From positions 1-47,795 of IMG/VR virus record IMGVR_UViG_3300037088_000099: DNA of 47,795 nt; one strand, 5' to 3'. The notes beneath the pieces are model-generated. The model worked only from the letters and a program-made list of their open reading frames with translations, was not told where the DNA came from and did no database searches. Positions within the stretch are counted from its first letter, which is position 1; the number at the start of each line of letters is the position of its first letter. The DNA is from a virus. Positions 1 to 47,795 of this stretch are shown piece by piece. Made by a program: the position numbers and the translations under genes.

Positions 1-127
1 TATAATGAACCTAGCCCCAGTACGGATGAGGCGAGAAAGACTCCGATTGGAGTAGGATGTATACCATGCAGATTACAATTACACTCACGGATGCACAGGA
101 ATCCGCCCTGTTTATGATGGGGAAGGA
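1..127. repeat. terminal direct repeat, left copy
   Basis: Bases 1-127 are identical to 47669-47795; genome unit is 47668 bp. Confidence 0.9.
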
Positions 128-332
128 CGAGGACGTGCAGCAAGCAATCGCGCAGTCCACTTTCACGGCACGCATCAAAGGCGACTTCAAGCGGTATCGG
201 GAAGCAGAGAAGAAAGTCAATGCAGCCATTTACGACGACTCATCCAAGCGCGGCGCGAAGTGGCCAGAGTCCAAAGACGATTATCTCAAGCGCATGGCGC
301 AGGAATCGCTGGCTGTCATTGCAGAACTGTAA
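57..332 (+). CDS. small ribbon-helix-helix-like DNA-binding protein (putative early regulator)
   Basis: 91-aa ORF with GGAG 4 nt upstream of the ATG. N-terminus ITITLTDAQESALFMMGK fits a beta-strand then helix RHH pattern. First gene after the divergent control region. Confidence 0.55.
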   Translation: MYTMQITITLTDAQESALFMMGKDEDVQQAIAQSTFTARIKGDFKRYREAEKKVNAAIYDDSSKRGAKWPESKDDYLKRMAQESLAVIAEL

Positions 333-392
333 CCTGCTAGTGCGCATATCCCAAGCATAGGTCTTGGACGTGCGCACAATGGAGGTCACAAT

Positions 393-641
393 ATGCCCCT
401 GCAATATCCGTACAATCCAAACGCGATGTATATTCACATCGCGCAAACTGAGGCGACGCGAGAAGAGAATATGCGCCGTATGCGTTCCTGCGATGGACTC
501 GCGCAGCCACACTCCGTGCACTATCAGCCATCTCTGCGTCCCGATGTTCCCACACTCCACGATCTCGCACAAGGCACAAGCGTACACGCGCAGATGCTAG
601 CTCTATTGCTGGTACGCGCGCAGCGCGAAGGGAGGATGTAG
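393..641 (+). CDS. hypothetical protein
   Basis: 82-aa ORF with GGAGG 8 nt upstream of the ATG. Overlapped by alternative-frame ORFs, so coding status is uncertain. Confidence 0.4.
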   Translation: MPLQYPYNPNAMYIHIAQTEATREENMRRMRSCDGLAQPHSVHYQPSLRPDVPTLHDLAQGTSVHAQMLALLLVRAQREGRM

Positions 642-1202
642 CTATGACAATCCCATATCTATCCTATCGGCTATCAACATCAGCTGAATATCTCCATAAT
701 GAATCACGAGTTGCGCTCTATCTCCGTCCATCTGCATTCCCAGCTCTCGCAGTTCGCTGGTATCTCGCAGCACGTGCAGAACGCGAGCGTATGAAGAACG
801 TATAATTCGCAGTACAAAAGAGTGTAGGTGCTTTGGCTTACCCTCGCTCTCTATCACCTTTCATCTCTATCACATACGCCATACCCTCTCAAGGTGGCGA
901 GGGGGGGTATGGCACGCGTGTGCTTTGAATTTCTCTCTCTCTGCTTTTCTCTGATTCGTGTTGAATTTGAGATTCTATTACAGAGTGCTCTTGTATTATA
1001 AAAAAAAAATATTTTTATAATATATAAGAGAACAGAAACTATGAAAGAGAAATCAATAGAAATTGAGAATTAGCACGGAAGAGAAATCATCGCTGCAAGC
1101 GTACGCACACCCCGATGTCTACCTTGAGAGGGTATCGGGTATGTCGATGATATGATGAGGGTTAGGCCGAAGTCTATCCAAAACCGCCTACACACTTTTG
1201 TC

Positions 1203-1231
1203 TTGACACGATGGCTTCGCCGGTATATGAT
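1203..1231 (+). promoter_or_regulatory. sigma70-like promoter (TTGACA, 17-nt spacer, TATGAT)
   Basis: TTGACA at 1203-1208 and TATGAT at 1226-1231. The cTTGACAc core recurs at 4121 and 9423. The predicted transcript start falls at the ATG at 1238. Confidence 0.45.
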
Positions 1232-1987
1232 GTCTACATGGCCAATTCAGATAAAACACGGTTAGCAAAGATTGATGCGGAGATTATTGATGTGCAGTAT
1301 CTCTATCAGCGCGAATTAGATCGGGAGGGTGAGTTGTCCCCGGAACGTAGACATTTGCTTGCTAGTCGTGGGTTTAAATACCGACTGGATAATTTGTATG
1401 CGAAGCGCGCGTTGCTGCGTAAGTTTATACCAGCGGCGCCTACTAAGGCGATGAATTATGTTACTGAAATGTCGCGTAGGCGCACGGAATATGATAATGT
1501 TTGTGAGGAATACGAGCGCGCATTGAAAACATTTGCGAATAAGATCGCAAATGTAGCATTAGTTGGATTGAATCTAGACAATGAACTAGAACTAAAATGT
1601 ATGCGCCGAGAAATTGGTGCGTTGAAGAGTTTGGTTTCAAGTAAGAATCGTGCTGTGAATAATTGGCTCGCAAAAGGTACATCTACAGAGTATAGTAGTG
1701 TGCTGAAAACTCAGTATATGCCACATCGAGCGGAGCGAGCACAATTACCTGAGCAGGCTGCGCCTTTAGCTCTTGCGCCAGTGATGCGGATTGAGGATAT
1801 GAGCGGAGATATGCAAGAGATTGCGCGTGCCAGCGCAGCGTGTACGGCTGCGAATGTTACTGACGCTGCGCATTCTACTCCGCCGGATACATATAGCGCG
1901 AGTTTTGCAGCACTGAATGCGGAACCTGCGCGCGAGGATGTTAGTAGTGGTTTACGAATGGCAGTTGAAAGTGAGGATGTGAAATGA
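1211..1987 (+). CDS. hypothetical early protein
   Basis: 258-aa ORF. The ATG at 1211 lies inside the predicted promoter, so the in-frame ATG at 1238 is the more likely start, implying a leaderless mRNA. Confidence 0.7.
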   Translation: MASPVYDVYMANSDKTRLAKIDAEIIDVQYLYQRELDREGELSPERRHLLASRGFKYRLDNLYAKRALLRKFIPAAPTKAMNYVTEMSRRRTEYDNVCEEYERALKTFANKIANVALVGLNLDNELELKCMRREIGALKSLVSSKNRAVNNWLAKGTSTEYSSVLKTQYMPHRAERAQLPEQAAPLALAPVMRIEDMSGDMQEIARASAACTAANVTDAAHSTPPDTYSASFAALNAEPAREDVSSGLRMAVESEDVK

Positions 1988-2241
1988 TAACAGAAATATA
2001 TCCCAGTGGTACTGGGACGTTCACAGCACGGATAGCACATGGAAAGTCTAGTGCTATGCGAACTGGATTCCGCACACGCGAATCAGCACAGGCGTATCTT
2101 ACAGCGATGGAGCCAAAAATGGTATCCGTCACGGATATGCACGATCCTGATGCGTATAGATACGCGCATAACGCAACTCACCAGCTACAGTTTGGTGGCC
2201 GGCAGATGCCACATTATATCCTGCACTCCGAGAGGAATTGA
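1984..2241 (+). CDS. hypothetical protein
   Basis: 85-aa ORF whose ATG overlaps the upstream stop (ATGA), suggesting translational coupling. Confidence 0.6.
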   Translation: MITEIYPSGTGTFTARIAHGKSSAMRTGFRTRESAQAYLTAMEPKMVSVTDMHDPDAYRYAHNATHQLQFGGRQMPHYILHSERN

Positions 2242-2244
2242 GCC

Positions 2245-2469
2245 ATGCCACGAGCTATAACATACAACTGTGATATATGCGGCGCACAGCGCAAAGAGGC
2301 AAATCATTGGTTTGCTGCTATTATCACAGCAGTAGGCGTAAGTATCATTACTTGGGCAAGTGCTGCACGGGATGGAAAGCTCGACTACGACGTAAAATAT
2401 CTGTGCGGACAAGCATGTGCACATAAACAACTCGATCAATTCCTACAATCCACATCGGAGTCCGAATAA
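2245..2469 (+). CDS. hypothetical Cys-containing small protein
   Basis: 74-aa ORF in the same-strand array; contains CDIC and CGQAC motifs. Confidence 0.55.
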   Translation: MPRAITYNCDICGAQRKEANHWFAAIITAVGVSIITWASAARDGKLDYDVKYLCGQACAHKQLDQFLQSTSESE

Positions 2470-2471
2470 CC

Positions 2472-2735
2472 ATGCCACATATTCCTGAACCTCAGTATGA
2501 ATGCTTTACTTGCGAGCAATACTTTGCTCGCACATCTGCGCTCATGGACGGTGTTCCGGTTGAGTACGCGACGGAATACTGCACGCGAGCATGTCAGCAA
2601 CAGTTTACAGAGCAGCTTGAAGCCGGCGCAGCTATGTCAAAGGCTGAGGGATTGGATGCACTACAACGTCCTGCGACTAGCACTGCTACGCTCATTGGTA
2701 TTGCACAGAAGTATGGATTGAAGTTAGCTAAGTAA
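2472..2735 (+). CDS. hypothetical Cys-containing small protein
   Basis: 87-aa ORF starting 2 nt after the upstream stop; contains CFTC and CTRAC motifs. Confidence 0.55.
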   Translation: MPHIPEPQYECFTCEQYFARTSALMDGVPVEYATEYCTRACQQQFTEQLEAGAAMSKAEGLDALQRPATSTATLIGIAQKYGLKLAK

Positions 2736-2776
2736 TTTCACGCAACATAACTTACTTTGAAAAAAGGAGTAATACA

Positions 2777-2992
2777 ATGGCTACCACAACACTCGCACGC
2801 AGGATTCGTAGGATTGGTGTGCTTCCCGGAACTAAGGGCATGCAGTTTGATGAAGAGTTTTTGCGCGACAATCGTGAAGTAACTGTAGCAGCAATTCGCG
2901 CAATAATGTATGATCGGCGTAGCATAGCGCGTGCAAAGCAACAGACTCCAGTAAAGAAAAATCGTCGTAGCCGCGCACGTCGCACTGCGTAA
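2777..2992 (+). CDS. hypothetical basic small protein
   Basis: 71-aa ORF with AAAGGAG upstream; Arg/Lys-rich C-terminus. Confidence 0.55.
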   Translation: MATTTLARRIRRIGVLPGTKGMQFDEEFLRDNREVTVAAIRAIMYDRRSIARAKQQTPVKKNRRSRARRTA

Positions 2993-3120
2993 TCTGTATC
3001 AACGCAAGTATTTATATCTTGCGTGCTGTACTCTATGAGAGAACTAAGTTATGTAGATTGACCGGGACATTTTACATAACAAGAGCGTTGAAATAGAGCA
3101 CAGCACGGAGGGTATAAACT

Positions 3121-3312
3121 ATGAACAATTCAACGCATATATCAGAACCATTCGCACCACATACAAATGCACGTCATCCACGATTTACGCGTAAAGCACT
3201 TGGTATAACTGCACGGCAATTCAAGAAGCAAAGAATTGCGCGGCTAGTATCGCTCGCAGAACAAGGAAAGATTGGCTATAGAAATATCATAGCAACAAAG
3301 GAGCTAGAATAA
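3121..3312 (+). CDS. hypothetical small protein
   Basis: 63-aa ORF with GGAGGG upstream. Confidence 0.5.
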   Translation: MNNSTHISEPFAPHTNARHPRFTRKALGITARQFKKQRIARLVSLAEQGKIGYRNIIATKELE

Positions 3313-3398
3313 TGCAAATAGCTGCGATCTTCGCATTACTATTCACATTGCTTGTCTTCGTATTCTGTTCGTTCATAGTTCTGGATGCACAGAAGTAA
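3312..3398 (+). CDS. small hydrophobic peptide (28 aa, single predicted TM helix)
   Basis: Manual translation MQIAAIFALLFTLLVFVFCSFIVLDAQK. Its ATG overlaps the upstream TAA (TAATG). Below the length cutoff of the ORF track. Confidence 0.4.
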   Translation: MQIAAIFALLFTLLVFVFCSFIVLDAQK

Positions 3399-3431
3399 TA
3401 ACAGCCTAACGGAGTACCACAGAGAGGTATT

Positions 3432-3503
3432 ATGAACAGCACTGGTTGTGCAATCTTCGCTTGTCTGTTTATTACAGGAATTCTATTCCTATGCTTTTAC
3501 TAA
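3432..3503 (+). CDS. small hydrophobic peptide (23 aa), paralogue-like to the preceding one
   Basis: Manual translation MNSTGCAIFACLFITGILFLCFY, preceded by AGAGAGG. Shares an AIFA-LF core with the upstream peptide. Confidence 0.4.
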   Translation: MNSTGCAIFACLFITGILFLCFY

Positions 3504-3693
3504 TATCAACCAGCGATTATATCGCTGTGTACGGCTAGGCACTAAGCGGGGAATACTCGTGAATCCCTAACTGCGACTGCATATTATGCAACGTCCTGGT
3601 CGAGGTTGCGCGCAATATGTAAGGCAGGTATTAGCTGAATCAACAGCTATAGCCGTACACAGGAGTATAATACTGTATACAGGAGATGGGAAT

Positions 3694-4101
3694 ATGGAAG
3701 AGAATCAGGTAAAGAAACAAACGCCGCAGGAAAAAGTGGTTGAATATTATCTTGTGCTTGCAAAATACTACGCAGCGCATCCGAATGCGATGGTCGAATA
3801 TCTGCCAACGATTCAATATCTCTGGATCGACGGAAAACCGGAAGAGTACAAAGCTGCTGGCGCGGGAGATAAGGAGTTCACGAATGATTATGTGAACTAT
3901 AAGGTAGAGCTTATTCCCAATAAGCTTACATTGAATTTCTGCACTCCGCGTGGAAATGTATGCAAGAAACGTGTAGTAGGCACGAAAGAAGTTCCAGAGT
4001 TTTATATTGCTGGGACAGCCGGAAGAGTAATCCCCGCGCATACGGAAGAAGTAATCGAATGGGATTGCCCTGAGTCGCTTCTAAAGGCCAAAGAATCCTA
4101 G
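3694..4101 (+). CDS. hypothetical protein
   Basis: In-frame ATG at 3694 within ORF 3586-4101, preceded by AGGAGATGGG; gives 135 aa. Confidence 0.6.
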   Translation: MEENQVKKQTPQEKVVEYYLVLAKYYAAHPNAMVEYLPTIQYLWIDGKPEEYKAAGAGDKEFTNDYVNYKVELIPNKLTLNFCTPRGNVCKKRVVGTKEVPEFYIAGTAGRVIPAHTEEVIEWDCPESLLKAKES

Positions 4102-4120
4102 CCTTACCCGCACCTTTACC

Positions 4121-4149
4121 TTGACACCTTGCGCGCGATGTGCGACAAT
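4121..4149 (+). promoter_or_regulatory. candidate sigma70-like promoter (TTGACA with weak -10)
   Basis: cTTGACAc at 4120-4127 matches the core at 1203 and 9423. The -10 is weak (GACAAT), so confidence is low. Confidence 0.3.
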
Positions 4150-4253
4150 GTAACTAGATCGCATACGCGCGCAATCGTCAGTGTAAAGTAGCTACGCACT
4201 GAAAAAGCGCACTATAGTAATACGGGCAACCCCCGTAGGAGAGTAATAAATCT

Positions 4254-4787
4254 ATGTCAACCACCGCAGTTATCTCTGATCCTAACACAATCGCAACTCT
4301 TCCAATCAGCAGCGAAGTTCTGAACTACACCGCTATTGTCGAACTTGACGAGAAAGGTGTAATCCAGAAGAAGTCCCTCACTACCAGCTCCAAGCGTGTG
4401 GAAACGCTGGAAGCTGCTGATTACTCCGGCAAGGAAATCATCGCATTCAAGCAGACTGTTTCTCGCCCGGTTGTTGGTACGCTTGCGGGATTCACTGATC
4501 TGTTCCCGGATGCTGATGCGCAGCTTTTCATTATCAACCGCGGTTTGAGTGCGTTTGCTGATGCGAAGGTTCGTTCTGTATTCCTGGAAACTGATAAGGA
4601 CGACACCGCGCTTGTTTTCCAGTCCACCACCGGCACGTATGATCTTACCGCTGATGTGCAGGATACGCCAGCACGCAAGCTCACGAGCGAGGAAACTCTG
4701 GTCGCCAGCCTGCGCAAGATGGGAGTCAGTTCGGATATGATCTCGCAGGTGTTTGCGAGCTTGCAGGCGAACAAGGCTACTGTCTAA
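4254..4787 (+). CDS. hypothetical early protein, probably highly expressed
   Basis: 177-aa ORF with AGGAGAG upstream, lying between a candidate promoter and a strong intrinsic terminator. Confidence 0.8.
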   Translation: MSTTAVISDPNTIATLPISSEVLNYTAIVELDEKGVIQKKSLTTSSKRVETLEAADYSGKEIIAFKQTVSRPVVGTLAGFTDLFPDADAQLFIINRGLSAFADAKVRSVFLETDKDDTALVFQSTTGTYDLTADVQDTPARKLTSEETLVASLRKMGVSSDMISQVFASLQANKATV

Positions 4788-4821
4788 ACGATATACGCAA
4801 TAGATTGCAGCATTTGAAGAC

Positions 4822-4860
4822 TGGCGCACGTTCAGTAAAATGGGCGTGCGCCATTTTTAA
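4822..4860 (+). terminator. intrinsic terminator
   Basis: Stem TGGCGCACG (4822-4830) pairs with CGTGCGCCA (4845-4853), followed by a T5 run, about 35 nt after the stop at 4787. Confidence 0.55.
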
Positions 4861-4881
4861 TTGTAGGGTAGGAGCATAACT

Positions 4882-5226
4882 ATGATCGCATGTGATTTAA
4901 ATCACTATAATGATGCTATAATGTATCTAAAAGGTGCTAGACATGATTTATCTGTAGCAGCTGCAAAACTTCAAGCCATGGGCGAAGGAGATGGTTGGCC
5001 TGAGTGGTATAAAATGGCTGAAACTGAAACGATAAGAGAGTTATTCCGGAAAGAAAAATGGTATAGCCCTGAAATGGATAATATACCAGAATTCATCTTA
5101 TTTCGCGGATTGCTTAGTAATTGGACACCGCGCAAAGAACAAGAGAGTCAAATAAAAATTGCTGCCGAGCGCATAGCAATTTATCAATGGGTAGAAGGTG
5201 AGATTATAAAAACATGGCACTCTTGA
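4882..5226 (+). CDS. hypothetical protein (AT-rich gene)
   Basis: 114-aa ORF with AGGAG upstream. Visibly more AT-rich than neighbouring genes. Confidence 0.6.
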   Translation: MIACDLNHYNDAIMYLKGARHDLSVAAAKLQAMGEGDGWPEWYKMAETETIRELFRKEKWYSPEMDNIPEFILFRGLLSNWTPRKEQESQIKIAAERIAIYQWVEGEIIKTWHS

Positions 5227-6074
5227 GTAACGGTCAACTTGCGAAATGCCCGCGATGCGGGATGAATATAGCTGGTGTACGGCTAACCACGGGACAAATA
5301 GCATATCATTGTACTTGGACATTTTGCGAGGATAAGAATAAAACACTGTGGAATTCTGAGATTCTTGCGCGTCCTGTACTCACACAAGCGCAGAAAGATT
5401 CTTATCGCATATCCGCAATGCTAAAAGCAGGCCAGAGTAACGCGCAGATACCAGGATTTTTTGCACAAGCATACGCACAAGCACAAGCTCCAACTGGCTC
5501 GCATCCAAATAATACACAGCCGATATACCCGATATACTCAGCACAACCGAGGCGCACTTCCATGAAAGAAATCCGAATAACATATCTCTACAACAATACA
5601 ATCGTAGAACTATATTTCATAACCATGCCACGCAAAGGCTGGTTCAAAGACAACATCCAGCCAGTTATAGATGTTATGAAAAATATGATTCCCGCGAACG
5701 CGCGTGAATACGACCCCGCGACGTTCAAATGGCAGATTGCGATTGAGTATTGGCCCGCGTTGCGACAGATATTGACCTCCACACAATTCGCGGTAAAGGA
5801 AGTATCGCCCTCTACTTCGCACGCGAACGTACCCAAAGATTATGCAGAGAATTTCTATCACGCGCCAGTAAAACGCGAGGTTGAGACGAAGGAGTCTATA
5901 CTTGTGCTGCTTGCAAAGCTACTCGGAATCCATGAGGATATTGCGAGTATGGAGCTGGTCGCGCTGAAAAAGAAATATCGTGAGGCTGCACGCCGATACC
6001 ATCCTGACCTCGGTGGAGATGCTGCGAAGATGGCGGAGTTGAATCGAGTTTGGAGTATATACAATACTAATTAA
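5214..6074 (+). CDS. J-domain (DnaJ-like) protein with N-terminal CxxC motif
   Basis: C-terminus LVALKKKYREAARRYHPDLGGDAAKMAELNRVWSIY has the HPD tripeptide in a helix II/III J-domain context. N-terminus has CPRCG. Confidence 0.8.
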   Translation: MALLSNGQLAKCPRCGMNIAGVRLTTGQIAYHCTWTFCEDKNKTLWNSEILARPVLTQAQKDSYRISAMLKAGQSNAQIPGFFAQAYAQAQAPTGSHPNNTQPIYPIYSAQPRRTSMKEIRITYLYNNTIVELYFITMPRKGWFKDNIQPVIDVMKNMIPANAREYDPATFKWQIAIEYWPALRQILTSTQFAVKEVSPSTSHANVPKDYAENFYHAPVKREVETKESILVLLAKLLGIHEDIASMELVALKKKYREAARRYHPDLGGDAAKMAELNRVWSIYNTN

Positions 6075-6083
6075 GGAGAAATT

Positions 6084-6341
6084 ATGCATACCGGAGCAGT
6101 CAGAGAGCTAGTAGCAGCAGCGGAAGAGGCGGCGGAATGGATACACGAGAGAACCACCCACAGCAAGATTGAGTACCTTCTCCGCGCATCGGTGGAAGCG
6201 GTCAAGGCGGAGGAGAAGCCGCAGACGCATGAGTTCTTCTCAGGCTCAAGCAATGGATTTCGAGTGTTCTGCCAACACGAAGAGACGACACGCTGTGGCC
6301 TACCCCACGACGCACCGAGCCACCAGACAGGAGGCAAATAA
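6084..6341 (+). CDS. hypothetical protein
   Basis: 85-aa ORF with AAGGAGA upstream. Confidence 0.5.
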   Translation: MHTGAVRELVAAAEEAAEWIHERTTHSKIEYLLRASVEAVKAEEKPQTHEFFSGSSNGFRVFCQHEETTRCGLPHDAPSHQTGGK

Positions 6342-6529
6342 TGCGAATCAAGCGTAATACTGCGGGCGGACTAACTATAATAGTAGGCCGTCTATCAATA
6401 TGGACTGACCCATGTGATAAATTCTGGAATTTTGTATATGGCAACAACAGATTTAATGTGAATTTATATTTAGGTTGGCTGAATTTCAGTTTTGTGAAGA
6501 AAGGAGCATATGAAACTCATAATTCGTAA
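6341..6529 (+). CDS. hypothetical small protein
   Basis: 62-aa ORF whose ATG overlaps the upstream stop (TAATG); overlaps the next gene by 20 nt. Confidence 0.35.
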   Translation: MRIKRNTAGGLTIIVGRLSIWTDPCDKFWNFVYGNNRFNVNLYLGWLNFSFVKKGAYETHNS

Positions 6530-6800
6530 ACAGGGCGCATATTGGAATGTCGATTTCAATGGCGCACATCGCTTTTATCCTGACTATCTCGGCGCAGTTA
6601 CATACGCTGATAAAACATGGCGGAGGTATTATAAAGAGCAAGCAGCGCACTCGATGATACTTGCGCTTGCTGCGAATCTCTTGGAAGCTGATGAACTTGC
6701 GCTATATACCAAACTCCGCAAGAACAAATGTGCTGGAATCACCGTCAAACAATACGGTTACGTCAAAGGAATCTACGAACGACAAAAGAGAGCGTGGTAA
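6510..6800 (+). CDS. hypothetical protein
   Basis: 96-aa ORF with GAAAGGAG upstream. Confidence 0.6.
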   Translation: MKLIIRKQGAYWNVDFNGAHRFYPDYLGAVTYADKTWRRYYKEQAAHSMILALAANLLEADELALYTKLRKNKCAGITVKQYGYVKGIYERQKRAW

Positions 6801-6801
6801 T

Positions 6802-6984
6802 ATGCAGATAATCGAGTGTCCGATATGTGGCACACCATGTGGTAAACGCTATCCTAGTACAGAAACTGATCCCGCATTCTGTGAGGGGATTGGTGAGAAT
6901 TTCTCAAGTAGTGAAGCAGGATTCGGAGTTTGGTGTTGTAGTCAAGATTGTTTAGATGAATACAACGAAGGCGCGATGCAGTAA
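6802..6984 (+). CDS. small zinc-ribbon protein
   Basis: In-frame ATG 1 nt after the upstream stop; 60 aa with CPICG and CCSQDC motifs. Confidence 0.5.
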   Translation: MQIIECPICGTPCGKRYPSTETDPAFCEGIGENFSSSEAGFGVWCCSQDCLDEYNEGAMQ

Positions 6985-6993
6985 GCGCAGCTC

Positions 6994-7025
6994 AAAGCAG
7001 CTACTTGCTAATTAGTAGCTGCTTT
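6994..7025 (+). terminator. perfect 12-bp hairpin, terminator-like
   Basis: AAAGCAGCTACT pairs with AGTAGCTGCTTT around an 8-nt loop, just after the stop at 6984. No long U-tract, so it may be an attenuator or processing site. Confidence 0.35.
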
Positions 7026-7058
7026 ATGGTGTACTTATACATCGAATAAGGAGAATAC

Positions 7059-7256
7059 ATGAAACATATTATTGTTGTAGCAACACCCGATGATGCTGTT
7101 ATAGATGGAGTAGATGAGCAAACATTACAGGATACTGTAATTACTGTGATTGAAGCTCTTTTTGAGCAGCATTATTCAGCAGTTTATACACAATCAACCT
7201 TCAATGCAAAATCAGCAGTCGTCGCAGTCAAAAAGATGTACAACGTGGAGGAATAA
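7059..7256 (+). CDS. hypothetical acidic small protein
   Basis: 65-aa ORF with AAGGAGA upstream. Confidence 0.6.
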   Translation: MKHIIVVATPDDAVIDGVDEQTLQDTVITVIEALFEQHYSAVYTQSTFNAKSAVVAVKKMYNVEE

Positions 7257-7553
7257 ATGAAACTCGAAGATATAACCGCGGAGCAATTTGATGCTTGGAT
7301 AGAGAAAACAACCAGTCCGGCTGAAAAACCAGACGATAACTGGCTCGCAGAAACCGCTATGGCAATGGAAACAATGAAATCAATGCCGGCATTGCGCGAA
7401 TATCTCACGCTAGTCGCGCTTGTTTCCAAGCTATCAGGCAAATCCAGTGCAAATGCAATTTTCACAATCGGTATTTGTCTCGGAATAGAATTCGCCGTTG
7501 ATCGCGCGGAGAGCGAGAAATTGGAGGCACTTGTATGCCCAGTCTCACAGTAA
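7257..7553 (+). CDS. hypothetical protein
   Basis: 98-aa ORF starting directly after the upstream stop. Confidence 0.55.
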   Translation: MKLEDITAEQFDAWIEKTTSPAEKPDDNWLAETAMAMETMKSMPALREYLTLVALVSKLSGKSSANAIFTIGICLGIEFAVDRAESEKLEALVCPVSQ

Positions 7554-8203
7554 TACAGAAACCAATCGTCTCTAGCAACGGGCGAATTCTTACCGGATTG
7601 GCTGCGCGGAAAGCACAGCTCGCGTCTGAGCTTGGGTTGCCGCAGGAGCTAAAACCGGGGCAGATGGAGCATAGGATTGGAATAGTATTTGATGATTCTG
7701 GTTCTATGCGAACGGATATGATCGAAGACGCGCATGTAGGATGCGAGGAATTCTTACGCTACTGCGAACCGAATAAAACCGCGGTATGTGTATATCCTAT
7801 GAACGCGGATGAGCTGTCGCTTAGTACGAATCTTCCTGCGCTCGCTATGCTTATCAATGGTATCCACGCAACAGGTGGGACTCCGTTGATTCAAAAGCTC
7901 AGTAAGATGCTGCGCGCGAATAAGCTCACACGCGCGATCGTATTTAGTGACGGGTGCCCGCAGTCGTATTCAGACGTAGACTATAATTTCTGTGTGGAAT
8001 CTAAGATTCCGGTAGACACAGTATTCATTGGTTCTGGCTATGGTAGCGAGTTCATGCAAAAGCTCGCCTCTGATTGCAACGGCATATTCCTGCAATTCGA
8101 GCGCGGAAAGTCTAATTTTCGTACTGCATTCAAATATCTGAGTCCCGGACTTCGGTATATGCTTGCGGACTCTTCATTCAGGGAAAAAATACAAGGGAGA
8201 TAG
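7535..8203 (+). CDS. von Willebrand factor type A (vWA) domain protein
   Basis: MIDAS-type DxSxS motif in IGIVFDDSGSM, then ATGGT and IVFSDG motifs in vWA order. No signal peptide. Confidence 0.75.
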   Translation: MPSLTVIQKPIVSSNGRILTGLAARKAQLASELGLPQELKPGQMEHRIGIVFDDSGSMRTDMIEDAHVGCEEFLRYCEPNKTAVCVYPMNADELSLSTNLPALAMLINGIHATGGTPLIQKLSKMLRANKLTRAIVFSDGCPQSYSDVDYNFCVESKIPVDTVFIGSGYGSEFMQKLASDCNGIFLQFERGKSNFRTAFKYLSPGLRYMLADSSFREKIQGR

Positions 8204-8204
8204 C

Positions 8205-9323
8205 GTGCCACTCACCCAAGAACAAGCACTTATCACCGCGCTCCTATCTCAAAAGCTTTCTGCGCTACGTATTCGCGCGAGCTTCGAGAGTGTCGAGCCG
8301 GGGCCAATAGTCACAACCTATTACATGCATCTCGGTGCTGATATTCCTATCTCCAAAATAATGCGAGCGGAGGAAGACCTTGCGCTGGCAGTTGGAGCAC
8401 CGAGCGTACTTATAACACGAAAGGGGGCTTCAATTGCGATTGCGATTCCGAATAAGGAAAGAACTGTCGTATCTTACGATTCTTGTTTGCACTCACTTAT
8501 GCAGGATGCTAATTGTCAGTTGCCAATTATGCTTGGAGTTGACACGAAAGGTAATGAGAAACATATTGATCTTATCGAATCACCGCACATTCTCATTGCA
8601 GGTAGTACAGGTGCAGGCAAGTCAGTATTACTTGCAGCAATCATTAGTGGGCTTGCTACAGCCAAGAGTAAGCATGAACTCAAAATGATGCTTGTAGACA
8701 CCAAGCAGCTTGATCTAACTCTATTTGCAGACCTCCCGCATGTAGTGGAGGTCGCAGATGATTTAGAGAAAGTGCATTTGCTACTTGATCGCTTACACAT
8801 CATAGTCCGCCAGCGTACAGCGAAGATGAAGGGTATAGCACGGAATCTTTCTGAGTACAACGCGCTGGGCGATCATCAACTTCCGTATTATGTAGTTGTT
8901 ATAGATGAGCTTGCAGATGTGCTAATGCAGGATCGAAGTGCCGGGAAAGGAATACGAGGATATGAAAAAGCTGAAACAAAGCTACAGGGTTTATTGCAGA
9001 TATGCCGCGCAGCGGGAATTCACATCATTTGTGCTACACAACGCCCCTCGGTGGAAATTATTACTGGTGATATTAAAGCTAATATACTTACGCGAATTGC
9101 ACTTAGGCTACCTAGTGGGGCTGACAGTAGAACTGTATTAAATGAATACGGAGCCGAAAAACTCCTCGGACGTGGAGACATGCTTATCGAATCCCCCTGC
9201 TTCGACCAAATAACCAGATTCCACGGGCCGTTTGTGAGCATGGCTCATATAGCAAGCGTGTTGGATAACTGTGATGGTATTAGGAATAGTTATAAAATGC
9301 TGGAATCGAGTATCGGGTTGTAG
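8205..9323 (+). CDS. FtsK/SpoIIIE-family DNA translocase ATPase (motor domain only)
   Basis: Walker A IAGSTGAGKSVLL, Walker B YYVVVIDELADVL, and a C-terminal block ICATQRPSVEIITGDIKANILTRIAL that closely matches the FtsK motor. GTG at 8205 with AGGGAG upstream sits 1 nt after the vWA stop; the ORF track's longer TTG start is at 8163. Confidence 0.8.
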   Translation: MPLTQEQALITALLSQKLSALRIRASFESVEPGPIVTTYYMHLGADIPISKIMRAEEDLALAVGAPSVLITRKGASIAIAIPNKERTVVSYDSCLHSLMQDANCQLPIMLGVDTKGNEKHIDLIESPHILIAGSTGAGKSVLLAAIISGLATAKSKHELKMMLVDTKQLDLTLFADLPHVVEVADDLEKVHLLLDRLHIIVRQRTAKMKGIARNLSEYNALGDHQLPYYVVVIDELADVLMQDRSAGKGIRGYEKAETKLQGLLQICRAAGIHIICATQRPSVEIITGDIKANILTRIALRLPSGADSRTVLNEYGAEKLLGRGDMLIESPCFDQITRFHGPFVSMAHIASVLDNCDGIRNSYKMLESSIGL

Positions 9324-9396
9324 GCGAGGTCGGGTCGCGCCTGATGGGTCGATGGGTCGAATCGGGCTAAGTCGTCTGTATAGAGCCATTTAGATA

Positions 9397-9479
9397 GGGT
9401 ATATCACCTATCAAAAGACCCCTTGACACGCCTACCCGCCGGATGATAGACTGTAATACAGGGTGAGCTTTACCCTATC
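9397..9479 (+). promoter_or_regulatory. promoter (TTGACA at 9423-9428) bracketed by a 9-bp inverted repeat
   Basis: GATAGGGTA at about 9397 and its reverse complement TACCCTATC at about 9471 flank cTTGACAc, with a TAGACT-like -10 about 18 nt downstream. Confidence 0.4.
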
Positions 9480-9509
9480 ATGCTTTAGCACCACAAAGGA
9501 CACAGCACA

Positions 9510-9734
9510 ATGACCGCTCCAACTACCACACCCCGCGCATACGATGGCTACCATCGCAACACCGGGCGCAAAACCGAGATGGCAGCATTTCGGATATTCA
9601 CAGACCAGAACGCTGCGCTCAGTGCGAAGTATTCTGGCAACAGATCGGCACTTGTACGGATTCTATTGGAGCGGTTTTTAAGCGGTACTATGCCGAGTGT
9701 TGAAGCGGAATTTAAACAACTAACCGAACGATAA
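9510..9734 (+). CDS. ribbon-helix-helix-like small regulator
   Basis: 74-aa ORF; AAFRIFTDQNAALSAKYSGNRSALVRILLERFL fits a beta-strand plus two-helix RHH pattern. Sits directly downstream of the inverted-repeat promoter. Confidence 0.55.
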   Translation: MTAPTTTPRAYDGYHRNTGRKTEMAAFRIFTDQNAALSAKYSGNRSALVRILLERFLSGTMPSVEAEFKQLTER

Positions 9735-9745
9735 TAGGAGTAGGT

Positions 9746-10351
9746 ATGCCAACGCAAGATGGCGAAACCATCCCAGTCTGTCCCGCGTGTGACGCGAAGG
9801 ATGAGACGAAGATATGTTTGAAGTGCCACATTGTATACTGTGCGCATTTCGCATCCGTAACGGATAATAGATTCTGCGAGAATTGTATATCTGATTTTTC
9901 TCTGAAAGAAACAATAGTAGAGAAATTAGTAGAGCATATTCGACCTGATGGCACTGTAACATTTTCAAGAAAGTATCAAGCTAGGTGTATTCACATGCAA
10001 GGAAATGATTGGTTGTTTGCAGCGACGCTGATTCCTGAAATGTCGGATGCGGAGATTGACGCGACGATTGAGTATCATAGGAATAATGTGTCACTGATGC
10101 TTATGGAGCGCGAATCGCGGAAGCTCGAACGGTACCATAAACTCGCGGGCGTAAAAATCACCAATACCAAGCATGAATCGCAGGAAGCGCGGGAGAAGCG
10201 AGAAGAAAAAGAAGCGAATAAGAAAACTCGCACAAGTACGAAGGAAAAAGCTCCGACTGTGGATGATATGGTTGCGATGATTACGAAGTTGGCGAAGGCT
10301 GGATTGACGCAAGAGCAGATTACAGCGATGTTTGCGAAGGGGAAGAAATGA
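9746..10351 (+). CDS. zinc-finger protein, hypothetical
   Basis: 201-aa ORF with N-terminal CPAC...CLKCH...YC cluster and a Lys/Glu-rich central region. Confidence 0.6.
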   Translation: MPTQDGETIPVCPACDAKDETKICLKCHIVYCAHFASVTDNRFCENCISDFSLKETIVEKLVEHIRPDGTVTFSRKYQARCIHMQGNDWLFAATLIPEMSDAEIDATIEYHRNNVSLMLMERESRKLERYHKLAGVKITNTKHESQEAREKREEKEANKKTRTSTKEKAPTVDDMVAMITKLAKAGLTQEQITAMFAKGKK

Positions 10352-10653
10352 GCGAGAAATTAGAAGGTATCTGTGGAGTTTGTGGCAGATCACGCATTGA
10401 ATGCCGCAAAAATATCTTAGGTTTAGCTACAAATGCACCGGAAGCTGATCTCATAAATCACCCTTCTCACTACACCGACGGCGGAATTGAAACAATCGAC
10501 TTTATTGAAGCGAAGAAATTGAATTATAATTGTGGGAACGCAACTAAGTATATCAGTCGTGCTGGAAAGAAAGACAAAGCGGAGCGCGCAGTTGATATTG
10601 CGAAGGCGATTTGGTACTTGCAGCGGGAGCTTGATACTCTGAAAGGAAAGTAA
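10348..10653 (+). CDS. small phage protein with HPSHY/GGIETIDFI motif (DUF3310-like)
   Basis: 101-aa ORF; NHPSHYTDGGIETIDFIEAK resembles a conserved small phage family recalled from memory, not searched. Confidence 0.5.
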   Translation: MSEKLEGICGVCGRSRIECRKNILGLATNAPEADLINHPSHYTDGGIETIDFIEAKKLNYNCGNATKYISRAGKKDKAERAVDIAKAIWYLQRELDTLKGK

Positions 10654-10654
10654 T

Positions 10655-11710
10655 ATGCAAATCGAAGAAGCAATCTCTCGCTACCACTGGTTCCAGCGTG
10701 GGGAAGATGGCGTAATCGAGCTATTCCTCGATCACCACGCGCTCGCAACTTTTCGCTCTTGCGAAGCGTCGTTTGAGCTATCAATGATGGCGAATATCCG
10801 GCCAGTACATAAAAGCTGGAATCTTGAATTTGGTATTATCTTTCACAAGATGATTGAAGAGTTTTATATTGCAAAGCGGGATGAGAAGTTTGAGCTTGTA
10901 CCCTGGCTGCAATTAGCAATCGGACTGTGGGACAAGTATCAGATGGAGGCGCAGTTTGGCGAGCATAAGATGTATAAGATGCTCGGCGGAGTATATGGAT
11001 TTATAGATATGCTCGCGCAGTATGCGGATCATTTTGCAGCAGAGGTTGATAGGCTACGGGTTATTGGGATTGAGATTACATTTGGAAAGAAGCGGGAAGT
11101 GCTGCTTGGCACATTTACAGCATATCAGCTTGATCCTACTCTGCAACCCCATTTTAAAATTGAGTTTGATGCGCAGGTTGAGCAAGTACGCTGCTACCTC
11201 ACAGGCCGTATCGACTTTCTAATGGACTCCGGTAACGCAATAGGCCCGCTAGATCACAAAACCACCGCATTCTTCCGTGGAAATCCTGCAAATACCTACG
11301 ATCCGCAAGAAGGAATGACAGGCTACATCTTCGCGGTGCAGCAAATTATGAAAACCAGTTTCCCTGAACTCCTGGGTCAGCGCAAAGTAGATCGCATTTG
11401 GATGAACTTCGCACAAGTAAGTCCAGTAAAAGATCCGATGGAGCGTTTCAAGCGTGTCCCGATATTCAAAACAGATTGGCAGCTTGAGCAATATCGGCTG
11501 CGACAACTACGGACATTTCATAAGATTTATGACATGATCGTACTTGGAGAGCGTGCGGATTGGAATACTTCTGTTTGTAATAATATGTTCCATAACGAAT
11601 GCCAGTATCGAAATTTGCATCGGCAGAATACAAATGATGCTATGATACAGGTGCTCAAAACTGATTTCAAGGTGGCAGCACCGTGGAATCCTGAGCAAAT
11701 AGAGGATTAG
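10655..11710 (+). CDS. PD-(D/E)XK nuclease, Cas4/RecB-like
   Basis: TGRIDFLMD followed by PLDHKTT matches the D ... (D/E)xK nuclease core; C-terminal cysteines (CNNMFHNEC) resemble a Cas4-like metal cluster. Confidence 0.6.
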   Translation: MQIEEAISRYHWFQRGEDGVIELFLDHHALATFRSCEASFELSMMANIRPVHKSWNLEFGIIFHKMIEEFYIAKRDEKFELVPWLQLAIGLWDKYQMEAQFGEHKMYKMLGGVYGFIDMLAQYADHFAAEVDRLRVIGIEITFGKKREVLLGTFTAYQLDPTLQPHFKIEFDAQVEQVRCYLTGRIDFLMDSGNAIGPLDHKTTAFFRGNPANTYDPQEGMTGYIFAVQQIMKTSFPELLGQRKVDRIWMNFAQVSPVKDPMERFKRVPIFKTDWQLEQYRLRQLRTFHKIYDMIVLGERADWNTSVCNNMFHNECQYRNLHRQNTNDAMIQVLKTDFKVAAPWNPEQIED

Positions 11711-11770
11711 AAACCTGCTGCTCACGTTCTGTGGGCAGTAAAGCGAACTTGCGGAAAAGGCAGGCGTACA

Positions 11771-12043
11771 ATGATTCCGTCACAACCCGCAAGCAACTCC
11801 GCAACGCAAACCCCTTCCCCCACGGCGGCTACTTCGGTAGCCGTCCCGCCTATGAGATTAGACGTGTCCGAGTCCGTGTGGCCGACTAGCACGATCCTGC
11901 ATGAAATCGAATGGTGCGCAAATCGTATCGCTACGCTTGAACCAATGTTATCCCGCAAGCCTTCAAAGAAGTGGGAAATAGCAGACCTGCGAAGGCAGAT
12001 AAAAGACAAGCGTGCAGTGATTGATTACAGGAGAACTCGGTGA
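11771..12043 (+). CDS. hypothetical protein
   Basis: 90-aa ORF in the same-strand array; an antisense ORF overlaps it, so confidence is modest. Confidence 0.4.
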   Translation: MIPSQPASNSATQTPSPTAATSVAVPPMRLDVSESVWPTSTILHEIEWCANRIATLEPMLSRKPSKKWEIADLRRQIKDKRAVIDYRRTR

Positions 12044-12354
12044 CCGCTGATCCCCAACCCACGCCAAAGGCTCCCGCCCGAACATGGCAGGAACAGGTTG
12101 CCAACATTCAGCGCAATTTGGCCGCAAAGACTATGAGTTGCGACCGTGACACTCACCGAAACGATAACCCGCAATGGATTGAAGAGGAGAAACAAATGAA
12201 TCTTGGCCCTCGTTGTAATTTTATGCTCCCGAATCATTGTCAGTGTCCGAATACTGCATTAGCGGATTCGGATATGTGCGAATTACATAAGGAATTTCAA
12301 ACAGAACAAGCCGTTGCGGTAGAACAAGCGAAAATTGAAAAACTGGAGAAGTAA
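12040..12354 (+). CDS. hypothetical Cys-containing protein
   Basis: 104-aa ORF overlapping the upstream gene by 4 nt. Confidence 0.5.
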   Translation: MTADPQPTPKAPARTWQEQVANIQRNLAAKTMSCDRDTHRNDNPQWIEEEKQMNLGPRCNFMLPNHCQCPNTALADSDMCELHKEFQTEQAVAVEQAKIEKLEK

Positions 12355-13143
12355 ATGCCATACGAGAATATCAACGGGCTTGTGGATTTGGAGTCCGAGC
12401 CACGATTTAAAATCGCAGTAGTTGGTGAGCCAAAAGCAGGTAAAAGCTGGTTCGCTATGACTGCGCCGGGAACTATCTTCGAGGCCGATTTCGATGATCG
12501 TTCGGAGAGTATACGAGCGTTTGTGAATAAAACAAAGCGCACAGATATCACAGCGAAGACATACAAGGAACTAAATCCCGCACAACCACACGCGATTGCG
12601 GATTTTGAAACCGATTTGAGTATGTTTGAATATCTCAAGCAAAAGGGTGAGAAAACACCCGATTGGTATATTCTTGATTCTATGACATATTTGCGTACCG
12701 CGTGCGAGCATGAGCTTATCAAACAGCACCCAAGCATGAGCCGCGTTGTAAAGATGGGAAATACTACAGTACGGATTCCATCGCACTATGATATTATTAA
12801 CGGCAATCGTGCGTATATGGAATACTTGCTTGGGCGATTATCCGAGCTTGGAAATGTAATCGCAATTTTTCATGAAATGGATGAAAAAGATGCTCAATCT
12901 TCGACAAAAGAGCAAAAGGCTTACACTGGGCGAAAAACTGTTCAGCCTCAGTATCTTAGTAGCTTACTTTCTCTTTTCAACGACGTGTTTCGTATCACTA
13001 TTGATTATAGCGGTAATAGGATTGTTGCTGTTCAGCCATCTTCTGATTTCATGGCTTCAACTTCAATGAGATTAGATGCCACGGAGTCTGCGAATCTTGC
13101 AGATATGATTGCGAAGCACAAAAAAGCACTCGCACAAGTTTAG
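12355..13143 (+). CDS. RecA-like P-loop ATPase (Sak4/AAA_24-like)
   Basis: N-terminal Walker A VVGEPKAGKS and Walker B-like WYILDS in a protein of about 260 aa, as in phage Sak4-type recombination ATPases. Confidence 0.65.
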   Translation: MPYENINGLVDLESEPRFKIAVVGEPKAGKSWFAMTAPGTIFEADFDDRSESIRAFVNKTKRTDITAKTYKELNPAQPHAIADFETDLSMFEYLKQKGEKTPDWYILDSMTYLRTACEHELIKQHPSMSRVVKMGNTTVRIPSHYDIINGNRAYMEYLLGRLSELGNVIAIFHEMDEKDAQSSTKEQKAYTGRKTVQPQYLSSLLSLFNDVFRITIDYSGNRIVAVQPSSDFMASTSMRLDATESANLADMIAKHKKALAQV

Positions 13144-13207
13144 CACATCTCACCGTGCTAGTTAGCAAAAAACAAACATACCAAAATAAAAAAACGAGGA
13201 TACAAAT

Positions 13208-13690
13208 ATGTTTAACATGAAAGTAGACAACGCAACCATCGAAGGTCTTGACGTAATCCCTCCGGGGCCGTATGAGATCAAGTTGGTTAGTTTTGCACCA
13301 AAGCTGTCGAAAAAGGGAGATACTGTAAACTTCAATCCCTGCATGATTGTCGTAGGGCATCCTGAGTTTGCGGGACGTAAGATTTTCGATACGCTGAATA
13401 GCAACGGGTATCAGTTCGCTGATTTCTCGCACTGCTTTGGACTACCGCTGGATACGGATGGGAAAGATAGTTGGCTACCGGGATCGTTTGACGGTGAGCC
13501 TTCTGCTGATCCTAAGACACTTCCGTATAAAGGCCCGCTTGTTGGGCGCACGGGTAAGATCATTGTCGCTGTGGATAATTACAACGGCAGGGATAGTAAC
13601 AAGGTCGAGCGGTATATTTGTGCGGTTGCGGATTGTGCAAGTAAGTTCCCAAAAATTCGTCATAGCGTTGATTTGCTGAAGAGGAAGTAA
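13208..13690 (+). CDS. hypothetical protein, positional partner of the Sak4-like ATPase
   Basis: 160-aa ORF with ACGAGGA upstream. Function inferred from position only. Confidence 0.5.
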   Translation: MFNMKVDNATIEGLDVIPPGPYEIKLVSFAPKLSKKGDTVNFNPCMIVVGHPEFAGRKIFDTLNSNGYQFADFSHCFGLPLDTDGKDSWLPGSFDGEPSADPKTLPYKGPLVGRTGKIIVAVDNYNGRDSNKVERYICAVADCASKFPKIRHSVDLLKRK

Positions 13691-13808
13691 TAAAATACTG
13701 GCCGGTGGCGAAAGCGTGGGTAATACCACAAAAAATGGCAAACGCTGTAGTTTATTGTGCAGGTTCAAGTCCTGTCCGGTCAGATTTTTTATATCAAAAG
13801 GAGAGTAT

Positions 13809-13946
13809 ATGATTAAAGAGTGTGAAATGTGTGGCGAAGAGTTTGAAGCGGAAGATGATACACAAGATATGTGTAATGATTGTAGTATGGCGGAGTACGA
13901 AGAAGCAGATGGCGAATATGAAGATCCTAGCAACTACGGAGCATAA
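13809..13946 (+). CDS. small acidic zinc-ribbon protein
   Basis: In-frame ATG with AAAGGAGAG upstream; 45 aa with CEMCG and CNDC motifs and an acidic tail. Confidence 0.5.
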   Translation: MIKECEMCGEEFEAEDDTQDMCNDCSMAEYEEADGEYEDPSNYGA

Positions 13947-13948
13947 TC

Positions 13949-15079
13949 TTGTCTAACACGCATGTTGCAAATAGTGGAAATCCTGCTTGCCCCGTATGGG
14001 TGATGCTGAATAAACCTCTTTCCGGTGACTCGGATAAGGGATATTTATTCAGCTCCCCTATGGGGTATGTTTTTGATAAAATGATGCGGGAAGCGGGGCT
14101 GCCGGATTATTTTGTTACCTGTAATCAGCCTAATACGGATTCTAATGCCGGCGGGGATTGGTTATCTTATTTCATGCACCATAAACCTGCGATTATAATT
14201 CCGCTTGGCGCGGTAGGTGGGCATCTTTCTGAGTGTATGATACCAAAATATCGCTCCGCAAAATACGATCCAGAGCGAGATTCTGAGATTTCTAAATATG
14301 CGGGTTCGTTACTCACTGCGGATCGCTTGCCAAATGTAACATGGCCGCACTATGTTGTCCCGACATACGAGCCACTGGATATTGTAAAACAGTGGAAGAT
14401 GCGGGATGTGGTTATCAGCTGTGATCTCGCCAAGGCAGCAAGCGAGTACGAATACTGGAGAACCCATGCTCATACAATGCAGCCACTTCCTGAGCGCACA
14501 CCCAAGATTAATTTCGATTCTTTCGACGAGCTTTTATATATCTTGGATACTTTTTGTAATTACCCTTTGCTTTCTAATGACATCGAGACGATCTATCCAA
14601 GAGCGCCTACGAAAACCCAACCATCGCAATTCTACCGTATTCTTCCTGGCTATCCTATTACTATCGGTCTTGCTCCTACTGTCGGGTTCGGTATTAGCTT
14701 TGATTTATTTAGAGAATCTACAGTAGAAACTCGCGAGCTATGGAAAAAGCTAGCTAAGTTACTATGGGAAGTACCATCCCTCGGTCAAAATTTCTTCAAC
14801 TTTGATGCGAATTTCTACGAAATGCTCGGCTTTCGGCTTCCACTTGAAAAATGTCGGGATACTATGATTCAGCATCATTTACTCTGGCCGGAATTGAAAC
14901 ATACGTTACAATTTCAGGCGAGACAGTATACCCGCGAGGTATACTGGAAGGACGAGGGTGCTGGCTGGAGTATTAAGAATATGGATCAAATGAAAATCTA
15001 TAATTGTAAGGACGTAATGTGTACGTTGGAGATTTACTACGCGCAACTGGAAGAGATGAAATCAAGGGGGTTGGAATGA
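13949..15079 (+). CDS. DNA polymerase A family, 3'-5' exonuclease subunit
   Basis: Exo I (SNDIETI), Exo II (GQNFFNFDANFYEML) and Exo III (YNCKDVMCTLEIY) motifs in canonical order. N-terminal 200 aa of unknown fold. The ORF ends without a polymerase domain. Confidence 0.8.
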   Translation: MSNTHVANSGNPACPVWVMLNKPLSGDSDKGYLFSSPMGYVFDKMMREAGLPDYFVTCNQPNTDSNAGGDWLSYFMHHKPAIIIPLGAVGGHLSECMIPKYRSAKYDPERDSEISKYAGSLLTADRLPNVTWPHYVVPTYEPLDIVKQWKMRDVVISCDLAKAASEYEYWRTHAHTMQPLPERTPKINFDSFDELLYILDTFCNYPLLSNDIETIYPRAPTKTQPSQFYRILPGYPITIGLAPTVGFGISFDLFRESTVETRELWKKLAKLLWEVPSLGQNFFNFDANFYEMLGFRLPLEKCRDTMIQHHLLWPELKHTLQFQARQYTREVYWKDEGAGWSIKNMDQMKIYNCKDVMCTLEIYYAQLEEMKSRGLE

Positions 15080-15252
15080 AATATCTGAGATATATACCGC
15101 ATCCACATTGGCGCCGGTTAAATTTTCTCTGGGTAAATAGCAGAGGCGGGGCAACAAAAAGAAAAGATGCTGCACATAGTAGAGTTTACTATATTCGTAC
15201 TTGTAAGTTATGTGGGAAGAAAATAGATAATGGCTCCAGAAGAGGATATTAG
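15076..15252 (+). CDS. small basic protein with C-terminal CxxC
   Basis: In-frame ATG overlapping the exonuclease stop (ATGA); 58 aa. Confidence 0.4.
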   Translation: MKYLRYIPHPHWRRLNFLWVNSRGGATKRKDAAHSRVYYIRTCKLCGKKIDNGSRRGY

Positions 15253-15254
15253 TA

Positions 15255-15458
15255 ATGGCTGAAATCAACGCATCTACCCAAGAGCAACTCGCAGAGCAAA
15301 TAAATGCTCAGTTCAGAACGCTCTCTGAAATTCTCCAAGAGCAACACGAAGCATACAAGCTCTTATACGACATTAATGGCAAGTTCATAGAATACTGTGA
15401 ACACGCCAGAATACTAGCCCAATCAGCACAACCGAATGTATCCTTAGGAGGATATTAA
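15255..15458 (+). CDS. hypothetical small protein
   Basis: 67-aa ORF starting 3 nt after the previous stop. Confidence 0.5.
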   Translation: MAEINASTQEQLAEQINAQFRTLSEILQEQHEAYKLLYDINGKFIEYCEHARILAQSAQPNVSLGGY

Positions 15459-15823
15459 TGGCAGCTCAGGCATTTAATCTTACTTTCAACTGCACGCCCG
15501 CACAATTCGCTGTAGCAATGGCTACAACACTTCCAACAGAAGGATATACTGTTATTCAAGCACCTAATAAATTTGCCGGTATTATTACCGGAACATCAAG
15601 TGCTGCGGCAGGACTTGGGCAACTAGATTTCTTCTACGATGGCGCGTATTATCTCAAATTCTTCGGTGCGAATCCTGCTCCGGTCGCACAGCAAGCACAG
15701 ACCGGAATCCCTGCTACACAGTTAACAAGTAATATCGTGAGTAATCTTACTACAACCCTCGCTGCAACCCTCGGCGCACCAGTACCCTCGAACACAGCTA
15801 ACGTAGCTGGCCCTGCTGCTTAA
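15458..15823 (+). CDS. hypothetical Ala/Thr-rich protein
   Basis: 121-aa ORF whose ATG overlaps the upstream stop. Confidence 0.5.
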   Translation: MAAQAFNLTFNCTPAQFAVAMATTLPTEGYTVIQAPNKFAGIITGTSSAAAGLGQLDFFYDGAYYLKFFGANPAPVAQQAQTGIPATQLTSNIVSNLTTTLAATLGAPVPSNTANVAGPAA

Positions 15824-15895
15824 TTGCTCTCACAACTAGAGGGGCAGAAATGTCCCTCTACTTAAACGCAAAATTTAATACCCGGAGAGTAAAAA

Positions 15896-16627
15896 ATGAA
15901 AATCGTTCAACCATATGCGAAAATTATAGAGCCTGAGTTATTGGCACAAGCACTTCAGCGGATTGAAGCCGCTGCCCGCATCAGCCACAGAAGCGAAGAT
16001 GGACAGACAGCAGATACAGCAGAAAAGTTTATTCGTGCTGTTGTATTAGGACACGGTGATTGGTCAGTTGTGGAACACGTTTCCGCATCAGTCGAGTTTC
16101 TTGTGGATCGCGGCATTACACATGAAATCGTGAGACACCGGATTGCCAGTTATACGCAGGAGTCCACGCGGTTTGTAAACTACGCAAAGAAGATGTTGCC
16201 CAGCTTTATCTATCCCATCGTTGGGGTAGAGTGCCCGTACTGCATTGCTGGGGAAGAAGTACGCAAGCGCGATTCTTTGGGTGGCAACTGGGGCCACGAT
16301 AACCTAATTAAATGCCCGTATGATCCTCTGTGGTTAACTGCGATTGATACCTTAGAAAAATCGTACACTGCTTTGATCGCACAGGGATGGCGACCACAGG
16401 AAGCGCGGTCTGTTTTTCCCAACGCCCTATCCTCAAAGATTCTCGTGACTTGTAATCTGCGTTCATGGCGTCAAATCTTTCTGATGAGAACGAGCAAAGA
16501 AGCACATCCACAAATGCGTCATGTGATGATTCCTCTGCTAGCTGATTTTCAGAGGCTTGTGCCGGTACTCTTTGAGGATATTATTCCCGAGTCGCGGCAA
16601 GTTGAAAATATAGCGAGGGGAAGATAA
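15896..16627 (+). CDS. thyX: flavin-dependent thymidylate synthase (ThyX)
   Basis: ThyX signature RHRIASYTQESTR (RHR ... S ... R) at the expected position in a protein of about 240 aa. Contains an extra Cys-rich segment CPYC...CPYD. Confidence 0.8.
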   Translation: MKIVQPYAKIIEPELLAQALQRIEAAARISHRSEDGQTADTAEKFIRAVVLGHGDWSVVEHVSASVEFLVDRGITHEIVRHRIASYTQESTRFVNYAKKMLPSFIYPIVGVECPYCIAGEEVRKRDSLGGNWGHDNLIKCPYDPLWLTAIDTLEKSYTALIAQGWRPQEARSVFPNALSSKILVTCNLRSWRQIFLMRTSKEAHPQMRHVMIPLLADFQRLVPVLFEDIIPESRQVENIARGR

Positions 16628-16641
16628 GTGACTGGTATACT

Positions 16642-18171
16642 ATGACACCTAATAAGATTACTAGTGAGTATCTACATGCGCTGCAAGCTGTGTACCATAG
16701 GATAGATTCCAGGGGTATTCTTGTTAACAAAGAAAGGCTAAGAGATGCTGCACTTTATATTAACAAAAGCATTGATACTCAGTGCCATATTATTAGTGAT
16801 ATTTGGAACTTGGACTGTTACATCGGAGCCTCAAACAAGCCGGAAACTGGCTCTCGGCGCAGTCTTAATCTTAATAGTTCCTCCGGTGACAATACTCCTC
16901 TGCTCTATCTAAAATCAGTAGGATTTAAAATCCCAAAAGTCAGCAGCAGAGACGAGGATGGAAACTACATAGCAAAGGAATCTCTCAATGAGCTTGTCCT
17001 GCAAAAAATATATGCTACCAATCAATTCGGAATCCTTGGGGGCGACCCGGCGTTACGAGCGCTATTGCGAATACGCGAACTCGGTACCTTGCGCGCACGG
17101 TATATCAATGCGAATCTGTACGAACGAGAAGGGACTAGCCTCTTTCTTACAAATTACAACATCGCTGGAACGGTCACAGGTCGCAGAGGCTCTCGCAAAC
17201 ACACGTTTGGATTTGGAGGGAATGCTCAGAATTTCCCAAAGCATGGAGAACTCGCTAAAGTATACCGCAGGTGTTTGGTTGCAAGACCAGGAAAAATCCT
17301 GTTGAATGTAGATCAGATGCAAGCGGAAGATTGGCCGACAAGTGCGCTGGCACAGAATATGGAGGCGTTGGATGATTTACGGAATAACGTGGATCGGCAC
17401 AGAAAACTCGGTTGCCTCATATTTGACCTCCCTTGGGATCATTATACAGATGTTGAATGGAAGGATTCAATTGAGCGCTATCTTGGTAAGCAAACTAGAC
17501 ACGCGAACAATTACGGGATGCGAGCAAATACTATGTCAGACTCGCTGGCAAAGGAGGGACACTCAGTTACACCTGCTCAATGCGCTGCTATTCTCGAAAA
17601 AGTAAACAAGCATGATCCCTCTGTCGAACACGTATTCCACAAATACATAAAGGACTGTCTATATGCAAACCGCACCCTCCGCACTCCCTTCTCCCGCGAA
17701 CGTATCTTCTTCGGCCTCCGTGCTGGCGAATCAGGAAGTAATAACAAAATTTTCAACGAAGCATTTAGCTACATACCACAGTCTGTTGTCGGAGATAACA
17801 CGGGATTCTCAATGTTTGCTCTTGAAACCGGAAATGACGCGACAAGAGGTCACGTTATACAAGAATGCCATGATTCGATTATGCAGGAGATTGACGACAA
17901 TGTGGATTCTATCTGGGATCATATCCAAGCGGCTAAAGCAGCATTTAATCGCCCAATTCGATTCGACAACGGAATTGAAATCAACATCCCAGTTGAGGGA
18001 GAGTTGTCCTACGACTTCTCACAAGGAGTAAGTTTGAAGTCATCCAGCACCAAGACGAAAAAACTCTCTGACATATCGTACAGTGATGTACAAGCAGCAT
18101 TTTATCAGCTGCAAGAAATAAAACAGAAAGAAGCCCAAGATGGCCAGAAAGTTGCCTCAGAATTGGATTAG
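16642..18171 (+). CDS. DNA polymerase A family, polymerase-domain subunit
   Basis: O-helix region GTVTGRRGS...GNAQNFPK resembles the Klenow TGRLSS...PNLQNIP block. Motif B-like KQTRHANNYG and motif C-like ECHDS are present. No exonuclease domain in this ORF. Confidence 0.85.
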   Translation: MTPNKITSEYLHALQAVYHRIDSRGILVNKERLRDAALYINKSIDTQCHIISDIWNLDCYIGASNKPETGSRRSLNLNSSSGDNTPLLYLKSVGFKIPKVSSRDEDGNYIAKESLNELVLQKIYATNQFGILGGDPALRALLRIRELGTLRARYINANLYEREGTSLFLTNYNIAGTVTGRRGSRKHTFGFGGNAQNFPKHGELAKVYRRCLVARPGKILLNVDQMQAEDWPTSALAQNMEALDDLRNNVDRHRKLGCLIFDLPWDHYTDVEWKDSIERYLGKQTRHANNYGMRANTMSDSLAKEGHSVTPAQCAAILEKVNKHDPSVEHVFHKYIKDCLYANRTLRTPFSRERIFFGLRAGESGSNNKIFNEAFSYIPQSVVGDNTGFSMFALETGNDATRGHVIQECHDSIMQEIDDNVDSIWDHIQAAKAAFNRPIRFDNGIEINIPVEGELSYDFSQGVSLKSSSTKTKKLSDISYSDVQAAFYQLQEIKQKEAQDGQKVASELD

Positions 18172-19393
18172 CAGTTATGTAAACGCTATTACTCCGATCA
18201 CTGAGGCTCCTGATGCGTATGTGTATTGGTCAGCCATCTCAGTGGTCAGCGCAGTTCTTAAAAAGAAAGTGTGGATACAACGTGGGACATTCAAAGTCTA
18301 CCCCAATCAATACATCATACTTGTTGGGCCGCCGGGAGTTGGCAAAGGAACCGCAATGCATCCCGCTCACGCATTTATCAAAGAGTATAAACCTGAACTT
18401 TCAAACTACCTCAGTGATCGAATCACCGCTCCTGAAATCATTTCGCGTCTGGCTGCTGGGTTCCAGACCCAGAGCATAGTTAATGGCCACGTAGTAACCG
18501 CAACCGAATCCACAGCATGTATCATGGCAACAGAACTTAGTACATTTTTAGGTAGCAGCGATTGGATGACTTCATTTCTCTGTGATACTTGGGATAGGAG
18601 TAAATTTGAATATGGGACTAAGAATAAAGGCAGTTATGCTATTAAGGACATGTGCGTTTCTCTTATCGGTGCTTGTGTTCCAGATTTTATCCGCAGGATT
18701 AACGGTAAGACTAGTTCCGCGGAGGCTATTAATAGCGGCTTCACGGCTCGTACTATATTCGTATTCGCAAATGAAAAGTCCAAGAAACTACCCTGGCCCA
18801 CTCAGCTCAAGGATACTAATGGCGGAGCGGATACGATCACTAATCTACGATACGACCTCGAACAAATAGCACAGGTCAATGGCGAGTACACATTCACACA
18901 AGAAGCAATCGACACATTTAACCAATGGTACGCGAAACTCGGTGCCACAGACACAGACTCAGATGTAGTCCGGCACTTTAAAAGTCGCCAAGATGTACAC
19001 GTATTCAAAGTCGCAATGTGTCTTGCGGCTGCGAGTAACGACAAACTTGTAATAGATCGTTGGTGTTTATTCACAGCGATTCAATTAGTACAAGGCGTAC
19101 TTGATACGCTGGATATAACATTTAGGGGGGTGGGAGAGAGCACACTTAGCGAAGCCACAGCAAAGGTTCAAACGTATTTGGAGAGAAAGGGCATAGCAAC
19201 ACGTGCAGAGCTAGTACGCGATAATGCTCGTCATGCGACAATGGAAGATTTAGATAGAATCATTTTAACACTACACACGATAGGTTTAGTAAGACCATTT
19301 TCAACGGGAGGCCGCCAGTACTATGAATACACCAAGCAGGGAGCAGGACATGTTGGGACGCCGGGAATTAGAATTGGAAACAACGTCCCTTGA
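18140..19393 (+). CDS. P-loop NTPase (AAA-like Walker A), candidate replication helicase or loader
   Basis: Walker A ILVGPPGVGKGT near residue 62 of 417. Lies directly downstream of the polymerase. Family not resolved. Confidence 0.55.
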   Translation: MARKLPQNWISSYVNAITPITEAPDAYVYWSAISVVSAVLKKKVWIQRGTFKVYPNQYIILVGPPGVGKGTAMHPAHAFIKEYKPELSNYLSDRITAPEIISRLAAGFQTQSIVNGHVVTATESTACIMATELSTFLGSSDWMTSFLCDTWDRSKFEYGTKNKGSYAIKDMCVSLIGACVPDFIRRINGKTSSAEAINSGFTARTIFVFANEKSKKLPWPTQLKDTNGGADTITNLRYDLEQIAQVNGEYTFTQEAIDTFNQWYAKLGATDTDSDVVRHFKSRQDVHVFKVAMCLAAASNDKLVIDRWCLFTAIQLVQGVLDTLDITFRGVGESTLSEATAKVQTYLERKGIATRAELVRDNARHATMEDLDRIILTLHTIGLVRPFSTGGRQYYEYTKQGAGHVGTPGIRIGNNVP

Positions 19394-19919
19394 TAATACG
19401 ATTTTTGTTGTTGCAGGGAAGCTGGGATTAGAAGCAATTGAGGATAAAATTCTAATTCTAATCGACAAATTCAAAAGCGGTTACGAATGTAAAGATTGCA
19501 ATGAAACGGGGATATATGTCAGTTGTGAGTGCGAACGAAAAGGAACTCCGGGCCGCTACATCAGTGGAAACATTGATCGAGCGTGCCGATTTTGCGAAGG
19601 CAATTACGAAGAGCGAAGAGGAAAAACGTGCCCTTCTTGTCACGGAACTGGCAGCACAATTATCATGCCTGACAATGCAAAAGCTATACCTACTTCTGGA
19701 GTTATCGTCAGCATTGGCCCAGGCTGCAAGACTAGAAAAATCGCTGAGCGAGTTCTGTTCTCGGCTCACACCGGATACTTCCTGCCGTTTAAAGGAAATG
19801 CAAAAATAAGATGTATGCGGGAGGATGAGCCGTTGTGTTTAATCCATGCTATAGACAACACTCAAACGCTTGGAGATTTTCTACAAATCGAGGATTCACT
19901 TGAAACGCTAAATAAATAA
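19350..19919 (+). CDS. zinc-ribbon protein with GroES-like C-terminal segment (hypothesis)
   Basis: ATG at 19350 with GGGAGCAGGA upstream. Four CxxC/CxC pairs including CPSCHGTG, then IIMPDNAKAIPTSGVIVSIGPG...RVLFSAHTGYF...REDEPLCLIHAI, which is loosely Cpn10-like. Confidence 0.5.
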   Translation: MLGRRELELETTSLDNTIFVVAGKLGLEAIEDKILILIDKFKSGYECKDCNETGIYVSCECERKGTPGRYISGNIDRACRFCEGNYEERRGKTCPSCHGTGSTIIMPDNAKAIPTSGVIVSIGPGCKTRKIAERVLFSAHTGYFLPFKGNAKIRCMREDEPLCLIHAIDNTQTLGDFLQIEDSLETLNK

Positions 19920-19930
19920 GGAGAATAATC

Positions 19931-20305
19931 GTGAAACGAATCCCTGCAATCATCGCTCTATTCTTGGCTGTGCCGCTCATCGCGCAGACTGCCAAGCCAA
20001 CCGTACCGCCAACCCCGCCAGCAGTAACGGCCAAATCTGCACCGCAGTTGTCGGACTATCCTAATTACATCAGTATAGGAACAACTGTCCTCAACTTCGC
20101 TGACATCGCCATTGATAACACAACGAAGGGAGGATGCAGCCAAGTGTTCGGTCGCTGGGATGCGAAACGACATTTGTGCAAGGGAGTTATTCAGTTCGAG
20201 GGAATGGGCCGCGTGTCGTGTTCGCGGGGAAGTGCACATAATGTAGACAAAAATATGTGGGTAGTAACCTGCTGGTACACACCCAAACCAAAGGAGAAAA
20301 AATGA
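19931..20305 (+). CDS. secreted Cys-containing protein
   Basis: GTG start with AAGGAGA upstream. N-terminal signal-peptide-like MKRIPAIIALFLAVPLIAQ; four Cys in the mature part. Confidence 0.55.
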   Translation: MKRIPAIIALFLAVPLIAQTAKPTVPPTPPAVTAKSAPQLSDYPNYISIGTTVLNFADIAIDNTTKGGCSQVFGRWDAKRHLCKGVIQFEGMGRVSCSRGSAHNVDKNMWVVTCWYTPKPKEKK

Positions 20306-20610
20306 AGCATCTCATCACCGCAACTCTACTCATCGGAACACTCACTGCCATTGGCCAAGCACCAAAGGCTCTAACGACTCCGCAAGCCAAGCCCCCGACC
20401 ATCACCGATGCACAACGCGCCCAGTTCTTCAAAGCGCAGTCCCAGATGATCCAGGCCAACGCGCAGGCCCAGCAGAGACAGACGGATTTCCAATCGGTCA
20501 TCGCGGAGATGCAGAAGACGTGCGGTGACACTGCCAGCCTGAACCTGAACCAATCCGGCGACCCTGAGTGTGTTGCCAAGCCCGCGCCAGCCAAGACGCC
20601 CAACCAATAA
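20302..20610 (+). CDS. signal-peptide or membrane-anchored periplasmic protein (i-spanin-like?)
   Basis: ATG at 20302 with AAGGAGAAAA upstream. Hydrophobic N-terminus, Gln/Ala-rich helical region, two Cys, Pro-rich C-terminus. Confidence 0.5.
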   Translation: MKHLITATLLIGTLTAIGQAPKALTTPQAKPPTITDAQRAQFFKAQSQMIQANAQAQQRQTDFQSVIAEMQKTCGDTASLNLNQSGDPECVAKPAPAKTPNQ

Positions 20611-20620
20611 AAGTAAGCAA

Positions 20621-20670
20621 GCAGCAAAAAGAATGGCCACTCTATTAACTTAGAGTGGCCATTTTAGTTT
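20621..20670. terminator. bidirectional intrinsic terminator
   Basis: Perfect 12-bp stem AATGGCCACTCT / AGAGTGGCCATT (20632-20643 and 20652-20663) with an A-run on one side and a T-rich run on the other. Lies between the last + gene (stop 20610) and the last - gene (stop 20743). Confidence 0.65.
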
Positions 20671-20742
20671 CTGCGGCTTGTGCTTTACCCGCACAGAGGG
20701 TGAATGCTAGTTACTCGTCGTGCCGTGCTTCGTGGTGCGCTC

Positions 20743-23700
20743 CTAGTTGATGAGAGTGTAGCTGTAGCACCCCGGATTCACCGCTAATGTTCCGGGGATC
20801 GACACAGTGAAACTTGTACCGGCTGTCCGGGCCGTAATCACAGGATTGACAATTGAAGCCAAGGTAGTGTTGCAAGTCACGCCAAGGGCAGAGCCAATTG
20901 AGGTATCAGGGTATACAGCAATTGTGCCGACTCCAGTTGTGTGGGTAGTGTTGACTGTCACGGAAGTGGAACCGGCTGCAATTATAAAAAATCCCTGTGA
21001 TGCGCTGGCGCAGGCGGCAGGAGAAGCTATAGAGACACACTGAGAAGACATATTGAGTGTGCCCGATGTTACCGACGTGAATAGACTCGTGTTCGGTGTT
21101 GTAAATCCAATCGGCCCTGGTGATGCAAACGTAGCCCCATTCAATGCCGTTGCATTTATCGTTCCCGTGCCGGATGCGCCGAGGCTTGCGCCACTTCCGA
21201 CGACCATTGCCGCTGTCGTATTAGTAGCACTGGTAATCGCGGAAAATGCAGGAGTGCTTGTTCCGCAGACTCCGCCCCCCGTCCCATCCGCAAGGCAGTG
21301 GGCTTCTGGTACTCCGCTACCATTCAAGTCTGTGCTGCCCGCTCCTGCTGAAGATACGCCTATACTGCTCACCCGAAACTGATTGGCCGTGCCGACGTTG
21401 AACATAGAAGTCGCAGTCGTGTCACCGATGCTGACGTTGCCTGCAAAGGATGAGTTGCCTGTGGCTGTTACAGTCAAAGGCACATAAGTTGTTACTGCTG
21501 TGCTGGAAAAGCTAATCGGTTCAATGCTTGCGGTAGCGTCCCACAAAGCAAGCAACCCTGTTCCAAAACCAGACCCTGTGCCAGTGCTTTCTAATGCCCA
21601 GTTATGCCCTGCTGCTGAGGTGTTGTTTAAGTAAAATGTTGTGGCATAAGCTGATGAAGTTAGATTTAGCGCCAATGGGTTTGTCGTTAATACATCAAGC
21701 GCTGCTGCTGGACTCGTCGTCCCGATGCCCAGTCTATGATTCGTCGCATCCCAGAAGAAATTGGAATTGTCTTGTGCGATGGTTGAGCCATTTGAGAACA
21801 ACACGGAGCCAGAGGTTAGCGAAGGCAAAGTGAATGTCCCGTAGGTATTTGTATCCAGCGCAAACGTGCCCGCCGCCGTCATCTTCACAAATGATGGAGA
21901 TACATAAGTAGGATAATTCAGTGCTGCCCAGTTGCCGAGAGTAGGGGTACCACTCACCTGCGAGTAGGGCAGACTTAGGCTGGGCAGCGTTGTCAGCGTC
22001 GAGTTGCTCGTAGCGGTGATGTTCGCCGCCGTGCCAGTAAATGATGTTCCATGCACTATTCCCTGTAAGTAAGTGTCTGTTATACTTGAATTTCCTAGTG
22101 TCGTGGTGTTGCTGCCGTTGCCAGTAGCTGCGTTTCCGATCACATTTTCGTTTGTGTCGCCGTCAGCAAAAGCATACGTCGATGCACCTATATATGTGCT
22201 ACTTGAACTTGTCGTATTAGCAACACTACCACCAGACTTGTATTGCCCTGCCTGCGACCCTATTGCAACATTTGTGCTACCTGTCGTAATGTTCTTTAGG
22301 GCCATCGCACCTATTGCTGTATTATTTGTACCTATTGTAAGAAATTCAAGGGACTGATAACCAAGCGCGGAGTTAGTGCCACCATACGTAGCAGCCCCAA
22401 GCGAGTCATCTCCGACGGATGTATTGTATGATGCTGTCGTAGAAAATGCCTGAGAACTTTCTCCGATAGCAGTATTGCCATTGCCGATGGTATTGACGTG
22501 CAGGGCATAATGACCCAGAGCGGTGCTGTAACTACCCGAAGTGGTGCCACCAAGTGCTCCGTAGCCAACTGACGTATCATCACCCCCGGTACTAGCTGTG
22601 GGCAGTGATCCTCCTATATTTGCGTTGCCAGTTCCAAACCAACTGATCGGCGCACCACTATCCTGAACCGCATCTCCTGTACCAGTAAAGGTTGCGGCAT
22701 CATTGGCAGTCGGACTTCCGGGGCCGGTGACGGGATTGGTGAGTGCCGCTTGCTTGTTGTTGAAGGTGTTCCAATCAGTGCTGCTCAGATAGCCGCTCGT
22801 AGAGGTCGAGGACTGAGCCATCCGGGCGAGTGCAACCGTTCCACTACTCAGGTTGGAAGCATTCGAGGCATAAGTCTCGGCATTGCTCTGAGCCGTTGCC
22901 GCCGCTCCAGCCGCATCCGCTCCCACGCTTGCTGCTGTCGCAGAGATCGCCCCAGCCGTATTGAGAATAGAAGTTCCGTCCGGCTTGACTCCACCTAATA
23001 CGGAAGACGTTGCAGTGGGAAGAGTATAGCTGCCGCTCGGTGTCCCACAGCCACTACCATCTGCCTTCGCGTAGGTGCCAGATGCACAGGATGGAATGGT
23101 GACAGAAGTAAATGCTCCAGCAGCCGGTGTTACGTTTCCGATAGGAGTTGCGTTGATTCCACCGGTCAGGTAGTTGATATTTCCAATCCCGTAAAGCGAA
23201 CCGGATAGGTAAATGTTGCCCTGTACATTCAGCGGCGTTGCGCCGTGTCCGATATCGGTTGCACCGTAGTAGGTAGAGCCGTTGATATTCGTGACTGCCC
23301 AGTTGATCGAGCAGGTCGCGCAGGAACTATAATCGGTAACAATGCCTTGAATTATTCCATTTCCCACCGTTTCAGACCCAGCCGTAGAGTTCACGCCGCG
23401 CACCACACCCGCGAAAGTGTCATTGGGAAAGGTTGTCGTGCTCAGTGACGTATAACAGAAAATCTCACTCTGCTCAAGCGTAGCGCATCCCGGCACAGCC
23501 GCTCCACCAATCGTAGCTATGGTGGGAATAGTGGTCTGCGTGGCTGAGATGTTGCTCGCCAGTTGCCACTCTACATATGGGGTGAACGGTGCAGCATACT
23601 GATTGTGATTCGGGCAAGCATAGCCAGCGCACTCCACCGACACCGCGCTTACAGCCGTGGCCACATTGAGCGTGTTCGCGTCCACAATCGTCGGAGCAAT

Positions 23701-25443
23701 CGCACTCCCGCTCGGCTGGTAGACCGGCACGAATGTATGCCCAGTTGTCCAACTACTCGGCAACAAGCTCCCCACCGATGTAGCTGTAGGTGCAGTGAGC
23801 AGTGCGTATTGTGAGTAGCTTGAGGGGTAGGTAACTCCGTTGAAAACCGAGGAATCCGCCCACTGACCTAACGATGCGATGGGATTTATGAGTGGCACCT
23901 GTACGCCGCCAGAGCCGGAAATCAATTTGGATACAGAGCCTAAAGGAAAAATCGGGTCTGTCCCCCCGTGATTAGCAACCCATACGTTTCCTGATGTGTC
24001 AATAGCTAATCCAGCCGGGTTTCCCGGAGCGCCTATCGTAAATGTCCCCAGCACCACGCCAGAGGAAGATAACTCAGACACGGTGGAATCTCCATGGTTT
24101 CCTACCCAAGCATTGCCTACGGAATCGAAAGCTATGACGTAAGGGGAATTGCCAACTGCAAACGTGCCGAGGACGCTCCCCGATGAAGAGAGCTTTGTTA
24201 TTGTATTAGTGCCGAAGTTTGTAACCCATACGCTGCCCATCGCATCGACGGATACATTTAGCGGCGTGTTGCCGACTGCAAACGTACCAAGAATTGTTCC
24301 GGTCGAAGACAGTTTTACTACGTTATTATTAGACCCTCCATCCGTCACTGCAACCCAAACATTGCCCGCTGCATCGACAGCTATTCCAGTCGGGGAGATC
24401 GCGCCCGTGCTTACGGTGTATGTGCCGAGGATCGAACCGGCAGAAGAGAGCTTGGTTACATTGTTCGATTCGTTGTCAGCAACCCACACGTTGCCAGAGG
24501 CATCGACCGCTATTCCGTATGGGCCAGCCCCACCTAATGTAAATGTTCCCAGCAATACTCCAGCCGCAGATAATTTAGTTACAGTACCAGGGAGTCCAGA
24601 CTGATTATTCCCAACCCAGACATTTCCCTGAGCATCAATTGCCACCCACTCAGGATTGGTACCAACTGCATACGTCCCAAGGATTGAGCCGGACGGGGAG
24701 AGTTCGGTTACTGTATTTACGGAACGATTCGTAACCCACACGTTGCCTACAGAATCAACAGCAAGTAAATATAAATTCACCCCCGCTGAATATGTGCCTA
24801 CAGTAGTTCCAGCTGGTGCCATCCCACAATTCACGCTCGATCCGCTCGTCGTGCAATCCACCGGGGCCGTGGCCGTGACCGCCGTTATAACACCACTGCC
24901 TGCTAAATTAGCCCACACACTGCCATTAAAATATCTAATTGCTTGCCCAAGCACATTATAGTATGTTCCACCCTGTGCTGGCACAGTCACAACTTCAGAA
25001 TCACTATATGCTTTTGGCAGATTCGCAGCATTTACTTGTAGCGCTTTGAGCACAGCAGTAACCGCAGCACTGATATTCTGTGTGCTTCCAGCGGCAGGGA
25101 TAATTAACTGCACGCACTTCGCACTGGCATTCGGGCAAACATTATACAGCCAGCCAGAGCCAGAAGGAGTAATGGCTGTGTTAGTCGGTACACTAAAGGA
25201 GGCACTCCCGCTTCCATCAAGTGCGACAGTAATCGGCGTCATATACTGCACAGGTACAATCGCCCCACCCCAGTAAAAAGGGCCGGGAATTCCCGGAGTA
25301 GGCGAGAATGTATAACTAATAGTTCCATTCGCCCATGCTTGAGCGGTTTGATCTACTACCGTAACGCTCACAGTCGTAGACTGCGCGCAAAGCGGAATCG
25401 CGCCACACAGCCCGAGAAGAATTGCCAATAAAGTCTTTTTCAT
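20743..25443 (-). CDS. tail fibre or tail spike protein with signal peptide and seven-bladed NHL-type beta-propeller
   Basis: 1566 aa from the ATG at 25443 (MKKTLLAILLGLCGAIPLCAQ). Seven repeats of about 40 aa with a GNVWV.N...N.VTKLS core, then AIG-containing repeats and a Gly/Thr/Ser-rich C-terminal half. Last gene of the virion module. Confidence 0.75.
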   Translation of the reverse strand: MKKTLLAILLGLCGAIPLCAQSTTVSVTVVDQTAQAWANGTISYTFSPTPGIPGPFYWGGAIVPVQYMTPITVALDGSGSASFSVPTNTAITPSGSGWLYNVCPNASAKCVQLIIPAAGSTQNISAAVTAVLKALQVNAANLPKAYSDSEVVTVPAQGGTYYNVLGQAIRYFNGSVWANLAGSGVITAVTATAPVDCTTSGSSVNCGMAPAGTTVGTYSAGVNLYLLAVDSVGNVWVTNRSVNTVTELSPSGSILGTYAVGTNPEWVAIDAQGNVWVGNNQSGLPGTVTKLSAAGVLLGTFTLGGAGPYGIAVDASGNVWVADNESNNVTKLSSAGSILGTYTVSTGAISPTGIAVDAAGNVWVAVTDGGSNNNVVKLSSTGTILGTFAVGNTPLNVSVDAMGSVWVTNFGTNTITKLSSSGSVLGTFAVGNSPYVIAFDSVGNAWVGNHGDSTVSELSSSGVVLGTFTIGAPGNPAGLAIDTSGNVWVANHGGTDPIFPLGSVSKLISGSGGVQVPLINPIASLGQWADSSVFNGVTYPSSYSQYALLTAPTATSVGSLLPSSWTTGHTFVPVYQPSGSAIAPTIVDANTLNVATAVSAVSVECAGYACPNHNQYAAPFTPYVEWQLASNISATQTTIPTIATIGGAAVPGCATLEQSEIFCYTSLSTTTFPNDTFAGVVRGVNSTAGSETVGNGIIQGIVTDYSSCATCSINWAVTNINGSTYYGATDIGHGATPLNVQGNIYLSGSLYGIGNINYLTGGINATPIGNVTPAAGAFTSVTIPSCASGTYAKADGSGCGTPSGSYTLPTATSSVLGGVKPDGTSILNTAGAISATAASVGADAAGAAATAQSNAETYASNASNLSSGTVALARMAQSSTSTSGYLSSTDWNTFNNKQAALTNPVTGPGSPTANDAATFTGTGDAVQDSGAPISWFGTGNANIGGSLPTASTGGDDTSVGYGALGGTTSGSYSTALGHYALHVNTIGNGNTAIGESSQAFSTTASYNTSVGDDSLGAATYGGTNSALGYQSLEFLTIGTNNTAIGAMALKNITTGSTNVAIGSQAGQYKSGGSVANTTSSSSTYIGASTYAFADGDTNENVIGNAATGNGSNTTTLGNSSITDTYLQGIVHGTSFTGTAANITATSNSTLTTLPSLSLPYSQVSGTPTLGNWAALNYPTYVSPSFVKMTAAGTFALDTNTYGTFTLPSLTSGSVLFSNGSTIAQDNSNFFWDATNHRLGIGTTSPAAALDVLTTNPLALNLTSSAYATTFYLNNTSAAGHNWALESTGTGSGFGTGLLALWDATASIEPISFSSTAVTTYVPLTVTATGNSSFAGNVSIGDTTATSMFNVGTANQFRVSSIGVSSAGAGSTDLNGSGVPEAHCLADGTGGGVCGTSTPAFSAITSATNTTAAMVVGSGASLGASGTGTINATALNGATFASPGPIGFTTPNTSLFTSVTSGTLNMSSQCVSIASPAACASASQGFFIIAAGSTSVTVNTTHTTGVGTIAVYPDTSIGSALGVTCNTTLASIVNPVITARTAGTSFTVSIPGTLAVNPGCYSYTLIN

Positions 25444-25528
25444 ATTTATACCCACCAGTAAGGAGTTTCTGCATCGTGAACATTTAAGAGCATATAAATA
25501 TGCTCAAAATTAAAATCGAGATTGTACA

Positions 25529-26797
25529 TTAGAGTAACCCCATTCTGGATAACTCATCATATCGCTTGGTTGTGGTTTTTTGCAGATCAGTGCGAATTTG
25601 CATATTGGGAATCTTGAGCTCCTTGAGCCGAATTTCCTGTCGCGCCCAGGCATCTGCTATGGTATCTCCGTATGTTAATGGCACTGCGATAAATCCAGAG
25701 TGCCCCGCAGTAACGAGCTGCTTCTTCTCAATCATTGCATCGTACATGTATGTGTGTAGATATTGCTCCTCGCTGATACCCTCAATCGGAACTCCAACTG
25801 GATGCTTACCCTTAATTTCACTTGGATACGGTGGGATACTAGCGCGTACTCCAACACCAAATTCGCCCTTCCAACTTTGATCCGGCACCTGTCCTGTACT
25901 TATCCGAAAAAGCATTTCGCCAAAATTACCACCATACATGTTAATAAGAGTAGCGCCAGCATCGTAGCCAAATCGTGGAGTCCATTCGAGTCCATATAGT
26001 TTACCATTCGCAACGATTGTATTCAGGTCAATCATTCCTGAGTATCCAATTTTGCTCAGATACTTTTTCATTTTCATCAACCCTTGCTGATATAACTCCG
26101 CGCTCTCCCGAAGATAAAAAACTAAATTACCAGAGCAACCAGTATTCGGCCCTTTATTTCCATTCATGAATTTCTTTTCTTCAAGAGTCACATTCACGAG
26201 ATAGAATTCATCGCCATTGAAATAACCCTCTACTGATACTTCTGTGCCCTTGATAAACTCCTGTAATACAAATGGCGCGCCTTTAGTTTTAATCATCAGC
26301 TTATCAATAACAGCAAGCATGTCTTCAGCATTTTCGGAGACATAAGTAGTCTCAGTATCCTGCTCCTGCCCGCCATCGGGCTTGAATACATATCGTTTGT
26401 TATTTTTGTGGATGTATTCCTTCGCCGCTCCCACATCCGAGAATCGCTCGTATGGTGGTACCTGAATCCCACACTCTTCCATAGCTTCCAACCCAAACAT
26501 ACGATCATCTTCAACCGCGCAGTTAAAAGCGCCGTCGCCAATCGTAGGACATATAGAAGCAGAATACTCTGCCTGCCGCTCCCGCCCGGTCAGATCGAAT
26601 ATACTCAAATCGTATTTAGAATAATTCGGATACCCCTTCGACCCTCGCGCCCGAATATACGGAGCTGGCACTATACCCTTAAGAACATTCCCATAATCCG
26701 GCTCAGTGAGATAAATATCTACCTTATGTCCCTCTTCGAGCAAACGAAGAGAGAACCATGCGCCGTACATTGAATATGTAGAAAGTGCTATTCTCAT
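25529..26797 (-). CDS. ATP-grasp enzyme, PurD-like (phosphoribosylamine-glycine ligase-like)
   Basis: Blocks matching PurD: RYVFKPDGG, FVLQEFIKGTEVSVEGYF, NKGPNTGCSGN (PurD DTGPNTGGMGA) and LEWTPRFGYDAG (PurD EFNCRFGDPE). The N-terminal GNGGREHA substrate loop is not conserved. Confidence 0.75.
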   Translation of the reverse strand: MRIALSTYSMYGAWFSLRLLEEGHKVDIYLTEPDYGNVLKGIVPAPYIRARGSKGYPNYSKYDLSIFDLTGRERQAEYSASICPTIGDGAFNCAVEDDRMFGLEAMEECGIQVPPYERFSDVGAAKEYIHKNNKRYVFKPDGGQEQDTETTYVSENAEDMLAVIDKLMIKTKGAPFVLQEFIKGTEVSVEGYFNGDEFYLVNVTLEEKKFMNGNKGPNTGCSGNLVFYLRESAELYQQGLMKMKKYLSKIGYSGMIDLNTIVANGKLYGLEWTPRFGYDAGATLINMYGGNFGEMLFRISTGQVPDQSWKGEFGVGVRASIPPYPSEIKGKHPVGVPIEGISEEQYLHTYMYDAMIEKKQLVTAGHSGFIAVPLTYGDTIADAWARQEIRLKELKIPNMQIRTDLQKTTTKRYDELSRMGLL

Positions 26798-26822
26798 CGG
26801 TATAGTGCCTTTCCGGGGTTAA

Positions 26823-26951
26823 TTACTGCTTGTTGACTGTCTTGCCAGAGTGCTTGGGTGCTTTTCCGCCGCCCTTACCGGGATTACATTCCACACTCTT
26901 AATCTTCGCCCGTACTGCTTCACGTGAAAGAAGTGCTGCCTGTCCTGCCAT
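26823..26951 (-). CDS. small basic protein (42 aa)
   Basis: Manual translation MAGQAALLSREAVRAKIKSVECNPGKGGGKAPKHSGKTVNKQ with AGGAGG 4 nt upstream of the ATG. Fills the gap between flanking genes; different frame from the ORF track's 26819-27070. Confidence 0.4.
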   Translation of the reverse strand: MAGQAALLSREAVRAKIKSVECNPGKGGGKAPKHSGKTVNKQ

Positions 26952-26963
26952 GTTGCCTCCTTG

Positions 26964-28919
26964 TTAAAATGCTTGATCTGGATTAAAGTCTCGTGGATCA
27001 GCACTAGTTGGTTTTGTATTACGACTTGGTCGGCGTGGTTTTTTAGTACCTTTCTTTGTTGGATATGCAAGATGCCCTACAGCGTTGCCGATACCATAAC
27101 TTGGAATATCCGAGAGCGATTCACGTTTTAGCGCATCATTAGCATGTGGGTGTCTAGGATCAGCTATATGCATTTTCCAAGCATCTTGAACTAGTTGAAT
27201 ACCATTCTGCATTGAAGGCGGTATAAAGCGTTCTATCAAATTCATACGATTCAATCCGCGAACATATCCAGTTACATTACCAAGTGCTCCGATCTTAGTG
27301 AGTAAAAATATGGTATTATATGTAGCCCTAGCCATATCCGCTGGCTTACGTCCAGTTGCGCGGTCAAATATCTCGCCAGCAGGAGTTGCTTCTAGTCTCT
27401 CCTCTGTATGTTTTACTGGGTTATCCCAATCTTCCCCGTGCCGCAAGCGTTCAAATTCATAATACAGCGCAGCCACAGGAGGCATTACAAGTCCATCCAT
27501 AGTAAGTGAGCGTGCAATTCCTACGAAATCTCCTTGTTTTGCTTGGCGCAAATATAAATCTCGATGGAATTTCCCCTCCTTAGCTATATAGCCAGTAAAT
27601 GCTCGAATACTTCTAAACAGCGGACTCTGCCGCCAGATAGTTGGGGACGAATCATACGGATCAAGGAACACCTTATTATTCGCACCGTGATAATATGCTT
27701 TTTCAATGTCACGTTGCGAGAGTTGAAATCCCTGTTCTTTAAGTCTATCTGGATCAATGTCCATACTCTTGAGCGCAACTGTTGAAAACTGACTCGCCGT
27801 AGCATGGCGCGCTTTTGCTTTTGCTTCTTGTTTGAGTGCTTGTGACATTTTAGCAACAGTAGCAGCCCGCATCTTCTGCTGTGTAGTTGTATCAGCAGCC
27901 TGGAACTCAGGTTTTAGCTGCAAACCATAGTGTTCGCCTTCCGCTGCTCGCGCATCTGCACTTGCTTTCTCCAATGCTTCTGTGCTATTCTTAAGAATAT
28001 GTGTCGCCTCACCTGCCATCATCTTCCCAGTCGAAGCCCCAAATAACAGAGAATCCCTACGCACCGCAGGAAGAAAAAGTATATACATATTCTTATGTAT
28101 CCAAGCACCAGCACTGCCGGGAGCTAGTTTATGTATTTGAGATTTTTCAAATAATTCCGCCTGTCTATAAGAATCAACAGCCATATTTCCAATAGCATCA
28201 GAGGCCATGATATTTTCTTTCTCATGCCCTGGGCCGTATACATCCCATACTGCTCGCGGCATAGCCATGAATCCTGATTCTTTAGTAATATTCCAACCAG
28301 TTGTAAGCGCATGTATACCAGCAGCTCCAGAGGCAAGTATACGATTATACTTGTGCATTACTTGTTCAGAAGTATTCGCACGTCGATATGGACTGATTGG
28401 AGTGTTATATCCCTCCGCATCTTTATACGGAGATCGTGCCATATCAACATCAAATTGTGATTTACCTTTATTGAATCCTGCTTTTGCAGGTTCTTCCTGA
28501 AACATGATATTCAGATTATTAGCAATTGTATCCGAGATGTTTTTACCATTTACTTCTTGTGTATGTTTAAGCACGGCCTGAATCGCCTCTCGATGTGGGC
28601 CGAATACTTCTGCGGTTACTTGCTTTTTAACCTCACTATGTATTTCATACAAAGGCTTCCGTATTCCAGTCATCGCATGTTGCTGTTCTGCGACTTTTAC
28701 TGCCTTGGACATTCCCATTGACAACTTAGGTTTATACTCATTTTCAATAACATTATGTAAATCTGCTGTCGCTGGATTTGAGTCCTTTAGTATTCGCGCA
28801 GGGTCAAAAAGTGTACGCGCTGCCCCAGCGGAATGCTCTGTGATTCCAGTAGCTACCTTAGATTCACCTTTTTCCAGCCCAGTCGCTATTACTTCGCTTA
28901 GTTCACTTTGCCAGCTCAT
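26964..28919 (-). CDS. large internal virion protein, hypothetical
   Basis: 651-aa ORF in the internal-protein block; basic C-terminus. No catalytic motif recognised. Confidence 0.6.
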   Translation of the reverse strand: MSWQSELSEVIATGLEKGESKVATGITEHSAGAARTLFDPARILKDSNPATADLHNVIENEYKPKLSMGMSKAVKVAEQQHAMTGIRKPLYEIHSEVKKQVTAEVFGPHREAIQAVLKHTQEVNGKNISDTIANNLNIMFQEEPAKAGFNKGKSQFDVDMARSPYKDAEGYNTPISPYRRANTSEQVMHKYNRILASGAAGIHALTTGWNITKESGFMAMPRAVWDVYGPGHEKENIMASDAIGNMAVDSYRQAELFEKSQIHKLAPGSAGAWIHKNMYILFLPAVRRDSLLFGASTGKMMAGEATHILKNSTEALEKASADARAAEGEHYGLQLKPEFQAADTTTQQKMRAATVAKMSQALKQEAKAKARHATASQFSTVALKSMDIDPDRLKEQGFQLSQRDIEKAYYHGANNKVFLDPYDSSPTIWRQSPLFRSIRAFTGYIAKEGKFHRDLYLRQAKQGDFVGIARSLTMDGLVMPPVAALYYEFERLRHGEDWDNPVKHTEERLEATPAGEIFDRATGRKPADMARATYNTIFLLTKIGALGNVTGYVRGLNRMNLIERFIPPSMQNGIQLVQDAWKMHIADPRHPHANDALKRESLSDIPSYGIGNAVGHLAYPTKKGTKKPRRPSRNTKPTSADPRDFNPDQAF

Positions 28920-28931
28920 AATATCTCCCGA

Positions 28932-31241
28932 TTAGAATAAATGTCCCATTACGGTAAATCGCTTTAGACTGGAATCAACAAGAACTCCAAGAGCTTTACG
29001 ATACTGTAGCCACTGTGCAGGTTCTTGAAACATTGCGGCATTTTCTTTATTCAATTCTTGGAATGATTTTCGGAATATCGCCATATCTTTTGGATGATTC
29101 TTGAGTGCGGCCATTAATGGAGCAATCTGCTTATTATCCGCTTCCCTCTTCATCTGCATCATATACTTAGTGCCATCAAGTGGAGAACCGATCTTAGTTG
29201 ACCGAAACATCCCAGGCTCATCAGGTTGAAAATGCCCAGAATGTGCCATCTCCAGCAAATGCACATGCGTCCAATCAGCACGATTCTGAATATCCGCAAT
29301 ACTCATTTCATGCGTACTGTAGCCTTTCATTTGCCGCATACGATAAAGTAGTTTATCCTGTAGTTCTTGTGGCAAAGATTCTCGATTGCCGTACATGAAT
29401 AACATTCTATGTTCTGGAGATTCAAATCGAACACCAACCTTGCGTGCTTGTTTCAACTGCTCGTAATATGCGCCCCAATTTGCTTTCGCGCGCTCACCAA
29501 GCGTTGCCTGTAACTGTGAACGATCTTTTCGTACGAGATCAGCTTCCGTACTCGGCGCCCCGTGAGATGCAGAAGCTCCTTCTGCTGGCTCTTTATCTAA
29601 TCCTAATTCAGTTCTAAGTACCCTCTTCGTTCCACCCCGTACAGCCTTCGCAGCCGAATCACTATTCAACATTCCTGTTTCGTGTTTTACCTGTTCAACA
29701 GTATTCTCGGCAACCGTACTTGCAACCGGCTTTCCAGTCAATTTCTCTAGTCGCGCATAATACGCTTTCAACCCCGGATTCTCAACTCCTTGCTTCTCCA
29801 TAGCTTGCTGCGTCTCTGCAAGTGTTTCAGCGGGTAGCCGTGCTGGAGCCTCTGCTGCCGCTTCCTGTACCATAGAAAGCGCACGAGCTTTTACAAGCAA
29901 CCGCTTACTCGCCGTAATCCCCCGTAGCGGTTTCCCGTACATATCTACTGCTATTGAGTTCAACGATACCTTAGCAGCATCGTGCATTTTAGCAGCTACC
30001 GGATCATTGGTAGCTCGCGCTGAATTTGCTGCTCTGCGCTCACGAATAAGCGATCCTTCAATTTCCTCATTTGATTCATGCGCGGCACTGTTTACAAGTT
30101 CTGTTGCAAGTGGTTTTCCACCCTGGCTCATAAGTTTAGCGAAGTAATCTTTGATTACAGAGGGCGTTACATATTTAATAGTACCGGTAATAAAATCTGC
30201 TTCTGCCCGTGCACCACTTTTCAGAATCGGCCCGGCGAGTGGGCCAGCGATTCCAAGTATCCCGCCAATCTCCGCTGCTTGCTTATTTCCACCTGTAGCT
30301 ACACCCACACCAATAACACCATCCGCAGCGGCTACAAGCGTTTGCATTACTTTCGCGCCAGCGGGAGTTGCGGCAAGCACTTTAGTAAGCGTTTGCTCCC
30401 CAGTAGCATAGCCAACGCCTTTAATAGCAGCCGTACCAAGCGCAGCAACACCTTTACCTATACCTGCAAATAGCGGAGCCTGTACAAGCATCTCCGCATC
30501 TATTGTCTGCATTTGACCGAGAAAAGTATCTCTTGGGTGTGTTTCGTGAAAGAAGTCCTCAGCGAGTATAGAATGTCGTTCAGTATCTGCAAGATTGTTA
30601 ATAGTCTTCGCTGCGCTACTACGAGTATACTTTTGTTGTAGTGTAGGCTCATTAGGTGCAGGATGTGAGAACATCCCTGCAAGTCCGGTAGCCTGCATCA
30701 GCATTCTATTAGTCGCACGAATACCAAACAACGCTACATTATCTACAGCATTATTCGTACCATTAATAGTATCCTGCATTACCTCAATAGCACGCCGACC
30801 ATAAGTAGTAGTAGCTCCCTGCATACCATAGGAAGTAGACATAGCACCATGGTATGCAGGATCACTCGTATCTCTACCAGATGCCTCTACCCATGTTTTC
30901 TCATCTGGTACTTTTAGCCCTGACAATCTATACGAATCCGGCACTAACTGTCGATACAAGTCCGCACGAACAGCAGTTTTATGCTGCTCATCGAGCGCCT
31001 GATACTTAGGATTGCCTTTGATGGATTCCAGTCGCTTAGCAATCGCAGTGCCGCGTTCCGAGAAAGTCGGTAGATGTTTGATGTAGCTATAATCTACTGG
31101 CTTGTTAATACTGATCTGCGAGGGAACCGTCGTCTTCTGTTTGGGTAGCGGCTGCTTGACGCCGGGCTTCTGCAAGATCGGCTGCGGAGGGATTGGATCG
31201 CTGGTCGTTGGCTGCGGCGGATTGCTGCTGGGTATTCCCAT
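28932..31241 (-). CDS. large internal virion protein, hypothetical
   Basis: ATG at 31241 with AAAGGGGA upstream, giving 769 aa; the ORF track's longer GTG start is at 31265. Overlaps the upstream gene by about 137 nt. Confidence 0.6.
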   Translation of the reverse strand: MGIPSSNPPQPTTSDPIPPQPILQKPGVKQPLPKQKTTVPSQISINKPVDYSYIKHLPTFSERGTAIAKRLESIKGNPKYQALDEQHKTAVRADLYRQLVPDSYRLSGLKVPDEKTWVEASGRDTSDPAYHGAMSTSYGMQGATTTYGRRAIEVMQDTINGTNNAVDNVALFGIRATNRMLMQATGLAGMFSHPAPNEPTLQQKYTRSSAAKTINNLADTERHSILAEDFFHETHPRDTFLGQMQTIDAEMLVQAPLFAGIGKGVAALGTAAIKGVGYATGEQTLTKVLAATPAGAKVMQTLVAAADGVIGVGVATGGNKQAAEIGGILGIAGPLAGPILKSGARAEADFITGTIKYVTPSVIKDYFAKLMSQGGKPLATELVNSAAHESNEEIEGSLIRERRAANSARATNDPVAAKMHDAAKVSLNSIAVDMYGKPLRGITASKRLLVKARALSMVQEAAAEAPARLPAETLAETQQAMEKQGVENPGLKAYYARLEKLTGKPVASTVAENTVEQVKHETGMLNSDSAAKAVRGGTKRVLRTELGLDKEPAEGASASHGAPSTEADLVRKDRSQLQATLGERAKANWGAYYEQLKQARKVGVRFESPEHRMLFMYGNRESLPQELQDKLLYRMRQMKGYSTHEMSIADIQNRADWTHVHLLEMAHSGHFQPDEPGMFRSTKIGSPLDGTKYMMQMKREADNKQIAPLMAALKNHPKDMAIFRKSFQELNKENAAMFQEPAQWLQYRKALGVLVDSSLKRFTVMGHLF

Positions 31242-32673
31242 TTTTCCCCTTTGCTGGTGCTGCACCGGCTACTTTTCCTGCCGCCTCTGCTGCTCTATCC
31301 GCTGCACTCTGTCCTGTTACATCTGGAAAGAATTGCGCTTGCATATTAGCGCGCTGTGCCGCTAATTGCTTTAGTCTAGTAGCATTAAATTGATAAATAA
31401 TGTTATTCTGCGTTATCTGATCGGCTGAAGTACCCTGTGTATTATTTTCAACCTCAAGTGCAAGTTGATTTTTAGTGAGAGTATCCATCGAAGTATCAAG
31501 TGCAGTTATCGCAGTATTTCCAAGATGCTGCTTTACCTCAGCGTTAAGCGCAGGATTACTCGAAATTCCCATCGCAGCCTCAGCGTGTGCCATAATATCC
31601 CGTTGCTGATTTGCGCCTTCTTGAATAACTCGTGCCATTGCTGCTTTAGCCTCTGTGGTAACATTTTGTGCCCGTGCAGCAGCTTCATAAGCTGACCGTT
31701 GCATATCTGTAGTAGCTTTATACTGCAACCTTGCCGCCGCGTTTCCAGCGTTATATGCTGCTACTGAAGCCTTAGCCTGAGCATCAATCACATGCGGAGC
31801 CAACGTCATATACTGCTTCTGCGCATCTTCCTTCTGTTTAAGAGCCGCTGCATACTGTGGATTGGCCTCAATAGAAGGCATATCCTTAGCAAGAACCGCA
31901 GCCGCACGAGGATTTGCTTGAGATATACTTTGTACTTTTGGAGGCGTTTGAGCAGGAAACACTGGCGCTCCACTTGGTGTTTTCTGTGCCGGTGCTTGCT
32001 GTCCACCCTGCGCGAGCTTCGCCACCGCCGCTTCCTGTGGATTATCAGCAGTATGCGGCCCAGCTGCTTGAAACTCTTTATGTGCCGCTATCCCGGCAGC
32101 TACATTTGGATTCTTATTCTTCTCAGGATCAGAATAACTAATATCAAACGCCTTAGCCATCTGCTTTGCGTTTTTCTCGGTCATTAAATCTTGAATCTTC
32201 TTAGTATTCGCAGCAAGTACCTTATTAGCTAAATCCTTCTGTTCCTGCGTGGCCCCAGGTGTATTTAACACAGAATTAGCATTTGCAACTTGCTGTTTCG
32301 CTTTCATTACATCTACGATCTGATCTTTCAACACATCTTGTTTCTGTTGTGCAAATTTCTGTGCTGCGCCGCCAATCATATTTCCCAGCTCAGCAAAAGC
32401 ATCCTTATGCCTCGCTGCTGTGAGCGAAGTAGCTTGATTACTCTTTGGCTGATTATTCTCATTTCTCTGTTGATATTGTGGTACCGCAGCAAGATGTGCT
32501 TTTGCTAAATCTGTACCCTGAGTATACTGCGAAGGCATAGGTGCATTTAACGTAGCCTGCGCTTGTGCAAACGCCTCATCCAATCCAGGCACAGCAGCAG
32601 GTTCAGGTGCAGCTCCGGGCTGTGCGATATTCGCTACTTCCGGCGTGGCTGGTACTCCTGCATCATTCGTCAT
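31105..32673 (-). CDS. Ala/Gln-rich coiled-coil virion protein, hypothetical
   Basis: 522-aa ORF with low-complexity Ala/Gln/Lys-rich helical sequence typical of internal core proteins. Confidence 0.6.
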   Translation of the reverse strand: MTNDAGVPATPEVANIAQPGAAPEPAAVPGLDEAFAQAQATLNAPMPSQYTQGTDLAKAHLAAVPQYQQRNENNQPKSNQATSLTAARHKDAFAELGNMIGGAAQKFAQQKQDVLKDQIVDVMKAKQQVANANSVLNTPGATQEQKDLANKVLAANTKKIQDLMTEKNAKQMAKAFDISYSDPEKNKNPNVAAGIAAHKEFQAAGPHTADNPQEAAVAKLAQGGQQAPAQKTPSGAPVFPAQTPPKVQSISQANPRAAAVLAKDMPSIEANPQYAAALKQKEDAQKQYMTLAPHVIDAQAKASVAAYNAGNAAARLQYKATTDMQRSAYEAAARAQNVTTEAKAAMARVIQEGANQQRDIMAHAEAAMGISSNPALNAEVKQHLGNTAITALDTSMDTLTKNQLALEVENNTQGTSADQITQNNIIYQFNATRLKQLAAQRANMQAQFFPDVTGQSAADRAAEAAGKVAGAAPAKGKNGNTQQQSAAANDQRSNPSAADLAEARRQAAATQTEDDGSLADQY

Positions 32674-32682
32674 TGTATCTCC

Positions 32683-33405
32683 TTATATCGCTGCAAGAGC
32701 ATCAAGAGCTGTACCAGCTCCGCCACTAATACCAAAACCCTGACTAATTGCACCAGCGGCAGATGATACACCGGGTAGTGCTCCTGATATATCTCCCATT
32801 ATACTATCAAATGTAGATTCATCCGGGCCATGTGCTTCACCTTCGCCGGTTAGTGTACTAAGCAGCGTATTCTCTTCATTCAACTCCATATTTGCATCAG
32901 TAGATTGCAACTGACTATTCACACCAGAATAGAAATCTCCCTGTGCAAGCGCCGCTGTACTAGAATTCGCAGTCACACCACTAGCAGCCTCGCCAGATGT
33001 AATATTCGCAGCCTGCTTACCAGCTTCCAAATTAACATTTGCATTCGTAGCAGCTACCGCAGAATCGGTACTCGTACCGAGATTCTGTAATACTTGTGTA
33101 ATCGCAGTTCCAGTACCCTGCCCGTATGTATTCTGAAAATCTCCTACCACTGAATCAGACCCCGTATTCCAGGTGACGCCATTATTCTGTGTCACAGCAC
33201 CGGGATTTGCACTCTGCGCAACTCCTGCCGGTACAGCAGCTACCGGTGTAGCTCCAGCGGGAGCGAATGGATTCGCCTGCGCTTGTGCTATAGGTGTCTG
33301 TCCCGTAGTAGCCCCCATAGGAATAGCAGCAGGCGTAGCTGCACCTCCAGTTGCCGGAGTAGCCCCTGCTTGCAATGGATTAGGAATAACCGCTGATGTA
33401 GCCAT
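32683..33405 (-). CDS. Ala/Gly/Thr-rich virion protein, hypothetical
   Basis: 240-aa ORF tightly packed in the late operon. Confidence 0.55.
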   Translation of the reverse strand: MATSAVIPNPLQAGATPATGGAATPAAIPMGATTGQTPIAQAQANPFAPAGATPVAAVPAGVAQSANPGAVTQNNGVTWNTGSDSVVGDFQNTYGQGTGTAITQVLQNLGTSTDSAVAATNANVNLEAGKQAANITSGEAASGVTANSSTAALAQGDFYSGVNSQLQSTDANMELNEENTLLSTLTGEGEAHGPDESTFDSIMGDISGALPGVSSAAGAISQGFGISGGAGTALDALAAI

Positions 33406-33409
33406 TTTG

Positions 33410-34177
33410 CTATCTCCTTATTAATGGGCGAATCTGTCGCATACCTTGATTAGATACCATATCGTTTTCGAGCATTGATACTCGTGCAGCGATTAAACCT
33501 ACATCTCGTGGCTTGCTTGGATCGCCGTAGAGTATGCTATGATACTGCGTCGCGTAGTCCAGCATCCGCAAATCACCAGCACCCCTGAGCGCGGCAGCAT
33601 ACTCAATAATCTCCCGCCAATCATCATCAAGGAAAATCTCATCCGCGAGTACGGGAGGATTCGAGATTGGGTGCTGTATTTGATACCGCATATATGAATA
33701 ATACGCTTGTATCGGATTTGGCGCAATAAACACCTTATTATTATATCGCGACCAATACGCAGGCGTTCCCGGTGTCCCAAACATCAACTCAAGTGAATCT
33801 ATAGTCTTATACGACAGCCCAATCCCAGGATTATACCCTGTTGTACTAGATGGAATCATATAATACATATAAAAACTCGGAATCAACTTCGGATTCGCTG
33901 TAGTTCCGAACGATGGAATATCACCTGCATTTACCCAAGTGCTGAATGGGTATTGATACACGCCAGCAGTTAATTGCACGGGAGTCGTCGTAGAACGCTG
34001 TAGTCCCTGAAAAGCATAACTCTGACTAAGCTCCAACAACGCATCCGCAATCCACTGCACACCAAGCGTGAACACATCCTGCCGCTGTGACAGCTTTGAC
34101 CATACTCCACCAGTAGGCGCAGCAGATGTCGCACCGATCCCGCAGAGCAAGTCCTGTATTGTATACGGATAAGCCAT
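33410..34177 (-). CDS. virion protein, hypothetical
   Basis: 255-aa ORF tightly packed in the late operon. Confidence 0.6.
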   Translation of the reverse strand: MAYPYTIQDLLCGIGATSAAPTGGVWSKLSQRQDVFTLGVQWIADALLELSQSYAFQGLQRSTTTPVQLTAGVYQYPFSTWVNAGDIPSFGTTANPKLIPSFYMYYMIPSSTTGYNPGIGLSYKTIDSLELMFGTPGTPAYWSRYNNKVFIAPNPIQAYYSYMRYQIQHPISNPPVLADEIFLDDDWREIIEYAAALRGAGDLRMLDYATQYHSILYGDPSKPRDVGLIAARVSMLENDMVSNQGMRQIRPLIRR

Positions 34178-34188
34178 TTACTCTCCTG

Positions 34189-34578
34189 TTATACCATCAC
34201 AAATACTGTAACATCCGCTGTAGCATCTGTGCATTGCAGGGTTATATTCATCTTTGTGGGTAGAATCGACCCCATAAACACATCGCACGCCTTACTCTTC
34301 GACACAAGATGAAATCCATACGGCACCTTGTTCAAGTTATGCGCGATCGTAAGATTGGTATTCGACGCTACCCAAGCAGCAGGCACTCCAAACGGATTCC
34401 CAACCGCCCCAATTCTAATCAACAACCCACTCTGATTATCCGTACTGAACGTAAGTGGCTGCCCATTGGCATCAAACGTAAGCCCATTTCCAGGGCTTAC
34501 GTTTCCAGCCAGCACTTTGTTTACACTTACATTCAGTGAATGCTGCTCAATTGTCGGAGTTGGAGTTATTGTTTTCAT
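34189..34578 (-). CDS. virion protein, hypothetical
   Basis: 129-aa ORF whose start overlaps the stop of the upstream 789-aa gene by 1 nt. Confidence 0.55.
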   Translation of the reverse strand: MKTITPTPTIEQHSLNVSVNKVLAGNVSPGNGLTFDANGQPLTFSTDNQSGLLIRIGAVGNPFGVPAAWVASNTNLTIAHNLNKVPYGFHLVSKSKACDVFMGSILPTKMNITLQCTDATADVTVFVMV

Positions 34579-36947
34579 TAGTCAATTTCTCCGTCTGCAT
34601 AGGTACCTGTGAGCATTACTTTGACGATTGCGCCATTGAAGTTTGTGGATGTGATGCTAAGTTGCGGAGCCTCGACAGTTGCGATACCGAATGGAGTATA
34701 GTAAGTCTTCTGGTTATTTGTGCCATCTAACGTGATATTGCCGAGCGAAATCACAGTTCCCGCTACATCCGTAATCGTACAAGCCAGCGTTCCAGTCCCA
34801 TATGCTTTCACAACTGCTCTGCGAAGTGTGCATTTACGAGTAAATCCGAGCTTAATCTCCTCTGAGCGGAATACAAGATTTAAATTCCCCGGAGGCAATG
34901 TAATATCCGTAGTATCCGCTGTGGGCGTATTTACCAGATTGTAGTAAATGAATGTTCTACTATATGATACCTCACTCACCGTGTATGTAAAATTAATATA
35001 CACAAGCAACACTGGTAAATTAGTAACACTAACAATCGCTGTAGCAGGATTCAAAGCATTTAAGAATACTGATGCTGTTTGAATTGAGTTTACTACCACA
35101 TTCGAGGCTCCCGATACAAACTCTGCGAGTAAATCCGTAATCGCACGAGTAACAGAAGTCCATGCTTTAAGTGCGGGATTATAGAACCAAAATATGATAT
35201 TCCCAGCGGAGTTAGCAGTTGCCGCGATAAACACATATTCCATGCCTGGAATAGAGTCATTGAATGGATAAAGATTTACGCCAGCGGTAATCAAGCTATT
35301 CGGAAGCGCAGACAACGCAGGATTTACATTAAAGCTGTTAAATATCGCAGCTTTTGCCTGATCTGCAATAGAAGTAAACATCCCACCGTAGAAGGTATAA
35401 ACATCGCTATCTGTTACTAGAAATACAAACCGTCCAAATTGCTTGAGCGTATATGGGAAAATTAATCCCTGCCCGATAGTTGAGTTCCAGTATGTAGTAA
35501 AATTCCAAGGCCCAATAGCTACGCCAGTGGCAGTAATTTGAGTAACGCCAGTTCGCTTGAAAATGTATCCCACATTATCAACAGCGATAAATCCTGAAAT
35601 GTAATCCTCTACCGAAGTAAGTAATTGAAATCCGGCAGTCCGATTAATAGAAGGGTCCCAAATACTAAACGCATCGGGAGAACTCCAACTTACAAGCGTA
35701 GGCTGCACGCCATCCACAGTTGAGTTACAATTTAATTGAAGCATGTATTCATCAAGTATGTCGATGAATTGACCTGCGGTATATGTTGTGGCTACAACGT
35801 AACTGGTTCTAGGCGTATATGCATACAGTGTACTCGTACTATACACACTAATATACGCAACACCAGCCACAACCTTAACTGCTACTGGAAGTCCGTGAGT
35901 AAGAGTAGGCCCATCCGTAGCACTAAGATCAAATTGAAACTTAATCGTGCCATCTGTCTGTAGCGTGGCAATATACGCATTCCCGTACTGATCTACAGCA
36001 CAGAGATAATTTGCACAATTAAAGATCAAACACGCGACAGCATTTATCCAGTATCCCGCGGGAATAATAGGAAATGGTATTGCGGTATTAAAGTACGCTG
36101 CCGTGCCACCTGTATCCGCAGTATATATCGTGGGTATGTTACAAGAGACGACAATCGTAGTAGTATTTGGAGTCTCTTGAGCTACATAAGTACCATTTAA
36201 TCCAGCCTCGGTGGCGCTGGTATATGTAAATGACATTCCGAAATAAAAATTTGCTGGCAATGCAGAAACAGCGAAACTCAATACTGTAGCATAAGCACCT
36301 ACAACAAGCGAGGGCGTCGCTGAAGTAACTGTAAACGTGCTATTAGTAGGAGTAGTTGGTATGGAGGTATTTTGCGTGAAATATGTTAATACGCCAGTTA
36401 CAGGTGGAGCTATACCGCCTGATTCTACTGCTACCAAAACTCCGCCATACGGGAGTACAGATGATATAGGTATCACTAAACCACTAATAAAAGTAGTACC
36501 ATTTGGTATCGCAGTAACTACTTGTAGTAGATAAATAGGCACAGGATAGCCAGTAGGTGTATATGTATAAATAAATGTCTGCCCGACTGTTACGATGCTA
36601 CTATCTGGTACTGTAAATGTTCCAGTACCAAAATAGCCATAAGGAGAAAACAAGCTAAATCTGCCCAAAAAATCGCTAAAAGCACAACTAACGCCAGTAA
36701 GCGTTTGTACAACCGGCGGATCACTCGGAGGCGTAGTCGGTGGAATAAGCTCCAAATCCCACTTGCTATTCTGACTCGCTATATTCGAGTAACACATCAA
36801 TCCATTCCGCAGCACAACTCCATCCTGCGTAACACATTGATTCGGATCAATATCCACCGGACTCTTGTTCGACGCAACTCCGCCCCACGGTTCTTCGTAG
36901 TAAATCTCGAAGTGATTTCCGGTTGTTTTACGAAGACCGCTAGGCAT
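34578..36947 (-). CDS. tail tube or nozzle protein (T7 gp12-like)
   Basis: 789 aa, close to T7 gp12 (794 aa). N-terminal GGVASNKSPVDIDPNQCVTQDG resembles the gp12 GGISQQPDILRYPDQGSRQVNG block (recalled, not searched). Position after capsid and small adaptor-sized genes fits. Confidence 0.55.
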   Translation of the reverse strand: MPSGLRKTTGNHFEIYYEEPWGGVASNKSPVDIDPNQCVTQDGVVLRNGLMCYSNIASQNSKWDLELIPPTTPPSDPPVVQTLTGVSCAFSDFLGRFSLFSPYGYFGTGTFTVPDSSIVTVGQTFIYTYTPTGYPVPIYLLQVVTAIPNGTTFISGLVIPISSVLPYGGVLVAVESGGIAPPVTGVLTYFTQNTSIPTTPTNSTFTVTSATPSLVVGAYATVLSFAVSALPANFYFGMSFTYTSATEAGLNGTYVAQETPNTTTIVVSCNIPTIYTADTGGTAAYFNTAIPFPIIPAGYWINAVACLIFNCANYLCAVDQYGNAYIATLQTDGTIKFQFDLSATDGPTLTHGLPVAVKVVAGVAYISVYSTSTLYAYTPRTSYVVATTYTAGQFIDILDEYMLQLNCNSTVDGVQPTLVSWSSPDAFSIWDPSINRTAGFQLLTSVEDYISGFIAVDNVGYIFKRTGVTQITATGVAIGPWNFTTYWNSTIGQGLIFPYTLKQFGRFVFLVTDSDVYTFYGGMFTSIADQAKAAIFNSFNVNPALSALPNSLITAGVNLYPFNDSIPGMEYVFIAATANSAGNIIFWFYNPALKAWTSVTRAITDLLAEFVSGASNVVVNSIQTASVFLNALNPATAIVSVTNLPVLLVYINFTYTVSEVSYSRTFIYYNLVNTPTADTTDITLPPGNLNLVFRSEEIKLGFTRKCTLRRAVVKAYGTGTLACTITDVAGTVISLGNITLDGTNNQKTYYTPFGIATVEAPQLSITSTNFNGAIVKVMLTGTYADGEID

Positions 36948-36959
36948 AGTTTTGTCCTA

Positions 36960-37229
36960 TTACTTATTGATAAAGACCGAAAGAGTACCAGCCGACATAG
37001 TAGTAACCACCAACCCATTAACCCAACCGAGTGTCCCAGTAGGAAACGGATCAGTAGTAGCGGCTACTTTGTTGATAATAACATTCCCATTCTGATCCTT
37101 TACAACCAGTTGCGCTGCCGCTGTCGGGTCATTCCAGATCATTTCCTTAATATAAATCCGCCCTGGCCATACAATACTAGCGCTCGCGGTATCCAAATAC
37201 CAAGGATTCGCACTGATGTTATTTGCCAT
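36960..37229 (-). CDS. small virion protein, hypothetical
   Basis: 89-aa ORF between the capsid and nozzle genes. Confidence 0.5.
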   Translation of the reverse strand: MANNISANPWYLDTASASIVWPGRIYIKEMIWNDPTAAAQLVVKDQNGNVIINKVAATTDPFPTGTLGWVNGLVVTTMSAGTLSVFINK

Positions 37230-37237
37230 TTAATCTC

Positions 37238-37510
37238 CTAGATGAATATATCATCATTACTTCCGTCAAGTGACGGCATGGTTAGTTTTGGATCGGGCAT
37301 TAAATCTGGTTCAAAAATAAATGTGCTCTCGGCATCCGCGATTGCTTTGTCGATTTGTCCAATTAGCGGGTATGCATCAAAGCATTTCGCGTCCAGCAAT
37401 TTTCCACGTTGCCATTGTAACTTCGTAATCGGAGTACGATCCCCGCATCTCCCACAGAATGCCCACGCACCCTCATTAGATGTATGTTTATTCGGAAGTC
37501 CGTAGCTCAT
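37238..37510 (-). CDS. small protein with CGRCG motif, hypothetical
   Basis: 90-aa ORF between the capsid and nozzle genes. Confidence 0.5.
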   Translation of the reverse strand: MSYGLPNKHTSNEGAWAFCGRCGDRTPITKLQWQRGKLLDAKCFDAYPLIGQIDKAIADAESTFIFEPDLMPDPKLTMPSLDGSNDDIFI

Positions 37511-37518
37511 ACATCCTC

Positions 37519-37881
37519 CTACAGATAATTATCAATAAGCACATTTCGTGTAAGTCCTGTCCATGCGCAGACATTATTAATATACTCTTCCGTGTTATTC
37601 TCCACCGGAGGAGCATACTTATAAATCATATCCGCAATCGAAAGCCCAGCATAATGCTGTTTCAGTAGCGCGCGCATCGCAGCGAATCCTGCTTCCACAG
37701 TTGGAAAATACGCAAATCTCGGAGTCCGCGGAGGCGGAATAGTCTCAATCCTCAACGCCCCAAACGAATGCGCAAACGCTCCAAACTCAATATCTCCCGG
37801 ATTATTATTCCTTGTCGCCCGCCCACCAACCACCCCAAAGCCTTCCATTCTCGCAATAGCTTCACAAATTGTCACATTCAT
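37519..37881 (-). CDS. hypothetical protein with RNNNPGDI motif (possible cell-wall-active protein)
   Basis: ATG at 37881 with GGAGAT upstream, about 20 nt past the terminator. The ORF track's longer GTG start at 37911 lies inside that hairpin. Confidence 0.5.
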   Translation of the reverse strand: MNVTICEAIARMEGFGVVGGRATRNNNPGDIEFGAFAHSFGALRIETIPPPRTPRFAYFPTVEAGFAAMRALLKQHYAGLSIADMIYKYAPPVENNTEEYINNVCAWTGLTRNVLIDNYL

Positions 37882-37899
37882 ACAATCTCCATTCCCCAA

Positions 37900-37943
37900 G
37901 AAAAACCCCACTAGACGGGGGAGAGGGCCAAATCTAGTGGGGC
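37900..37943 (-). terminator. intrinsic terminator or attenuator after the major capsid gene
   Basis: 10-bp stem CCCCACTAGA / TCTAGTGGGG with a 17-nt loop, followed on the - strand by a U5 tract; about 80 nt past the capsid stop. Confidence 0.5.
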
Positions 37944-38020
37944 CGACGTACTATGAATCAAAGAACTCTGTGAAGAGGTTTGGTCATAGTACGTCTAGCT
38001 CCGCTGGTTTTTACGGTAAA

Positions 38021-38980
38021 TTAAGCGCCGTTGCTGCCCCAAGTTCCCAGCCAATCTGTAGCACCCGCAGACATACGCATCGTAGTTTTCTGCTTCATCG
38101 CACCTGTGTCAAAGTCCTCATCGAACTCGTCCTCAGGATTCTGCCGCATGAAAACAGTAAGCGAATGATTCTTCTTGTCCGCAGTCATAAACCACGGGCC
38201 GGCGTTCGTGAAATAATGACACACCATGTAGCTCAGGTCTTCCCCAAGCAACGAGTTAATATCATTAGTATCCGTTGCAGGCTTCCCGCTAGAGCCAAAA
38301 ATCTCACGCGCGAGAAAACGATTCTCAGGAGCAATTAGCACCTTTGTGGGCTTCAGATTAATCGGCAAGCCCTGAGAATCAACCAACCGCTCAAACTGCG
38401 TAGTGCCAAGCTGCACGCCAGTGAAAGACAAATCAATATCAGTTGCAGGACGATTCGGGAAAGTCCCGGCTGCGCTGATAAGATTTGGCAAACTAGCCCA
38501 CGTCGAAGTAGCAGAAGGGCCACCAAGCAGTGGATGTGCATTATTGAACAACGAAATACCATCAGTAGTCGTTACATTCGCGGAAAATCCCTGGTTCAGG
38601 ATATTGAACGCAACAATTTCCTTAGTATATCGAATAGACCGCGCCAGTGCTTTCGGAGCCGTCTTAATAACGCCGTACTTCGCATCCTGCCAAAGTTCCT
38701 TGGAAGTCCGCACAGCAAGCGCGTATGTCAGATGGTAATATCGCTTATCGCCACCCTGAATCATTTCAGTATACGCTACGGGCGTATTTTCCGGCTTTTC
38801 CTGAAGCGGGCCAAATCCAGCCATCTTCAAGTCCTGCTCATACTCGGAGTCCGAGGTTTTCACATTAAAAATTGCCTGATACTCTTCAGCACGCTGTTCC
38901 GTCTCAAGTGCATCAACATAGATTTTGTGCAAACCTGGGGCCATAAGTTTGGCAAATGCTCCACGAACTTGTGTTCCCAT
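38021..38980 (-). CDS. major capsid protein (candidate)
   Basis: 319 aa, in the position expected for the capsid gene (after portal and scaffold-like genes, before the nozzle gene) and followed by a terminator. Size fits an HK97-fold capsid protein. Confidence 0.6.
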   Translation of the reverse strand: MGTQVRGAFAKLMAPGLHKIYVDALETEQRAEEYQAIFNVKTSDSEYEQDLKMAGFGPLQEKPENTPVAYTEMIQGGDKRYYHLTYALAVRTSKELWQDAKYGVIKTAPKALARSIRYTKEIVAFNILNQGFSANVTTTDGISLFNNAHPLLGGPSATSTWASLPNLISAAGTFPNRPATDIDLSFTGVQLGTTQFERLVDSQGLPINLKPTKVLIAPENRFLAREIFGSSGKPATDTNDINSLLGEDLSYMVCHYFTNAGPWFMTADKKNHSLTVFMRQNPEDEFDEDFDTGAMKQKTTMRMSAGATDWLGTWGSNGA

Positions 38981-39008
38981 AATTTATATCCTTCTTAGTG
39001 CTGAATTG

Positions 39009-39659
39009 TTAGAGTACGATTTGAGCTGCTGTGGAGAGAACCTGAAAGCGTACGCGAGCGTTCACAATATAAACACCGCCAACTGCTGTCTGGTCAATAG
39101 GATTAATATCAACTAACGTAACAACAGTATTTGTTCCGGCAGTGACCTTCGCAGCATCGACATACCATTGACCACTAGCATCAATCGTGAGGCCAAATTG
39201 TGTGCCAATCATAGCCTGTGTAGGAGTATAATTTGCGGCCGTAGTACCAGTCGAATCATCGAACGTAGCTTCAAAAATACTCGGCGCAACAGAATTCTCA
39301 AACAACGTACGCCCATCTGTAGTCGGAGTACCAACTGCGATATTAAAAGCACTCGGCTGATTAGGCACATTGCCATACGTCTGAATAGCAGTAGGTGGCC
39401 CAACTTGTCCAAATGCCCCTGGAGCACCCTTGCCTGCCGTACCAAGATTTGATCCCGGAATAAGAGTAAACCCGGCAATCGCATTCGTGACTGTAGTCCC
39501 ATCCCATGCCTGAACAAATCCAGACACAAGCTCTACGGGGGTTCCCATTTTAAAAGTCTGCCCCGCTGCTTCAAGTTGAGCCGAAGTCAATGGCGTAAGA
39601 CCTGTAATAGTCTCCACCACGGAAATCGGCTGATGATAAGTAAGATTCGGTCCTGCCAT
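39009..39659 (-). CDS. Gly/Thr/Ala-rich head protein (decoration or minor capsid candidate)
   Basis: 216-aa ORF immediately upstream of the capsid candidate. Confidence 0.5.
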   Translation of the reverse strand: MAGPNLTYHQPISVVETITGLTPLTSAQLEAAGQTFKMGTPVELVSGFVQAWDGTTVTNAIAGFTLIPGSNLGTAGKGAPGAFGQVGPPTAIQTYGNVPNQPSAFNIAVGTPTTDGRTLFENSVAPSIFEATFDDSTGTTAANYTPTQAMIGTQFGLTIDASGQWYVDAAKVTAGTNTVVTLVDINPIDQTAVGGVYIVNARVRFQVLSTAAQIVL

Positions 39660-39675
39660 AGTTAAAACCTCGCTG

Positions 39676-40413
39676 TTAAATTGTTACGTCTGGAGAATAA
39701 AACTCCATCTTGTTCTGCGTTTTCGCACCCTGATAATCATTTCGGCTATCAGATTTTGACATAAACTGTTCTGCACCCCGCGCTGCGCGTTTATGAATCT
39801 CTGTGTTCTTCGTAAGCCCCACAGCACGCTCGTGCGCAAATCGTAATGCCCTGTAATATGTATCCTTATCAATTTTCATTGCTACAACATCGTTGATTGA
39901 ATAATGTCCATCTGCATCGAGAGAGGGTTGAATTGCTCTCTTACTTGCCTCATCATGCAAATCATTTGGCTCAATATAAGTAAAACCCTTCCCCATAAGC
40001 TCGCCAATTCGCTGTGGATTCTTATTCACCCATCGCGGTTCATAATTGGCATCTTTGAGTGTAATAGCAAGCCCATCAGCACTCATAAAGGGCTTGGCTT
40101 CTATTGGGAAATCAAGATCATAAACTTGATCGAGAGTTACTTTTGAGAAATCTGTAATTGGTGCTGCGCGTTTTGGGAGAACCTGCCCAACAAGTCCCGC
40201 ATCAAACTTTGCTTCCGCGATCTGTTTACGCACACTCGCCTCAATATCCTGCGAGAGTTTCAAAACATCCGCTGCTGTTAAAGGCTTATTCGCATCATCA
40301 ACTACAAGTGGCGGTTTAGCAAGCACATGCTTCACAGTAGCAGCCGCTGCTTTCATATCATCACCGCGCAAATCCGCGGTGATTTCCTCAACATCCTGCT
40401 TGTTATTAGACAT
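39676..40413 (-). CDS. head morphogenesis protein, hypothetical
   Basis: 245-aa ORF between the scaffold-like and capsid genes. Confidence 0.5.
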   Translation of the reverse strand: MSNNKQDVEEITADLRGDDMKAAAATVKHVLAKPPLVVDDANKPLTAADVLKLSQDIEASVRKQIAEAKFDAGLVGQVLPKRAAPITDFSKVTLDQVYDLDFPIEAKPFMSADGLAITLKDANYEPRWVNKNPQRIGELMGKGFTYIEPNDLHDEASKRAIQPSLDADGHYSINDVVAMKIDKDTYYRALRFAHERAVGLTKNTEIHKRAARGAEQFMSKSDSRNDYQGAKTQNKMEFYSPDVTI

Positions 40414-41122
40414 AAGTCATCTCCCGTTTACTAGCTCCCCACTCCTTCTCACTCATACCAAAATTCTTAGCAATCTTCTTTTCATCCTCAGTGAGTGTTG
40501 TAGAATCCTCGCCAGCTTTTCCACCACTCGGTGCTCCTGTAGAACCGCCCTCGAAAATTCCGCTTGTATTGCGAGCTTTGATTTTTCCCTCAGTGATTTC
40601 TTTCTGATGGTCAAAGCAAGCAATCTTGTAGCAATTCTCAAGCGAACCAGAGTTTGAACGCTGTGCAAGCGGAAGAGACTCGATCAAAGCATCTGTGCGC
40701 TCTTTTACCGCGCCGTGATAATACTCTTTCTCCCCAAGCGTCTCACGCTTTGCTTCCCGCGATGCAAGCATCATCAATGCACGATTCGTTCCCTGCAATT
40801 TTTCATCAATCGCAGATTCAGGATCAAGCATCATTCGCTCACCAAAATCTCCCTGCTCTTCTTTTTTAGCAACAGCCGCACGTTTAGCCTCAGCCGCAGC
40901 ACGCTCCGCACGCTCAGTTTTCATCAACTCAGCCATTTCCTGCATAGGCTTCATTGCTTCCGCTTGCTTAGTTTCCAGCGCAGTAAACTTCTCAGCAAGC
41001 GTCTTATCAAGATTTTCCTGAAATTCCTTTGGCTTGAACTCTACATCTTCAAGCCCCACATTATCATCATCCGCTCTGGGCGCTAACGACCCATCTTTCT
41101 GTCTAAACCATCCCATAGTCAT
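40406..41122 (-). CDS. scaffold-like coiled-coil protein (candidate)
   Basis: 238 aa, highly charged Ala/Glu/Lys-rich helical sequence, directly downstream of the portal gene. Confidence 0.5.
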   Translation of the reverse strand: MTMGWFRQKDGSLAPRADDDNVGLEDVEFKPKEFQENLDKTLAEKFTALETKQAEAMKPMQEMAELMKTERAERAAAEAKRAAVAKKEEQGDFGERMMLDPESAIDEKLQGTNRALMMLASREAKRETLGEKEYYHGAVKERTDALIESLPLAQRSNSGSLENCYKIACFDHQKEITEGKIKARNTSGIFEGGSTGAPSGGKAGEDSTTLTEDEKKIAKNFGMSEKEWGASKREMTYV

Positions 41123-41126
41123 CTCC

Positions 41127-41435
41127 CTATTGCTGATTTGGTGCTACTCTAAAAGCATTCATAAAAGCAACTAAGCCAATAATATCATCATACACTTGCA
41201 ACTGCCCCCGGAGATACGCCTTATCCTCCGGGGTTGCATCCTGCTTATCAAAGAAATCATCCTTATACTGATCCGCCTGTGCCAGCAGGTACTCCAGCAG
41301 AAATTGTCCCGCTGGTAGTTGGAATAGCGCCTTGATTGCTAACTTGGCCCCCATTAACTGCTTGAGGGCTTCCTCCTCCGGGAGATTGCGCACTTTGGGG
41401 TTGGCCAGGAGCGCTTTGCTGTGCATTAGGTTCAT
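41127..41435 (-). CDS. hypothetical protein overlapping the portal 3' end
   Basis: 102-aa ORF with protein-like composition, but it overlaps the portal C-terminal coding region by about 170 nt in another frame. Confidence 0.3.
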   Translation of the reverse strand: MNLMHSKALLANPKVRNLPEEEALKQLMGAKLAIKALFQLPAGQFLLEYLLAQADQYKDDFFDKQDATPEDKAYLRGQLQVYDDIIGLVAFMNAFRVAPNQQ

Positions 41436-43233
41436 TTTGTCTCCCTTGCTTGATAATCGAAGGAACTGGAATTAGCCGTGCTGCATCATCGTGGCCAAAG
41501 TTTTGTACAATTTCTTTATAAAGCGATTGCTTTGCACGAAGCACATCTATGTAATAAGCACTCAAATCAGGCGGTATTCCAGGAGTTCCAAGTGCTTGCA
41601 CCATCTGAGCATCCTGCGTATACAACTGCGTGAGCGTTTGAGAGAGCATAATATCATTCTGCTTCTCCAATTCCTTATTCATCGACGCCGTAGACGCACG
41701 TACCGATAAACCAAGTTTTCCAGATTTGATATTCTCAAACGCATCTCGGAGTGCTTCTGCATTATCACCGAATTGACGCAGCTTTTTTCCGAGACCGAAA
41801 CTAGCATACATCTTTGCGAACTTGGTTCCCGCCCTGCTGTGAGCACTTCGCATATCGGACATGCGCAGCCCAGTTCTAGAATTCTGCTGTTGTAGGACTG
41901 CGAAAGTCCCTTGGCTGCTATAAATTCCTCGTTTGCTATTGACAATCCCGCCACCTGTACCTCCTGTAGCTGGGTCAATTCCGGTGCGCTCTTTTACAAG
42001 AGCGAGTGAGATATTCTCGCCATCCAGATTATCAGCTTGTAAATTTCCAGTATCAAGTCGCTCTATTTCATTTTGATCTGCTGGTACTAAAACACCGGGA
42101 TAGAACTGTAATATTGAATGCAACTTACTATTCTTATTAATACGAAATGTTGTACTATTTGCTAACGTCTTCGCATTAATTCGCTGCCGATGCAGCTCAG
42201 AAATCTCATCCTGATACGCTTTCAACATCTCAGCAAAACCATAACCATAATACTGGTCATCATCATATGCGAGCTTAGCATCCTCGAATATATCCATGTT
42301 ATCTGGATAGTAATTATAGAATGCCGCTAATCTCGTTTTGCTCGCTGGATGATGCAAGCATACAAGCCGAAGATTCTCCCCATTATGTTGATACCGATAC
42401 CAGCATTCATAAATATCATACTCGTCAGAAAGAGAGCCAGAACCAGTATCTTGCAAGCCCTGATTGCGCTCGTTATAATTTTGAAGCACATCCGACTGTG
42501 AACGATCTGGCTGCGCGATAATCTTATCTAGTGCTTTATCATCAAAGAATTTAAGTGCCTTCTTATCCTCCAGCGTCTTCCGCGAGCATGTCATTATATG
42601 ACATTTGAACTTAGAATCTTCGAGTTTCTGATACGAAATATCTGTAAGAAACTTATTCAGTGGCACATTCTCAGGACGTGGGCCATCAAAACGAATAACA
42701 TCCTTCGTCTCATATTTCGCCGCTGCCGAGTCCATATCCCCTGTGGAAACATACTGAGTCTCCACATGATACAGCCACGGGAATTTAATAATCCCTGTGC
42801 CATTACGAATCGTGGAGGAGAACCATGCTTCCTCTACACGATAAAAATCTAACTCAGCAGGATCAAGTGCCATGTTGCTAAGAAATTTCTCGGTAGCAGA
42901 ACGCTGGTCATCTCCCTTTCCTGCTTCAATATCACCATAAATCTTTGCTGACCACAGCGGATCAGTCATGTACATAGCCATTACTCGCGCGAGTAGATTA
43001 TCAGAATTCGAGGCTACGATTTGAATTTCAATATTCGATGCGCCCGGCCACGGAATATCACGGTTCTCCGTGAGAGGAGTGCCTTTGTACAATCTGGCAA
43101 ACTCTTTTAGCTTACTCTCACGGAAATTCCGCGTGCGCTCATACCAGTAAGTAGTAGTTTCCTCCACCCACTTCCACATATCCTCTGTGGCGTCCTTCCC
43201 GAAATTAATCTTGACTGGACGAATTGCTGGCAT
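41263..43233 (-). CDS. portal protein (candidate)
   Basis: 656 aa, downstream of the large terminase with small genes between; AAAGGGA upstream of the ATG. Gln/Gly/Ser-rich C-terminal tail. Confidence 0.6.
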   Translation of the reverse strand: MPAIRPVKINFGKDATEDMWKWVEETTTYWYERTRNFRESKLKEFARLYKGTPLTENRDIPWPGASNIEIQIVASNSDNLLARVMAMYMTDPLWSAKIYGDIEAGKGDDQRSATEKFLSNMALDPAELDFYRVEEAWFSSTIRNGTGIIKFPWLYHVETQYVSTGDMDSAAAKYETKDVIRFDGPRPENVPLNKFLTDISYQKLEDSKFKCHIMTCSRKTLEDKKALKFFDDKALDKIIAQPDRSQSDVLQNYNERNQGLQDTGSGSLSDEYDIYECWYRYQHNGENLRLVCLHHPASKTRLAAFYNYYPDNMDIFEDAKLAYDDDQYYGYGFAEMLKAYQDEISELHRQRINAKTLANSTTFRINKNSKLHSILQFYPGVLVPADQNEIERLDTGNLQADNLDGENISLALVKERTGIDPATGGTGGGIVNSKRGIYSSQGTFAVLQQQNSRTGLRMSDMRSAHSRAGTKFAKMYASFGLGKKLRQFGDNAEALRDAFENIKSGKLGLSVRASTASMNKELEKQNDIMLSQTLTQLYTQDAQMVQALGTPGIPPDLSAYYIDVLRAKQSLYKEIVQNFGHDDAARLIPVPSIIKQGRQNEPNAQQSAPGQPQSAQSPGGGSPQAVNGGQVSNQGAIPTTSGTISAGVPAGTGGSV

Positions 43234-43405
43234 TGTTTGTTATCCCTTTGATTCCAAGAAGTGTCGAACCAACACCAGCGAAGTAATATCCAATCGCCAT
43301 GTTGTAATGTACTGCAATTATCATAGAGGAGAAAAGAATCAACACACCCCAAAATGCGTGTGGAAGATTTCCAATCTCGGTTAAGAACTTTGTAATACTG
43401 TCCAT
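43205..43405 (-). CDS. small membrane protein, holin-like (two predicted TM helices)
   Basis: 66 aa with hydrophobic segments AFWGVLILFSSMIIAV and AIGYYFAGVGSTLLGI and a polar C-terminus. Confidence 0.45.
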   Translation of the reverse strand: MDSITKFLTEIGNLPHAFWGVLILFSSMIIAVHYNMAIGYYFAGVGSTLLGIKGITNNASNSSSQD

Positions 43406-43422
43406 TTTTTCTCCTTTCTTAA

Positions 43423-43818
43423 TTACGGAGTAGGGGACATTCCAGCAGCTACAGCACTTGCAGTGGGTGCGGCAACAGTAGTAACTACATCCACCTTAAT
43501 ATCCTCATACACCTTCTCTACCACTGGAATAAGCTGTGCTTCAATTACGTTCTTAAAGTATGCTTCTACATCAGCAACAATCGCAGTATCCGCTGTCCAA
43601 TTCAATCCCTCAGCTGCAATAACCGTGGCAATATCACCATCAATAGCAAGCGCACCATTCAATACCGCTTTAAGCATAGTATTGATTTTAGTGCGATCAG
43701 CTACGAGCGTATTAATCACCTTATCAGTTTTTGCGACGATAGTAAATACCTTCGCAATATCCTTTGCCAATACAACCGGACTGTCTACCACATCCTTCAA
43801 AATACTTGTCATACTCAT
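43423..43818 (-). CDS. hypothetical protein
   Basis: 131-aa ORF between the two small membrane-protein genes. Confidence 0.5.
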   Translation of the reverse strand: MSMTSILKDVVDSPVVLAKDIAKVFTIVAKTDKVINTLVADRTKINTMLKAVLNGALAIDGDIATVIAAEGLNWTADTAIVADVEAYFKNVIEAQLIPVVEKVYEDIKVDVVTTVAAPTASAVAAGMSPTP

Positions 43819-43819
43819 G

Positions 43820-44086
43820 TTATTCTCCTGTTGTTGTGATATGTTCTCTCAAAAATTGAGTGAGCAAAGTTCCTTGTGCTTGATTAGCTCGATCATGCCG
43901 TTCTAATGATTCAAGTCGCGCCTCAATCGTAGCTTTATACTCCGCATCCGTTCTTGCCATATCTGTTAGTGTCCCATTCATCTTAATAAGCAAATGAACA
44001 CAGAATGTGAAAAATGCACCCAATCCAGCAGTAAAAAGACTCGCCAGCCAAATCACTAAACTATCTGGCAATGTGACCATGTTCAT
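43820..44086 (-). CDS. small membrane protein with charged helical C-terminus
   Basis: 88 aa; one hydrophobic segment LVIWLASLFTAGLGAFFTFCV. Starts right after the terminase stop. Confidence 0.5.
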   Translation of the reverse strand: MNMVTLPDSLVIWLASLFTAGLGAFFTFCVHLLIKMNGTLTDMARTDAEYKATIEARLESLERHDRANQAQGTLLTQFLREHITTTGE

Positions 44087-45928
44087 TTAATTATACCCCA
44101 CAGACGAATTATGTATATTTCGTTTATACTGCTCTTTCCGACGGAGAATCTCGAATTCTATCTCGTCAGTATTTGTGTCGAAATCCCAGACCTGTGGGCC
44201 GTAACCCAGAGTATCAAGTACATCAATTAATCTGCCACTTGGGTATGATTCAAATTCTTCGATGAACTCTTCCATACCTACTGTGTTGATCCAGAACTCA
44301 CCACGAGAAAATATCGGGCCGAGTCCTTCAATTCGCATTTTCTTAGCATTTGCTGTTTTCGGAGTTTGTAGCTCCTTGATTGTAAGTGCTGCATATCTCG
44401 GATCACGCGCTGCTTTTTCTTTGATTATGTAATCCATGTGGTACTTGAGATATTTTTGGGCGGCGATAGTCTCCATATAGATACAATCCAGCTTCCATAC
44501 GTTGACGGCAAGATCTAGCATAACTCCGATAAATTCATCAGTACCACACGCTTTTGCCCATACATCTAGAAGGTATATCCTGCGAGGGTCTTCTGCGATT
44601 CCAGTAACTGTGATAGCATGTCGGCAGCGCCCATCGTTTCCTGAATGATTAGGATCGACTATCATGTAGCGTTTGAGATTACGAGGGCTAATGTCCTCTT
44701 CTACATCACCATCTAATACTTTGTGCCGGATATTTACTTTCGTGCGCGTGCGTGTTTTGCCGCTTGAGTCGAATGGAATCACATCCATGTATGTAAAAGA
44801 GTGGTCTTTTACAAATTCAAAACGGCGCAAATTCTTGAGTTTAAATTTTACCTCACTCGGATTTATTGGCGCGTTAAGATACTGGCAAGAAAAAATGTAA
44901 GTACCGAGACGCTTACGATAGCGAGCCAACTTTTCATAGTTAAACGATTCGGGAAAAATAGGAATCCCGAAAGGGTGGAGCGGACAGCAGCCACCCAGCG
45001 CGCTATGCGTTGTGAAATTGAAGTAAGTTTCATGCTCTCTCAAATGGCTATTTAAATCTTTATAACTCCACCGATTTCCAACTACAAGCTCGTCATTATC
45101 TCGCCCACCATCATCTTGCTCTGCGTCGAATGCACCTACAAGATACTTATGATACTCAATAGTCTTCGCCATTGTAACATCTGATTCATATGCTTCCCGA
45201 CCTACAAGATCGTCCTGAATCACAATATCATAATGTCGTGACTGTAATGCGCCACCTACTCCAATGAAATCGAAAGTTCCTTCGCCCTGTGCTGTTGAAC
45301 CTTTCGTGCGCATCTGGCAGAAAGATTCTTTGTTTTGAGTACAACTTGCGTCAGGCAATATCTCAGGAAATACATGCTTAAATATATCATTATTCTGATA
45401 ATGCCCCTGCAATCTAACACCCAACTTTGAGGCATTTGTAATAACTTCGGATGCGAGGAGGATACGTATATCTTGATTATGTACATACTTCATCCATTGA
45501 ATCCAGCGATCTCCGTAACCGAGGGCACGCATGTATAATTCATCTTCGTAAGTAAATGAAAGAGCGCGCCAGAGTGAGTAGCATTCTGTGTATGTTGTGG
45601 ATTTATAGTGTCCGCGAGGAATTTCAATACAATCTTTGATTCCATCCTTTTCTACAACCTTACACATTTGATAATGCAAATTTTGTTCGGGATTTGGATT
45701 CTTCTGAAATCTACTCTTTCCAAGTACGCGGGTTGCGAAGTAAAATAAAGAACCCTGCGAATTCAATCGATGAATCATTCGGAGCGTAGTAGGATCATTG
45801 TGAATCGGAGGAAGCATTTTCCAACTAGAGGTTACTGAGCCAGGAAGGTATAAACCACCAGTTTCACTATATAGATATTCCTGCTCCGCGTCAGCTACAT
45901 CTTTTAGATCGTGAGTAGTGTAGCTCAT
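44087..45928 (-). CDS. terL: terminase large subunit
   Basis: 613 aa. Deviant Walker A IPRGHYKST and Walker B IVIQDDLV in the N-terminal ATPase half; acidic residues in the C-terminal half consistent with a nuclease. Flanked by HNH and small terminase candidates. Confidence 0.85.
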   Translation of the reverse strand: MSYTTHDLKDVADAEQEYLYSETGGLYLPGSVTSSWKMLPPIHNDPTTLRMIHRLNSQGSLFYFATRVLGKSRFQKNPNPEQNLHYQMCKVVEKDGIKDCIEIPRGHYKSTTYTECYSLWRALSFTYEDELYMRALGYGDRWIQWMKYVHNQDIRILLASEVITNASKLGVRLQGHYQNNDIFKHVFPEILPDASCTQNKESFCQMRTKGSTAQGEGTFDFIGVGGALQSRHYDIVIQDDLVGREAYESDVTMAKTIEYHKYLVGAFDAEQDDGGRDNDELVVGNRWSYKDLNSHLREHETYFNFTTHSALGGCCPLHPFGIPIFPESFNYEKLARYRKRLGTYIFSCQYLNAPINPSEVKFKLKNLRRFEFVKDHSFTYMDVIPFDSSGKTRTRTKVNIRHKVLDGDVEEDISPRNLKRYMIVDPNHSGNDGRCRHAITVTGIAEDPRRIYLLDVWAKACGTDEFIGVMLDLAVNVWKLDCIYMETIAAQKYLKYHMDYIIKEKAARDPRYAALTIKELQTPKTANAKKMRIEGLGPIFSRGEFWINTVGMEEFIEEFESYPSGRLIDVLDTLGYGPQVWDFDTNTDEIEFEILRRKEQYKRNIHNSSVGYN

Positions 45929-46332
45929 AGTAATTTCTTTTTCTTCTGCGCCTCCCTATACGCAAAATTAGGATAATACTCAGGAGCTATTTTTCTATCA
46001 GAGCGATATCGCTGACAATTTAATCCTCGTCCGCAACACTCAACCTTCAACTCATTACCTGCCGCGTCTGTATGCACAAGATTGTAAATATGATATGAAG
46101 TAGGTTCTATTTCTACATGGCATTTCTGGCAGAGAATTATAACATTAAAAGGACAATGAGTAATACTCTCATTGCCATAATGATGTCTATTACCTATATG
46201 ATGCCCATGTAAAAATCCTTCTGGCGTATCCTTAGCCGCGATGCCGCAGCGTTCGCAATTTGTATGGATTCTACGAAGGAATCTACTTAAAGCCTTCCAC
46301 AACTTTTCTTGTGCTCTGACAGGGAACCGCAT
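45925..46332 (-). CDS. HNH endonuclease
   Basis: CERCG ... HGHHIGNRHH ... N ... CQKCH gives the His-Me finger pattern with two CxxC pairs. Overlaps the large terminase start by 4 nt. Confidence 0.8.
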   Translation of the reverse strand: MRFPVRAQEKLWKALSRFLRRIHTNCERCGIAAKDTPEGFLHGHHIGNRHHYGNESITHCPFNVIILCQKCHVEIEPTSYHIYNLVHTDAAGNELKVECCGRGLNCQRYRSDRKIAPEYYPNFAYREAQKKKKLL

Positions 46333-46355
46333 GGTTCCTCCTTGTATCTATTATT

Positions 46356-47006
46356 TTAATTAGGTAGTGTATCTGGCTTAATAGCATCAAGCATTCGATC
46401 CAGACTTTCCTCTGTTTGAATATCAGATAGCTCGAACTTGGTAATCTCGCTTGCAGCACCGCTCTTGGTAAAAGAGTTCGGTGTGCTTGTGCAAGGGACT
46501 TCTTGAATTGGGGGCGCGTTGCTGAGCAAGGATAGCAAATTCGCAGCGACCAGCGGATCAACTTGCATGTTCGGCACTTGCTCTATGCTCACGCTTGTTT
46601 TAGAAACCTTCGCCAGATTTCCTTCGCGGTCAAGAATATCAGTCGCAGCCTTGTACTGTAACTGCGCTCCGAGCTTACCCAGCGCCGCTGCTTTGATAAC
46701 ATTCATAGCAGTCGGAACCATATCACGAAGTTCCTGACGAGCGTTGTCGATGTTCGCACGCAACTGCGCGTCGTAGCTAGAAAGCACACCACAACTCAGC
46801 TCCATGACTTTAGCATGGAACTCTGGGAGCTGTCGAACCAGCACAACTGTTTGCTGATGACAGTTTAGCATATTCGCTATTTGTGCATTGCTGAATCCAC
46901 TCGGATCAAGCGTCAGCCGTGCAATTCGCTCAATCTTCAGCATTCGCTTGTACGTCATTTGCAAGCGGGGGTTTAGTGCGGATGGCTTTCCTGGAGTGTG
47001 TACCAT
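46356..47006 (-). CDS. terminase small subunit (candidate)
   Basis: 216 aa upstream of the HNH and large terminase genes. Helix-turn-helix-like FSNAQIANMLNCHQQTV near the N-terminus. Confidence 0.45.
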   Translation of the reverse strand: MVHTPGKPSALNPRLQMTYKRMLKIERIARLTLDPSGFSNAQIANMLNCHQQTVVLVRQLPEFHAKVMELSCGVLSSYDAQLRANIDNARQELRDMVPTAMNVIKAAALGKLGAQLQYKAATDILDREGNLAKVSKTSVSIEQVPNMQVDPLVAANLLSLLSNAPPIQEVPCTSTPNSFTKSGAASEITKFELSDIQTEESLDRMLDAIKPDTLPN

Positions 47007-47008
47007 AG

Positions 47009-47209
47009 TTATAGCACTCCGGCAGGACTGATATCTTCGACCAGCACAGAGAGCGCTAGAAATTCCTCAATGCTATTATCAGGAAAAAGTTGCCGCTTCA
47101 CGGCCCCACGCTGTGCGGAGGGAGCGGGCTGGCCAGTCACCAGGGATTTATCCCATGCATACTTAGCTTTGAATTTCTCCAAGCTATCAAGTACATTCGA
47201 CTCGCTCAT
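47009..47209 (-). CDS. hypothetical small protein, first gene of the late operon
   Basis: ATG at 47209 with GGGAG upstream, giving 66 aa. The ORF track's longer N-terminal extension lacks a ribosome-binding site. Confidence 0.45.
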   Translation of the reverse strand: MSESNVLDSLEKFKAKYAWDKSLVTGQPAPSAQRGAVKRQLFPDNSIEEFLALSVLVEDISPAGVL

Positions 47210-47261
47210 ACTCCGCTCCCCTTTCCCGCGCACCCGCGCCGCACTGTGTTTACTATATATA

Positions 47262-47326
47262 GATAGGGGCAAAAAATCAATAGGGTATAGCGTGGGGTAT
47301 AGCGGTATTGGAATAGCGTATAGCGG
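47262..47326. repeat. iteron-like direct repeats (GGGTATAGCG x2, ATAGCG x2)
   Basis: GGGTATAGCG at 47283-47292 and 47295-47304, then ATAGCG and TATAGCG at 47313-47325, preceded by GATAGGGG. Confidence 0.6.
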
Positions 47327-47465
47327 CCCCTCCGGGGCAGGCCCCCGGCCATCGCCCAATAGCACCGCCCTTCGGACGAGCAGCTTCGCTGCTGGAGTAT
47401 ACTTCAGATTTTAGTATACAAGTAGGTACGAATTTTTCAAAAATTTGTATGGGGCCTCCCCGGCC

Positions 47466-47519
47466 ATCGAAAAAAGTTTTTCGATTTTTTGGGGGTGGGT
47501 ATGTAACTATATTAGTTAC
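47466..47519. repeat. palindromes in the control region
   Basis: ATCGAAAAAAGTTTTTCGAT at 47466-47485 and GTAACTATATTAGTTAC at 47503-47519. Further GTAAC/GTTAC half-sites and the AGTAAC..GTTACT hairpin extend to about 47615. Confidence 0.55.
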
Positions 47520-47668
47520 ATATAGAATGTAACCATAAGAGTTACAGATAGAATTGGTAGCATAGTATGTGGCATGTGTCAAGTAAATAATAAGGGAGTA
47601 ACGAGTTAGTTACTGTTGTATACTTAGTACTGTAGTGAATAAGTGTGCGGAGTACTTGACGAGAGCGG

Positions 47669-47795
47669 TATAATGAACCTAGCCCCAGTACGGATGAGGC
47701 GAGAAAGACTCCGATTGGAGTAGGATGTATACCATGCAGATTACAATTACACTCACGGATGCACAGGAATCCGCCCTGTTTATGATGGGGAAGGA
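47669..47795. repeat. terminal direct repeat, right copy
   Basis: Exact copy of bases 1-127, including the first 71 nt of the ORF that starts at 57. Confidence 0.9.

What the first reader, a model, noticed from the sequence alone, without database searches (positions are those of the whole stretch)
858..1210. Structured non-coding region with strand-asymmetric pyrimidine and purine tracts, an A10 tract and two promoter-like sites
From 5' to 3' the region holds a 13-15 bp hairpin with a G7 run (about 879-915), a pyrimidine-rich tract, an AT-rich segment with an A10 tract, a roughly 70-nt purine-rich tract, then TTGAGA and TTGACA promoter-like elements. The layout is compatible with a replication origin or a major early regulatory hub.
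Basis: seen in the sequence. Interest (0 to 1): 0.5.

Follow-up and report, generated by a model that had tools for sequence, protein, structure and literature searches.

The report
Conserved giant DNA palindrome in phage

Summary
Window 814-1201 is one imperfect inverted repeat centred at about 1008. The pyrimidine tract and G7 run lie in the left arm. The purine tract and C run are their complements in the right arm. The A10 tract sits at the axis. The element fills the whole gap between a stop codon (805) and a near-consensus sigma-70 promoter (TTGACA 1203, TATGAT 1226) whose transcript starts at the ATG (1238), so the mRNA is leaderless.

The window is a complete, roughly 47.7-kb podovirus-like phage genome. 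The palindrome is unique in it, and its centre is the least stable duplex in the genome.

Twelve lineages carry a 300-480-bp palindrome at the same position, including GenBank MW202554 and OP947158. Arm sequences have diverged to saturation between lineages, yet each genome's arms stay complementary. The 43-bp AT core is almost invariant.

Wobble pairs show no strand bias, which points to DNA rather than RNA. No Rfam family, protelomerase or second copy was found.

Best reading, confidence about 0.38: a dyad-symmetric bidirectional replication origin. Rivals are an end-proximal DNA-processing or entry checkpoint, an RNA hairpin, and a regulatory platform. Moderately interesting.

The parts
814..1201 (.). 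Whole imperfect palindrome (dyad element), axis at about 1007.5. It fills the gap between the stop codon at 803-805 and the -35 hexamer at 1203.
   Evidence: Inverted pairs I1, I2, I7 and I8 share one axis. Self-alignment score is 202 against a shuffle maximum of 56. Fold z-scores are -8.7, -10.9 and -9.3. It is the only such element in the genome; the next best score is 80.
984..1026 (.). AT-rich core AGTGCTCTTGTATTATA(A10)TATTTTTATAATATATA. It contains a perfect 11-bp inverted repeat (994-1004 with 1012-1022) around an asymmetric 7-nt centre, and the A10 tract (1000-1009).
   Evidence: I7. Almost invariant in 17 sequences whose arms are only 44-57% identical between lineages. It is the least stable duplex of the genome and has 37 of 40 bases AT.
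814..983 (.). Left arm. It holds two copies of TCTCTATCAC (848-857, 864-873), the exact 15-mer ATACCCTCTCAAGGT (881-895), the G7 run (901-907), the pyrimidine tract 923-952, and TTTCTCT at 930-936 and 946-952.
1027..1201 (.). Right arm. It holds the purine tract (to 1086) with AGAGAAA at 1046-1052 and 1080-1086, the C run 1110-1113, and the reverse complement of the 15-mer at 1121-1135. The outer end CCTACACACTTTTGT pairs with 814-828.
878..913 (.). It is an alternative to the long-range pairing and is not conserved in relatives.
   Evidence: I11; alignments.
1203..1231 (+). Sigma-70-type promoter, TTGACA-17 nt-TATGAT, abutting the right end of the palindrome.
   Evidence: 11/12 match, the best in 1-4000. 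CTTGACACG and a TAnnnT hexamer are conserved in all relatives. The same promoter type occurs at 4121 and 9423.
1238..1987 (+). First gene after the element, 249 aa, function unknown. Its true start is ATG 1238, 6 nt after the -10 hexamer, so the mRNA is predicted to be leaderless. The ATG at 1211 in the ORF list lies inside the promoter.
   Evidence: The conserved N-terminus MANSDK aligns at 1238 in relatives and P0001 is 249 aa. No Pfam, PHROG or PDB match. The model is helical, mean pLDDT 70, with no significant fold match.
57..805 (+). Three small upstream ORFs (57-332, 393-641, 644-805) that precede the element. Small ORFs of matching sizes (88, 82 and 54 aa) precede it in the relatives L009 and L010.
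   Evidence: No family match.

Best explanation
The element is a DNA-level, dyad-symmetric cis-acting site, most likely the phage's origin of bidirectional DNA replication.

Shown:
- A 388-bp imperfect palindrome occupies the whole intergenic gap.
- Its 43-bp centre is the easiest place in the genome to melt and is almost invariant across lineages.
- The arms carry short motifs in mirror orientation, and G and C runs about 105 bp from the axis.
- The arms have diverged between lineages but remain complementary within each genome.
- A strong promoter at the right edge fires away from the element.

Inferred mechanism:
1. Negative supercoiling opens the AT core. The adjoining promoter adds to it by transcribing away from the core.
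2. Once the strands separate, each arm pair can fold back. This stabilises the open state and presents structured single-stranded DNA and mirror-image binding sites.
3. The phage replication proteins then load head-to-head, and forks leave in both directions. These proteins are the DUF3987 primase/helicase-type protein and the split family-A polymerase.

No step after the sequence anatomy has been demonstrated.
For: - One palindrome explains every feature.
- It is unique in the genome: score 202, genome median 32, next best 80.
- The centre is the genome-wide minimum of duplex stability at 40, 60 and 100 bp. It holds the only A run of 8 or more, and the left arm holds the only G run of 7 or more.
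- The element is conserved at the same position, 0.7-2 kb into the early arm after a few small ORFs. This holds in L002, L005, L007, L009, L010, L011, L033, L055 and L061, and in GenBank MW202554 (306 bp, score 205) and OP947158 (381 bp, score 94, with an A17 tract, a G9 run and TAGTGGGATAATAT repeats).
- Own-arm identity is 59-71%. Orthologous arms in other lineages average 39-56%, and shuffled arms give 44 +/- 6.
- In the window's clade, 33 pairs changed on both sides. Shuffles give 15 +/- 2.6 (0 of 500 reach 33) and slid registers give 4-14. One helix covaries as UA:10, CG:5, GC:2.
- There is no strand bias. G-U-compatible mismatches number 91 on the + strand and 82 on the - strand. Neither strand folds consistently better. 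Polymorphisms split 40 against 43. This argues for DNA rather than a transcript.
- Mirror-oriented repeats are present: AGAGAAA four times in the window, TATCTCA six times in L002 and four times in L007. GAGAW occurs 2-9 times per element against 1.6 expected.
- The genome encodes its own replication module and would therefore need an origin.
- General knowledge: dyad-symmetric origins with an AT-rich centre flanked by inverted initiator sites are established for HSV oriL/oriS, SV40/polyoma and archaeal oriC.
Against: - There is no direct evidence of initiation.
- No initiator protein was recognised. The adjacent 249-aa protein has no DNA-binding fold match.
- The repeated motifs are short and lie in purine/pyrimidine-biased tracts, so their enrichment is weak evidence.
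- The cumulative GC-skew minimum is 1.4 kb away and is confounded by gene orientation.
- Within the closely related L010 group, recent substitutions are not compensated: 1 double change, the same as in shuffles. Complementarity is therefore kept only loosely, or by occasional arm-to-arm conversion rather than pair-by-pair selection.
- With arms only about 60-70% identical (82-88% pairable when bulges are allowed), full cruciform extrusion from duplex DNA is energetically doubtful. This is my own estimate.
- The near-invariance of the core suggests sequence-specific recognition, which a melting element alone would not need.
- More distant relatives show no such palindrome: PaMx41, which shares the DUF3987 primase-type protein, and Pf-WMP3, matched through its terminase.
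Confidence: 0.38

Rival explanations
1. A DNA-processing or entry checkpoint near the first-entering genome end. The palindrome lies about 1 kb inside the probable left end, after a few tiny 'pre-early' genes. It could pause DNA entry, as the T5 injection stop signal is proposed to do. It could also fold back when the end is resected or during concatemer processing, capping or priming the end, as proposed for the T7 concatemer hairpin.
For: - Position: three small ORFs, then the element, then the first strong promoter. No standard sigma-70 promoter was found upstream of ORF 57.
- The same order is seen in MW202554 and OP947158. In OP947158 the preceding ORF is annotated 'host RecBCD nuclease inhibitor'.
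- The DNA-level symmetry and fold-back potential fit this reading.
- The T5 iss region is likewise a conserved non-coding block of inverted repeats and palindromes after the pre-early genes, better conserved than the neighbouring ORFs (10.1101/866236).
- The phage encodes an exonuclease and a Sak4 annealase, so resected ends are expected.
Against: - The physical genome ends are unknown. The 127-bp terminal repeat equals the largest SPAdes k-mer and may be an assembly overlap.
- The T5 iss is a mosaic of repeats with DnaA boxes, not a single palindrome. No DnaA-box matches were evident when I read the sequence, but no scan was run.
- The T7 hairpin site is short (my own knowledge).
- An HNH gene next to the large terminase suggests cos-type ends near 47.4-47.7 kb, but that is inference.
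Confidence: 0.17
2. An RNA element. The early transcript reads through and folds into a stem of roughly 190 bp. This stem would act as an RNase III processing site, a 3' stabiliser or an insulator between the upstream ORFs and the next operon.
For: - The + strand RNA fold is very stable: -156.5 kcal/mol, z = -8.7.
- The element starts 8 nt after a stop codon on the transcribed strand, and no terminator precedes it.
- T7 early mRNAs are cut at intergenic hairpins by RNase III (my own knowledge).
- A second, smaller conserved hairpin at 3011-3118 in the same operon looks RNA-level, because it sequesters a Shine-Dalgarno sequence.
Against: - There is no strand asymmetry in wobble pairs, mismatches or polymorphisms.
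- Mismatches are about one-third transitions, as random mismatches would be.
- The - strand folds as well or better in 7 of 12 lineages.
- There is no Rfam match, even at E <= 1.
- No conserved U tail follows the stem.
- An RNA stem would not need an invariant 43-nt AT core or an A10 loop.
Confidence: 0.15
3. A regulatory nucleoprotein platform for the adjoining early promoter. A phage or host protein binds the mirror-image boxes and the bent A-tract core, loops or wraps the DNA, and switches the promoter at 1203 on or off.
For: - The right end of the palindrome always abuts the -35 hexamer, even though arm length varies from about 150 to 270 bp.
- Conserved sequence boxes occur in mirror orientation. 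In A3, ATCA-N4-CATAC sits on the left and GTATG-N3-ATGAT on the right, at about +/-135. The exact 15-mer pair lies at 881-895 and 1121-1135.
- A-tracts bend DNA (general knowledge).
Against: - Known operator arrays do not require complementarity along entire 190-bp arms. Here the whole arms co-evolve.
- No DNA-binding regulator was identified nearby.
- The same promoter type at 4121 and 9423 has no such palindrome upstream.
Confidence: 0.17
4. A selfish or structural leftover. This would be a foldback or MITE-like insertion, or an old inverted duplication kept complementary only by template-switch conversion, with no function. A related possibility is a telomere-resolution site for a protelomerase.
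For: - The element exactly fills an intergenic gap, like an insertion.
- Quasi-palindrome correction can homogenise arms without selection (my own knowledge).
- There is no compensation at short evolutionary range.
Against: - There is a single copy per genome.
- It sits at the same syntenic position in lineages whose neighbouring protein is only 25-68% identical.
- The core is invariant.
- It is absent from 185,579 bacterial and archaeal genomes.
- For a protelomerase site: the centre is a 7-nt asymmetric sequence and the arms are imperfect.
- No Pfam match to any recombinase or protelomerase was found among the large ORFs scanned.
- More than 25 independent contigs read straight through the element.
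Confidence: 0.04

Closest known systems
Herpes simplex virus oriL / oriS, and more loosely the SV40/polyoma core origins and archaeal oriC with inverted ORB boxes
   Same: A palindromic non-coding element has an AT-rich centre that melts first. Recognition motifs are mirror-oriented on both sides. The separated strands can adopt hairpin forms. Divergent or adjacent transcription units flank it. This comparison rests on my own knowledge.
   Different: HSV oriL is a 144-bp nearly perfect palindrome, whereas this one is 300-480 bp and only about 60-70% matched. No UL9-, T-antigen- or Orc-like origin-binding protein was identified here. The host is a bacterium. There are no functional data.
Transcription-activated phage and plasmid origins: T7 primary origin, T4 oriF/oriG, lambda ori, and oriC with gidA
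   Same: An AT-rich unwinding element lies next to a strong promoter. The phage supplies its own polymerase and primase/helicase.
   Different: Those origins are not long palindromes. In T7 and T4 the promoter fires into the AT-rich region to make a primer. Here the conserved promoter fires away from it.
Bacteriophage T5 injection stop signal (iss) region
   Same: A conserved non-coding block rich in inverted repeats and palindromes follows a few pre-early genes near the first-entering end. It is better conserved than the neighbouring ORFs (10.1101/866236).
   Different: The T5 region is 1.2-1.6 kb and is a mosaic of direct repeats, separate inverted repeats and DnaA boxes. The present element is a single dyad with one axis. 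Two-step entry is not known for this phage.
T7 concatemer-junction hairpin site; hairpin telomere junctions of poxviruses and N15-type telRL
   Same: These are DNA palindromes that act by folding back during genome maturation (my own knowledge).
   Different: Those sites are short or nearly perfect at the axis, and they need a resolvase or protelomerase. Here the axis is asymmetric, the arms are imperfect, and no such enzyme was found.
Single-strand origins (sso) of rolling-circle plasmids and minus-strand origins of filamentous phages
   Same: These are imperfect palindromes of 150-300 nt that act only as folded single-stranded DNA (my own knowledge).
   Different: Those elements are strand-specific. 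This one shows no strand preference, and the phage has no rolling-circle Rep protein.

Membership tests
Replication origin (generic: unwinding element plus initiator sites) | An AT-rich DNA unwinding element that is unusually easy to melt | tested here: met
   The least stable 40-, 60- and 100-bp windows of the genome all lie at 972-1071. The 40-bp value is -37.3 kcal/mol against a mean of -54.9 (sd 4.2).
Replication origin (generic: unwinding element plus initiator sites) | Repeated initiator-binding sites | tested here: inconclusive
   Mirror-oriented AGAGAAA (4 copies), TATCTCA (6 and 4 copies) and GAGAW enrichment are present. The motifs are short and no initiator is known.
Replication origin (generic: unwinding element plus initiator sites) | Replication initiates there (marker frequency, 2D gels, autonomous replication) | not testable with these tools
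   No read-level or experimental data are available.
Replication origin (generic: unwinding element plus initiator sites) | Strand-composition skew switches at the site | tested here: inconclusive
   The global cumulative GC-skew minimum is at 47244, 1.4 kb away. It coincides with the flip in gene orientation. A local sign change at about 900-1000 is produced by the arms themselves.
Structured RNA (RNase III site, terminator or Rfam family) | Match to a curated RNA family | tested here: not met
   No match at gathering score over the whole window, and none at E <= 1 over 600-1400.
Structured RNA (RNase III site, terminator or Rfam family) | Strand-specific pairing (G-U tolerated, A-C avoided on the transcribed strand) | tested here: not met
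   Counts are 91 against 82 and 40 against 43 for polymorphisms. The minus strand is more stable in 7 of 12 lineages.
Structured RNA (RNase III site, terminator or Rfam family) | Intrinsic terminator: GC-rich stem followed by a conserved U tract | tested here: not met
   Only a weak 5-pair match at 911-924. There is no conserved T run after the stem in relatives.
Protelomerase target (telRL type) | Perfect or near-perfect palindrome at the axis | tested here: not met
   The centre is the asymmetric 7-mer AAAAATA between 11-bp arms. Overall arm identity is 60-70%.
Protelomerase target (telRL type) | Protelomerase or tyrosine-recombinase gene in the genome | tested here: not met
   No such Pfam or PHROG match among the ORFs scanned. 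Not every ORF was scanned, and several large ORFs have no match at all.
MITE or foldback mobile element | Multiple copies at unrelated sites | tested here: not met
   There is one copy in the genome. It is always at the syntenic position. The core has no match in the bacterial and archaeal genome collection.
T5-type injection stop signal | Lies at the boundary of the first-entering DNA segment | not testable with these tools
   The physical ends and entry kinetics are unknown. The position after a few small ORFs is compatible.
T5-type injection stop signal | Ordered array of DnaA boxes within paired inverted repeats | not tested
   No DnaA-box scan was run. Reading the arms, I saw only loose resemblances such as TCTATCACA. 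The T5 description is from 10.1101/866236.
Sigma-70-type promoter (the site at 1203-1231) | -35 and -10 hexamers at 17-bp spacing, conserved in relatives | tested here: met
   11/12 match. CTTGACACG is invariant or nearly so, and a TAnnnT hexamer is present in all 17 aligned sequences.
Sigma-70-type promoter (the site at 1203-1231) | Mapped transcription start | not testable with these tools
   No transcript data. The leaderless start at 1238 is inferred from spacing.

The most novel reading that the evidence does not exclude
A tailed bacteriophage uses a long fold-back DNA element, in the manner of herpesvirus oriL or parvovirus and poxvirus hairpins. The element is a 300-480-bp palindrome whose two arms evolve in concert because the separated strands must fold into hairpins. 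That folding could start replication in both directions, or cap, prime or gate the first-entering genome end. This would be a new class of phage cis-acting site, defining an uncultivated podovirus group found in peat, spring and marine samples.
Probability: 0.25. Interest if true: 0.7.

Novelty: new variant of a known kind. Interest (0 to 1): 0.5.

Why it matters
Replication origins and other cis-acting sites of uncultivated phages are almost never identified, and annotation pipelines often cover them with spurious ORFs. That appears to have happened in GenBank MW202554, where the palindrome is annotated as coding sequence.

This palindrome is conserved and easy to recognise, with an invariant core. 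It gives a concrete landmark for orienting these genomes. It also gives a testable candidate origin or entry checkpoint. Finally, it offers a natural case for studying how long imperfect palindromes, normally unstable in bacteria, are kept and co-evolve.

If the fold-back form proves to be functional, it would extend a mechanism known from eukaryotic DNA viruses to tailed phages.

Tried and rejected
- **Known RNA genes.** Rfam found nothing at gathering score over the whole window, and nothing at E <= 1 over 600-1400. No tRNA or tmRNA gene was found.
- **DNA similarity to GenBank phages.** Neither the near nor the distant mode gave a match. Relatives had to be found through the neighbouring protein and through exact scans for the core. 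Most core hits in IMG/VR were chance matches in AT-rich giant-virus contigs and were discarded by GC content and dyad score.
- **Further scans that found nothing.**
  - A scan for the L002/L007-type arm motif gave no match.
  - A scan for relatives of P0007 in viral contigs gave no match.
  - The core pattern had no match in bacterial and archaeal genomes.
- **RNA-hairpin reading.** It was tested three ways and not supported: mismatch types, the energies of the two strands and polymorphism direction.
- **Intrinsic terminator.** Rejected, because no conserved U tail follows the stem.
- **Protelomerase or recombination site.** Rejected on the asymmetric axis and the lack of any such enzyme among the ORFs scanned.
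- **Mobile foldback element.** Rejected on single copy and synteny.
- **GC skew.** Computed, but it does not discriminate.
- **The 249-aa neighbouring protein.** It has no Pfam, PHROG or PDB sequence match. Its AlphaFold model (pLDDT 70, long helices) gave no significant Foldseek hit. It therefore neither supports nor refutes an initiator role.
- **The three upstream small ORFs.** No family match.
- **Central promoter idea.** TTGTAT-19-TATAAT and its mirror image were considered. The 19-bp spacer and the absence of a matching -35 hexamer on the other strand make it weak, so I leave it as a possibility only.
- **Literature searches.** Searches for a described phage palindrome of this kind found nothing specific.

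Full report
**1. What the window is.**
- The first and last 127 bases are identical, so the window is one complete genome with about 47,668 unique bases.
- Genes run rightward from about 57 to 20.6 kb. These are small early ORFs followed by a replication and recombination module:
  - an FtsK-like ATPase;
  - an exonuclease;
  - a Sak4 annealase;
  - a family-A polymerase split around a thymidylate synthase;
  - a DUF3987 primase/helicase-type protein.
- Genes run leftward from 47.6 to 20.7 kb. These include the large terminase with an adjacent HNH gene, the portal, the major capsid protein, and a 1570-aa protein with a beta-propeller domain.
- There is no DNA match in GenBank phages.
- The nearest named relatives by protein are about 21-32% identical. 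They are podoviruses of 40-45 kb with similar conserved genes, and the genomes I fetched show the same two-arm layout.

**2. The observation.**
- The G7 run and the A10 tract are the only homopolymer runs of that size in the genome.
- 923-952 is the most pyrimidine-rich 30-mer of the genome, and 1017-1086 is in the top 0.08% for purines.
- The centre is the least stable duplex of the genome.
- TTGACA-17-TATGAT at 1203 is an 11/12 promoter match. The two TTGAGA sites are ordinary 9/12 matches, found at the chance rate.

**3. What it really is.**
- The inverted-repeat pairs 814-834/1181-1201, 861-906/1110-1155, 929-939/1043-1053 and 994-1004/1012-1022 share essentially one axis.
- Aligning the region with its own reverse complement gives one alignment, 814-1201, with score 202. 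Shuffles average 31 with a maximum of 56.
- Either strand folds into a single long hairpin: RNA parameters give z = -8.7 and -10.9, and DNA parameters give z = -9.3.
- The strand-asymmetric pyrimidine and purine tracts are therefore simply the two arms. The G7 run faces a C run, and the A10 tract sits at the axis.
- The element begins 8 nt after the stop codon of ORF 644-805 and ends 1 nt before the -35 hexamer.
- A genome-wide scan shows nothing comparable. The median score is 32, and the next best are 80 (a 108-nt hairpin at 3011-3118) and 67 (the terminator at the convergence point).

**4. Conservation.**
- Homologues of the downstream 249-aa protein, 25-97% identical, led to contigs that all carry a non-coding gap at this place.
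- Each gap holds a palindrome of its own. L002 has one at 774-1162, L007 at 2923-3331, L005 at 3303-3638, L009 at 1348-1726, L010 at 1007-1485 and L011 at 391-787.
- Exact scans for the core added L033, L055, L061 and many variants.
- The nearest GenBank relative, MW202554, has a 306-bp palindrome (score 205) about 670 bp into its early arm, annotated there as coding sequence.
- The Desulfofustis phage OP947158 has a 381-bp palindrome (score 94) with an A17 tract, a G9 run and tandem TAGTGGGATAATAT repeats.
- More distant relatives lack it: PaMx41, found through its DUF3987 primase-type protein, and Pf-WMP3, found through its terminase.

**5. How it evolves.**
- In the 17-sequence alignment the 43-bp core AGTGCTCTTGTATTAT-A(9-10)-TATTTTTATAATATATA is almost invariant. 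The -35 block CTTGACACG is likewise conserved. Arm sequences are only 44-57% identical between lineages.
- Each left arm is 59-71% identical to the reverse complement of its own right arm. Against the arms of other lineages it averages only 39-56%, which is close to the shuffled expectation of 44 +/- 6.
- In the window's clade, a consensus hairpin pairs 82.5% of cells, against 41-52% in slid registers. It has 33 pairs changed on both sides, against 15 +/- 2.6 in shuffles (0 of 500 reach 33) and 4-14 when slid. I optimised that structure on the same sequences, so the paired percentage is inflated. The comparison of double changes is the informative part.
- RNAalifold independently found a covarying long-range helix (window 881-891 with 1125-1135), with pair counts such as UA:10, CG:5, GC:2.
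- In the closely related L010 group (90-98% identical), recent substitutions are not compensated: 1 double change, as in shuffles.
- Complementarity is therefore maintained over long times. The cause could be selection on overall foldability or occasional arm-to-arm conversion. It is not tight pair-by-pair selection.

**6. DNA or RNA?** Three tests show no strand preference.
- Mismatches that would be G-U on the + strand number 91, against 82 on the - strand. Transitions make up about one third of mismatches, as expected for random mismatches.
- Neither strand folds consistently better across 12 lineages.
- Polymorphisms away from Watson-Crick pairs go 40 times to + strand G-U and 43 times to A-C.
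- Together with the lack of any Rfam match and of a conserved U tail, this favours a DNA-level element. An RNA role is not excluded, because the early transcript probably reads through.

**7. The promoter and the next gene.**
- The -10 hexamer ends at 1231. The conserved N-terminus of the downstream protein (MANSDK) starts at ATG 1238, not at 1211.
- The same 6-nt distance holds in relatives. The mRNA is therefore predicted to be leaderless, which is an inference from spacing.
- The same promoter type recurs at 4121 and 9423 without any palindrome.
- The 249-aa protein is predicted to be mostly long helices and has no informative match.

**8. Mechanism.**
- I favour a dyad-symmetric origin of bidirectional replication, with confidence about 0.38.
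- Three points are shown: the centre is the melting minimum, the flanks hold mirror-oriented repeats, and the phage has its own replisome.
- Three points are inferred:
  - supercoiling, helped by the outward-firing promoter, opens the core;
  - the arms fold back and stabilise the opening;
  - the replication proteins load head-to-head.
- The closest analogues are HSV oriL/oriS and other palindromic viral origins (my own knowledge). No membership in a defined family can be claimed.

**9. Rivals.**
- An end-proximal DNA-processing or entry checkpoint, 0.17. It has the T5 iss (10.1101/866236) and the T7 concatemer hairpin as analogues.
- An RNase III-type RNA hairpin, 0.15.
- A regulatory platform for the promoter, 0.17.
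- A functionless foldback or a telomere-resolution site, 0.04.
- GC skew cannot separate these readings.

**10. Verdict.** It is a conserved giant palindrome with an invariant AT core. It is a new variant of the known class of palindromic viral cis-elements, and its function is unproven. Interest is moderate, at 0.5.

Noticed in passing
window 3011-3118: A second conserved hairpin, about 108 nt (TTTATATCTTGCGTGCTGTAC...GCACAGCACGGAGGGTATAAA). Its 3' arm contains the Shine-Dalgarno GGAGGG just before the ATG at 3121 of a 63-aa ORF. The same hairpin, with nearly the same arm sequence, is in L002 1866-1977 and L007 3481-3610. It looks like an RNA-level translational control or processing site.
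   Followed up: partly
window 1203-1240: The mRNA of the first gene after the palindrome is predicted to be leaderless. The ATG at 1238 lies 6 nt after the -10 hexamer, and this holds in all relatives. The ORF-list start at 1211 falls inside the promoter. Other genes, for example 393-641, have normal GGAGG ribosome-binding sites.
   Followed up: partly
window 4121-4150 and 9423-9452: Two further promoters of the same type: CTTGACACC...GACAAT and CTTGACACG...TAGACT. They may be the other early or middle promoters of the rightward arm.
   Followed up: no
window 47370-47668 (wraps to 1-56): The divergent non-coding region between the leftward and rightward gene arms. It has GTAAC-containing inverted repeats (47502-47546), small hairpins with T runs, and G-rich runs. 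No standard-spacing sigma-70 promoter was found for the rightward ORFs 57-805. It could hold the packaging site or the physical ends.
   Followed up: partly
window 1-127 and 47669-47795: A 127-bp direct terminal repeat. This length equals the largest SPAdes k-mer, so it may be a circular-assembly overlap rather than a real terminal repeat. The contig break does fall in the divergent intergenic region, which would be unlikely for an arbitrary break.
   Followed up: no
window 20610-20686: A hairpin (GAATGGCCACTCTA...TAGAGTGGCCATT) at the point where the two gene arms converge. It is probably a bidirectional terminator.
   Followed up: no
L072 (MW202554.1) 35682-36171: GenBank annotates two hypothetical CDS across the 306-bp palindrome (35744-36049). 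These are probably spurious ORFs over a non-coding element.
   Followed up: partly
L073 (OP947158.1) 42211-43560: About 1.3 kb with only tiny opposite-strand ORFs annotated. It holds an A17 tract, a G9 run and 3-4 tandem TAGTGGGATAATAT repeats inside its palindrome. It lies just after an ORF annotated as a host RecBCD nuclease inhibitor.
   Followed up: partly
window 13949-18171: The family-A DNA polymerase is split into two ORFs (13949-15079 and 16642-18171), with a thymidylate synthase gene (15896-16627) and a small ORF between them.
   Followed up: no
window 45925-46332: An HNH endonuclease gene lies directly upstream of the large terminase gene. This arrangement is associated with cos-type packaging in HK97-like phages (my own knowledge).
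   Followed up: no

Follow-up and report, generated by a model that had tools for sequence, protein, structure and literature searches.

Two open reading frames of 28 and 23 codons, here called m1 and m2, lie in tandem 3.3 kb into the early, rightward-transcribed arm of a phage genome, among small orphan genes. The locus raises the question of whether reading frames this short are translated genes and, if so, what their hydrophobic products might do for the phage. Judged from sequence and from the arrangement of the locus in metagenomic relatives, m1 very probably is a translated gene and m2 probably is one. That both specify separately translated single-pass membrane peptides and belong to the accessory early genes of the phage is, as a whole, still fairly likely.

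The locus and its two reading frames

The window analyzed here (47,795 nt) is a complete tailed-phage genome whose bases 1-127 recur exactly at its end, and one IMG/VR contig joins the two genome ends. The phage is lytic-looking, and its early and replication genes are encoded on the strand opposite to the structural genes (Table 1). Megablast and blastn searches of 50,697 phage records returned no close cultured phage for positions 2700-4200, and the terminase is 21-32% identical to cyanophage terminases, leaving no annotated relative as a guide.

Table 1. Features of the m1/m2 locus and of the phage genome (window coordinates)
Feature	Position	Strand	Remarks
Small orphan genes, then replication genes	up to ~20.6 kb	+
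FtsK-like ATPase, exonuclease, Sak4-like annealing protein, thymidylate synthase, primase/helicase		+	replication genes
DNA polymerase		+	two pieces, within the replication genes
Left border element of module	2993..3120	+	same design as right element; ATCAAC at 2998, U63 Shine-Dalgarno (SD) sequence at end
U63, upstream gene	3121..3312	+	63 aa; no PHROG match, no Pfam match
m1 SD, AAGGAG	3298-3303	+	8 nt before ATG
m1	3312..3398	+	ATG start, 28 aa, MQIAAIFALLFTLLVFVFCSFIVLDAQK
m1-m2 spacer	3399..3431	+	33 nt, contains m2 SD
m2 SD, GAGAGG	3422-3427	+	4-nt spacer to ATG
m2	3432..3503	+	ATG start, 23 aa, MNSTGCAIFACLFITGILFLCFY
Right border element of module	3504-3693	+	structured, intergenic
Hairpin in right element	3511-3527	+	conserved
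Closing stem of right element	3516-3537/3650-3671	+	long-range
Terminase, portal, major head protein, tail spike		-
Candidate holin/spanin	43205-43405	-	66 aa, two hydrophobic helices
Candidate holin/spanin	43820-44086	-	88 aa, N-terminal helix plus charged tail

A sequence-only reading of this DNA had proposed two tandem micro-ORFs at 3312-3503, encoding single-helix hydrophobic peptides of 28 and 23 aa with a common AIFA-LF core, the first stop-start coupled to the upstream gene and the second provided with its own ribosome-binding site. Coordinates and frames agree with the sequence, and the remaining elements of the description hold as well. The stop codon of U63 (TAA, 3310-3312) and the m1 start (ATG, 3312-3314) overlap by one base in the string TAATG, and m1 has in addition its own AAGGAG, an SD of the strong type shared by the neighboring genes. 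Its stop (TAA, 3396-3398) is followed by a second in-frame TAA (3399-3401). The m2 frame opens behind GAGAGG. Each gene unit consists of an SD, an ATG, a stretch coding for one uniformly hydrophobic helix, and TAA followed by TA.

The m1 peptide comprises one hydrophobic helix, approximately I3-L24, and a C-terminal DAQK, and m2 comprises a polar MNSTG head and an 18-residue hydrophobic helix with zero charged residues and three cysteines. Best 17-residue Kyte-Doolittle windows reach 3.0 for m1 and 2.7 for m2. Both have an Eisenberg mean hydrophobicity of 0.84-0.94, a hydrophobic moment of 0.04-0.16, a net charge of 0 and 0-2 charged residues, and are uniformly hydrophobic single helices rather than amphipathic ones. 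For comparison, the moment of PSM-alpha3 is 0.53. In profile, m1 and m2 are similar to KdpF and IbsC and dissimilar to the amphipathic TisB, ShoB and PSM-alpha3. The predicted chemistry of m1 and m2 resembles that of membrane anchors and not that of amphipathic toxins. A lipoprotein assignment for m2 was rejected by inspection, there being no signal-peptide helix ahead of Cys6.

Such a combination of features is rare in this genome. We scanned the entire window, on both strands, and required an ORF length of 18-60 aa, an SD-like motif located 4-10 nt ahead of the ORF and a Kyte-Doolittle value of 2.3 or higher over 17 residues. Three ORFs qualified: m1, m2 and an unrelated GTG-initiated ORF (32670..32771, minus strand). 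In 60 first-order Markov simulations of the window, the mean was 0.32 such ORFs and the maximum 2. The same scan of ~38 kb of related loci picked only m1 and m2.

The two peptides were also thought to be paralogous, a claim that stands in part. Their common core (A5-I-F-A-L-L-F11 in m1, A7-I-F-A-C-L-F13 in m2) lies within an ungapped alignment of 17 residues with 7 identities, in which C19 of m1 pairs with C21 of m2. The BLOSUM62 score of this alignment is 33, compared to 19.4 ± 3.9 for composition-preserving shuffles (P = 0.008), and both units end in TAATA. In sequences so short and compositionally biased this is suggestive of paralogy and falls short of proof.

Database searches placed neither peptide in a family. 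No significant Pfam match was found for either: the best E-values, 0.78 and 0.16, belonged to unrelated models and were far from the cut-off. NCBIfam and PADLOC gave no m1 or m2 family match, and there was no Rfam hit. Small photosystem and cytochrome subunits, considered since the terminase is cyanophage-like, gave no Pfam signal. The exact m1 and m2 sequences are absent from a collection of 15 billion proteins, because ORFs below 90 nt fall under the length limits of gene callers; this is the oversight by length threshold that the sequence-only reading had expected. A scan of IMG/VR with the degenerate back-translated m1 core gave 62 matches, with m1 in only the two known contigs. In GTDB (one genome per species) the m1-core scan gave 43 matches and no m1 homologue. 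These 43 were helices within large proteins (cytochrome-b-like proteins and transporters) or out of frame, and the other IMG/VR matches were likewise membrane-protein helices or out of frame. AIFALLFTLL is thus best regarded as a generic membrane-helix string and carries no family signature.

Cassette behavior in metagenomic relatives

Relatives were gathered from contigs of the U63 clusters (U63 falls in only two clusters among 5.8 billion proteins), from a metagenome scan with the neighboring 135-aa protein, and from contigs with an upstream gene of a third type. The metagenome scan contributed 6 loci only, and useful alleles came mainly from contigs encoding given proteins. Together these comprise ~35 distinct related contigs from many independent metagenomes (individual contigs are designated by L numbers below), and they present the locus in four arrangements. 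In haplotype A (the window, L086 and L102), U63 or an unrelated 67-aa gene (U67) is followed by m1, m2, a structured intergenic element and the 135-aa gene, which in L002 is replaced by a 60-aa gene. In haplotype B (L016), the order is U63, m1, a 203/223-aa gene, m2 and the element; contig L022 ends inside the inserted gene. Haplotype C (L004, L088, L094 and others) has U69 or U67, m1, a 103-aa gene and the element, the 103-aa gene standing in place of m2. In haplotype D (L106), U67 is followed by m1, the element and a 61-aa gene. The 33-nt spacer between m1 and m2 is the site at which the inserted or substituted genes of haplotypes B and C are found.

Three features of these arrangements carry the argument. 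First, m1 and its SD are found behind members of the U63/U69 family or behind the unrelated U67, and U63 and U67 have only their last six residues, ATKELE, in common. The codons for ATKELE and the adjoining stop carry the m1 SD and are kept with m1 when the rest of the upstream gene is swapped, so that m1 moves with its own ribosome-binding site. This SD is AAGGAG across haplotypes and AAGGAA in two contigs only. Second, in the only contig that spans the haplotype B insert (L016), m2 picks up at ATT|ATG with another SD, AAAGGAAACG, ahead of it; the m2 SD is GAGAGG or AAGGA. Both ORFs thereby retain a ribosome-binding site even after exchange of the sequence upstream of them. Third, in L106 m2 is cleanly missing, with the junction lying within the TAATA found after each micro-ORF stop. 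The comparison shows m1 and m2 behaving as independent cassettes that relatives keep, lose or separate by recombination at their borders. The haplotype B insert encodes an Imm5-like immunity protein (PF21805; score 33 bits, cut-off 25), which marks the slot as a place of exchange for putative host-interaction accessory genes.

Several ways in which the two ORFs might belong to something longer were rejected on the same evidence. A pseudogene remnant of a longer gene would be expected to have a longer homologue, and none was found; there is a double stop after m1, and the ORFs occur apart. Read-through or fusion of m1 and m2, which share a frame and lie 120 nt apart, was set aside on the double stop, the separate occurrence and the lack of a longer homologue. 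A -1 frameshift fusing U63 to m1 was likewise rejected, for want of a slippery heptamer and because m1 is also found behind an unrelated gene. An antisense ORF of 51 aa (3287..3442, minus strand) was rejected as a gene, since it has no SD, has ends that vary by haplotype, and contains a stop in L102.

Start, frame and stop are intact in every record that carries the ORFs (39 locus records for m1 and 16 for m2). Loss of the frames in related genomes, which the sequence-only reading had named as evidence that would count against it, was found in none of these, and the changes seen are synonymous or exchange one hydrophobic or small residue for another. The m1 frame is represented by 4 DNA alleles and 3 protein alleles, with 5 variable sites in 87 nt and no indel or stop. 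Four of the five sites are third codon positions (three synonymous changes and I3M) and the fifth gives V17I. The m2 frame is more variable, with 4 alleles and 11 variable sites in 72 nt (15%), again with no indel, stop or lost start. Its changes are 3 synonymous codons and the replacements T4I, A7V, L12I, F13L, I14T and T15A, all six of which remain hydrophobic or small, and the three cysteines are invariant.

Across both frames, disruptive changes account for 0 of the 16 variable sites, an outcome with a chance probability of 0.018 if sites are treated as independent. Under the simple mutation model used, 18-24% of random changes would be disruptive and 50-56% "conservative." For m1 alone, 3 of 5 changes are synonymous (P = 0.12), and in m2 replacements outnumber silent changes. 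The substitution pattern lends modest support to coding within one narrow, mosaic clade; it is modest because the sites are not fully independent, because the clade is narrow and mosaic, and because the genetic code itself favors hydrophobic-to-hydrophobic changes. Cassette behavior is the stronger argument that m1 and m2 are genes.

These observations bear directly on one competing explanation, that m1 and m2 are not genes and stand open by chance in a recently shared leader or intergenic stretch, hitch-hiking with RNA elements. The flanking noncoding elements are ~100% conserved even where neighboring proteins are ~60% identical. As these elements are conserved equally to or better than m1 and m2, the nucleotide identity of the two frames may largely reflect recent shared ancestry or hitch-hiking instead of selection on the peptides. 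The small number of variable sites in m1 would fit such an origin, as would the proportion of random changes that count as conservative, since second codon positions are U-rich and hydrophobic swaps are likely. Both ORFs are moreover absent from more distant relatives; two of these, phages with a U67-like gene, encode a 42-43-aa CxxC mini-protein there instead of either micro-ORF. However, chance openness does not readily account for two adjacent SD-preceded hydrophobic ORFs against an expectation of 0.32 per genome, nor for the freedom of m2 from indels and stops despite its variability. Recombination junctions respect the ORF borders, with a new SD placed by the m2 ATG in L016 and m2 removed from stop to stop in L106. 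The m1 SD is retained within two unrelated upstream genes, and antisense and other frames lack consistent limits. We therefore regard the explanation by chance as improbable and prefer the reading of m1 and m2 as genes.

The U63-m1-m2 module is bracketed by two intergenic elements of the same design. The right element contains ATCAAC, a hairpin, a closing stem, a TATAAT-like box and the SD of the gene that follows, and it folds with a z score of -3.95. The left element has a hairpin, ACGCAAG-TATTTATAT-CTTGCGT, and a closing stem GCTGTACTC...GAGCACAGC with a variable interior between its arms. One pair of this left stem is A:T in L004, G:C in L086 and L102, and A.C in the window. In both elements, the closing stem is conserved and the interior is replaced wholesale between haplotypes. 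These elements may be a more unusual feature of the locus than the peptides. The promoter-like motif AGTATAATACTGTATACAGGAG was considered as a repeated phage promoter and rejected, as it occurs in a single copy in the window.

Putative functions and competing explanations

If m1 and m2 are real, a role as modulators or in exclusion is the leading possibility, at somewhat under an even chance. A membrane-perturbing toxin is unlikely, and the rest falls to other or unknown roles. The early hypervariable setting, with its Imm5-like gene in one haplotype, favors a putative accessory role in host interaction, without singling out one of the exclusion, toxin-like and modulator roles that the sequence-only reading had suggested. 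We envisage that m1 would be translated within the U63 operon, through its own SD and coupling to the upstream stop, and m2 from its own SD. Both peptides would then enter the host cytoplasmic membrane as single-pass helices, with the DAQK tail of m1 probably in the cytoplasm. There they could act as small accessory subunits or modulators, in helix-to-helix contact with another membrane protein, and would not form pores. Candidate outcomes are that entry of a superinfecting genome is blocked, or that a host transporter or a membrane-bound defense effector is altered. Within the clade, m1 would be fixed and m2 dispensable. Binding to a membrane protein, speculative as it is, is preferred over pore formation because of the nonamphipathic chemistry, the strong and constitutive-looking translation signals, and the context of accessory host-interaction genes.

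A different function for the same genes would be that of Ibs-like or type I-like membrane-perturbing toxins, which would build up in the host membrane soon after infection, collapse its function and so shut down the host, or else serve as an addiction or abortive module. The size, extreme hydrophobicity and tandem paralogous layout recall the ibs, ldr and psm-alpha loci, and the hydrophobicity profile of m1 and m2 is close to that of IbsC. There is also a sigma-70-like match antisense to the 3' end of m2 (3509->3480, 10 of 12 positions), for a consensus that may not be that of the host. Antisense promoter-like matches are, however, no more frequent than in shuffled sequence (3 found, 3.5 expected), and no minus-strand terminator lies downstream. 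Type I toxins keep their translation tightly repressed, quite the opposite of what the strong SD sequences of m1 and m2 (at the optimal 8-nt spacing in m1) and the coupling of m1 suggest, and neither peptide is similar to toxin families in Pfam, NCBIfam or PADLOC. By the hydrophobicity analysis, m1 and m2 are not amphipathic and have no cationic residues; the lack of amphipathicity and the paucity of charge argue in particular against toxins that, like TisB or the PSMs, form pores. All told, we consider the toxin explanation as improbable as that of chance ORFs.

A bolder version of the modulator reading may be worth stating. The units could be "micro-morons," each of an SD, ~25 codons and TAATA, swapped between phages at a few common bases within an element-bracketed module. 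Their peptides would form a new class of counterdefense or exclusion agents that disable a membrane-embedded effector by helix-helix binding, with m1 and m2 possibly forming a hetero-oligomer through an AIFAxLF face. We regard this as a long shot, slightly less plausible than either of the alternatives considered so far.

In contrast to readings in which the peptide itself matters, m1 and m2 could be regulatory leader ORFs, whose translation would tune the 135-aa gene through the downstream element, for instance if ribosomes completing m2 remodeled its structure. The m2 stop (3503) lies 8 nt before the conserved hairpin, and the long-range stem folds well, as its z score attests. In other haplotypes, however, the element lies behind the 103-aa gene or directly behind m1, so it does not depend on m2. 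The hydrophobicity and three cysteines of m2 survive six replacements, which a pure spacer ORF would not need. This explanation is decidedly improbable.

Least credible of all is a role in lysis as a holin, antiholin or single-gene lysis peptide. Small single-helix peptides can lyse cells (e.g., the N-terminal helix of phiX174 E and the lysis peptides of single-stranded RNA phages), but the neighbors of m1 and m2 in the early arm are orphan genes, with no endolysin adjoining, m2 is dispensable (absent in L106), and the lysis genes are probably at 43205-44086 on the minus strand, far away, where a 131-aa ORF sits between two better holin/spanin candidates.

Relation to known systems and significance

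Among characterized membrane peptides, the closest in kind to the preferred reading of m1 and m2 as modulators are small single-pass regulators and subunits such as KdpF (29 aa), MgtR (30 aa), MgtS (31 aa), CydX (37 aa) and AcrZ (49 aa), which act by binding a larger membrane protein. With these, m1 and m2 have in common their approximate length, a single helix that is hydrophobic throughout, a low moment and at most a few charges (KdpF being the member compared). They differ from them in having no sequence relationship and no adjoining membrane-complex gene, in being phage encoded and in lying in an early accessory region. Type I toxins occur in tandem loci (Ibs/Sib, Ldr/Rdl, ShoB/OhsC and TisB/IstR) and on prophages (BsrG and TxpA). 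Like m1 and m2, they are very hydrophobic peptides of 18-35 aa, often tandem paralogues and sometimes prophage borne. Unlike them, m1 and m2 have strong SD sequences and operon coupling, match no family, come with no credible gene for an antisense RNA, and are not amphipathic as TisB or ShoB are. The two peptides therefore agree with type I toxins in hydrophobicity and size and depart from them in translation control, in family match and perhaps in antitoxin RNA. From holins, which are usually 60-150 aa, they depart in location, in size and in lacking the charged C-terminal domain (m1 has only DAQK, m2 no charge).

The layout of tandem paralogous ORFs of 20-45 codons, each with its own ribosome-binding site and no leader, is also that of the psm-alpha operon and of leaderless bacteriocins (aureocin A70 and enterocin L50A/B). 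The peptides of those systems are amphipathic, cationic and exported, whereas m1 and m2 carry no net charge, are hydrophobic throughout and have no exporter gene nearby. In genomic setting, m1 and m2 are comparable to T4 Imm, P22 SieA and HK97 gp15, which are accessory, early or moron-type genes with inner-membrane products (a location predicted for m1 and m2), dispensable and variable. Those proteins exceed m1 and m2 in length by a factor of 3-10, contain soluble domains or more than one helix, and have no homology to either peptide. For the module borders, a possible parallel is the mobile regulatory cassette of T4-type phages, the "promoter-early stem-loop" (PeSL), that Arbiol et al. reportedly described in 2010. 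Both involve a conserved stem-loop and promoter-like intergenic elements flanking small, shuffled early genes. The present borders differ from PeSLs in having no sequence relationship to them and in their conserved closing stem with its exchangeable interior; their promoter is predicted from sequence.

Fremin et al. (2022, Cell Rep 39:110984; listed among the references of PMC11364881) are reported to have predicted small transmembrane gene families of phages. Small hydrophobic phage ORFs as a kind are well known from large surveys, and hydrophobic intergenic microproteins of bacteria have been described as well (PMC11188072). Like the small ORFs cataloged to date, m1 and m2 have fewer than 50 codons, were missed by annotation, consist mostly of a single hydrophobic helix, are recognized by conservation and a ribosome-binding site, and lack a Pfam domain. 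Unlike those of most catalogs, they lie below the 30-codon range and match no cataloged family searched, and their status rests on cassette shuffling in one clade and not on broad conservation. As judged by these comparisons, m1 and m2 represent a new, clade-restricted family within a kind already known.

Genes of fewer than 30 codons are systematically missing from phage annotation, and natural cassette shuffling in metagenomic relatives offers a method by which genes this small can be validated without expression data. The source of m1 and m2 is an uncultured phage lineage present in many independent metagenomes, among which those numbered JGI 33000179xx, 33000180xx and 33000371xx and ENA ERZ2724-5xxxx may be peat or bog samples. 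Should the two peptides be modulators embedded in the membrane, their very small size and ease of synthesis would suit them as probes of what they target in the host membrane (for example, a transporter, a defense effector or an entry route). The border elements, in turn, may account for the movement of early-gene cassettes from phage to phage.

Structured elements on both sides of the micro-ORF module

The two micro-ORFs encoding predicted hydrophobic single-helix peptides (m1, 28 aa; m2, 23 aa) and U63, the 63-aa gene directly upstream of m1, form a module that is flanked on both sides by intergenic elements of one design (see table). Between the window and the related metagenome contig L002, the module is 100% identical, with divergence found in both flanks. 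In the right-hand element (RNA fold z-score of -3.95), the 3' arm of the closing stem leads to a TATAAT-like box, and the Shine-Dalgarno site of the downstream 135-aa gene comes next. Its outer parts are ~100% conserved among relatives, although identity of the 135-aa protein falls to only ~60%. In relatives, at least six unrelated sequences take the place of the interior (50 to 110 nt), and folding predicts the same closing stem in every one of these variants. A search of Rfam with this element returned no match. It could be a site of RNase III-type processing, or else act as a regulatory cassette or as a linker in recombination.

The left-hand element contains, in order, ATCAAC at 2998, a hairpin (ACGCAAG-TATTTATAT-CTTGCGT), a closing stem (GCTGTACTC...GAGCACAGC) that encloses a variable interior, and a Shine-Dalgarno site. 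At one position of this closing stem, L004 carries A:T, L086 and L102 carry G:C, and the window has A.C; the variation is a compensatory pattern.

Features of the window and of related contigs (positions refer to the window unless a contig is named)
Feature	Position	Strand	Context
Second intergenic element, designed as that at 3504-3693	2993-3120		Upstream of 63-aa gene
Structured intergenic element	3504-3693		Adjoins m2 3' end
Hairpin CAGCGAT-TAT-ATCGCTG	3511-3527		Within 3504-3693 element
Closing stem, 22 nt	3516-3537 paired with 3650-3671		Within 3504-3693 element
33-aa hydrophobic ORF, GTG start, AGGAG at 9 nt	32670-32771	-	
66-aa protein, two hydrophobic helices	43205-43405	-	Candidate lysis cluster
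131-aa ORF, no family match	43423-43818	-	Candidate lysis cluster
88-aa protein, N-terminal helix and charged tail	43820-44086	-	Candidate lysis cluster
203/223-aa gene	L016 3325-3936; L022 3206-3499		Inserted between m1 and m2
103-aa protein in place of m2	L004 5345-5656		At or adjoining slot
60/61-aa protein in place of 135-aa gene	L002 5570-5752		At or adjoining slot
168-aa protein in place of 135-aa gene	L094 2923-3429		At or adjoining slot

Genome ends and other genes

The two ends of the window form an exact direct repeat of 127 bp (1-127 and 47669-47795), which shows the window to be a complete genome that was assembled as a circle or else is terminally redundant. A large imperfect inverted repeat (861-906 and 1110-1155; 46-nt arms, 74% complementary, 203 nt between) lies within a gene-poor region of ~570 nt preceding the gene at 1211..1987, with an A/T-rich palindrome adjoining it (997-1024). 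The inverted repeat is possibly an origin, or else a region of early control.

DNA polymerase appears to be split into two plus-strand ORFs (13949-15079 and 16642-18171), which match consecutive parts (positions 587-830 and 901-1247) of one PHROG profile. Between the two lie small ORFs together with the gene for thymidylate synthase (15896-16627). The minus-strand genes at 43205-44086, between the portal and terminase genes, are a probable lysis cluster. Besides m1 and m2, the only hydrophobic small ORF in the genome preceded by a Shine-Dalgarno site is the 33-aa ORF, located where two large structural genes meet and probably a chance occurrence.

Alternative cassettes in the early arm

In two more distant relatives, the m1 position is occupied by a mini-protein of 42 to 43 aa (L092 294-422; L093 3251-3382) with two CxxC..G pairs and a weak match to DnaJ_CXXCXGXG. 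A weak DnaJ CXXC match also occurs in the window, alongside a Cpn10/GroES-like match, in a 198-aa ORF (19323-19919).

Among closer relatives, the slot between the micro-ORFs, or the sequence adjoining it, carries other small genes. The 203/223-aa product is an Imm5-like immunity protein (PF21805, 33 bits; PF14423, 25 bits) bearing a long run of AARDAAW-type repeats. Because this family belongs to polymorphic toxin systems and is found here in a phage early region, its presence hints at counter-defence or anti-toxin use. Family searches with the 103-aa and 60-aa cassette proteins gave no match. Small exchangeable genes form a mosaic across the first 7 kb of the early arm.

What the first reader, a model, noticed from the sequence alone, without database searches (positions are those of the whole stretch)
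5214..6074. Phage-encoded J-domain protein
The C-terminal 60 aa carry a canonical J-domain with HPD, fused to an N-terminal region with a CxxC motif. A J-domain would recruit host Hsp70/DnaK, for example for replication-complex remodelling or host takeover.
Basis: partly seen in the sequence, partly recalled or inferred. Interest (0 to 1): 0.6.

Follow-up and report, generated by a model that had tools for sequence, protein, structure and literature searches.

The report
Phage J-domain co-chaperone with HARP-like domain
This gene of an uncultured phage really does encode a J-domain protein, a helper that switches on the host's Hsp70/DnaK chaperone, and the J-domain is always fused to a small domain resembling the fork-DNA-binding HARP domain, which suggests the phage steers the host chaperone to DNA-bound complexes.

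Summary

This is an about 85-aa beta-beta-alpha-beta-beta-alpha-beta domain (residues 116-200) that repeatedly gives near-threshold matches to Pfam HARP, the SMARCAL1/UvsW fork-DNA-binding domain. The 4-Cys zinc ribbon at the N-terminus is optional within the family.

The family has about 80 clusters, all labelled "hypothetical". Every relative whose neighbourhood I examined lies in one uncultured phage clade of 40-48 kb genomes, at a fixed position in the early/replication arm. The window is a complete genome (127-bp terminal repeat). It has no Hsp70 of its own but does carry a GroES-like gene.

The most likely role is a specialised (class C) co-chaperone that brings host DnaK to a DNA-bound client. 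That target is inferred, not shown. Phage J-proteins are already known (Rki of RB43). The architecture appears undescribed, so interest is moderate.

The parts
5214..6074 (+). Complete gene for the 286-aa J-domain protein. The stop codon is 6072-6074. The start overlaps the end of the upstream ORF 4882-5226 by 13 nt.
   Evidence: ORF list. There are 24 homologues at E<=1e-31, and most full-length close ones keep the N-terminus 'MA.LSNG..AKCPRCG'. Synteny is conserved in 10 related loci.
5214..5438 (+). N-terminal module, residues 1-75. It is a four-Cys zinc ribbon (C12, C15, C33, C38) followed by helices. Within the family this module is optional and its copy number varies.
   Evidence: AF2 pLDDT is 82-91 for residues 1-60, with strands 18-23 and 29-33. 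C33 is nearly invariant among close relatives. Family members carry 0 to 8 CxxC motifs.
5439..5558 (+). Disordered Q/A/P-rich linker, residues 76-115. Its length varies between close relatives.
   Evidence: pLDDT is below 50 for residues 76-115. This region is rich in indels in alignment A1.
5559..5813 (+). Central HARP-like alpha/beta domain, residues 116-200, with topology beta-beta-alpha-beta-beta-alpha-beta. Signature motif: IK..IP...R.YD..T..W.I. R164 and W173 are invariant; K156, P160 and Y166 are at least 90% conserved.
5826..5858 (+). Conserved acidic-aromatic linker motif NVPKDYAENFY, residues 205-215, between the HARP-like domain and the J-domain. Distant members have [DE][DN]FFY[ES].
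   Evidence: P207, Y210, F214 and Y215 are invariant and V206, K208, D209, A211 and E212 nearly invariant in A1. The motif lies in a low-pLDDT segment that contains a short predicted helix 208-214.
5889..6071 (+). C-terminal minimal J-domain, residues 226-286, with helices I, II and III. HPD is at nt 6000-6008. There is no helix IV.
   Evidence: In the alignment with E. coli DnaJ, Y255 aligns with Y25, R256 with K26, and the HPD and GD motifs are shared; the phage protein ends where DnaJ helix III ends.
4254..4787 (+). Context: a conserved 177-aa ORFan that lies immediately upstream of the J gene in the related loci examined. It is flanked by a promoter-like site (4121-4149) and a terminator-like hairpin with a 13-bp stem (4822-4853).
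   Evidence: Alignment A2. Synteny. 72 homologues, all 'hypothetical' with no Pfam domain. Promoter and terminator scan.
7535..9323 (+). Context: a VWA-like protein (7535-8203) and an FtsK/HerA-like ATPase (8163-9323). One or both lie a few genes downstream of the J gene in related loci long enough to show them, including the most distant family members.
   Evidence: PHROG and Pfam/NCBIfam hits. Neighbourhoods L001, L002, L072, L073 and L075-L077.
19323..19919 (+). Context: a GroES/Cpn10-like gene, a second co-chaperone-type gene in the same genome.
   Evidence: Pfam Cpn10 scores 22.2 bits against a gathering score of 21.1. The gene in the same position in L077 carries Cpn10.

Best explanation
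The gene encodes a specialised (class C / type III) J-domain co-chaperone of a virulent-type tailed phage.

Shown computationally:
- The C-terminal 61 residues form a three-helix J-domain with an invariant HPD loop and a basic helix II.
- This J-domain is always fused, through an acidic-aromatic linker motif, to an about 85-aa HARP-like alpha/beta domain.
- Many members, including this one, add N-terminal zinc ribbons.

Inferred mechanism:
- Early in infection the HARP-like domain, helped by the zinc ribbon, docks on its target. The target is most likely branched or junction DNA, or a protein complex sitting on phage DNA such as a replication or recombination intermediate.
- The J-domain then contacts ATP-bound host DnaK and triggers ATP hydrolysis. 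DnaK clamps onto a client located there and remodels or disassembles it.
- This is the logic of lambda P/DnaB release by DnaJ-DnaK and of the J-domain of polyomavirus large T antigen.
- The phage has no Hsp70 of its own, so it depends on the host's.
For: J-domain identity:
- Pfam DnaJ E=7.2e-5; 66 of 73 relatives hit DnaJ, and some exceed the gathering score.
- The PDB profile search returns only J-domain proteins or J-domain co-chaperones, with the top hit at E=3.9e-6.
- H263, P264 and D265 are invariant, and Y255, A259, M273, L276 and N277 are at least 90% conserved across 73 members.
- The DnaJ positions Y25/K26 are matched by Y255/R256.

Obligate fusion:
- A profile of the central domain alone finds only 79 representatives in 1.84 billion proteins. 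About 89 of the 99 proteins collected carry HPD directly downstream.

HARP-like nature of the central domain:
- Pfam HARP is the only recurrent non-DnaJ family, hitting 24 of 73 members. Best scores are 24.9, 23.3, 21.5 and 21.1 bits against a cut-off of 25, and together these hits cover profile positions 2-53 of 55.
- The solved SMARCAL1 HARP domain 4o66 is the best single-stretch PDB hit, E=0.023.
- The model is a five-stranded sheet with two main helices. That is how the HARP fold is described in PMC4666394.

Context:
- The gene is a core gene at a fixed position in the early/replication arm. That arm contains the FtsK-like ATPase, a PD-(D/E)XK nuclease, a Sak4-like protein, a split PolA and a DUF3987 helicase.
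- The window contains no Hsp70.
- T-antigen J-domains can replace the DnaJ J-domain in E. coli (Kelley & Georgopoulos 1997, title cited).
Against: - There is no experiment; every functional step is inferred.
- This protein's own Pfam scores are below the curated cut-offs: DnaJ 23.3 against 27.8, HARP 15.6 against 25.
- HARP domains normally sit in cis with an SF2 motor, which is missing here.
- The genome also encodes a GroES-like protein. That fits a general protein-folding or assembly role for the phage's co-chaperones equally well.
- The host is unknown.
Confidence: 0.5

Rival explanations
1. Host-takeover regulator of the Rki type. The protein uses its J-domain to engage DnaK and so perturbs the host heat-shock circuit, for example by stabilising sigma-32 or titrating DnaK away from DnaJ. 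The central domain would bind a host protein rather than DNA.
For: The only characterised phage J-protein, Rki of RB43, works this way (PMC3486835). The gene lies in the early arm among small ORFans typical of takeover genes. Structural evidence for DNA binding is inconclusive.
Against: There is no sequence relationship to Rki: tblastn against 50,697 phage records finds nothing. The J-domain sits at the opposite end of the protein. The recurrent HARP signal and the zinc ribbons point to nucleic acid.
Confidence: 0.2
2. Folding or assembly co-chaperone. The protein delivers particular phage proteins, such as virion or replication enzymes, to DnaK for folding. It would work in parallel with the phage GroES-like protein that serves GroEL.
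For: The same genome, and clade member L077, carry a Cpn10-like gene. This shows the clade invests in co-chaperones. J-proteins classically deliver substrates to Hsp70.
Against: The gene is in the early/replication arm, far from the structural genes on the other strand. No DnaJ-type substrate-binding C-terminal domain or CxxCxGxG zinc-finger domain is detected.
Confidence: 0.2
3. Counter-defence decoy. The J-domain competes with host DnaJ for DnaK and so blinds DnaJ-dependent immune sensors.
For: DnaJ is reported to mediate phage sensing by bNACHT25 (cited in PMC12619734). Rki competes with DnaJ for DnaK.
Against: There is no direct evidence. A decoy would not need a strictly conserved second domain and linker motif.
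Confidence: 0.05
4. A degenerate J-like domain with no Hsp70 activity, of the Tim16/Pam16 type, or a chance HPD.
Against: HPD is invariant in 73 divergent members, and the Y25/K26-equivalent positions and helix III core positions are conserved. J-like proteins characteristically lose HPD (established knowledge). Relatives pass the Pfam cut-off.
Confidence: 0.05

Closest known systems
Rki (gp057w) of T4-like phage RB43, the first characterised phage-encoded J-domain protein (PMC3486835)
   Same: Both are phage-encoded type III/class C J-proteins with an HPD J-domain plus an orphan second domain. Both depend on host DnaK. Both show a weak or absent helix IV signature.
   Different: Rki has an N-terminal J-domain (residues 2-70) and a 160-aa C-terminal domain. 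Here the J-domain is C-terminal, behind a zinc ribbon and a HARP-like domain. No sequence similarity is detectable. The phage lineage is different.
J-domain of polyomavirus large and small T antigens (1gh6, 1faf, 2pf4)
   Different: The T-antigen J-domain is N-terminal and is followed in the same polypeptide by an origin-binding domain, a zinc domain and an SF3 helicase. The wider phage family has the DnaJ-like loop HPDRNxGD, so the T-antigen-like loop is a subfamily trait and probably convergent. Sis1 scores almost as well (E=7.9e-6).
Bacterial J-proteins DnaJ, CbpA and DjlA
   Same: They share the J-domain fold, the HPD loop and a basic helix II. CbpA is a precedent for a DNA-binding J-protein and appears among the PDB hits.
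   Different: The phage protein has no G/F region, no CxxCxGxG zinc-finger domain, no DnaJ C-terminal substrate-binding domain and no helix IV. Its J-domain is at the C-terminus.
HARP domain of SMARCAL1 (PF07443, 4o66) and its structural relatives, the T4 UvsW N-domain, the XPB damage-recognition domain and MutS/MSH domain I
   Different: All known HARP-type domains are fused to a motor ATPase or a MutS core, whereas here the domain is fused to a J-domain. All scores fall just below the curated cut-off. ACT-like and eIF1 folds score as well or better structurally.

Membership tests
J-domain proteins (Pfam PF00226 DnaJ) | HPD tripeptide in the loop between helices II and III | tested here: met
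   H263-P264-D265 lie between helix 248-262 and helix 270-285. They are invariant in 73 family members.
J-domain proteins (Pfam PF00226 DnaJ) | Profile match at the curated gathering score (27.8 bits) | tested here: inconclusive
   This protein scores 23.3 bits, E=7.2e-5, which is below the cut-off. The relatives P0088 (37.0), P0039 (31.1), P0051 (30.0) and P0054 (29.0) pass it. 66 of 73 members match at E<=0.05.
J-domain proteins (Pfam PF00226 DnaJ) | Antiparallel helix II / helix III hairpin fold | tested here: met
J-domain proteins (Pfam PF00226 DnaJ) | Basic helix II with the Tyr-Lys/Arg pair (DnaJ Y25/K26) and a hydrophobic helix III core | tested here: met
   The sequence reads KKKYREAARRYHPD. 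Y255 aligns with Y25 and R256 with K26. L276, V279 and Y283 align with F47, I50 and Y54 of E. coli DnaJ.
J-domain proteins (Pfam PF00226 DnaJ) | Helix IV completing the four-helix bundle | tested here: not met
   The protein ends 6 residues after helix III. The Pfam match stops at profile position 49 of 63. This is not known to be required for Hsp70 contact (established knowledge of the DnaK-DnaJ interface); Tim14-type minimal J-domains exist.
J-domain proteins (Pfam PF00226 DnaJ) | HPD-dependent stimulation of Hsp70 ATPase | not testable with these tools
   This needs biochemistry.
Class A/B DnaJ (Hsp40) chaperones | G/F-rich region, CxxCxGxG zinc-finger domain and DnaJ C-terminal substrate-binding domains | tested here: not met
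   The Pfam scan at E<=10 lists only DnaJ, HARP and NosL. The zinc ribbon is CxxC...CxxxxC, not CxxCxGxG.
Rki-type phage J-proteins (RB43 gp057w) | N-terminal J-domain plus the Rki C-terminal domain; sequence similarity to RB43, RB16, KP15 or Aeromonas phage 65 homologues | tested here: not met
   tblastn against 50,697 phage records finds no match. The domain order is reversed.
HARP domain (Pfam PF07443) | Profile match at the curated gathering score (25 bits) | tested here: inconclusive
   This protein scores 15.6 bits, E=0.012. 24 of 73 relatives match, and HARP is the only recurrent non-DnaJ family. The best scores are 24.9, 23.3, 21.5 and 21.1 bits.
HARP domain (Pfam PF07443) | [quoted passage not shown] | tested here: met
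   The model has strands at 118-125, 130-136, 164-167, 172-176 and 192-196, and main helices at 149-158 and 177-189, plus a short helical turn at 143-147. The fold description comes from PMC4666394.
HARP domain (Pfam PF07443) | Specific structural or sequence similarity to the solved HARP domain (4o66) | tested here: inconclusive
HARP domain (Pfam PF07443) | Fusion to a dsDNA-translocase motor and binding of fork DNA | tested here: not met
   The polypeptide contains no ATPase domain. DNA binding is not testable here. An FtsK-like ATPase is encoded a few genes downstream, which is only a contextual observation.

The most novel reading that the evidence does not exclude
The HARP-J protein could be the targeting subunit of a split, chaperone-coupled DNA-remodelling module. 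Its HARP-like domain would recognise forks or junctions on phage DNA. Its J-domain would load host DnaK there. It would act together with the syntenic ORFan (4254-4787), the VWA-like protein and the FtsK/HerA-like dsDNA translocase (7535-9323). That would be a bacterial-virus counterpart of polyomavirus large T antigen (J-domain, DNA-binding domain and hexameric motor) spread over separate polypeptides, and the first case of Hsp70 recruited to DNA structures through a HARP domain.
Probability: 0.15. Interest if true: 0.7.

Novelty: new variant of a known kind. Interest (0 to 1): 0.45.

Why it matters
Viruses of eukaryotes (polyomaviruses) and one T4-like phage are known to carry their own J-domain to commandeer Hsp70. 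This finding adds a whole family that is unannotated in every public source checked and is a core gene of an uncultured phage clade. In this family the J-domain is welded to a probable DNA-structure-recognition domain.

If the HARP assignment holds, it gives a simple and testable model for how a phage points the host's DnaK machine at replication or recombination intermediates. It would also extend the HARP domain beyond motor ATPases. Together with the GroES-like gene in the same genome, it shows a small phage encoding co-chaperones for both major host chaperone systems.

Tried and rejected
- Megablast of 4000-8000 and tblastn of the protein against 50,697 phage records found no match. No cultured relative carries the gene.
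- The GTDB genome scan returned only J-domain-only matches and no full-length relative, so there is no prophage or host clue.
- TerL gives only 21-24% identity to cyanobacterial podoviruses, with one uncultured Caudoviricetes record at 31.7% over 58% of the query. The host is left open.
- PHROGs matched only J-region hits to five 'unknown function' families. NCBIfam found nothing meaningful.
- The narrow central-domain profile (A3) found nothing in the PDB.
- With the wider profile (A5), the top PDB hits were designed Kelch 'SAKe' proteins. I rejected these as artefacts: six repeats of the 'YDPETDEW' motif are summed, and each single match is non-significant.
- Foldseek against the PDB for the central domain gave nothing at E<1e-3. 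The afdb50 library was unavailable.
- An ACT-like or eIF1-like reading of the central domain was considered. It cannot be excluded structurally, but no sequence signal supports it.
- The weak NosL and PRK09781 hits on the zinc-ribbon region were dismissed as noise.
- The upstream ORFan had no Pfam, PHROG or PDB hit, and its 72 homologues are all 'hypothetical'.
- The similarity to T antigens was considered as a sign of common origin. I rejected it as unproven: Sis1 scores almost the same, and the wider family has a DnaJ-type loop.

Full report
**Observation**

The sequence shows C12-x2-C15 and C33-x4-C38 near the N-terminus, and HPD at residues 263-265 (nt 6000-6008). The start overlaps the stop of the preceding ORF (4882-5226) by 13 nt. 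It is supported by conservation of the N-terminus 'MA.LSNG..AKCPRCG' in most full-length close homologues.

**Is the C-terminus a J-domain?**

- Pfam DnaJ (PF00226) matches residues 236-279 to profile positions 5-49 of 63, at E=7.2e-5 and 23.3 bits. This is significant but under the curated cut-off of 27.8.
- The weakness belongs to this one sequence, not to the family. Of 73 relatives scanned, 66 hit DnaJ (best E=1.9e-9), and P0088, P0039, P0051 and P0054 exceed the cut-off.
- A profile of the family searched against every PDB sequence returned 38 hits at E<=1. All are J-domain proteins or J-domain co-chaperones. The list is headed by SV40 large T antigen (1gh6_A, E=3.9e-6), Sis1, small t antigen and murine polyomavirus large T.
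- The AlphaFold2 model (mean pLDDT 73; 79-91 over the C-terminus) has helix I 226-237, helix II 248-262, the HPD loop and helix III 270-285.
- H263, P264 and D265 are invariant across 73 divergent members. Y255, A259, M273, L276 and N277 are at least 90% conserved.
- Aligned with E. coli DnaJ, taken from NC_000913.3, Y255/R256 occupy the Y25/K26 positions. The HPD and GD motifs coincide, and L276/V279/Y283 fill the helix III core positions.
- The protein stops where DnaJ helix III ends, so helix IV is absent.

My verdict is that this is a genuine but minimal (three-helix) J-domain. 'Canonical' overstates it.

The model shows three folded modules:
- a zinc ribbon with helices, residues 1-75, pLDDT 82-91 over the first 60 residues;
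- a disordered Q/A/P-rich linker, residues 76-115;
- a compact alpha/beta domain, residues 118-196, with topology beta-beta-alpha-beta-beta-alpha-beta;
- the C-terminal J-domain.

A short conserved motif, NVPKDYAENFY (residues 205-215), lies between the alpha/beta domain and the J-domain. Distant members have [DE][DN]FFY[ES] there.

I built a profile of the central domain alone (A3) and ran it against 1.84 billion representative proteins. Only 79 matched at E<=1e-3. Of the 99 proteins collected in all, 89 have an HPD motif just downstream. The exceptions are mostly short fragments, plus one fusion to a DUF6804 domain. CxxC motifs range from 0 to 8 per protein.

The evolutionarily constant unit is therefore [central domain]-[acidic-aromatic motif]-[J-domain].

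**What is the central domain?**

Sequence evidence points to HARP.
- Pfam HARP (PF07443) is the only family apart from DnaJ that recurs. It matches 24 of 73 members, while every other family is a singleton.
- The best individual scores are 24.9, 23.3, 21.5 and 21.1 bits against a cut-off of 25. Together these hits cover profile positions 2-53 of 55.
- The window protein itself scores 15.6 bits, E=0.012.
- A 56-sequence profile of the domain searched against the PDB gives the SMARCAL1 HARP domain 4o66_A as the best single-stretch hit, E=0.023. The higher-ranked hits are designed six-bladed Kelch proteins whose scores come from summing six individually non-significant 'YDPETDEW' matches.
- The shared signature is IK..IP...R.YD..T..W.I.

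Structure agrees in general terms but does not discriminate.
- The HARP fold is described as a five-stranded sheet packed on two helices, and it is also present at the N-terminus of T4 UvsW (PMC4666394).
- Foldseek against the PDB gives nothing at E<1e-3.

I rate HARP homology as probable, at roughly two in three, and not proven.

**Genomic setting**

- The window carries an exact 127-bp direct repeat at its two ends (1-127 = 47669-47795). It is therefore a complete 47.7-kb genome.
- The minus-strand arm encodes TerL, portal, major capsid protein and a 1570-aa tailspike-like protein.
- The plus-strand arm encodes small ORFans followed by a replication and recombination set:
  - FtsK/HerA-like ATPase, 8163-9320;
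  - PD-(D/E)XK nuclease;
  - Sak4/AAA_24 protein;
  - a family-A DNA polymerase split around a ThyX gene;
  - DUF3987 primase-helicase.
- There is no DNA or protein match for the region or the gene in 50,697 phage records. TerL is only 21-24% identical to cyanobacterial podoviruses, and 31.7% over 58% of its length to one uncultured Caudoviricetes record.
- All full-length relatives recovered from viral contigs and assemblies sit in genomes of the same layout. They keep the same neighbours: a 170-198-aa ORFan immediately upstream, and a VWA-like protein and/or the FtsK-like ATPase a few genes downstream. This holds even for the most distant members.
- GTDB genomes hold only J-domain-only matches.
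- Every public copy checked is labelled 'hypothetical protein'.
- The window has no Hsp70 homologue; tblastn with E. coli DnaK gives only E>3. It has only one J-domain. Any J-domain activity must therefore act on host DnaK.

**Mechanism**

Shown computationally:
- a real, conserved, clade-core phage gene;
- a J-domain with all Hsp70-activating hallmarks except helix IV;
- obligate fusion to a HARP-like domain.

Inferred from the established J-domain/Hsp70 cycle:
- The J-domain binds ATP-bound DnaK and triggers hydrolysis.
- DnaK then clamps a client that is positioned by the non-J modules.

Inferred from the HARP-like and zinc-ribbon modules and the gene's position: the client is on DNA, as a replication or recombination intermediate or a protein complex bound to it. 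Well-known precedents are lambda P-DnaB disassembly by DnaJ/DnaK and the J-domain of polyomavirus large T antigen. T-antigen J-domains function with DnaK in E. coli (Kelley & Georgopoulos 1997, cited in PMC3486835).

Rivals:
- an Rki-like host heat-shock manipulator (PMC3486835);
- a folding or assembly co-chaperone, made more plausible by the Cpn10/GroES-like gene at 19323-19916 (22.2 bits against a cut-off of 21.1) that is conserved in the clade;
- a counter-defence decoy against DnaJ-dependent sensors;
- an inactive J-like domain, which the invariant HPD makes unlikely.

**Comparison with known systems and novelty**

- Phage-encoded J-proteins are established (Rki, 2012). At least five PHROG families of unknown function share a J-like region with this protein. 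The concept is therefore not new.
- This protein is not an Rki relative. There is no similarity, and the domain order is reversed.
- It is not a class A or B DnaJ. It has no G/F region, no CxxCxGxG domain and no C-terminal substrate-binding domain.
- Its J-domain most resembles polyomavirus T-antigen J-domains, sharing HPD-x-GGD-xx-KM-xx-N-x-L with the same spacing. The wider family has the DnaJ-like HPDRNxGD loop and Sis1 scores nearly as well, so I treat this resemblance as convergent.
- A full-text search found no paper that mentions both the HARP domain and the J-domain.

I classify the finding as a new variant of a known kind. It is of moderate interest, with a clear experimental path.

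Noticed in passing
window 1-127 and 47669-47795: There is an exact 127-bp direct repeat at the two ends of the window. The window is therefore a complete phage genome of about 47.67 kb, either a circular assembly or one with terminal redundancy.
   Followed up: yes
window 19323-19919 (+): This 198-aa ORF has a Cpn10/GroES match above Pfam's cut-off (22.2 against 21.1 bits, residues 109-158). The gene in the same position in distant clade member L077 (20277-20549) also carries Cpn10. The phage appears to encode co-chaperones for both DnaK and GroEL.
   Followed up: partly
window 13949-15079, 15896-16627, 16642-18171 (+): The family-A DNA polymerase is split into two ORFs, an N-terminal/exonuclease part and a PF00476 polymerase part. 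A ThyX thymidylate synthase gene (PF02511, E=5e-40) and small ORFs lie between them.
   Followed up: no
window 4121-4853 (+): The conserved 177-aa ORFan 4254-4787 lies directly upstream of the J gene in the related genomes examined. It is flanked by a promoter-like site (TTGACA-17-GACAAT with a TG, 4121-4149) and a terminator-like hairpin with a 13-bp stem and a T-run (4822-4853). Its 72 homologues are all unannotated. It may be an abundantly expressed partner or client.
   Followed up: partly
window 7535-9323 (+): A VWA-like protein (7535-8203) overlaps an FtsK/HerA-like ATPase (8163-9323). One or both lie a few genes downstream of the J gene across the clade, including in L075-L077. The role of a dsDNA-translocase-like ATPase in a 48-kb phage is unexplained.
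   Followed up: partly
window 5826-5858 (+), residues 205-215: A strongly conserved acidic-aromatic motif, NVPKDYAENFY ([DE][DN]FFY[ES] in distant members), sits in an otherwise low-confidence linker just before the J-domain. It is reminiscent of regulatory motifs in DnaJ G/F linkers. Its function is unknown.
   Followed up: no
window 5989-6050 (+), residues 260-279: The subfamily's J-domain loop and helix III, HPDLGGDaaKMaELNrvW, have the same motif and spacing as the polyomavirus T-antigen sequence HPDKGGDeeKMkkMNtLY. The broader phage family has a DnaJ-like HPDRNxGD loop, so this is probably convergence.
   Followed up: partly
window 20000-24000 (-), within ORF 20743-25455: The 1570-aa tailspike-like gene region has 52-53% GC, against 42-48% across most of the rest of the genome. 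This suggests a horizontally acquired receptor-binding module.
   Followed up: no
P0047 (270 aa, metagenomic): One family member has the HARP-like domain (residues 25-106) fused to a DUF6804 domain instead of a J-domain. It was the only alternative fusion partner identified.
   Followed up: no
L001 10199-11492: Related genome L001 carries two family-2 glycosyltransferase genes downstream of the PD-(D/E)XK nuclease gene and upstream of Sak4. The window shows no match to that stretch. They may be a DNA- or host-modification cassette that varies within the clade.
   Followed up: no

What the first reader, a model, noticed from the sequence alone, without database searches (positions are those of the whole stretch)
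7535..9323. Coupled vWA protein and stand-alone FtsK/SpoIIIE motor ATPase in the early region
A vWA-domain gene with an intact MIDAS motif (DDSGSM) is followed 1 nt later by a gene for an FtsK-type motor domain that lacks the membrane anchor and gamma domain. This pairing is not part of any standard podovirus replication or packaging module. It could be a host-DNA-directed or anti-defence machine, or an unusual genome-handling complex.
Basis: partly seen in the sequence, partly recalled or inferred. Interest (0 to 1): 0.75.

Follow-up and report, generated by a model that had tools for sequence, protein, structure and literature searches.

The report
Phage vWA adaptor plus anchorless FtsK motor
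An uncultured 47.7-kb phage, and every relative of it that could be checked, encodes a metal-site (vWA) protein just upstream of a free-floating FtsK-type DNA pump; the pair is real and strictly conserved, but its function is unknown.

Summary
ORF 7535-8203 is a stand-alone vWA protein with a complete MIDAS metal site. Its own Pfam score is below threshold, but its family, an AF2 model (pLDDT 87) and Foldseek all support vWA. ORF 8205-9323 starts 1 nt after the vWA stop. It is an FtsK alpha+beta motor (Pfam 2e-32; PDB FtsK 3e-53) with intact catalytic motifs, and it has no membrane anchor and no gamma domain.

The pairing is not chance. All 102 non-identical vWA..FtsK spans from viral and metagenome contigs have the order vWA then FtsK on one strand, down to 26-32% vWA identity. 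The few loci lacking one gene are cut at a contig end. The 1-nt junction is local: the usual spacer is 0-2.1 kb of unrelated small ORFs.

Both genes are core genes of the replication/recombination arm: J-domain protein, vWA, FtsK, Zn-protein, PD-(D/E)XK nuclease, Sak4-like ATPase, split PolA.

- No fusion, prophage copy or cellular operon was found.
- Nothing supports an anti-defence or host-directed role.
- My best reading, at modest confidence, is that vWA acts as a targeting or regulating adaptor for a DNA pump working on phage DNA.
- I rate it a new variant of known kinds, of moderate interest.

The parts
7535..8203 (+). Stand-alone vWA/MIDAS protein, 222 aa. The vWA fold spans about residues 46-190. 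There is a low-confidence N-terminal linker with the conserved G21-LAARKA motif, and a conserved C-terminal helical tail (residues 193-215, SNFRTAFKYLSPGLRxMLADxSF).
   Evidence: The family comprises 172 clusters (at 50% identity) with E<1e-30, all stand-alone proteins of 200-295 aa.
7523..7527 (+). Shine-Dalgarno GGAGG, 7 nt before the vWA ATG
   Evidence: read directly from the sequence.
7691..7705 (+). MIDAS motif D53-D-S55-G-S57. The remaining MIDAS residues are T116 (7880-7882) and D139 (7949-7951).
   Evidence: Invariant in alignment A1 and in the distant-branch alignment A3.
8195..8207 (+). Gene junction: SD GGGAG (8195-8199), vWA stop TAG (8201-8203), one base, FtsK start GTG (8205-8207)
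   Evidence: The start is supported by homologue N-termini.
8205..9323 (+). Soluble FtsK/SpoIIIE-type translocase, 372 aa, with alpha and beta domains only
   Evidence: Pfam FtsK_SpoIIIE 2.1e-32 and FtsK_alpha 7.7e-11; PHROG 1358 1.9e-73; PDB 2iuu 3.4e-53.
8232..8453 (+). FtsK alpha domain (residues about 10-83)
   Evidence: (FtsK_alpha, residues 11-83) and the alignment.
8496..9266 (+). FtsK beta (RecA-like motor) domain, residues about 98-354. It contains Walker A G133-S140 (8601-8624), Walker B D234-E235 (8904-8909) and T278-Q279-R280 (9036-9044).
   Evidence: Invariant columns of alignment A2 and the alignment to 2iuu.
5214..6074 (+). Context: J-domain protein (HPD motif), a conserved core gene upstream of the pair
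   Evidence: DnaJ 7.2e-5; present in 29 of 32 relatives.
9746..10351 (+). Context: 201-aa protein with eight conserved Cys/His residues, always found between FtsK and the nuclease; fold unknown
   Evidence: Present in 32 of 32 relatives. Alignment A7, AF2 pLDDT 69, no fold match.
10655..11710 (+). Context: PD-(D/E)XK exonuclease
   Evidence: PDDEXK_1 1.9e-10; phrog_1218; 32 of 32 relatives.
12355..13143 (+). Context: AAA_24 / Sak4-like recombination ATPase
   Evidence: AAA_24 2.3e-10; phrog_124; 31 of 32 relatives.

Best explanation
Shown: the window is the complete genome of an uncultured phage. Its replication/recombination arm carries two invariant core genes. One is a stand-alone vWA protein with a full MIDAS metal site. 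The other is an FtsK alpha+beta motor with all catalytic motifs but without the two devices that target cellular FtsK, namely the membrane anchor/linker and the gamma DNA-reading domain.

Inferred from the FtsK family: the motor forms a hexameric ring that pumps double-stranded DNA with ATP.

Inferred from gene linkage, and by analogy with other ring-ATPase/vWA pairs (MoxR-vWA, ChlI-ChlD, XPD-p44): the vWA protein is the motor's adaptor. Its MIDAS site would clamp an acidic residue, and its conserved N- and C-terminal peptide motifs would dock it. This would supply in trans the loading, targeting or regulation that the lost domains gave in cis.

Inferred from the neighbourhood (PD-(D/E)XK nuclease, Sak4-like ATPase, PolA, primase-helicase): the substrate is the phage's own replicating DNA. 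Possible jobs are stripping bound proteins, moving or clearing branched concatemers, or feeding DNA to recombination and packaging. The substrate is probably not host DNA.
For: - Identity of both proteins.
- Strict linkage and order: FtsK lies downstream on the same strand in 76 of 76 IMG/VR vWA loci.
- Of 158 loci, only 6 lack vWA, and all 6 are cut less than 1.1 kb upstream of FtsK.
- In the distant vWA branch (26-32% identity), 36 of 37 loci have FtsK and the remaining one is truncated.
- There are 102 non-identical spans, and the spacer genes turn over while the pair stays.
- Both genes are in 32 of 32 relatives with flanks of at least 4.5 kb, within a conserved replication/recombination module.
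- The catalytic and MIDAS residues are invariant across the clade, which implies selection for activity.
- A canonical TerL and portal are present, so the motor is not the packaging ATPase.
- The mirror-tree partial correlation between vWA and FtsK is the highest of ten core-gene pairs, but only marginally (0.37 against 0.35).
Against: - There is no direct evidence of a physical interaction.
- No vWA-FtsK fusion appears among the best 150 of 3357 profile hits.
- The spacer reaches 2.1 kb with other genes inserted.
- Linkage could simply reflect vertical inheritance of a syntenic module, since all five core genes have distance-matrix correlations of 0.90-0.93.
- The pair was not found together in any independent lineage. 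It is absent from the two cultured-phage FtsK loci looked at and near only 1 of 80 cellular FtsK genes.
- An interface prediction could not be run.
- The substrate (phage or host DNA) is inferred from the neighbourhood only.
Confidence: 0.35

Rival explanations
1. The two are independent core genes. Both are needed by the phage but they do not form a complex. FtsK acts on DNA alone or with another partner, such as the always-present 201-aa Zn-protein. The vWA protein serves something else, such as chaperone hijacking together with the upstream J-domain protein and the GroES-like gene, or assembly, as in the MoxR-vWA system of Acidianus two-tailed virus.
For: - The spacer is variable, up to 2.1 kb.
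- No fusions were found.
- The mirror-tree result is not discriminating.
- A J-domain protein is conserved in 29 of 32 relatives just upstream, and a Cpn10-like gene is present in the genome.
- vWA co-chaperones are known in viruses (PMC7824862, read).
Against: The order vWA then FtsK, on the same strand, never breaks in 102 spans, although the genes between them turn over. In 12 spans the genes abut or overlap. The J-domain gene is less constant than the pair (29 of 32 against 32 of 32).
Confidence: 0.3
2. The pair is a genome-entry motor. It is made from the first DNA to enter the cell. The vWA protein tethers the FtsK ring to the ejection channel or inner membrane, and the ring pulls in the rest of the genome. 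The vWA would functionally replace FtsK's membrane anchor.
For: - The motor lacks its own anchor.
- Cellular and conjugative relatives (SpoIIIE, TraB) pump DNA across membranes; this rests on my own knowledge of those families.
- The pair lies in the first fifth of the plus-strand arm, if the physical left end lies near the divergent junction.
Against: The physical genome ends are unknown, because the assembly is circular. Neither protein has a membrane segment or any detected link to virion or ejection proteins. Host RNA polymerase transcription could already pull the DNA in. The pair sits among replication and recombination genes, not at the start of the arm.
Confidence: 0.1
3. The pair is a host-directed takeover device. 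The gamma-less motor loads on the host chromosome, or competes with host FtsK, to derail segregation or division or to clear the nucleoid. This is one of the first reader's ideas.
For: PHROGs files phage FtsK-like proteins under 'moron, auxiliary metabolic gene and host takeover'. Bacillus phage SpoIIIE/FtsK homologues have been discussed in connection with sporulation (papers listed).
Against: - The PHROG category is a label, not a test.
- The phage protein is at most 39% identical to any cellular FtsK, so it is not a recent mimic of a host protein.
- It has no gamma domain to read host KOPS or to activate XerD.
- It is a strictly conserved core gene in the replication arm, which is unlike typical morons.
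Confidence: 0.1
4. The pair is an anti-defence machine, for example stripping restriction or Cas complexes from phage DNA, or decoying FtsK-domain defence proteins such as SspH/DndH.
For: FtsK motors displace DNA-bound proteins (my own knowledge of the family). PADLOC shows the same ATPase domain in SspH (3e-43) and mad8 (6e-29).
Against: The PADLOC matches cover only the shared FtsK-type domain (SspH positions 1448-1761 of 1766). According to PMC10853773, DndH captured that domain from cellular FtsK. The vWA protein has no PADLOC hit. Anti-defence genes are usually variable accessory genes, whereas this pair is invariant.
Confidence: 0.05

Closest known systems
Cellular FtsK/SpoIIIE DNA translocases (e.g. 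P. aeruginosa FtsK, PDB 2iuu)
   Same: The alpha and beta domains match, with Walker A and B, sensor Q and arginine motifs. The E-value is 3.4e-53 and the alignment covers nearly the whole phage protein.
   Different: The phage protein has no N-terminal membrane domain or linker and no gamma winged-helix domain (KOPS reading, XerD activation). It is 372 aa, against a median of about 790 aa for cellular homologues (stop-to-stop ORF lengths). Identity to any cellular FtsK is at most 39%. It carries a family-specific insertion after Walker B.
Phage-encoded anchorless FtsK-like proteins: cluster J mycobacteriophages (Omegavirus) and Bacillus Bastille-like/BtCS33-like phages
   Same: These are FtsK motor domains encoded by tailed phages that also have a normal terminase. 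The cluster J proteins also lack the membrane domain. [quoted passage not shown] About 33% identity.
   Different: The cluster J proteins keep a divergent gamma domain, and the Bacillus proteins are about 750 aa. No vWA gene lies next to them. In Minerva a Ku-like end-binding gene lies two genes upstream instead. The hosts and phage lineages are different.
Ring-ATPase plus vWA adaptor pairs: MoxR-vWA (RavA-ViaA; ATV and jumbo-phage versions), Mg-chelatase ChlI-ChlD, TFIIH XPD-p44/p34
   Same: A stand-alone MIDAS-type vWA protein is encoded next to, and presumed to work with, a P-loop motor. The vWA model matches p44, p34, Rpn10 and BatB structurally. Viral MoxR-vWA pairs are described in PMC7824862.
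   Different: Here the ATPase belongs to the FtsK-HerA superfamily, not to AAA+ MoxR or SF2. I found no described FtsK-vWA pair in full-text searches.
Archaeal ArnB vWA protein (PDB 8s05_A, 5a8j_A)
   Same: It is the closest solved structure by sequence profile (5.7e-10 and 3.9e-5), and it is a stand-alone regulatory vWA that pairs with a Zn-ribbon protein (ArnA).
   Different: ArnB is about 380 aa with extra domains and is not linked to an FtsK motor. The similarity is confined to the vWA fold.
SspH/DndH and MADS mad8 defence proteins
   Same: They share an FtsK-type ATPase domain (PADLOC 3e-43 and 6e-29).
   Different: Only the C-terminal domain of these proteins of about 1,560-1,770 profile positions is matched. 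Nothing in the 372-aa phage protein corresponds to their other domains. The gene here is in a phage, not in a host defence island.

Membership tests
FtsK/SpoIIIE translocase family | FtsK alpha domain | tested here: met
   Pfam FtsK_alpha 7.7e-11 (42.5 bits against a cut-off of 22.9), residues 11-83.
FtsK/SpoIIIE translocase family | RecA-like beta motor domain with Walker A, Walker B, sensor Q and arginine residues | tested here: met
   Pfam FtsK_SpoIIIE 2.1e-32 (112.8 bits against 24). G133/T135/G138/K139/S140, D234/E235 and T278/Q279/R280 are invariant in 18 diverse members.
FtsK/SpoIIIE translocase family | C-terminal gamma (winged-helix) domain for KOPS/SRS reading and XerD activation | tested here: not met
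   Only 19 residues follow the motor alignment, and no gamma-domain family appears among the Pfam hits. The protein is therefore a truncated motor-only member.
FtsK/SpoIIIE translocase family | N-terminal membrane anchor and linker | tested here: not met
   The protein starts at the alpha domain. The start codon is supported by its SD sequence and by homologue N-termini.
FtsK/SpoIIIE translocase family | Hexamer formation and ATP-driven dsDNA translocation | not testable with these tools
   Needs biochemistry or a multimer structure prediction.
von Willebrand factor A (vWA) domain with MIDAS | Score above Pfam's curated threshold | tested here: not met
   This protein alone scores 20 bits for VWA_3 and 16.6 for VWA_2, against a cut-off of 27. 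Of 30 family members, 13 hit VWA_3 (best 1.2e-9), 10 hit VWA_2 and 5 hit VWA.
von Willebrand factor A (vWA) domain with MIDAS | Alpha/beta Rossmann-like vWA fold | tested here: met
   AF2 pLDDT 87.4. Foldseek matches vWF-A3, ITIH1, p44, Rpn10 and BatB at E 1e-9 to 1e-6 with probability 1.00. The profile hits ArnB at 5.7e-10.
von Willebrand factor A (vWA) domain with MIDAS | Complete MIDAS: DxSxS, a distal Thr and a distal Asp | tested here: met
   D53, S55, S57, T116 and D139 are invariant in alignments A1 and A3.
MoxR-vWA chaperone pairs | The partner ATPase is an AAA+ MoxR-family protein | tested here: not met
   The partner is FtsK-type. The AAA hit is marginal (E 0.006) and no MoxR-family model is among the Pfam hits listed.
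MoxR-vWA chaperone pairs | Conserved neighbourhood of the vWA gene and the ATPase gene | tested here: met
   102 of 102 non-identical spans.
SspFGH/DndFGH or MADS defence systems | Full-length SspH/DndH architecture (helicase-like, TRD, inactive methylase and REase domains, then FtsK) together with partner genes | tested here: not met
   Only profile positions 1448-1761 of 1766 of SspH are matched. The 372-aa protein has no room for the other domains. The neighbouring genes are replication genes.
FtsK-HerA-type viral packaging ATPases (tectivirus/PRD1-like) | Serves as the packaging motor in a virus that lacks a terminase and portal | tested here: not met
   The genome has a large terminase (phrog_38, 6.8e-54), a portal and an HK97-type major head protein.

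The most novel reading that the evidence does not exclude
The vWA protein and the motor-only FtsK form a previously undescribed two-part DNA pump. In it a MIDAS adaptor replaces both the membrane anchor and the gamma domain, telling the hexamer where to load. This pump would be an essential hallmark machine of a large, uncultured, possibly Acidobacteriota-infecting phage clade. It might work in genome entry or in concatemer handling ahead of packaging. It would be the first FtsK-HerA-superfamily counterpart of the AAA+/vWA (MoxR-type) partnership.
Probability: 0.3. Interest if true: 0.75.

Novelty: new variant of a known kind. Interest (0 to 1): 0.5.

Why it matters
Phage-encoded FtsK motors have been annotated for about 20 years without a known function. 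Here the motor is reduced to its engine and always travels with one candidate partner, which gives a minimal two-protein system that can be expressed and tested in vitro.

If the vWA protein does load or regulate the ring, that would show how a directionless DNA pump can be targeted in trans. It would also extend the ring-ATPase-plus-vWA-adaptor principle from AAA+ proteins to the FtsK-HerA superfamily.

The pair is also a clean marker. It is invariant in the more than 100 viral and metagenome loci examined here. The vWA family alone forms 172 clusters (at 50% identity) with E<1e-30. The marked clade of 44-51-kb phages has no cultured member and no prophage copy in 185,579 reference genomes.

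Tried and rejected
- **Near-identical DNA in cultured phages:** none. The vWA protein has no tblastn match in INPHARED.
- **Prophage or cellular copies of the vWA family:** none in the GTDB species genomes, within the reach of the peptide patterns.
- **Cellular origin of the pair:** the 80 closest cellular FtsK loci are full-length and 34-39% identical. Only one (L270) has generic vWA genes nearby, so this idea was rejected.
- **Rosetta-stone fusion:** none. The only long hit, P0374, is a generic secreted protein with three vWA domains.
- **Mirror-tree and partial correlation of five core genes across 61 genomes:** vWA-FtsK ranks highest but is not separable from the other pairs, so the result is inconclusive.
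- **A defence-system reading from PADLOC:** rejected as shared-domain homology.
- **A role as the packaging ATPase:** rejected, because a terminase and portal are present.
- **The 201-aa conserved neighbour as a trans-acting gamma domain:** the AF2 model has only pLDDT 69 and there is no fold match with E<0.2, so this led nowhere.
- **BFVD fold search with the vWA model:** only generic viral vWA proteins.
- **Literature searches for an FtsK-vWA pairing in phages:** nothing relevant.
- **A conserved small gene between vWA and FtsK:** rejected. The largest cluster of spacer ORFs occurs in 12 of 102 loci.
Full report
**What is there.** The window is a complete, circularly assembled phage genome of 47,668 bp; its first and last 127 bp are identical.
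- Plus-strand genes from about 1.2 to 20.3 kb form a replication/recombination arm.
- Minus-strand genes from 20.7 to 47.4 kb are structural and include the large terminase, portal, HK97-type head protein and a tail-spike-like protein of 1,570 aa.
- No cultured phage is close. There is no megablast match, and the terminase is only 21-24% identical to those of podophages of filamentous cyanobacteria.
- No tRNA genes were found.

**The two genes.**
- ORF 7535-8203 (222 aa) has a GGAGG Shine-Dalgarno sequence 7 nt upstream of its ATG.
- Its TAG stop at 8201-8203 is followed by one base and then by the GTG at 8205, which has its own GGGAG.
- The GTG start matches the N-termini of homologues.

**vWA assignment.** Taken alone, the protein misses Pfam's threshold (VWA_3, 20 bits against 27). 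The assignment is nevertheless secure.
- 13 of 30 family members hit VWA_3, 10 hit VWA_2 and 5 hit VWA.
- The family profile finds the archaeal ArnB vWA structure at 5.7e-10.
- An AF2 model built on 30 homologues has pLDDT 87.4 and pTM 0.79. It matches vWF-A3, ITIH1, TFIIH p44 and p34, Rpn10 and BatB at E 1e-9 to 1e-6.
- The MIDAS residues D53, S55, S57, T116 and D139 are invariant, even in the branch that is only 26-32% identical.
- Outside the fold there are two family-specific conserved peptide motifs: GLAARKA in a disordered N-terminal linker, and a C-terminal FKYLSPGLRxMLAD helix region. They look like docking elements, but their partner is unknown.

**FtsK assignment.**
- Pfam gives FtsK_SpoIIIE 2.1e-32 and FtsK_alpha 7.7e-11, PHROG 1358 gives 1.9e-73, and P. 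aeruginosa FtsK (2iuu) gives 3.4e-53 across nearly the whole protein.
- Walker A, Walker B, the TQR sensor/arginine motif and the other motor motifs are invariant in 18 diverse members, so the ATPase is under selection to work.
- The protein begins at the alpha domain and ends 19 residues after the motor alignment. It has no anchor, linker or gamma domain.
- The closest cellular FtsKs are full-length and only 34-39% identical. This is an old, diverged viral lineage, not a recent capture.

**Is the pairing more than chance?** Yes.
- Starting from the vWA family, 76 of 76 IMG/VR loci have an FtsK homologue downstream on the same strand.
- Starting from FtsK, only 6 of 158 loci lack vWA, and all 6 are cut less than 1.1 kb upstream of FtsK.
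- An exhaustive profile search shows that the vWA family is large: 172 clusters at 50% identity with E<1e-30, all stand-alone proteins of 200-295 aa.
- Loci of its most distant branch still have FtsK downstream in 36 of 37 cases, and the exception is truncated.
- In all, there are 102 non-identical spans with invariant order.
- The tight junction is not general. Only 12 spans have a gap under 60 nt, the median is 292 nt and the maximum 2.1 kb. The spacer holds unrelated small ORFs, and the largest cluster of them occurs in 12 loci.
- The pair is therefore kept while the genes between it turn over.

**Context.**
- In 32 relatives with flanks of at least 4.5 kb, the conserved order is as follows:
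  - J-domain protein (29 of 32)
  - vWA (32 of 32)
  - FtsK (32 of 32)
  - a 201-aa protein with eight conserved Cys/His residues (32 of 32)
  - PD-(D/E)XK exonuclease (32 of 32)
  - AAA_24/Sak4-like ATPase (31 of 32)
- Further along the arm come a split family-A polymerase, ThyX and a DUF3987 primase-helicase.
- The pair is thus part of the clade's core DNA-metabolism module.
- It is not the packaging motor, because a terminase and portal exist.

**What could not be shown.**
- No vWA-FtsK fusion exists among the top hits.
- No prophage or cellular copy of the vWA family was found.
- vWA is not next to FtsK in the two cultured-phage loci I looked at. In Minerva (cluster J) a Ku-like gene lies two genes upstream of FtsK, and BigBertha has none.
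- vWA genes lie near only 1 of 80 cellular FtsK genes.
- A mirror-tree test ranks vWA-FtsK highest (partial r 0.37) but barely above PDDEXK-Sak4 (0.35), so it is inconclusive.
- The 201-aa neighbour gave a mediocre model (pLDDT 69) and no fold match.

**Mechanism.** My best reading has confidence of about 0.35 for the whole chain of inference.
- The motor forms a hexameric dsDNA pump, which I infer from the family.
- Because it has lost both cis-acting targeting devices, it is loaded, targeted or regulated in trans by the vWA protein, through its MIDAS site and docking motifs.
- This step rests on the invariant linkage and on analogy with MoxR-vWA, ChlI-ChlD and XPD-p44.
- It works on replicating phage DNA, which I infer from the neighbourhood.

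The main rival, at about 0.3, is that the two are independent core genes and the vWA serves something else, such as chaperone hijacking with the J-domain protein. The genome-entry, host-takeover and anti-defence readings have no specific support. The PADLOC hits to SspH and mad8 are confined to the shared FtsK-type domain, which DndH proteins captured from cellular FtsK.

**Comparison with what is known.**
- Anchorless phage FtsK-like proteins are already known in cluster J mycobacteriophages, where their function is 'unclear' (PMC3706429), and in Bacillus phages.
- Ring-ATPase/vWA pairs are known for AAA+ proteins, including in viruses (PMC7824862).
- I found no description of an FtsK-vWA pair.

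**Verdict.** I rate it a new variant of known kinds and a strictly conserved hallmark of a large uncultured phage clade. Interest is moderate (0.5), because the function remains inferred.

Noticed in passing
window 1-127 and 47669-47795: The two ends of the window share an exact 127-bp overlap. The window is therefore a circular assembly of a complete 47,668-bp genome, and coordinate 1 is arbitrary.
   Followed up: yes
window 13949-15079, 15458-15823, 15896-16627, 16642-18171: The family-A DNA polymerase is split into two genes about 1.5 kb apart. A 121-aa ORF and a ThyX thymidylate synthase (Thy1, 5e-40) lie between the halves.
   Followed up: partly
window 5214-6074 and 19323-19919: The phage encodes a J-domain protein (HPD motif; conserved in 29 of 32 relatives) and a GroES/Cpn10-like protein with a weak DnaJ zinc-finger hit. 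This suggests it hijacks host chaperones.
   Followed up: partly
window 9746-10351: A 201-aa protein with eight conserved Cys/His residues, a conserved beta-hairpin plus long-helix core and a K/E-rich tail is present in 32 of 32 relatives between FtsK and the nuclease. It has no Pfam or PHROG family and no fold match.
   Followed up: yes
relatives L001-L195, between the vWA and FtsK genes: The spacer between the two conserved genes is a hot spot for unrelated small ORFs. It is 0-2112 nt long, and 92 of the 177 spacer ORFs are singletons. Only this genome and its close kin have the genes abutting.
   Followed up: yes
L196 (Mycobacterium phage Minerva, NC_026584.1) 2233-5299: In cluster J mycobacteriophages a Ku-like DNA-end-binding gene lies two small genes upstream of the anchorless FtsK-like gene. 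This may be a parallel case of a partner protein encoded next to an FtsK motor.
   Followed up: partly
window 20000-24000: GC content rises to 0.53, against about 0.45 elsewhere, inside the 1,570-aa tail-spike-like gene (20743-25455). This would fit a horizontally exchanged receptor-binding region.
   Followed up: no
window 45925-46332: An HNH endonuclease gene (HNH, 5e-5) overlaps the start of the large terminase gene by 4 nt, on the same strand. This is the HNH-terminase arrangement seen in some cos/HNH packaging phages.
   Followed up: no
L198-L277 (genome contigs): The cellular FtsKs most similar to the phage motor (34-39% identity) come disproportionately from Acidobacteriota MAGs from peat and soil (Terracidiphilus, Terriglobia, Vicinamibacterales, 'palsa' and 'SPRUCE' bins). 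This is only a weak hint about the host.
   Followed up: partly
L270 5440-7335: One Acidobacteriota chromosome has two generic vWA genes directly downstream of its full-length ftsK. It is the only such case among 80 cellular loci and is probably coincidental (BatA/BatB-like).
   Followed up: no

What the first reader, a model, noticed from the sequence alone, without database searches (positions are those of the whole stretch)
9390..9734. RHH-like regulator downstream of a promoter bracketed by a 9-bp inverted repeat
GATAGGGTA and TACCCTATC flank the TTGACA promoter at 9423 over about 75 bp, immediately upstream of a 74-aa RHH-like protein. This looks like an autoregulatory operator and switch for the replication-gene block that follows.
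Basis: partly seen in the sequence, partly recalled or inferred. Interest (0 to 1): 0.5.

Follow-up and report, generated by a model that had tools for sequence, protein, structure and literature searches.

The report
Phage ribbon-helix-helix regulator with operator repeats
A small, previously unclassified DNA-binding protein of an uncultured phage sits behind a well-conserved promoter carrying copies of a short motif it probably binds to limit its own operon; this is an ordinary kind of phage control element, and the "bracketing" repeat geometry is not essential.

Summary
GATAGGGTA (9393-9401) and TACCCTATC (9471-9479) are a perfect 9-bp inverted repeat around TTGACA-18-TAGACT (9423-9452), 30 nt upstream of a 74-aa ORF (9510-9734).

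The promoter hexamers and spacing are kept in eight diverged lineages of the same phage module: FtsK-like gene, promoter, regulator, ~200-aa zinc-finger protein, recombination and replication genes.

The bracket itself is not conserved. Two close relatives with a 97%-identical protein lack the left arm. More distant relatives place the same half-site (AGGGTA/TACCCT) as short palindromes elsewhere around the promoter.

AGGGT is the most enriched 5-mer around these promoters (10 observed, 0.69 expected). Two further copies lie on the late-operon promoter (47262-47287).

Best reading: an RHH autoregulator heading the replication operon, with each arm a separate binding unit. This is a new sequence family of a known kind. 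No lysogeny genes were detected among the ORFs scanned, so a lysis-lysogeny switch has no support.

The parts
9393..9401 (+). Left arm GATAGGGTA, centred about -62 from the inferred transcription start. One copy of the YAGGGTA half-site.
   Evidence: Invariant in 8 close relatives, replaced in L023 and L034. L005 has GACAGGGTA at the homologous place.
9389..9416 (.). Local imperfect palindrome TTTAGATAGG-N8-CCTATCAAAA that contains the left arm.
   Evidence: pair I5, 90% complementary. It is weaker in L001 and is not a match to AGGGTANTACCCT within 3 mismatches.
9423..9452 (+). Sigma-70-type promoter: TTGACA, 18 nt, TAGACT, with TG at 9444-9445.
   Evidence: The hexamers and the 17/18-nt spacing are conserved in 8 lineages with unrelated spacers.
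9451..9461 (.). 11-bp palindrome CTGTAaTACAG overlapping the end of the -10 and the inferred start site. It lies in the near-invariant block 9447-9470.
   Evidence: Read. The block has 1 variable column in 24. Similar cores occur in L051 (CTGTATACAG) and L046 (ATACAgTGTAT).
9459..9465 (+). Third half-site copy CAGGGTG at about +1. With ACCCT at 9472-9476 it forms AGGGT-N7-ACCCT.
9471..9479 (-). Right arm TACCCTATC (GATAGGGTA on the minus strand), centred about +16.
   Evidence: Kept in most close relatives, 8 bp in L007/L008 and 7 bp in L028. It becomes GACACTATT in L005 and TACACTACC in L011.
9496..9500 (+). Ribosome-binding site AAGGA, 9 nt before the ATG.
   Evidence: AAGGA is present at the same place in L005, L011, L022, L047 and L049.
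9510..9734 (+). Gene for the 74-aa RHH-like protein. It has an N-terminal arm FDGYHRNTGRKT, an extended segment at residues 21-30, and helices at 31-40, 45-58 and 62-73.
9746..10351 (+). 201-aa Cys-rich (zinc-finger-like) protein. It follows the regulator in every lineage examined where the downstream sequence was held, so it is a possible functional partner.
47252..47280 (-). Candidate promoter of the leftward packaging and structural operon: TTGATT, 17 nt, TATAGT.
   Evidence: The block CCCCTATCTATATATAGTAA is identical in four lineages.
47262..47287 (+). Two more motif copies in direct orientation: GATAGGGG (47262-47269) inside the spacer of the late promoter, and AATAGGGTA (47279-47287) abutting its -35.
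   Evidence: Conserved in L001, L005, L039 and L040; the second copy is TACTCTAT in L041.

Best explanation
The 74-aa protein belongs to an uncharacterised family with a ribbon-helix-helix fold. It is the first gene of the rightward recombination and replication operon of a lytic, host-RNA-polymerase-dependent phage.

The operon is driven by the sigma-70-type promoter at 9423-9452. I infer that the protein, as a dimer, recognises short units of the type YAGGGTA. Three copies surround its own promoter: about -62 (left arm), about +1 (CAGGGTG) and about +16 (right arm).

Occupying the +1 to +20 copies would block initiation or promoter escape. That gives negative autoregulation of the operon, which is the usual logic for an RHH gene at the head of its operon. 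The upstream copy would be an auxiliary site, helping by cooperativity or looping, and it is dispensable in some relatives.

Two further copies lie on the -35 and spacer of the late-operon promoter (47262-47287). The same protein may also hold late genes down, but this is more speculative.

Shown: the sequence features, the predicted fold, the conserved promoter, the synteny and the motif enrichment. Inferred: dimerisation, DNA binding, which protein binds, the sign of regulation and the start site.
For: Fold:
- AlphaFold with the 42-sequence alignment gives pLDDT 81, an extended segment at 21-30 and helices at 31-40, 45-58 and 62-73.
- The family consensus has T..(4 variable)..FR(I/V) followed by L...Y.GN.S.LVR.LL, that is a strand, helix A, a G-N-x-S turn and helix B.

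Promoter:
- The hexamers and 17/18 spacing are kept in 8 lineages with unrelated spacers.
- Terminator-like hairpins lie just upstream in L020, L047 and L049 (read by eye).

Motif:
- AGGGT/ACCCT is the top 5-mer of 332 tested (10 observed, 0.69 expected) and occurs in all 5 lineages. AGGGTA is the top 6-mer (7 observed, 0.29 expected). Both rank above the -35 words.
- The motif changes position between lineages while the predicted strand KTEMAAFRIF stays the same: it is upstream of the -35 in L005 and downstream of the -10 in L011.
- Four of five more distant lineages carry a perfect inverted repeat with arms of at least 6 bp on the core promoter. Each has a chance of about 0.09-0.18.
- 4 of 6 ATAGGGK sites and 3 of 4 GATAGGG sites in the genome lie in the two promoter regions.
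- The block 9447-9470 is almost invariant in close relatives.

Context: the synteny is kept down to about 39% identity.
Against: - No sequence-level membership in any RHH family.
- The first, shallow-alignment model was all-helical with pLDDT 61.
- Dimerisation could not be modelled.
- The bracket is absent from L023 and L034 although the protein is nearly identical.
- The L029-L033 lineage has no intergenic promoter in front of the gene.
- The lineages are related, so the motif counts are not fully independent.
- The motif was chosen after looking at the data.
- Genome-wide the motif is not over-represented.
- The arm centres are 78 bp apart, about 7.4 helical turns, which is not in phase for simple looping.
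- Neither arm in this window belongs to a recognisable 13-bp palindrome.
Confidence: 0.6

Rival explanations
1. The regulator does autoregulate, but the true operator is only the invariant block over the -10 and start site (9447-9479: CTGTAaTACAG and AGGGT-N7-ACCCT). The left arm is a lineage-specific coincidence with no role.
For: The block 9447-9470 has 1 variable column in 24. The left arm is missing in L023 and L034, whose protein is 97% identical. 9-bp inverted repeats are common in this genome. In the distant lineages the palindromes lie on the core promoter, not around it.
Against: The left arm has 0 of 9 variable columns in 8 relatives, against 37% of columns variable upstream. L005 keeps GACAGGGTA at the homologous place and completes it to a perfect palindrome. 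The same 7-mer recurs at the late promoter.
Confidence: 0.2
2. The motif copies are bound by another factor, from the host or from another phage early protein. The 74-aa protein does something else with its constant neighbour, the 201-aa zinc-finger protein. It could be an antitoxin-like partner, or an adaptor or origin-binding subunit of the replication module.
Against: The 201-aa protein matches no toxin or defence family. The motif or palindrome travels with the gene's promoter across lineages. RHH antitoxins also autoregulate, so this rival does not exclude operator binding.
Confidence: 0.12
3. The repeat works at the RNA level, either as a long-range stem in read-through transcripts or as a 5'-terminal hairpin (AGGGUGAGCUUUACCCU) that stabilises or gates the mRNA.
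For: The minimum-free-energy fold of 9385-9490 pairs the two arms. The fold of 9459-9525 forms the 5' hairpin. L005 has AGUGU/ACACU at the homologous place, which looks compensatory.
Against: The folds are no better than shuffles (z = -1.44 and -0.02). The long-range pairing is lost in L005, L011, L023 and L034. The left arm lies upstream of the promoter. The palindromes in the relatives have a 1-nt centre, so their arms cannot pair fully as a hairpin. The same sequence, not just the pairing, recurs.
Confidence: 0.03

Closest known systems
[not shown]
   Same: A small RHH protein encoded first in an operon that goes on to replication functions. It has an operator on its own promoter, with a 13-bp (pseudo)symmetric element like AGGGTAaTACCCT in L005. 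The logic is negative autoregulation.
   Different: No detectable sequence similarity (hhalign probability 1%). This protein has a conserved 20-residue N-terminal arm and an extra C-terminal helix. In this window the sites are dispersed at about -62, +1 and +16 rather than forming one compact element.
[not shown]
   Same: Phage RHH proteins. Arc is the first gene of the operon it represses and also acts on a second promoter. That parallels the possible second target at the late promoter here.
   Different: Arc binds one 21-bp operator as two adjacent dimers. There is no sequence similarity. The P22 region controls an antirepressor in a temperate phage, whereas no lysogeny genes were detected here.
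[not shown]
   Same: An RHH dimer recognises one short (7-bp) unit, and units work in direct or inverted orientation at several promoters. That fits the same half-site facing either way and sitting at two promoters here.
   Different: Omega needs contiguous heptads, whereas here the copies are 12-78 bp apart. The hhalign alignment is in the right register but not significant (probability 4%). No ParA partner is present.
RHH antitoxins (RelB, DinJ, ParD, HicB, TacA)
   Same: These are among the best structural matches. They combine an N-terminal RHH domain with a C-terminal helix, autoregulate, and are tightly coupled to the downstream gene.
   Different: The downstream 201-aa protein matches no toxin or defence family. 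The pair is embedded in a conserved phage replication module.

Membership tests
Ribbon-helix-helix (MetJ/Arc/CopG) superfamily | Fold of about 45 residues: an N-terminal strand followed by two helices. | tested here: met
   [not shown]
Ribbon-helix-helix (MetJ/Arc/CopG) superfamily | A tight turn between the two helices with the G-x-(S/T/N) signature. | tested here: met
   The protein has G43-N44-R45-S46. S46 is at least 90% conserved in the 42-member alignment, and G43 and N44 are invariant in the close sets. That this signature is typical of RHH proteins is own knowledge.
Ribbon-helix-helix (MetJ/Arc/CopG) superfamily | Obligate intertwined dimer whose two strands form an antiparallel sheet. 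| not testable with these tools
   Only monomer prediction was available. The unpaired extended segment with pLDDT 87 is compatible with a dimer but does not show one.
Ribbon-helix-helix (MetJ/Arc/CopG) superfamily | The sheet inserts into the major groove of repeated or palindromic sites. | not testable with these tools
   There is only indirect support: enrichment of AGGGT(A) and palindromes at the promoter.
Pfam / NCBIfam RHH families (RHH_1, Arc, MetJ, etc.) | A sequence match above the curated threshold. | tested here: not met
   No family was matched by the protein or by any of the 42 relatives in Pfam. There was nothing relevant in PHROGs or NCBIfam, and no PDB sequence match. hhalign against Arc, CopG and omega gave probabilities of 4% or less.
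Type II toxin-antitoxin pair with an RHH antitoxin | An adjacent gene for a recognisable toxin. | tested here: not met
   The downstream 201-aa protein has no Pfam, PHROG, PADLOC or NCBIfam toxin match.
Autoregulated operator-promoter unit | The regulator gene lies directly behind a promoter that carries repeated or palindromic sites conserved with the gene. | tested here: met
   The promoter is conserved in 8 lineages, and palindromes or AGGGT copies lie on or near it in most of them. Exception: the L029-L033 lineage has no such promoter.
Autoregulated operator-promoter unit | The protein binds those sites and changes transcription. | not testable with these tools
   This needs a gel shift, a footprint or a reporter assay.
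Lysis-lysogeny switch | Integrase, repressor or antirepressor genes and divergent immunity promoters. | tested here: not met
   No integrase or CI/Cro-like family appeared in the 50 ORFs scanned. Not every small ORF was scanned.

The most novel reading that the evidence does not exclude
The family would be a new RHH lineage, marked by a conserved FDGYHxxTGRKT arm and a C-terminal LPxVExxF helix. Its members would read single YAGGGTA units in any orientation. In this RNA-polymerase-less lytic phage the protein would be the temporal controller. It would shut its own replication operon and gate the late packaging and structural operon through the two sites on that promoter, perhaps together with its constant zinc-finger neighbour.
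Probability: 0.2. Interest if true: 0.45.

Novelty: new member of a known kind. Interest (0 to 1): 0.28.

Why it matters
It gives a function-level annotation to a protein family that no database names: 42 clusters among 1.84 billion representatives, all examined members lying in one phage module. It also marks a transcription-unit boundary and a candidate regulatory motif in a clade of uncultured phages with no close cultured relative; terminase identity to known phages is about 21-32%. It adds no new principle, because RHH autoregulators at the head of plasmid and phage operons are textbook. The useful general point is methodological. A neat inverted repeat around a promoter was not the conserved unit, and comparison showed that the half-site, not the geometry, is what persists.

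Tried and rejected
- Nucleotide similarity of 8000-12000 to INPHARED phages found nothing. A tblastn of the protein against phages found nothing even at E of 1 or less.
- The genome-contig scan for a host or prophage copy found nothing.
- The first AlphaFold run, with 5 close sequences, was uninformative (pLDDT 61).
- Foldseek against the PDB and BFVD gave no usable hits. The afdb_sample library was unavailable.
- I tried to read both arms as the good halves of two 13-bp pseudo-palindromes AGGGTA-N-TACCCT, which L005 has perfectly and L011 with one mismatch. The window's own sites do not come within 3 mismatches, and the pattern is not enriched in the genome (16 found, 11.8 expected). I dropped this for the window and keep it only for the relatives.
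- An RNA stem or hairpin was rejected on z-scores and lack of conservation.
- A terminator role for the local palindrome 9389-9416 was rejected. No T-run follows it on either strand, and the scan lists no plus-strand terminator in 8500-10500.
- A partition (ParG-like) reading was not pursued. The upstream ATPase is FtsK/HerA-like, not ParA.
- Weak TetR-like matches (PDB 2qtq at E = 0.5; NCBIfam PsrA at 16.9 bits against a cut-off of 300) are only a shared helix-cap motif.

Full report
**1. The observation**

The sequence is as described. GATAGGGTA occupies 9393-9401 and its reverse complement TACCCTATC occupies 9471-9479, with 69 nt between the arms.

Between them lies TTGACA (9423-9428), an 18-nt spacer and TAGACT (9447-9452) with an upstream TG, matching 10 of 12 consensus positions. 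A 74-aa ORF starts at ATG 9510, nine bases after AAGGA.

The repeat alone is not statistically remarkable:
- The genome contains 78 perfect 9-mer inverted pairs within 100 nt, against 21 +/- 6.5 in shuffles.
- Neither the 9-mer nor its core is over-represented genome-wide.
- Consensus promoter matches are no more frequent than in shuffles.

The case therefore rests on placement and comparison.

**2. What the window is**

Bases 47669-47795 repeat bases 1-127, so the window is a complete 47,668-bp genome.

The plus strand (57 to about 20610) carries early, recombination and replication genes:
- a vWA-like protein and an FtsK/SpoIIIE-like ATPase
- the 74-aa ORF and a 201-aa Cys-rich protein
- a DUF3310 protein, a PD-(D/E)XK exonuclease and a Sak4-like ATPase
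- a thymidylate synthase, a family-A DNA polymerase and a primase/helicase

The minus strand (47212 down to 20743) carries large terminase, portal, major head and tail-spike genes.

No integrase, repressor module or phage RNA polymerase was detected among the ORFs scanned. The nearest cultured relatives are freshwater cyanobacterial podoviruses, at only 21-32% terminase identity. There is no nucleotide match to known phages.

**3. The protein**

It matches nothing in Pfam, PHROGs, NCBIfam or PADLOC, and nothing in the PDB by sequence.

The word-indexed search found only four close clusters. The exhaustive profile search found 42 representative clusters among 1.84 billion proteins. None of the 42 hits Pfam or a PHROG.

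Their alignment shows a conserved arm (R)xFDG(Y/F)xxxTG(R/K)KT. It is followed by four variable residues, then FR(I/V)(Y/F), then L...Y.GN.S.LVR.LL..F..G.LP.V...F.

- With five close sequences, AlphaFold was uninformative (pLDDT 61).
- With the 42-sequence alignment it gave pLDDT 81, an extended segment at 21-30 (block pLDDT 87) and helices at 31-40, 45-58 and 62-73.

I accept "RHH-like" at the fold level. Sequence-level membership of any curated RHH family was tested and not met. Dimerisation could not be tested.

**4. Relatives and the promoter**

Relatives come only from metagenomic phage contigs. None was found in 185,579 species genomes.

The order FtsK-like gene, regulator, ~200-aa Cys-rich protein, DUF3310/DUF6378, PD-(D/E)XK and Sak4-like is kept down to about 39% identity.

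In eight lineages the regulator gene is preceded by TTGAC[AG], 17 or 18 nt, and TAnnnT, with unrelated spacers. That is good comparative evidence for a working promoter. In L020, L047 and L049 a terminator-like hairpin with a T-run precedes it (read by eye). The regulator therefore opens a transcription unit.

One lineage (L029-L033) has two extra ORFs inserted and no such promoter.

**5. Is the bracket conserved?**

Only partly. Within the close clade (10 distinct sequences):
- The left arm is invariant in eight (0 of 9 variable columns, against 25 of 68 upstream).
- The block from the -10 to 9470 is almost invariant (1 variable column in 24).
- L023 and L034 encode a protein 97% identical to the window's, with an identical predicted strand. 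They carry an unrelated sequence in place of the left arm.
- L007/L008 keep 8 bp of the repeat and L028 keeps 7 bp.

At 71-75% identity, where the strand is still KTEMAAFRIF:
- L005 keeps GACAGGGTA on the left but has GACACTATT on the right.
- Instead, it has the perfect 13-bp palindrome AGGGTAaTACCCT just upstream of the -35, and a symmetric variant AGTGTAaGACACT downstream.

In the L011 lineage:
- AGGGTAaTACACT lies downstream of the -10, and the upstream copy is gone.
- The protein carries a 41-residue C-terminal extension that looks like a helix-turn-helix, although Pfam finds nothing in it.

The conserved thing is the half-site, not the geometry.

**6. Motif statistics**

I ran an unbiased k-mer scan of -60 to +95 around the -35 in five lineages, against a background built from six loci.
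- AGGGT/ACCCT ranked first of 332 5-mers (10 observed, 0.69 expected, present in all five lineages).
- AGGGTA/TACCCT ranked first of 535 6-mers (7 observed, 0.29 expected).
- Both ranked ahead of the -35 words.

The lineages are related, so these are not independent trials. However, the positions differ between lineages.

The more distant lineages carry their own palindromes on the core promoter:
- L020: ACCCTG-N4-CAGGGT
- L049: ACACCC-N9-GGGTGT
- L046: AATACAC-N13-GTGTATT
- L022: GTATAC-N5-GTATAC
- L051: GGCCTgtatacAGaGGCC (imperfect)

Four of these five contain a perfect repeat with arms of at least 6 bp. Each has a chance of about 0.09-0.18 in shuffles.

**7. A second target?**

In this genome, 4 of 6 ATAGGGK sites and 3 of 4 GATAGGG sites lie in two promoter regions. 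Non-coding DNA is about 5% of the genome.

The second region is the head of the leftward packaging and structural operon. TTGATT-17-TATAGT lies on the minus strand (47280..47252). ACCCTAT abuts the -35 and CCCCTATC sits in the spacer.

The block CCCCTATCTATATATAGTAA is identical in four lineages, and TACCCTAT is kept in three of them. Whether the 74-aa protein binds there is inference.

**8. Mechanism**

Taking the start site as about 9459 (inferred from the -10), the copies sit at about -62, +1 and +16. An 11-bp palindrome CTGTAaTACAG covers the end of the -10 and the start.

The most economical reading is negative autoregulation by occupancy of the start region, with an optional upstream helper site.

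This is how CopG (copG-repB), Arc (arc-ant) and RHH antitoxins work (own knowledge). Omega shows that an RHH dimer can read a single 7-bp unit in either orientation at several promoters (PMC9499535; PDB 2bnw).

The arm centres are 78 bp apart, about 7.4 turns, which does not favour a simple in-phase loop.

RNA-level readings are weak. The folds are no better than shuffles, and the pairing is not conserved.

**9. Verdict**

It is wrong in one detail, because the bracket is not a single conserved operator. It is also over-stated in calling this a switch. This is a new sequence family of a familiar kind of regulator, of modest interest.

Noticed in passing
window 47669-47795 versus 1-127: The window ends with an exact 127-bp repeat of its start. 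It is therefore a complete genome of 47,668 bp, either circularly assembled or terminally redundant.
   Followed up: yes
window 9332-9359 (also 9326-9375): Three direct GGGTCG copies, including the tandem TGGGTCGA TGGGTCGA, lie immediately after the stop codon of the FtsK-like gene. They are the only plus-strand copies in the genome (10 in all, chance 11). Similar GGGTCG clusters occur at the same place in L001, L005 and L011. Their function is unknown; they could be a binding array for another protein, possibly the FtsK-like ATPase.
   Followed up: partly
window 9367-9393: There is a hairpin-like element CTAAGTCG-TCT-GTAT-AGA-GCCATTTAG just upstream of the left arm. Close relatives carry CTC...GAG in place of TCT...AGA, which looks compensatory. 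There are only two or three haplotypes, so this may reflect recombination rather than selection.
   Followed up: no
window 47284-47325: An array of TATAGCG-type repeats (GGGTATAGCGT, GGGTATAGCGG, AATAGCGTATAGCGG) lies in the divergent control region next to the late promoter. L005 has ATAGCGCGCTAT and GCTATACGC at the same place. It may be a separate regulatory or packaging-related site.
   Followed up: no
window 805-1210: This large intergenic region holds a 9-bp-arm hairpin (GCCATACCC 878-886 / GGGTATGGC 905-913), CTCTATCAC direct repeats (849, 865) and an A/T palindrome (994-1022). It also holds further AGGGTA copies (839, 882, 1129) and a strong promoter TTGACA-17-TATGAT at 1203. It could be an origin or an early control region.
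   Followed up: no
L011/L012/L013/L027 (for example L011 2563-2910): In this lineage the regulator is 115 aa. It has a 41-residue C-terminal extension (…TPSETAAEIGVSAQRAHQILHPER) that reads like a helix-turn-helix, although Pfam finds nothing. This may be a fusion of two DNA-binding modules.
   Followed up: partly
window, 12 sites (2769, 4217, 6354, 7550, 8625, 9453, 13720, 26263, 27016, 33087, 43392, 46160): The palindromic heptamer GTAWTAC occurs 12 times against 5.0 +/- 2.3 expected, and no shuffle of 100 reached 12. Up to about half of the sites lie in or beside intergenic regions. Some follow a -10-like TATAGT or sit in ribosome-binding regions. This is unexplained.
   Followed up: partly
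window 4822-4853 and 20632-20663: A strong plus-strand terminator (13-bp stem followed by a T-run) lies at 4822-4853. A 13-bp-arm inverted repeat lies at 20632-20663, where the rightward and leftward gene blocks converge, and is probably a bidirectional terminator.
   Followed up: no
L047 3582-4040; L030 1318-1999: The gap between the FtsK-like gene and the regulator is an insertion hot spot. One lineage has an HNH endonuclease gene there and another has two small ORFs.
   Followed up: no
window 8163-9323: The phage FtsK/SpoIIIE-like ATPase matches the C-terminal part of the defence proteins SspH (E = 4e-43) and mads8 in PADLOC. This probably reflects only the shared FtsK/HerA motor domain.
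   Followed up: no
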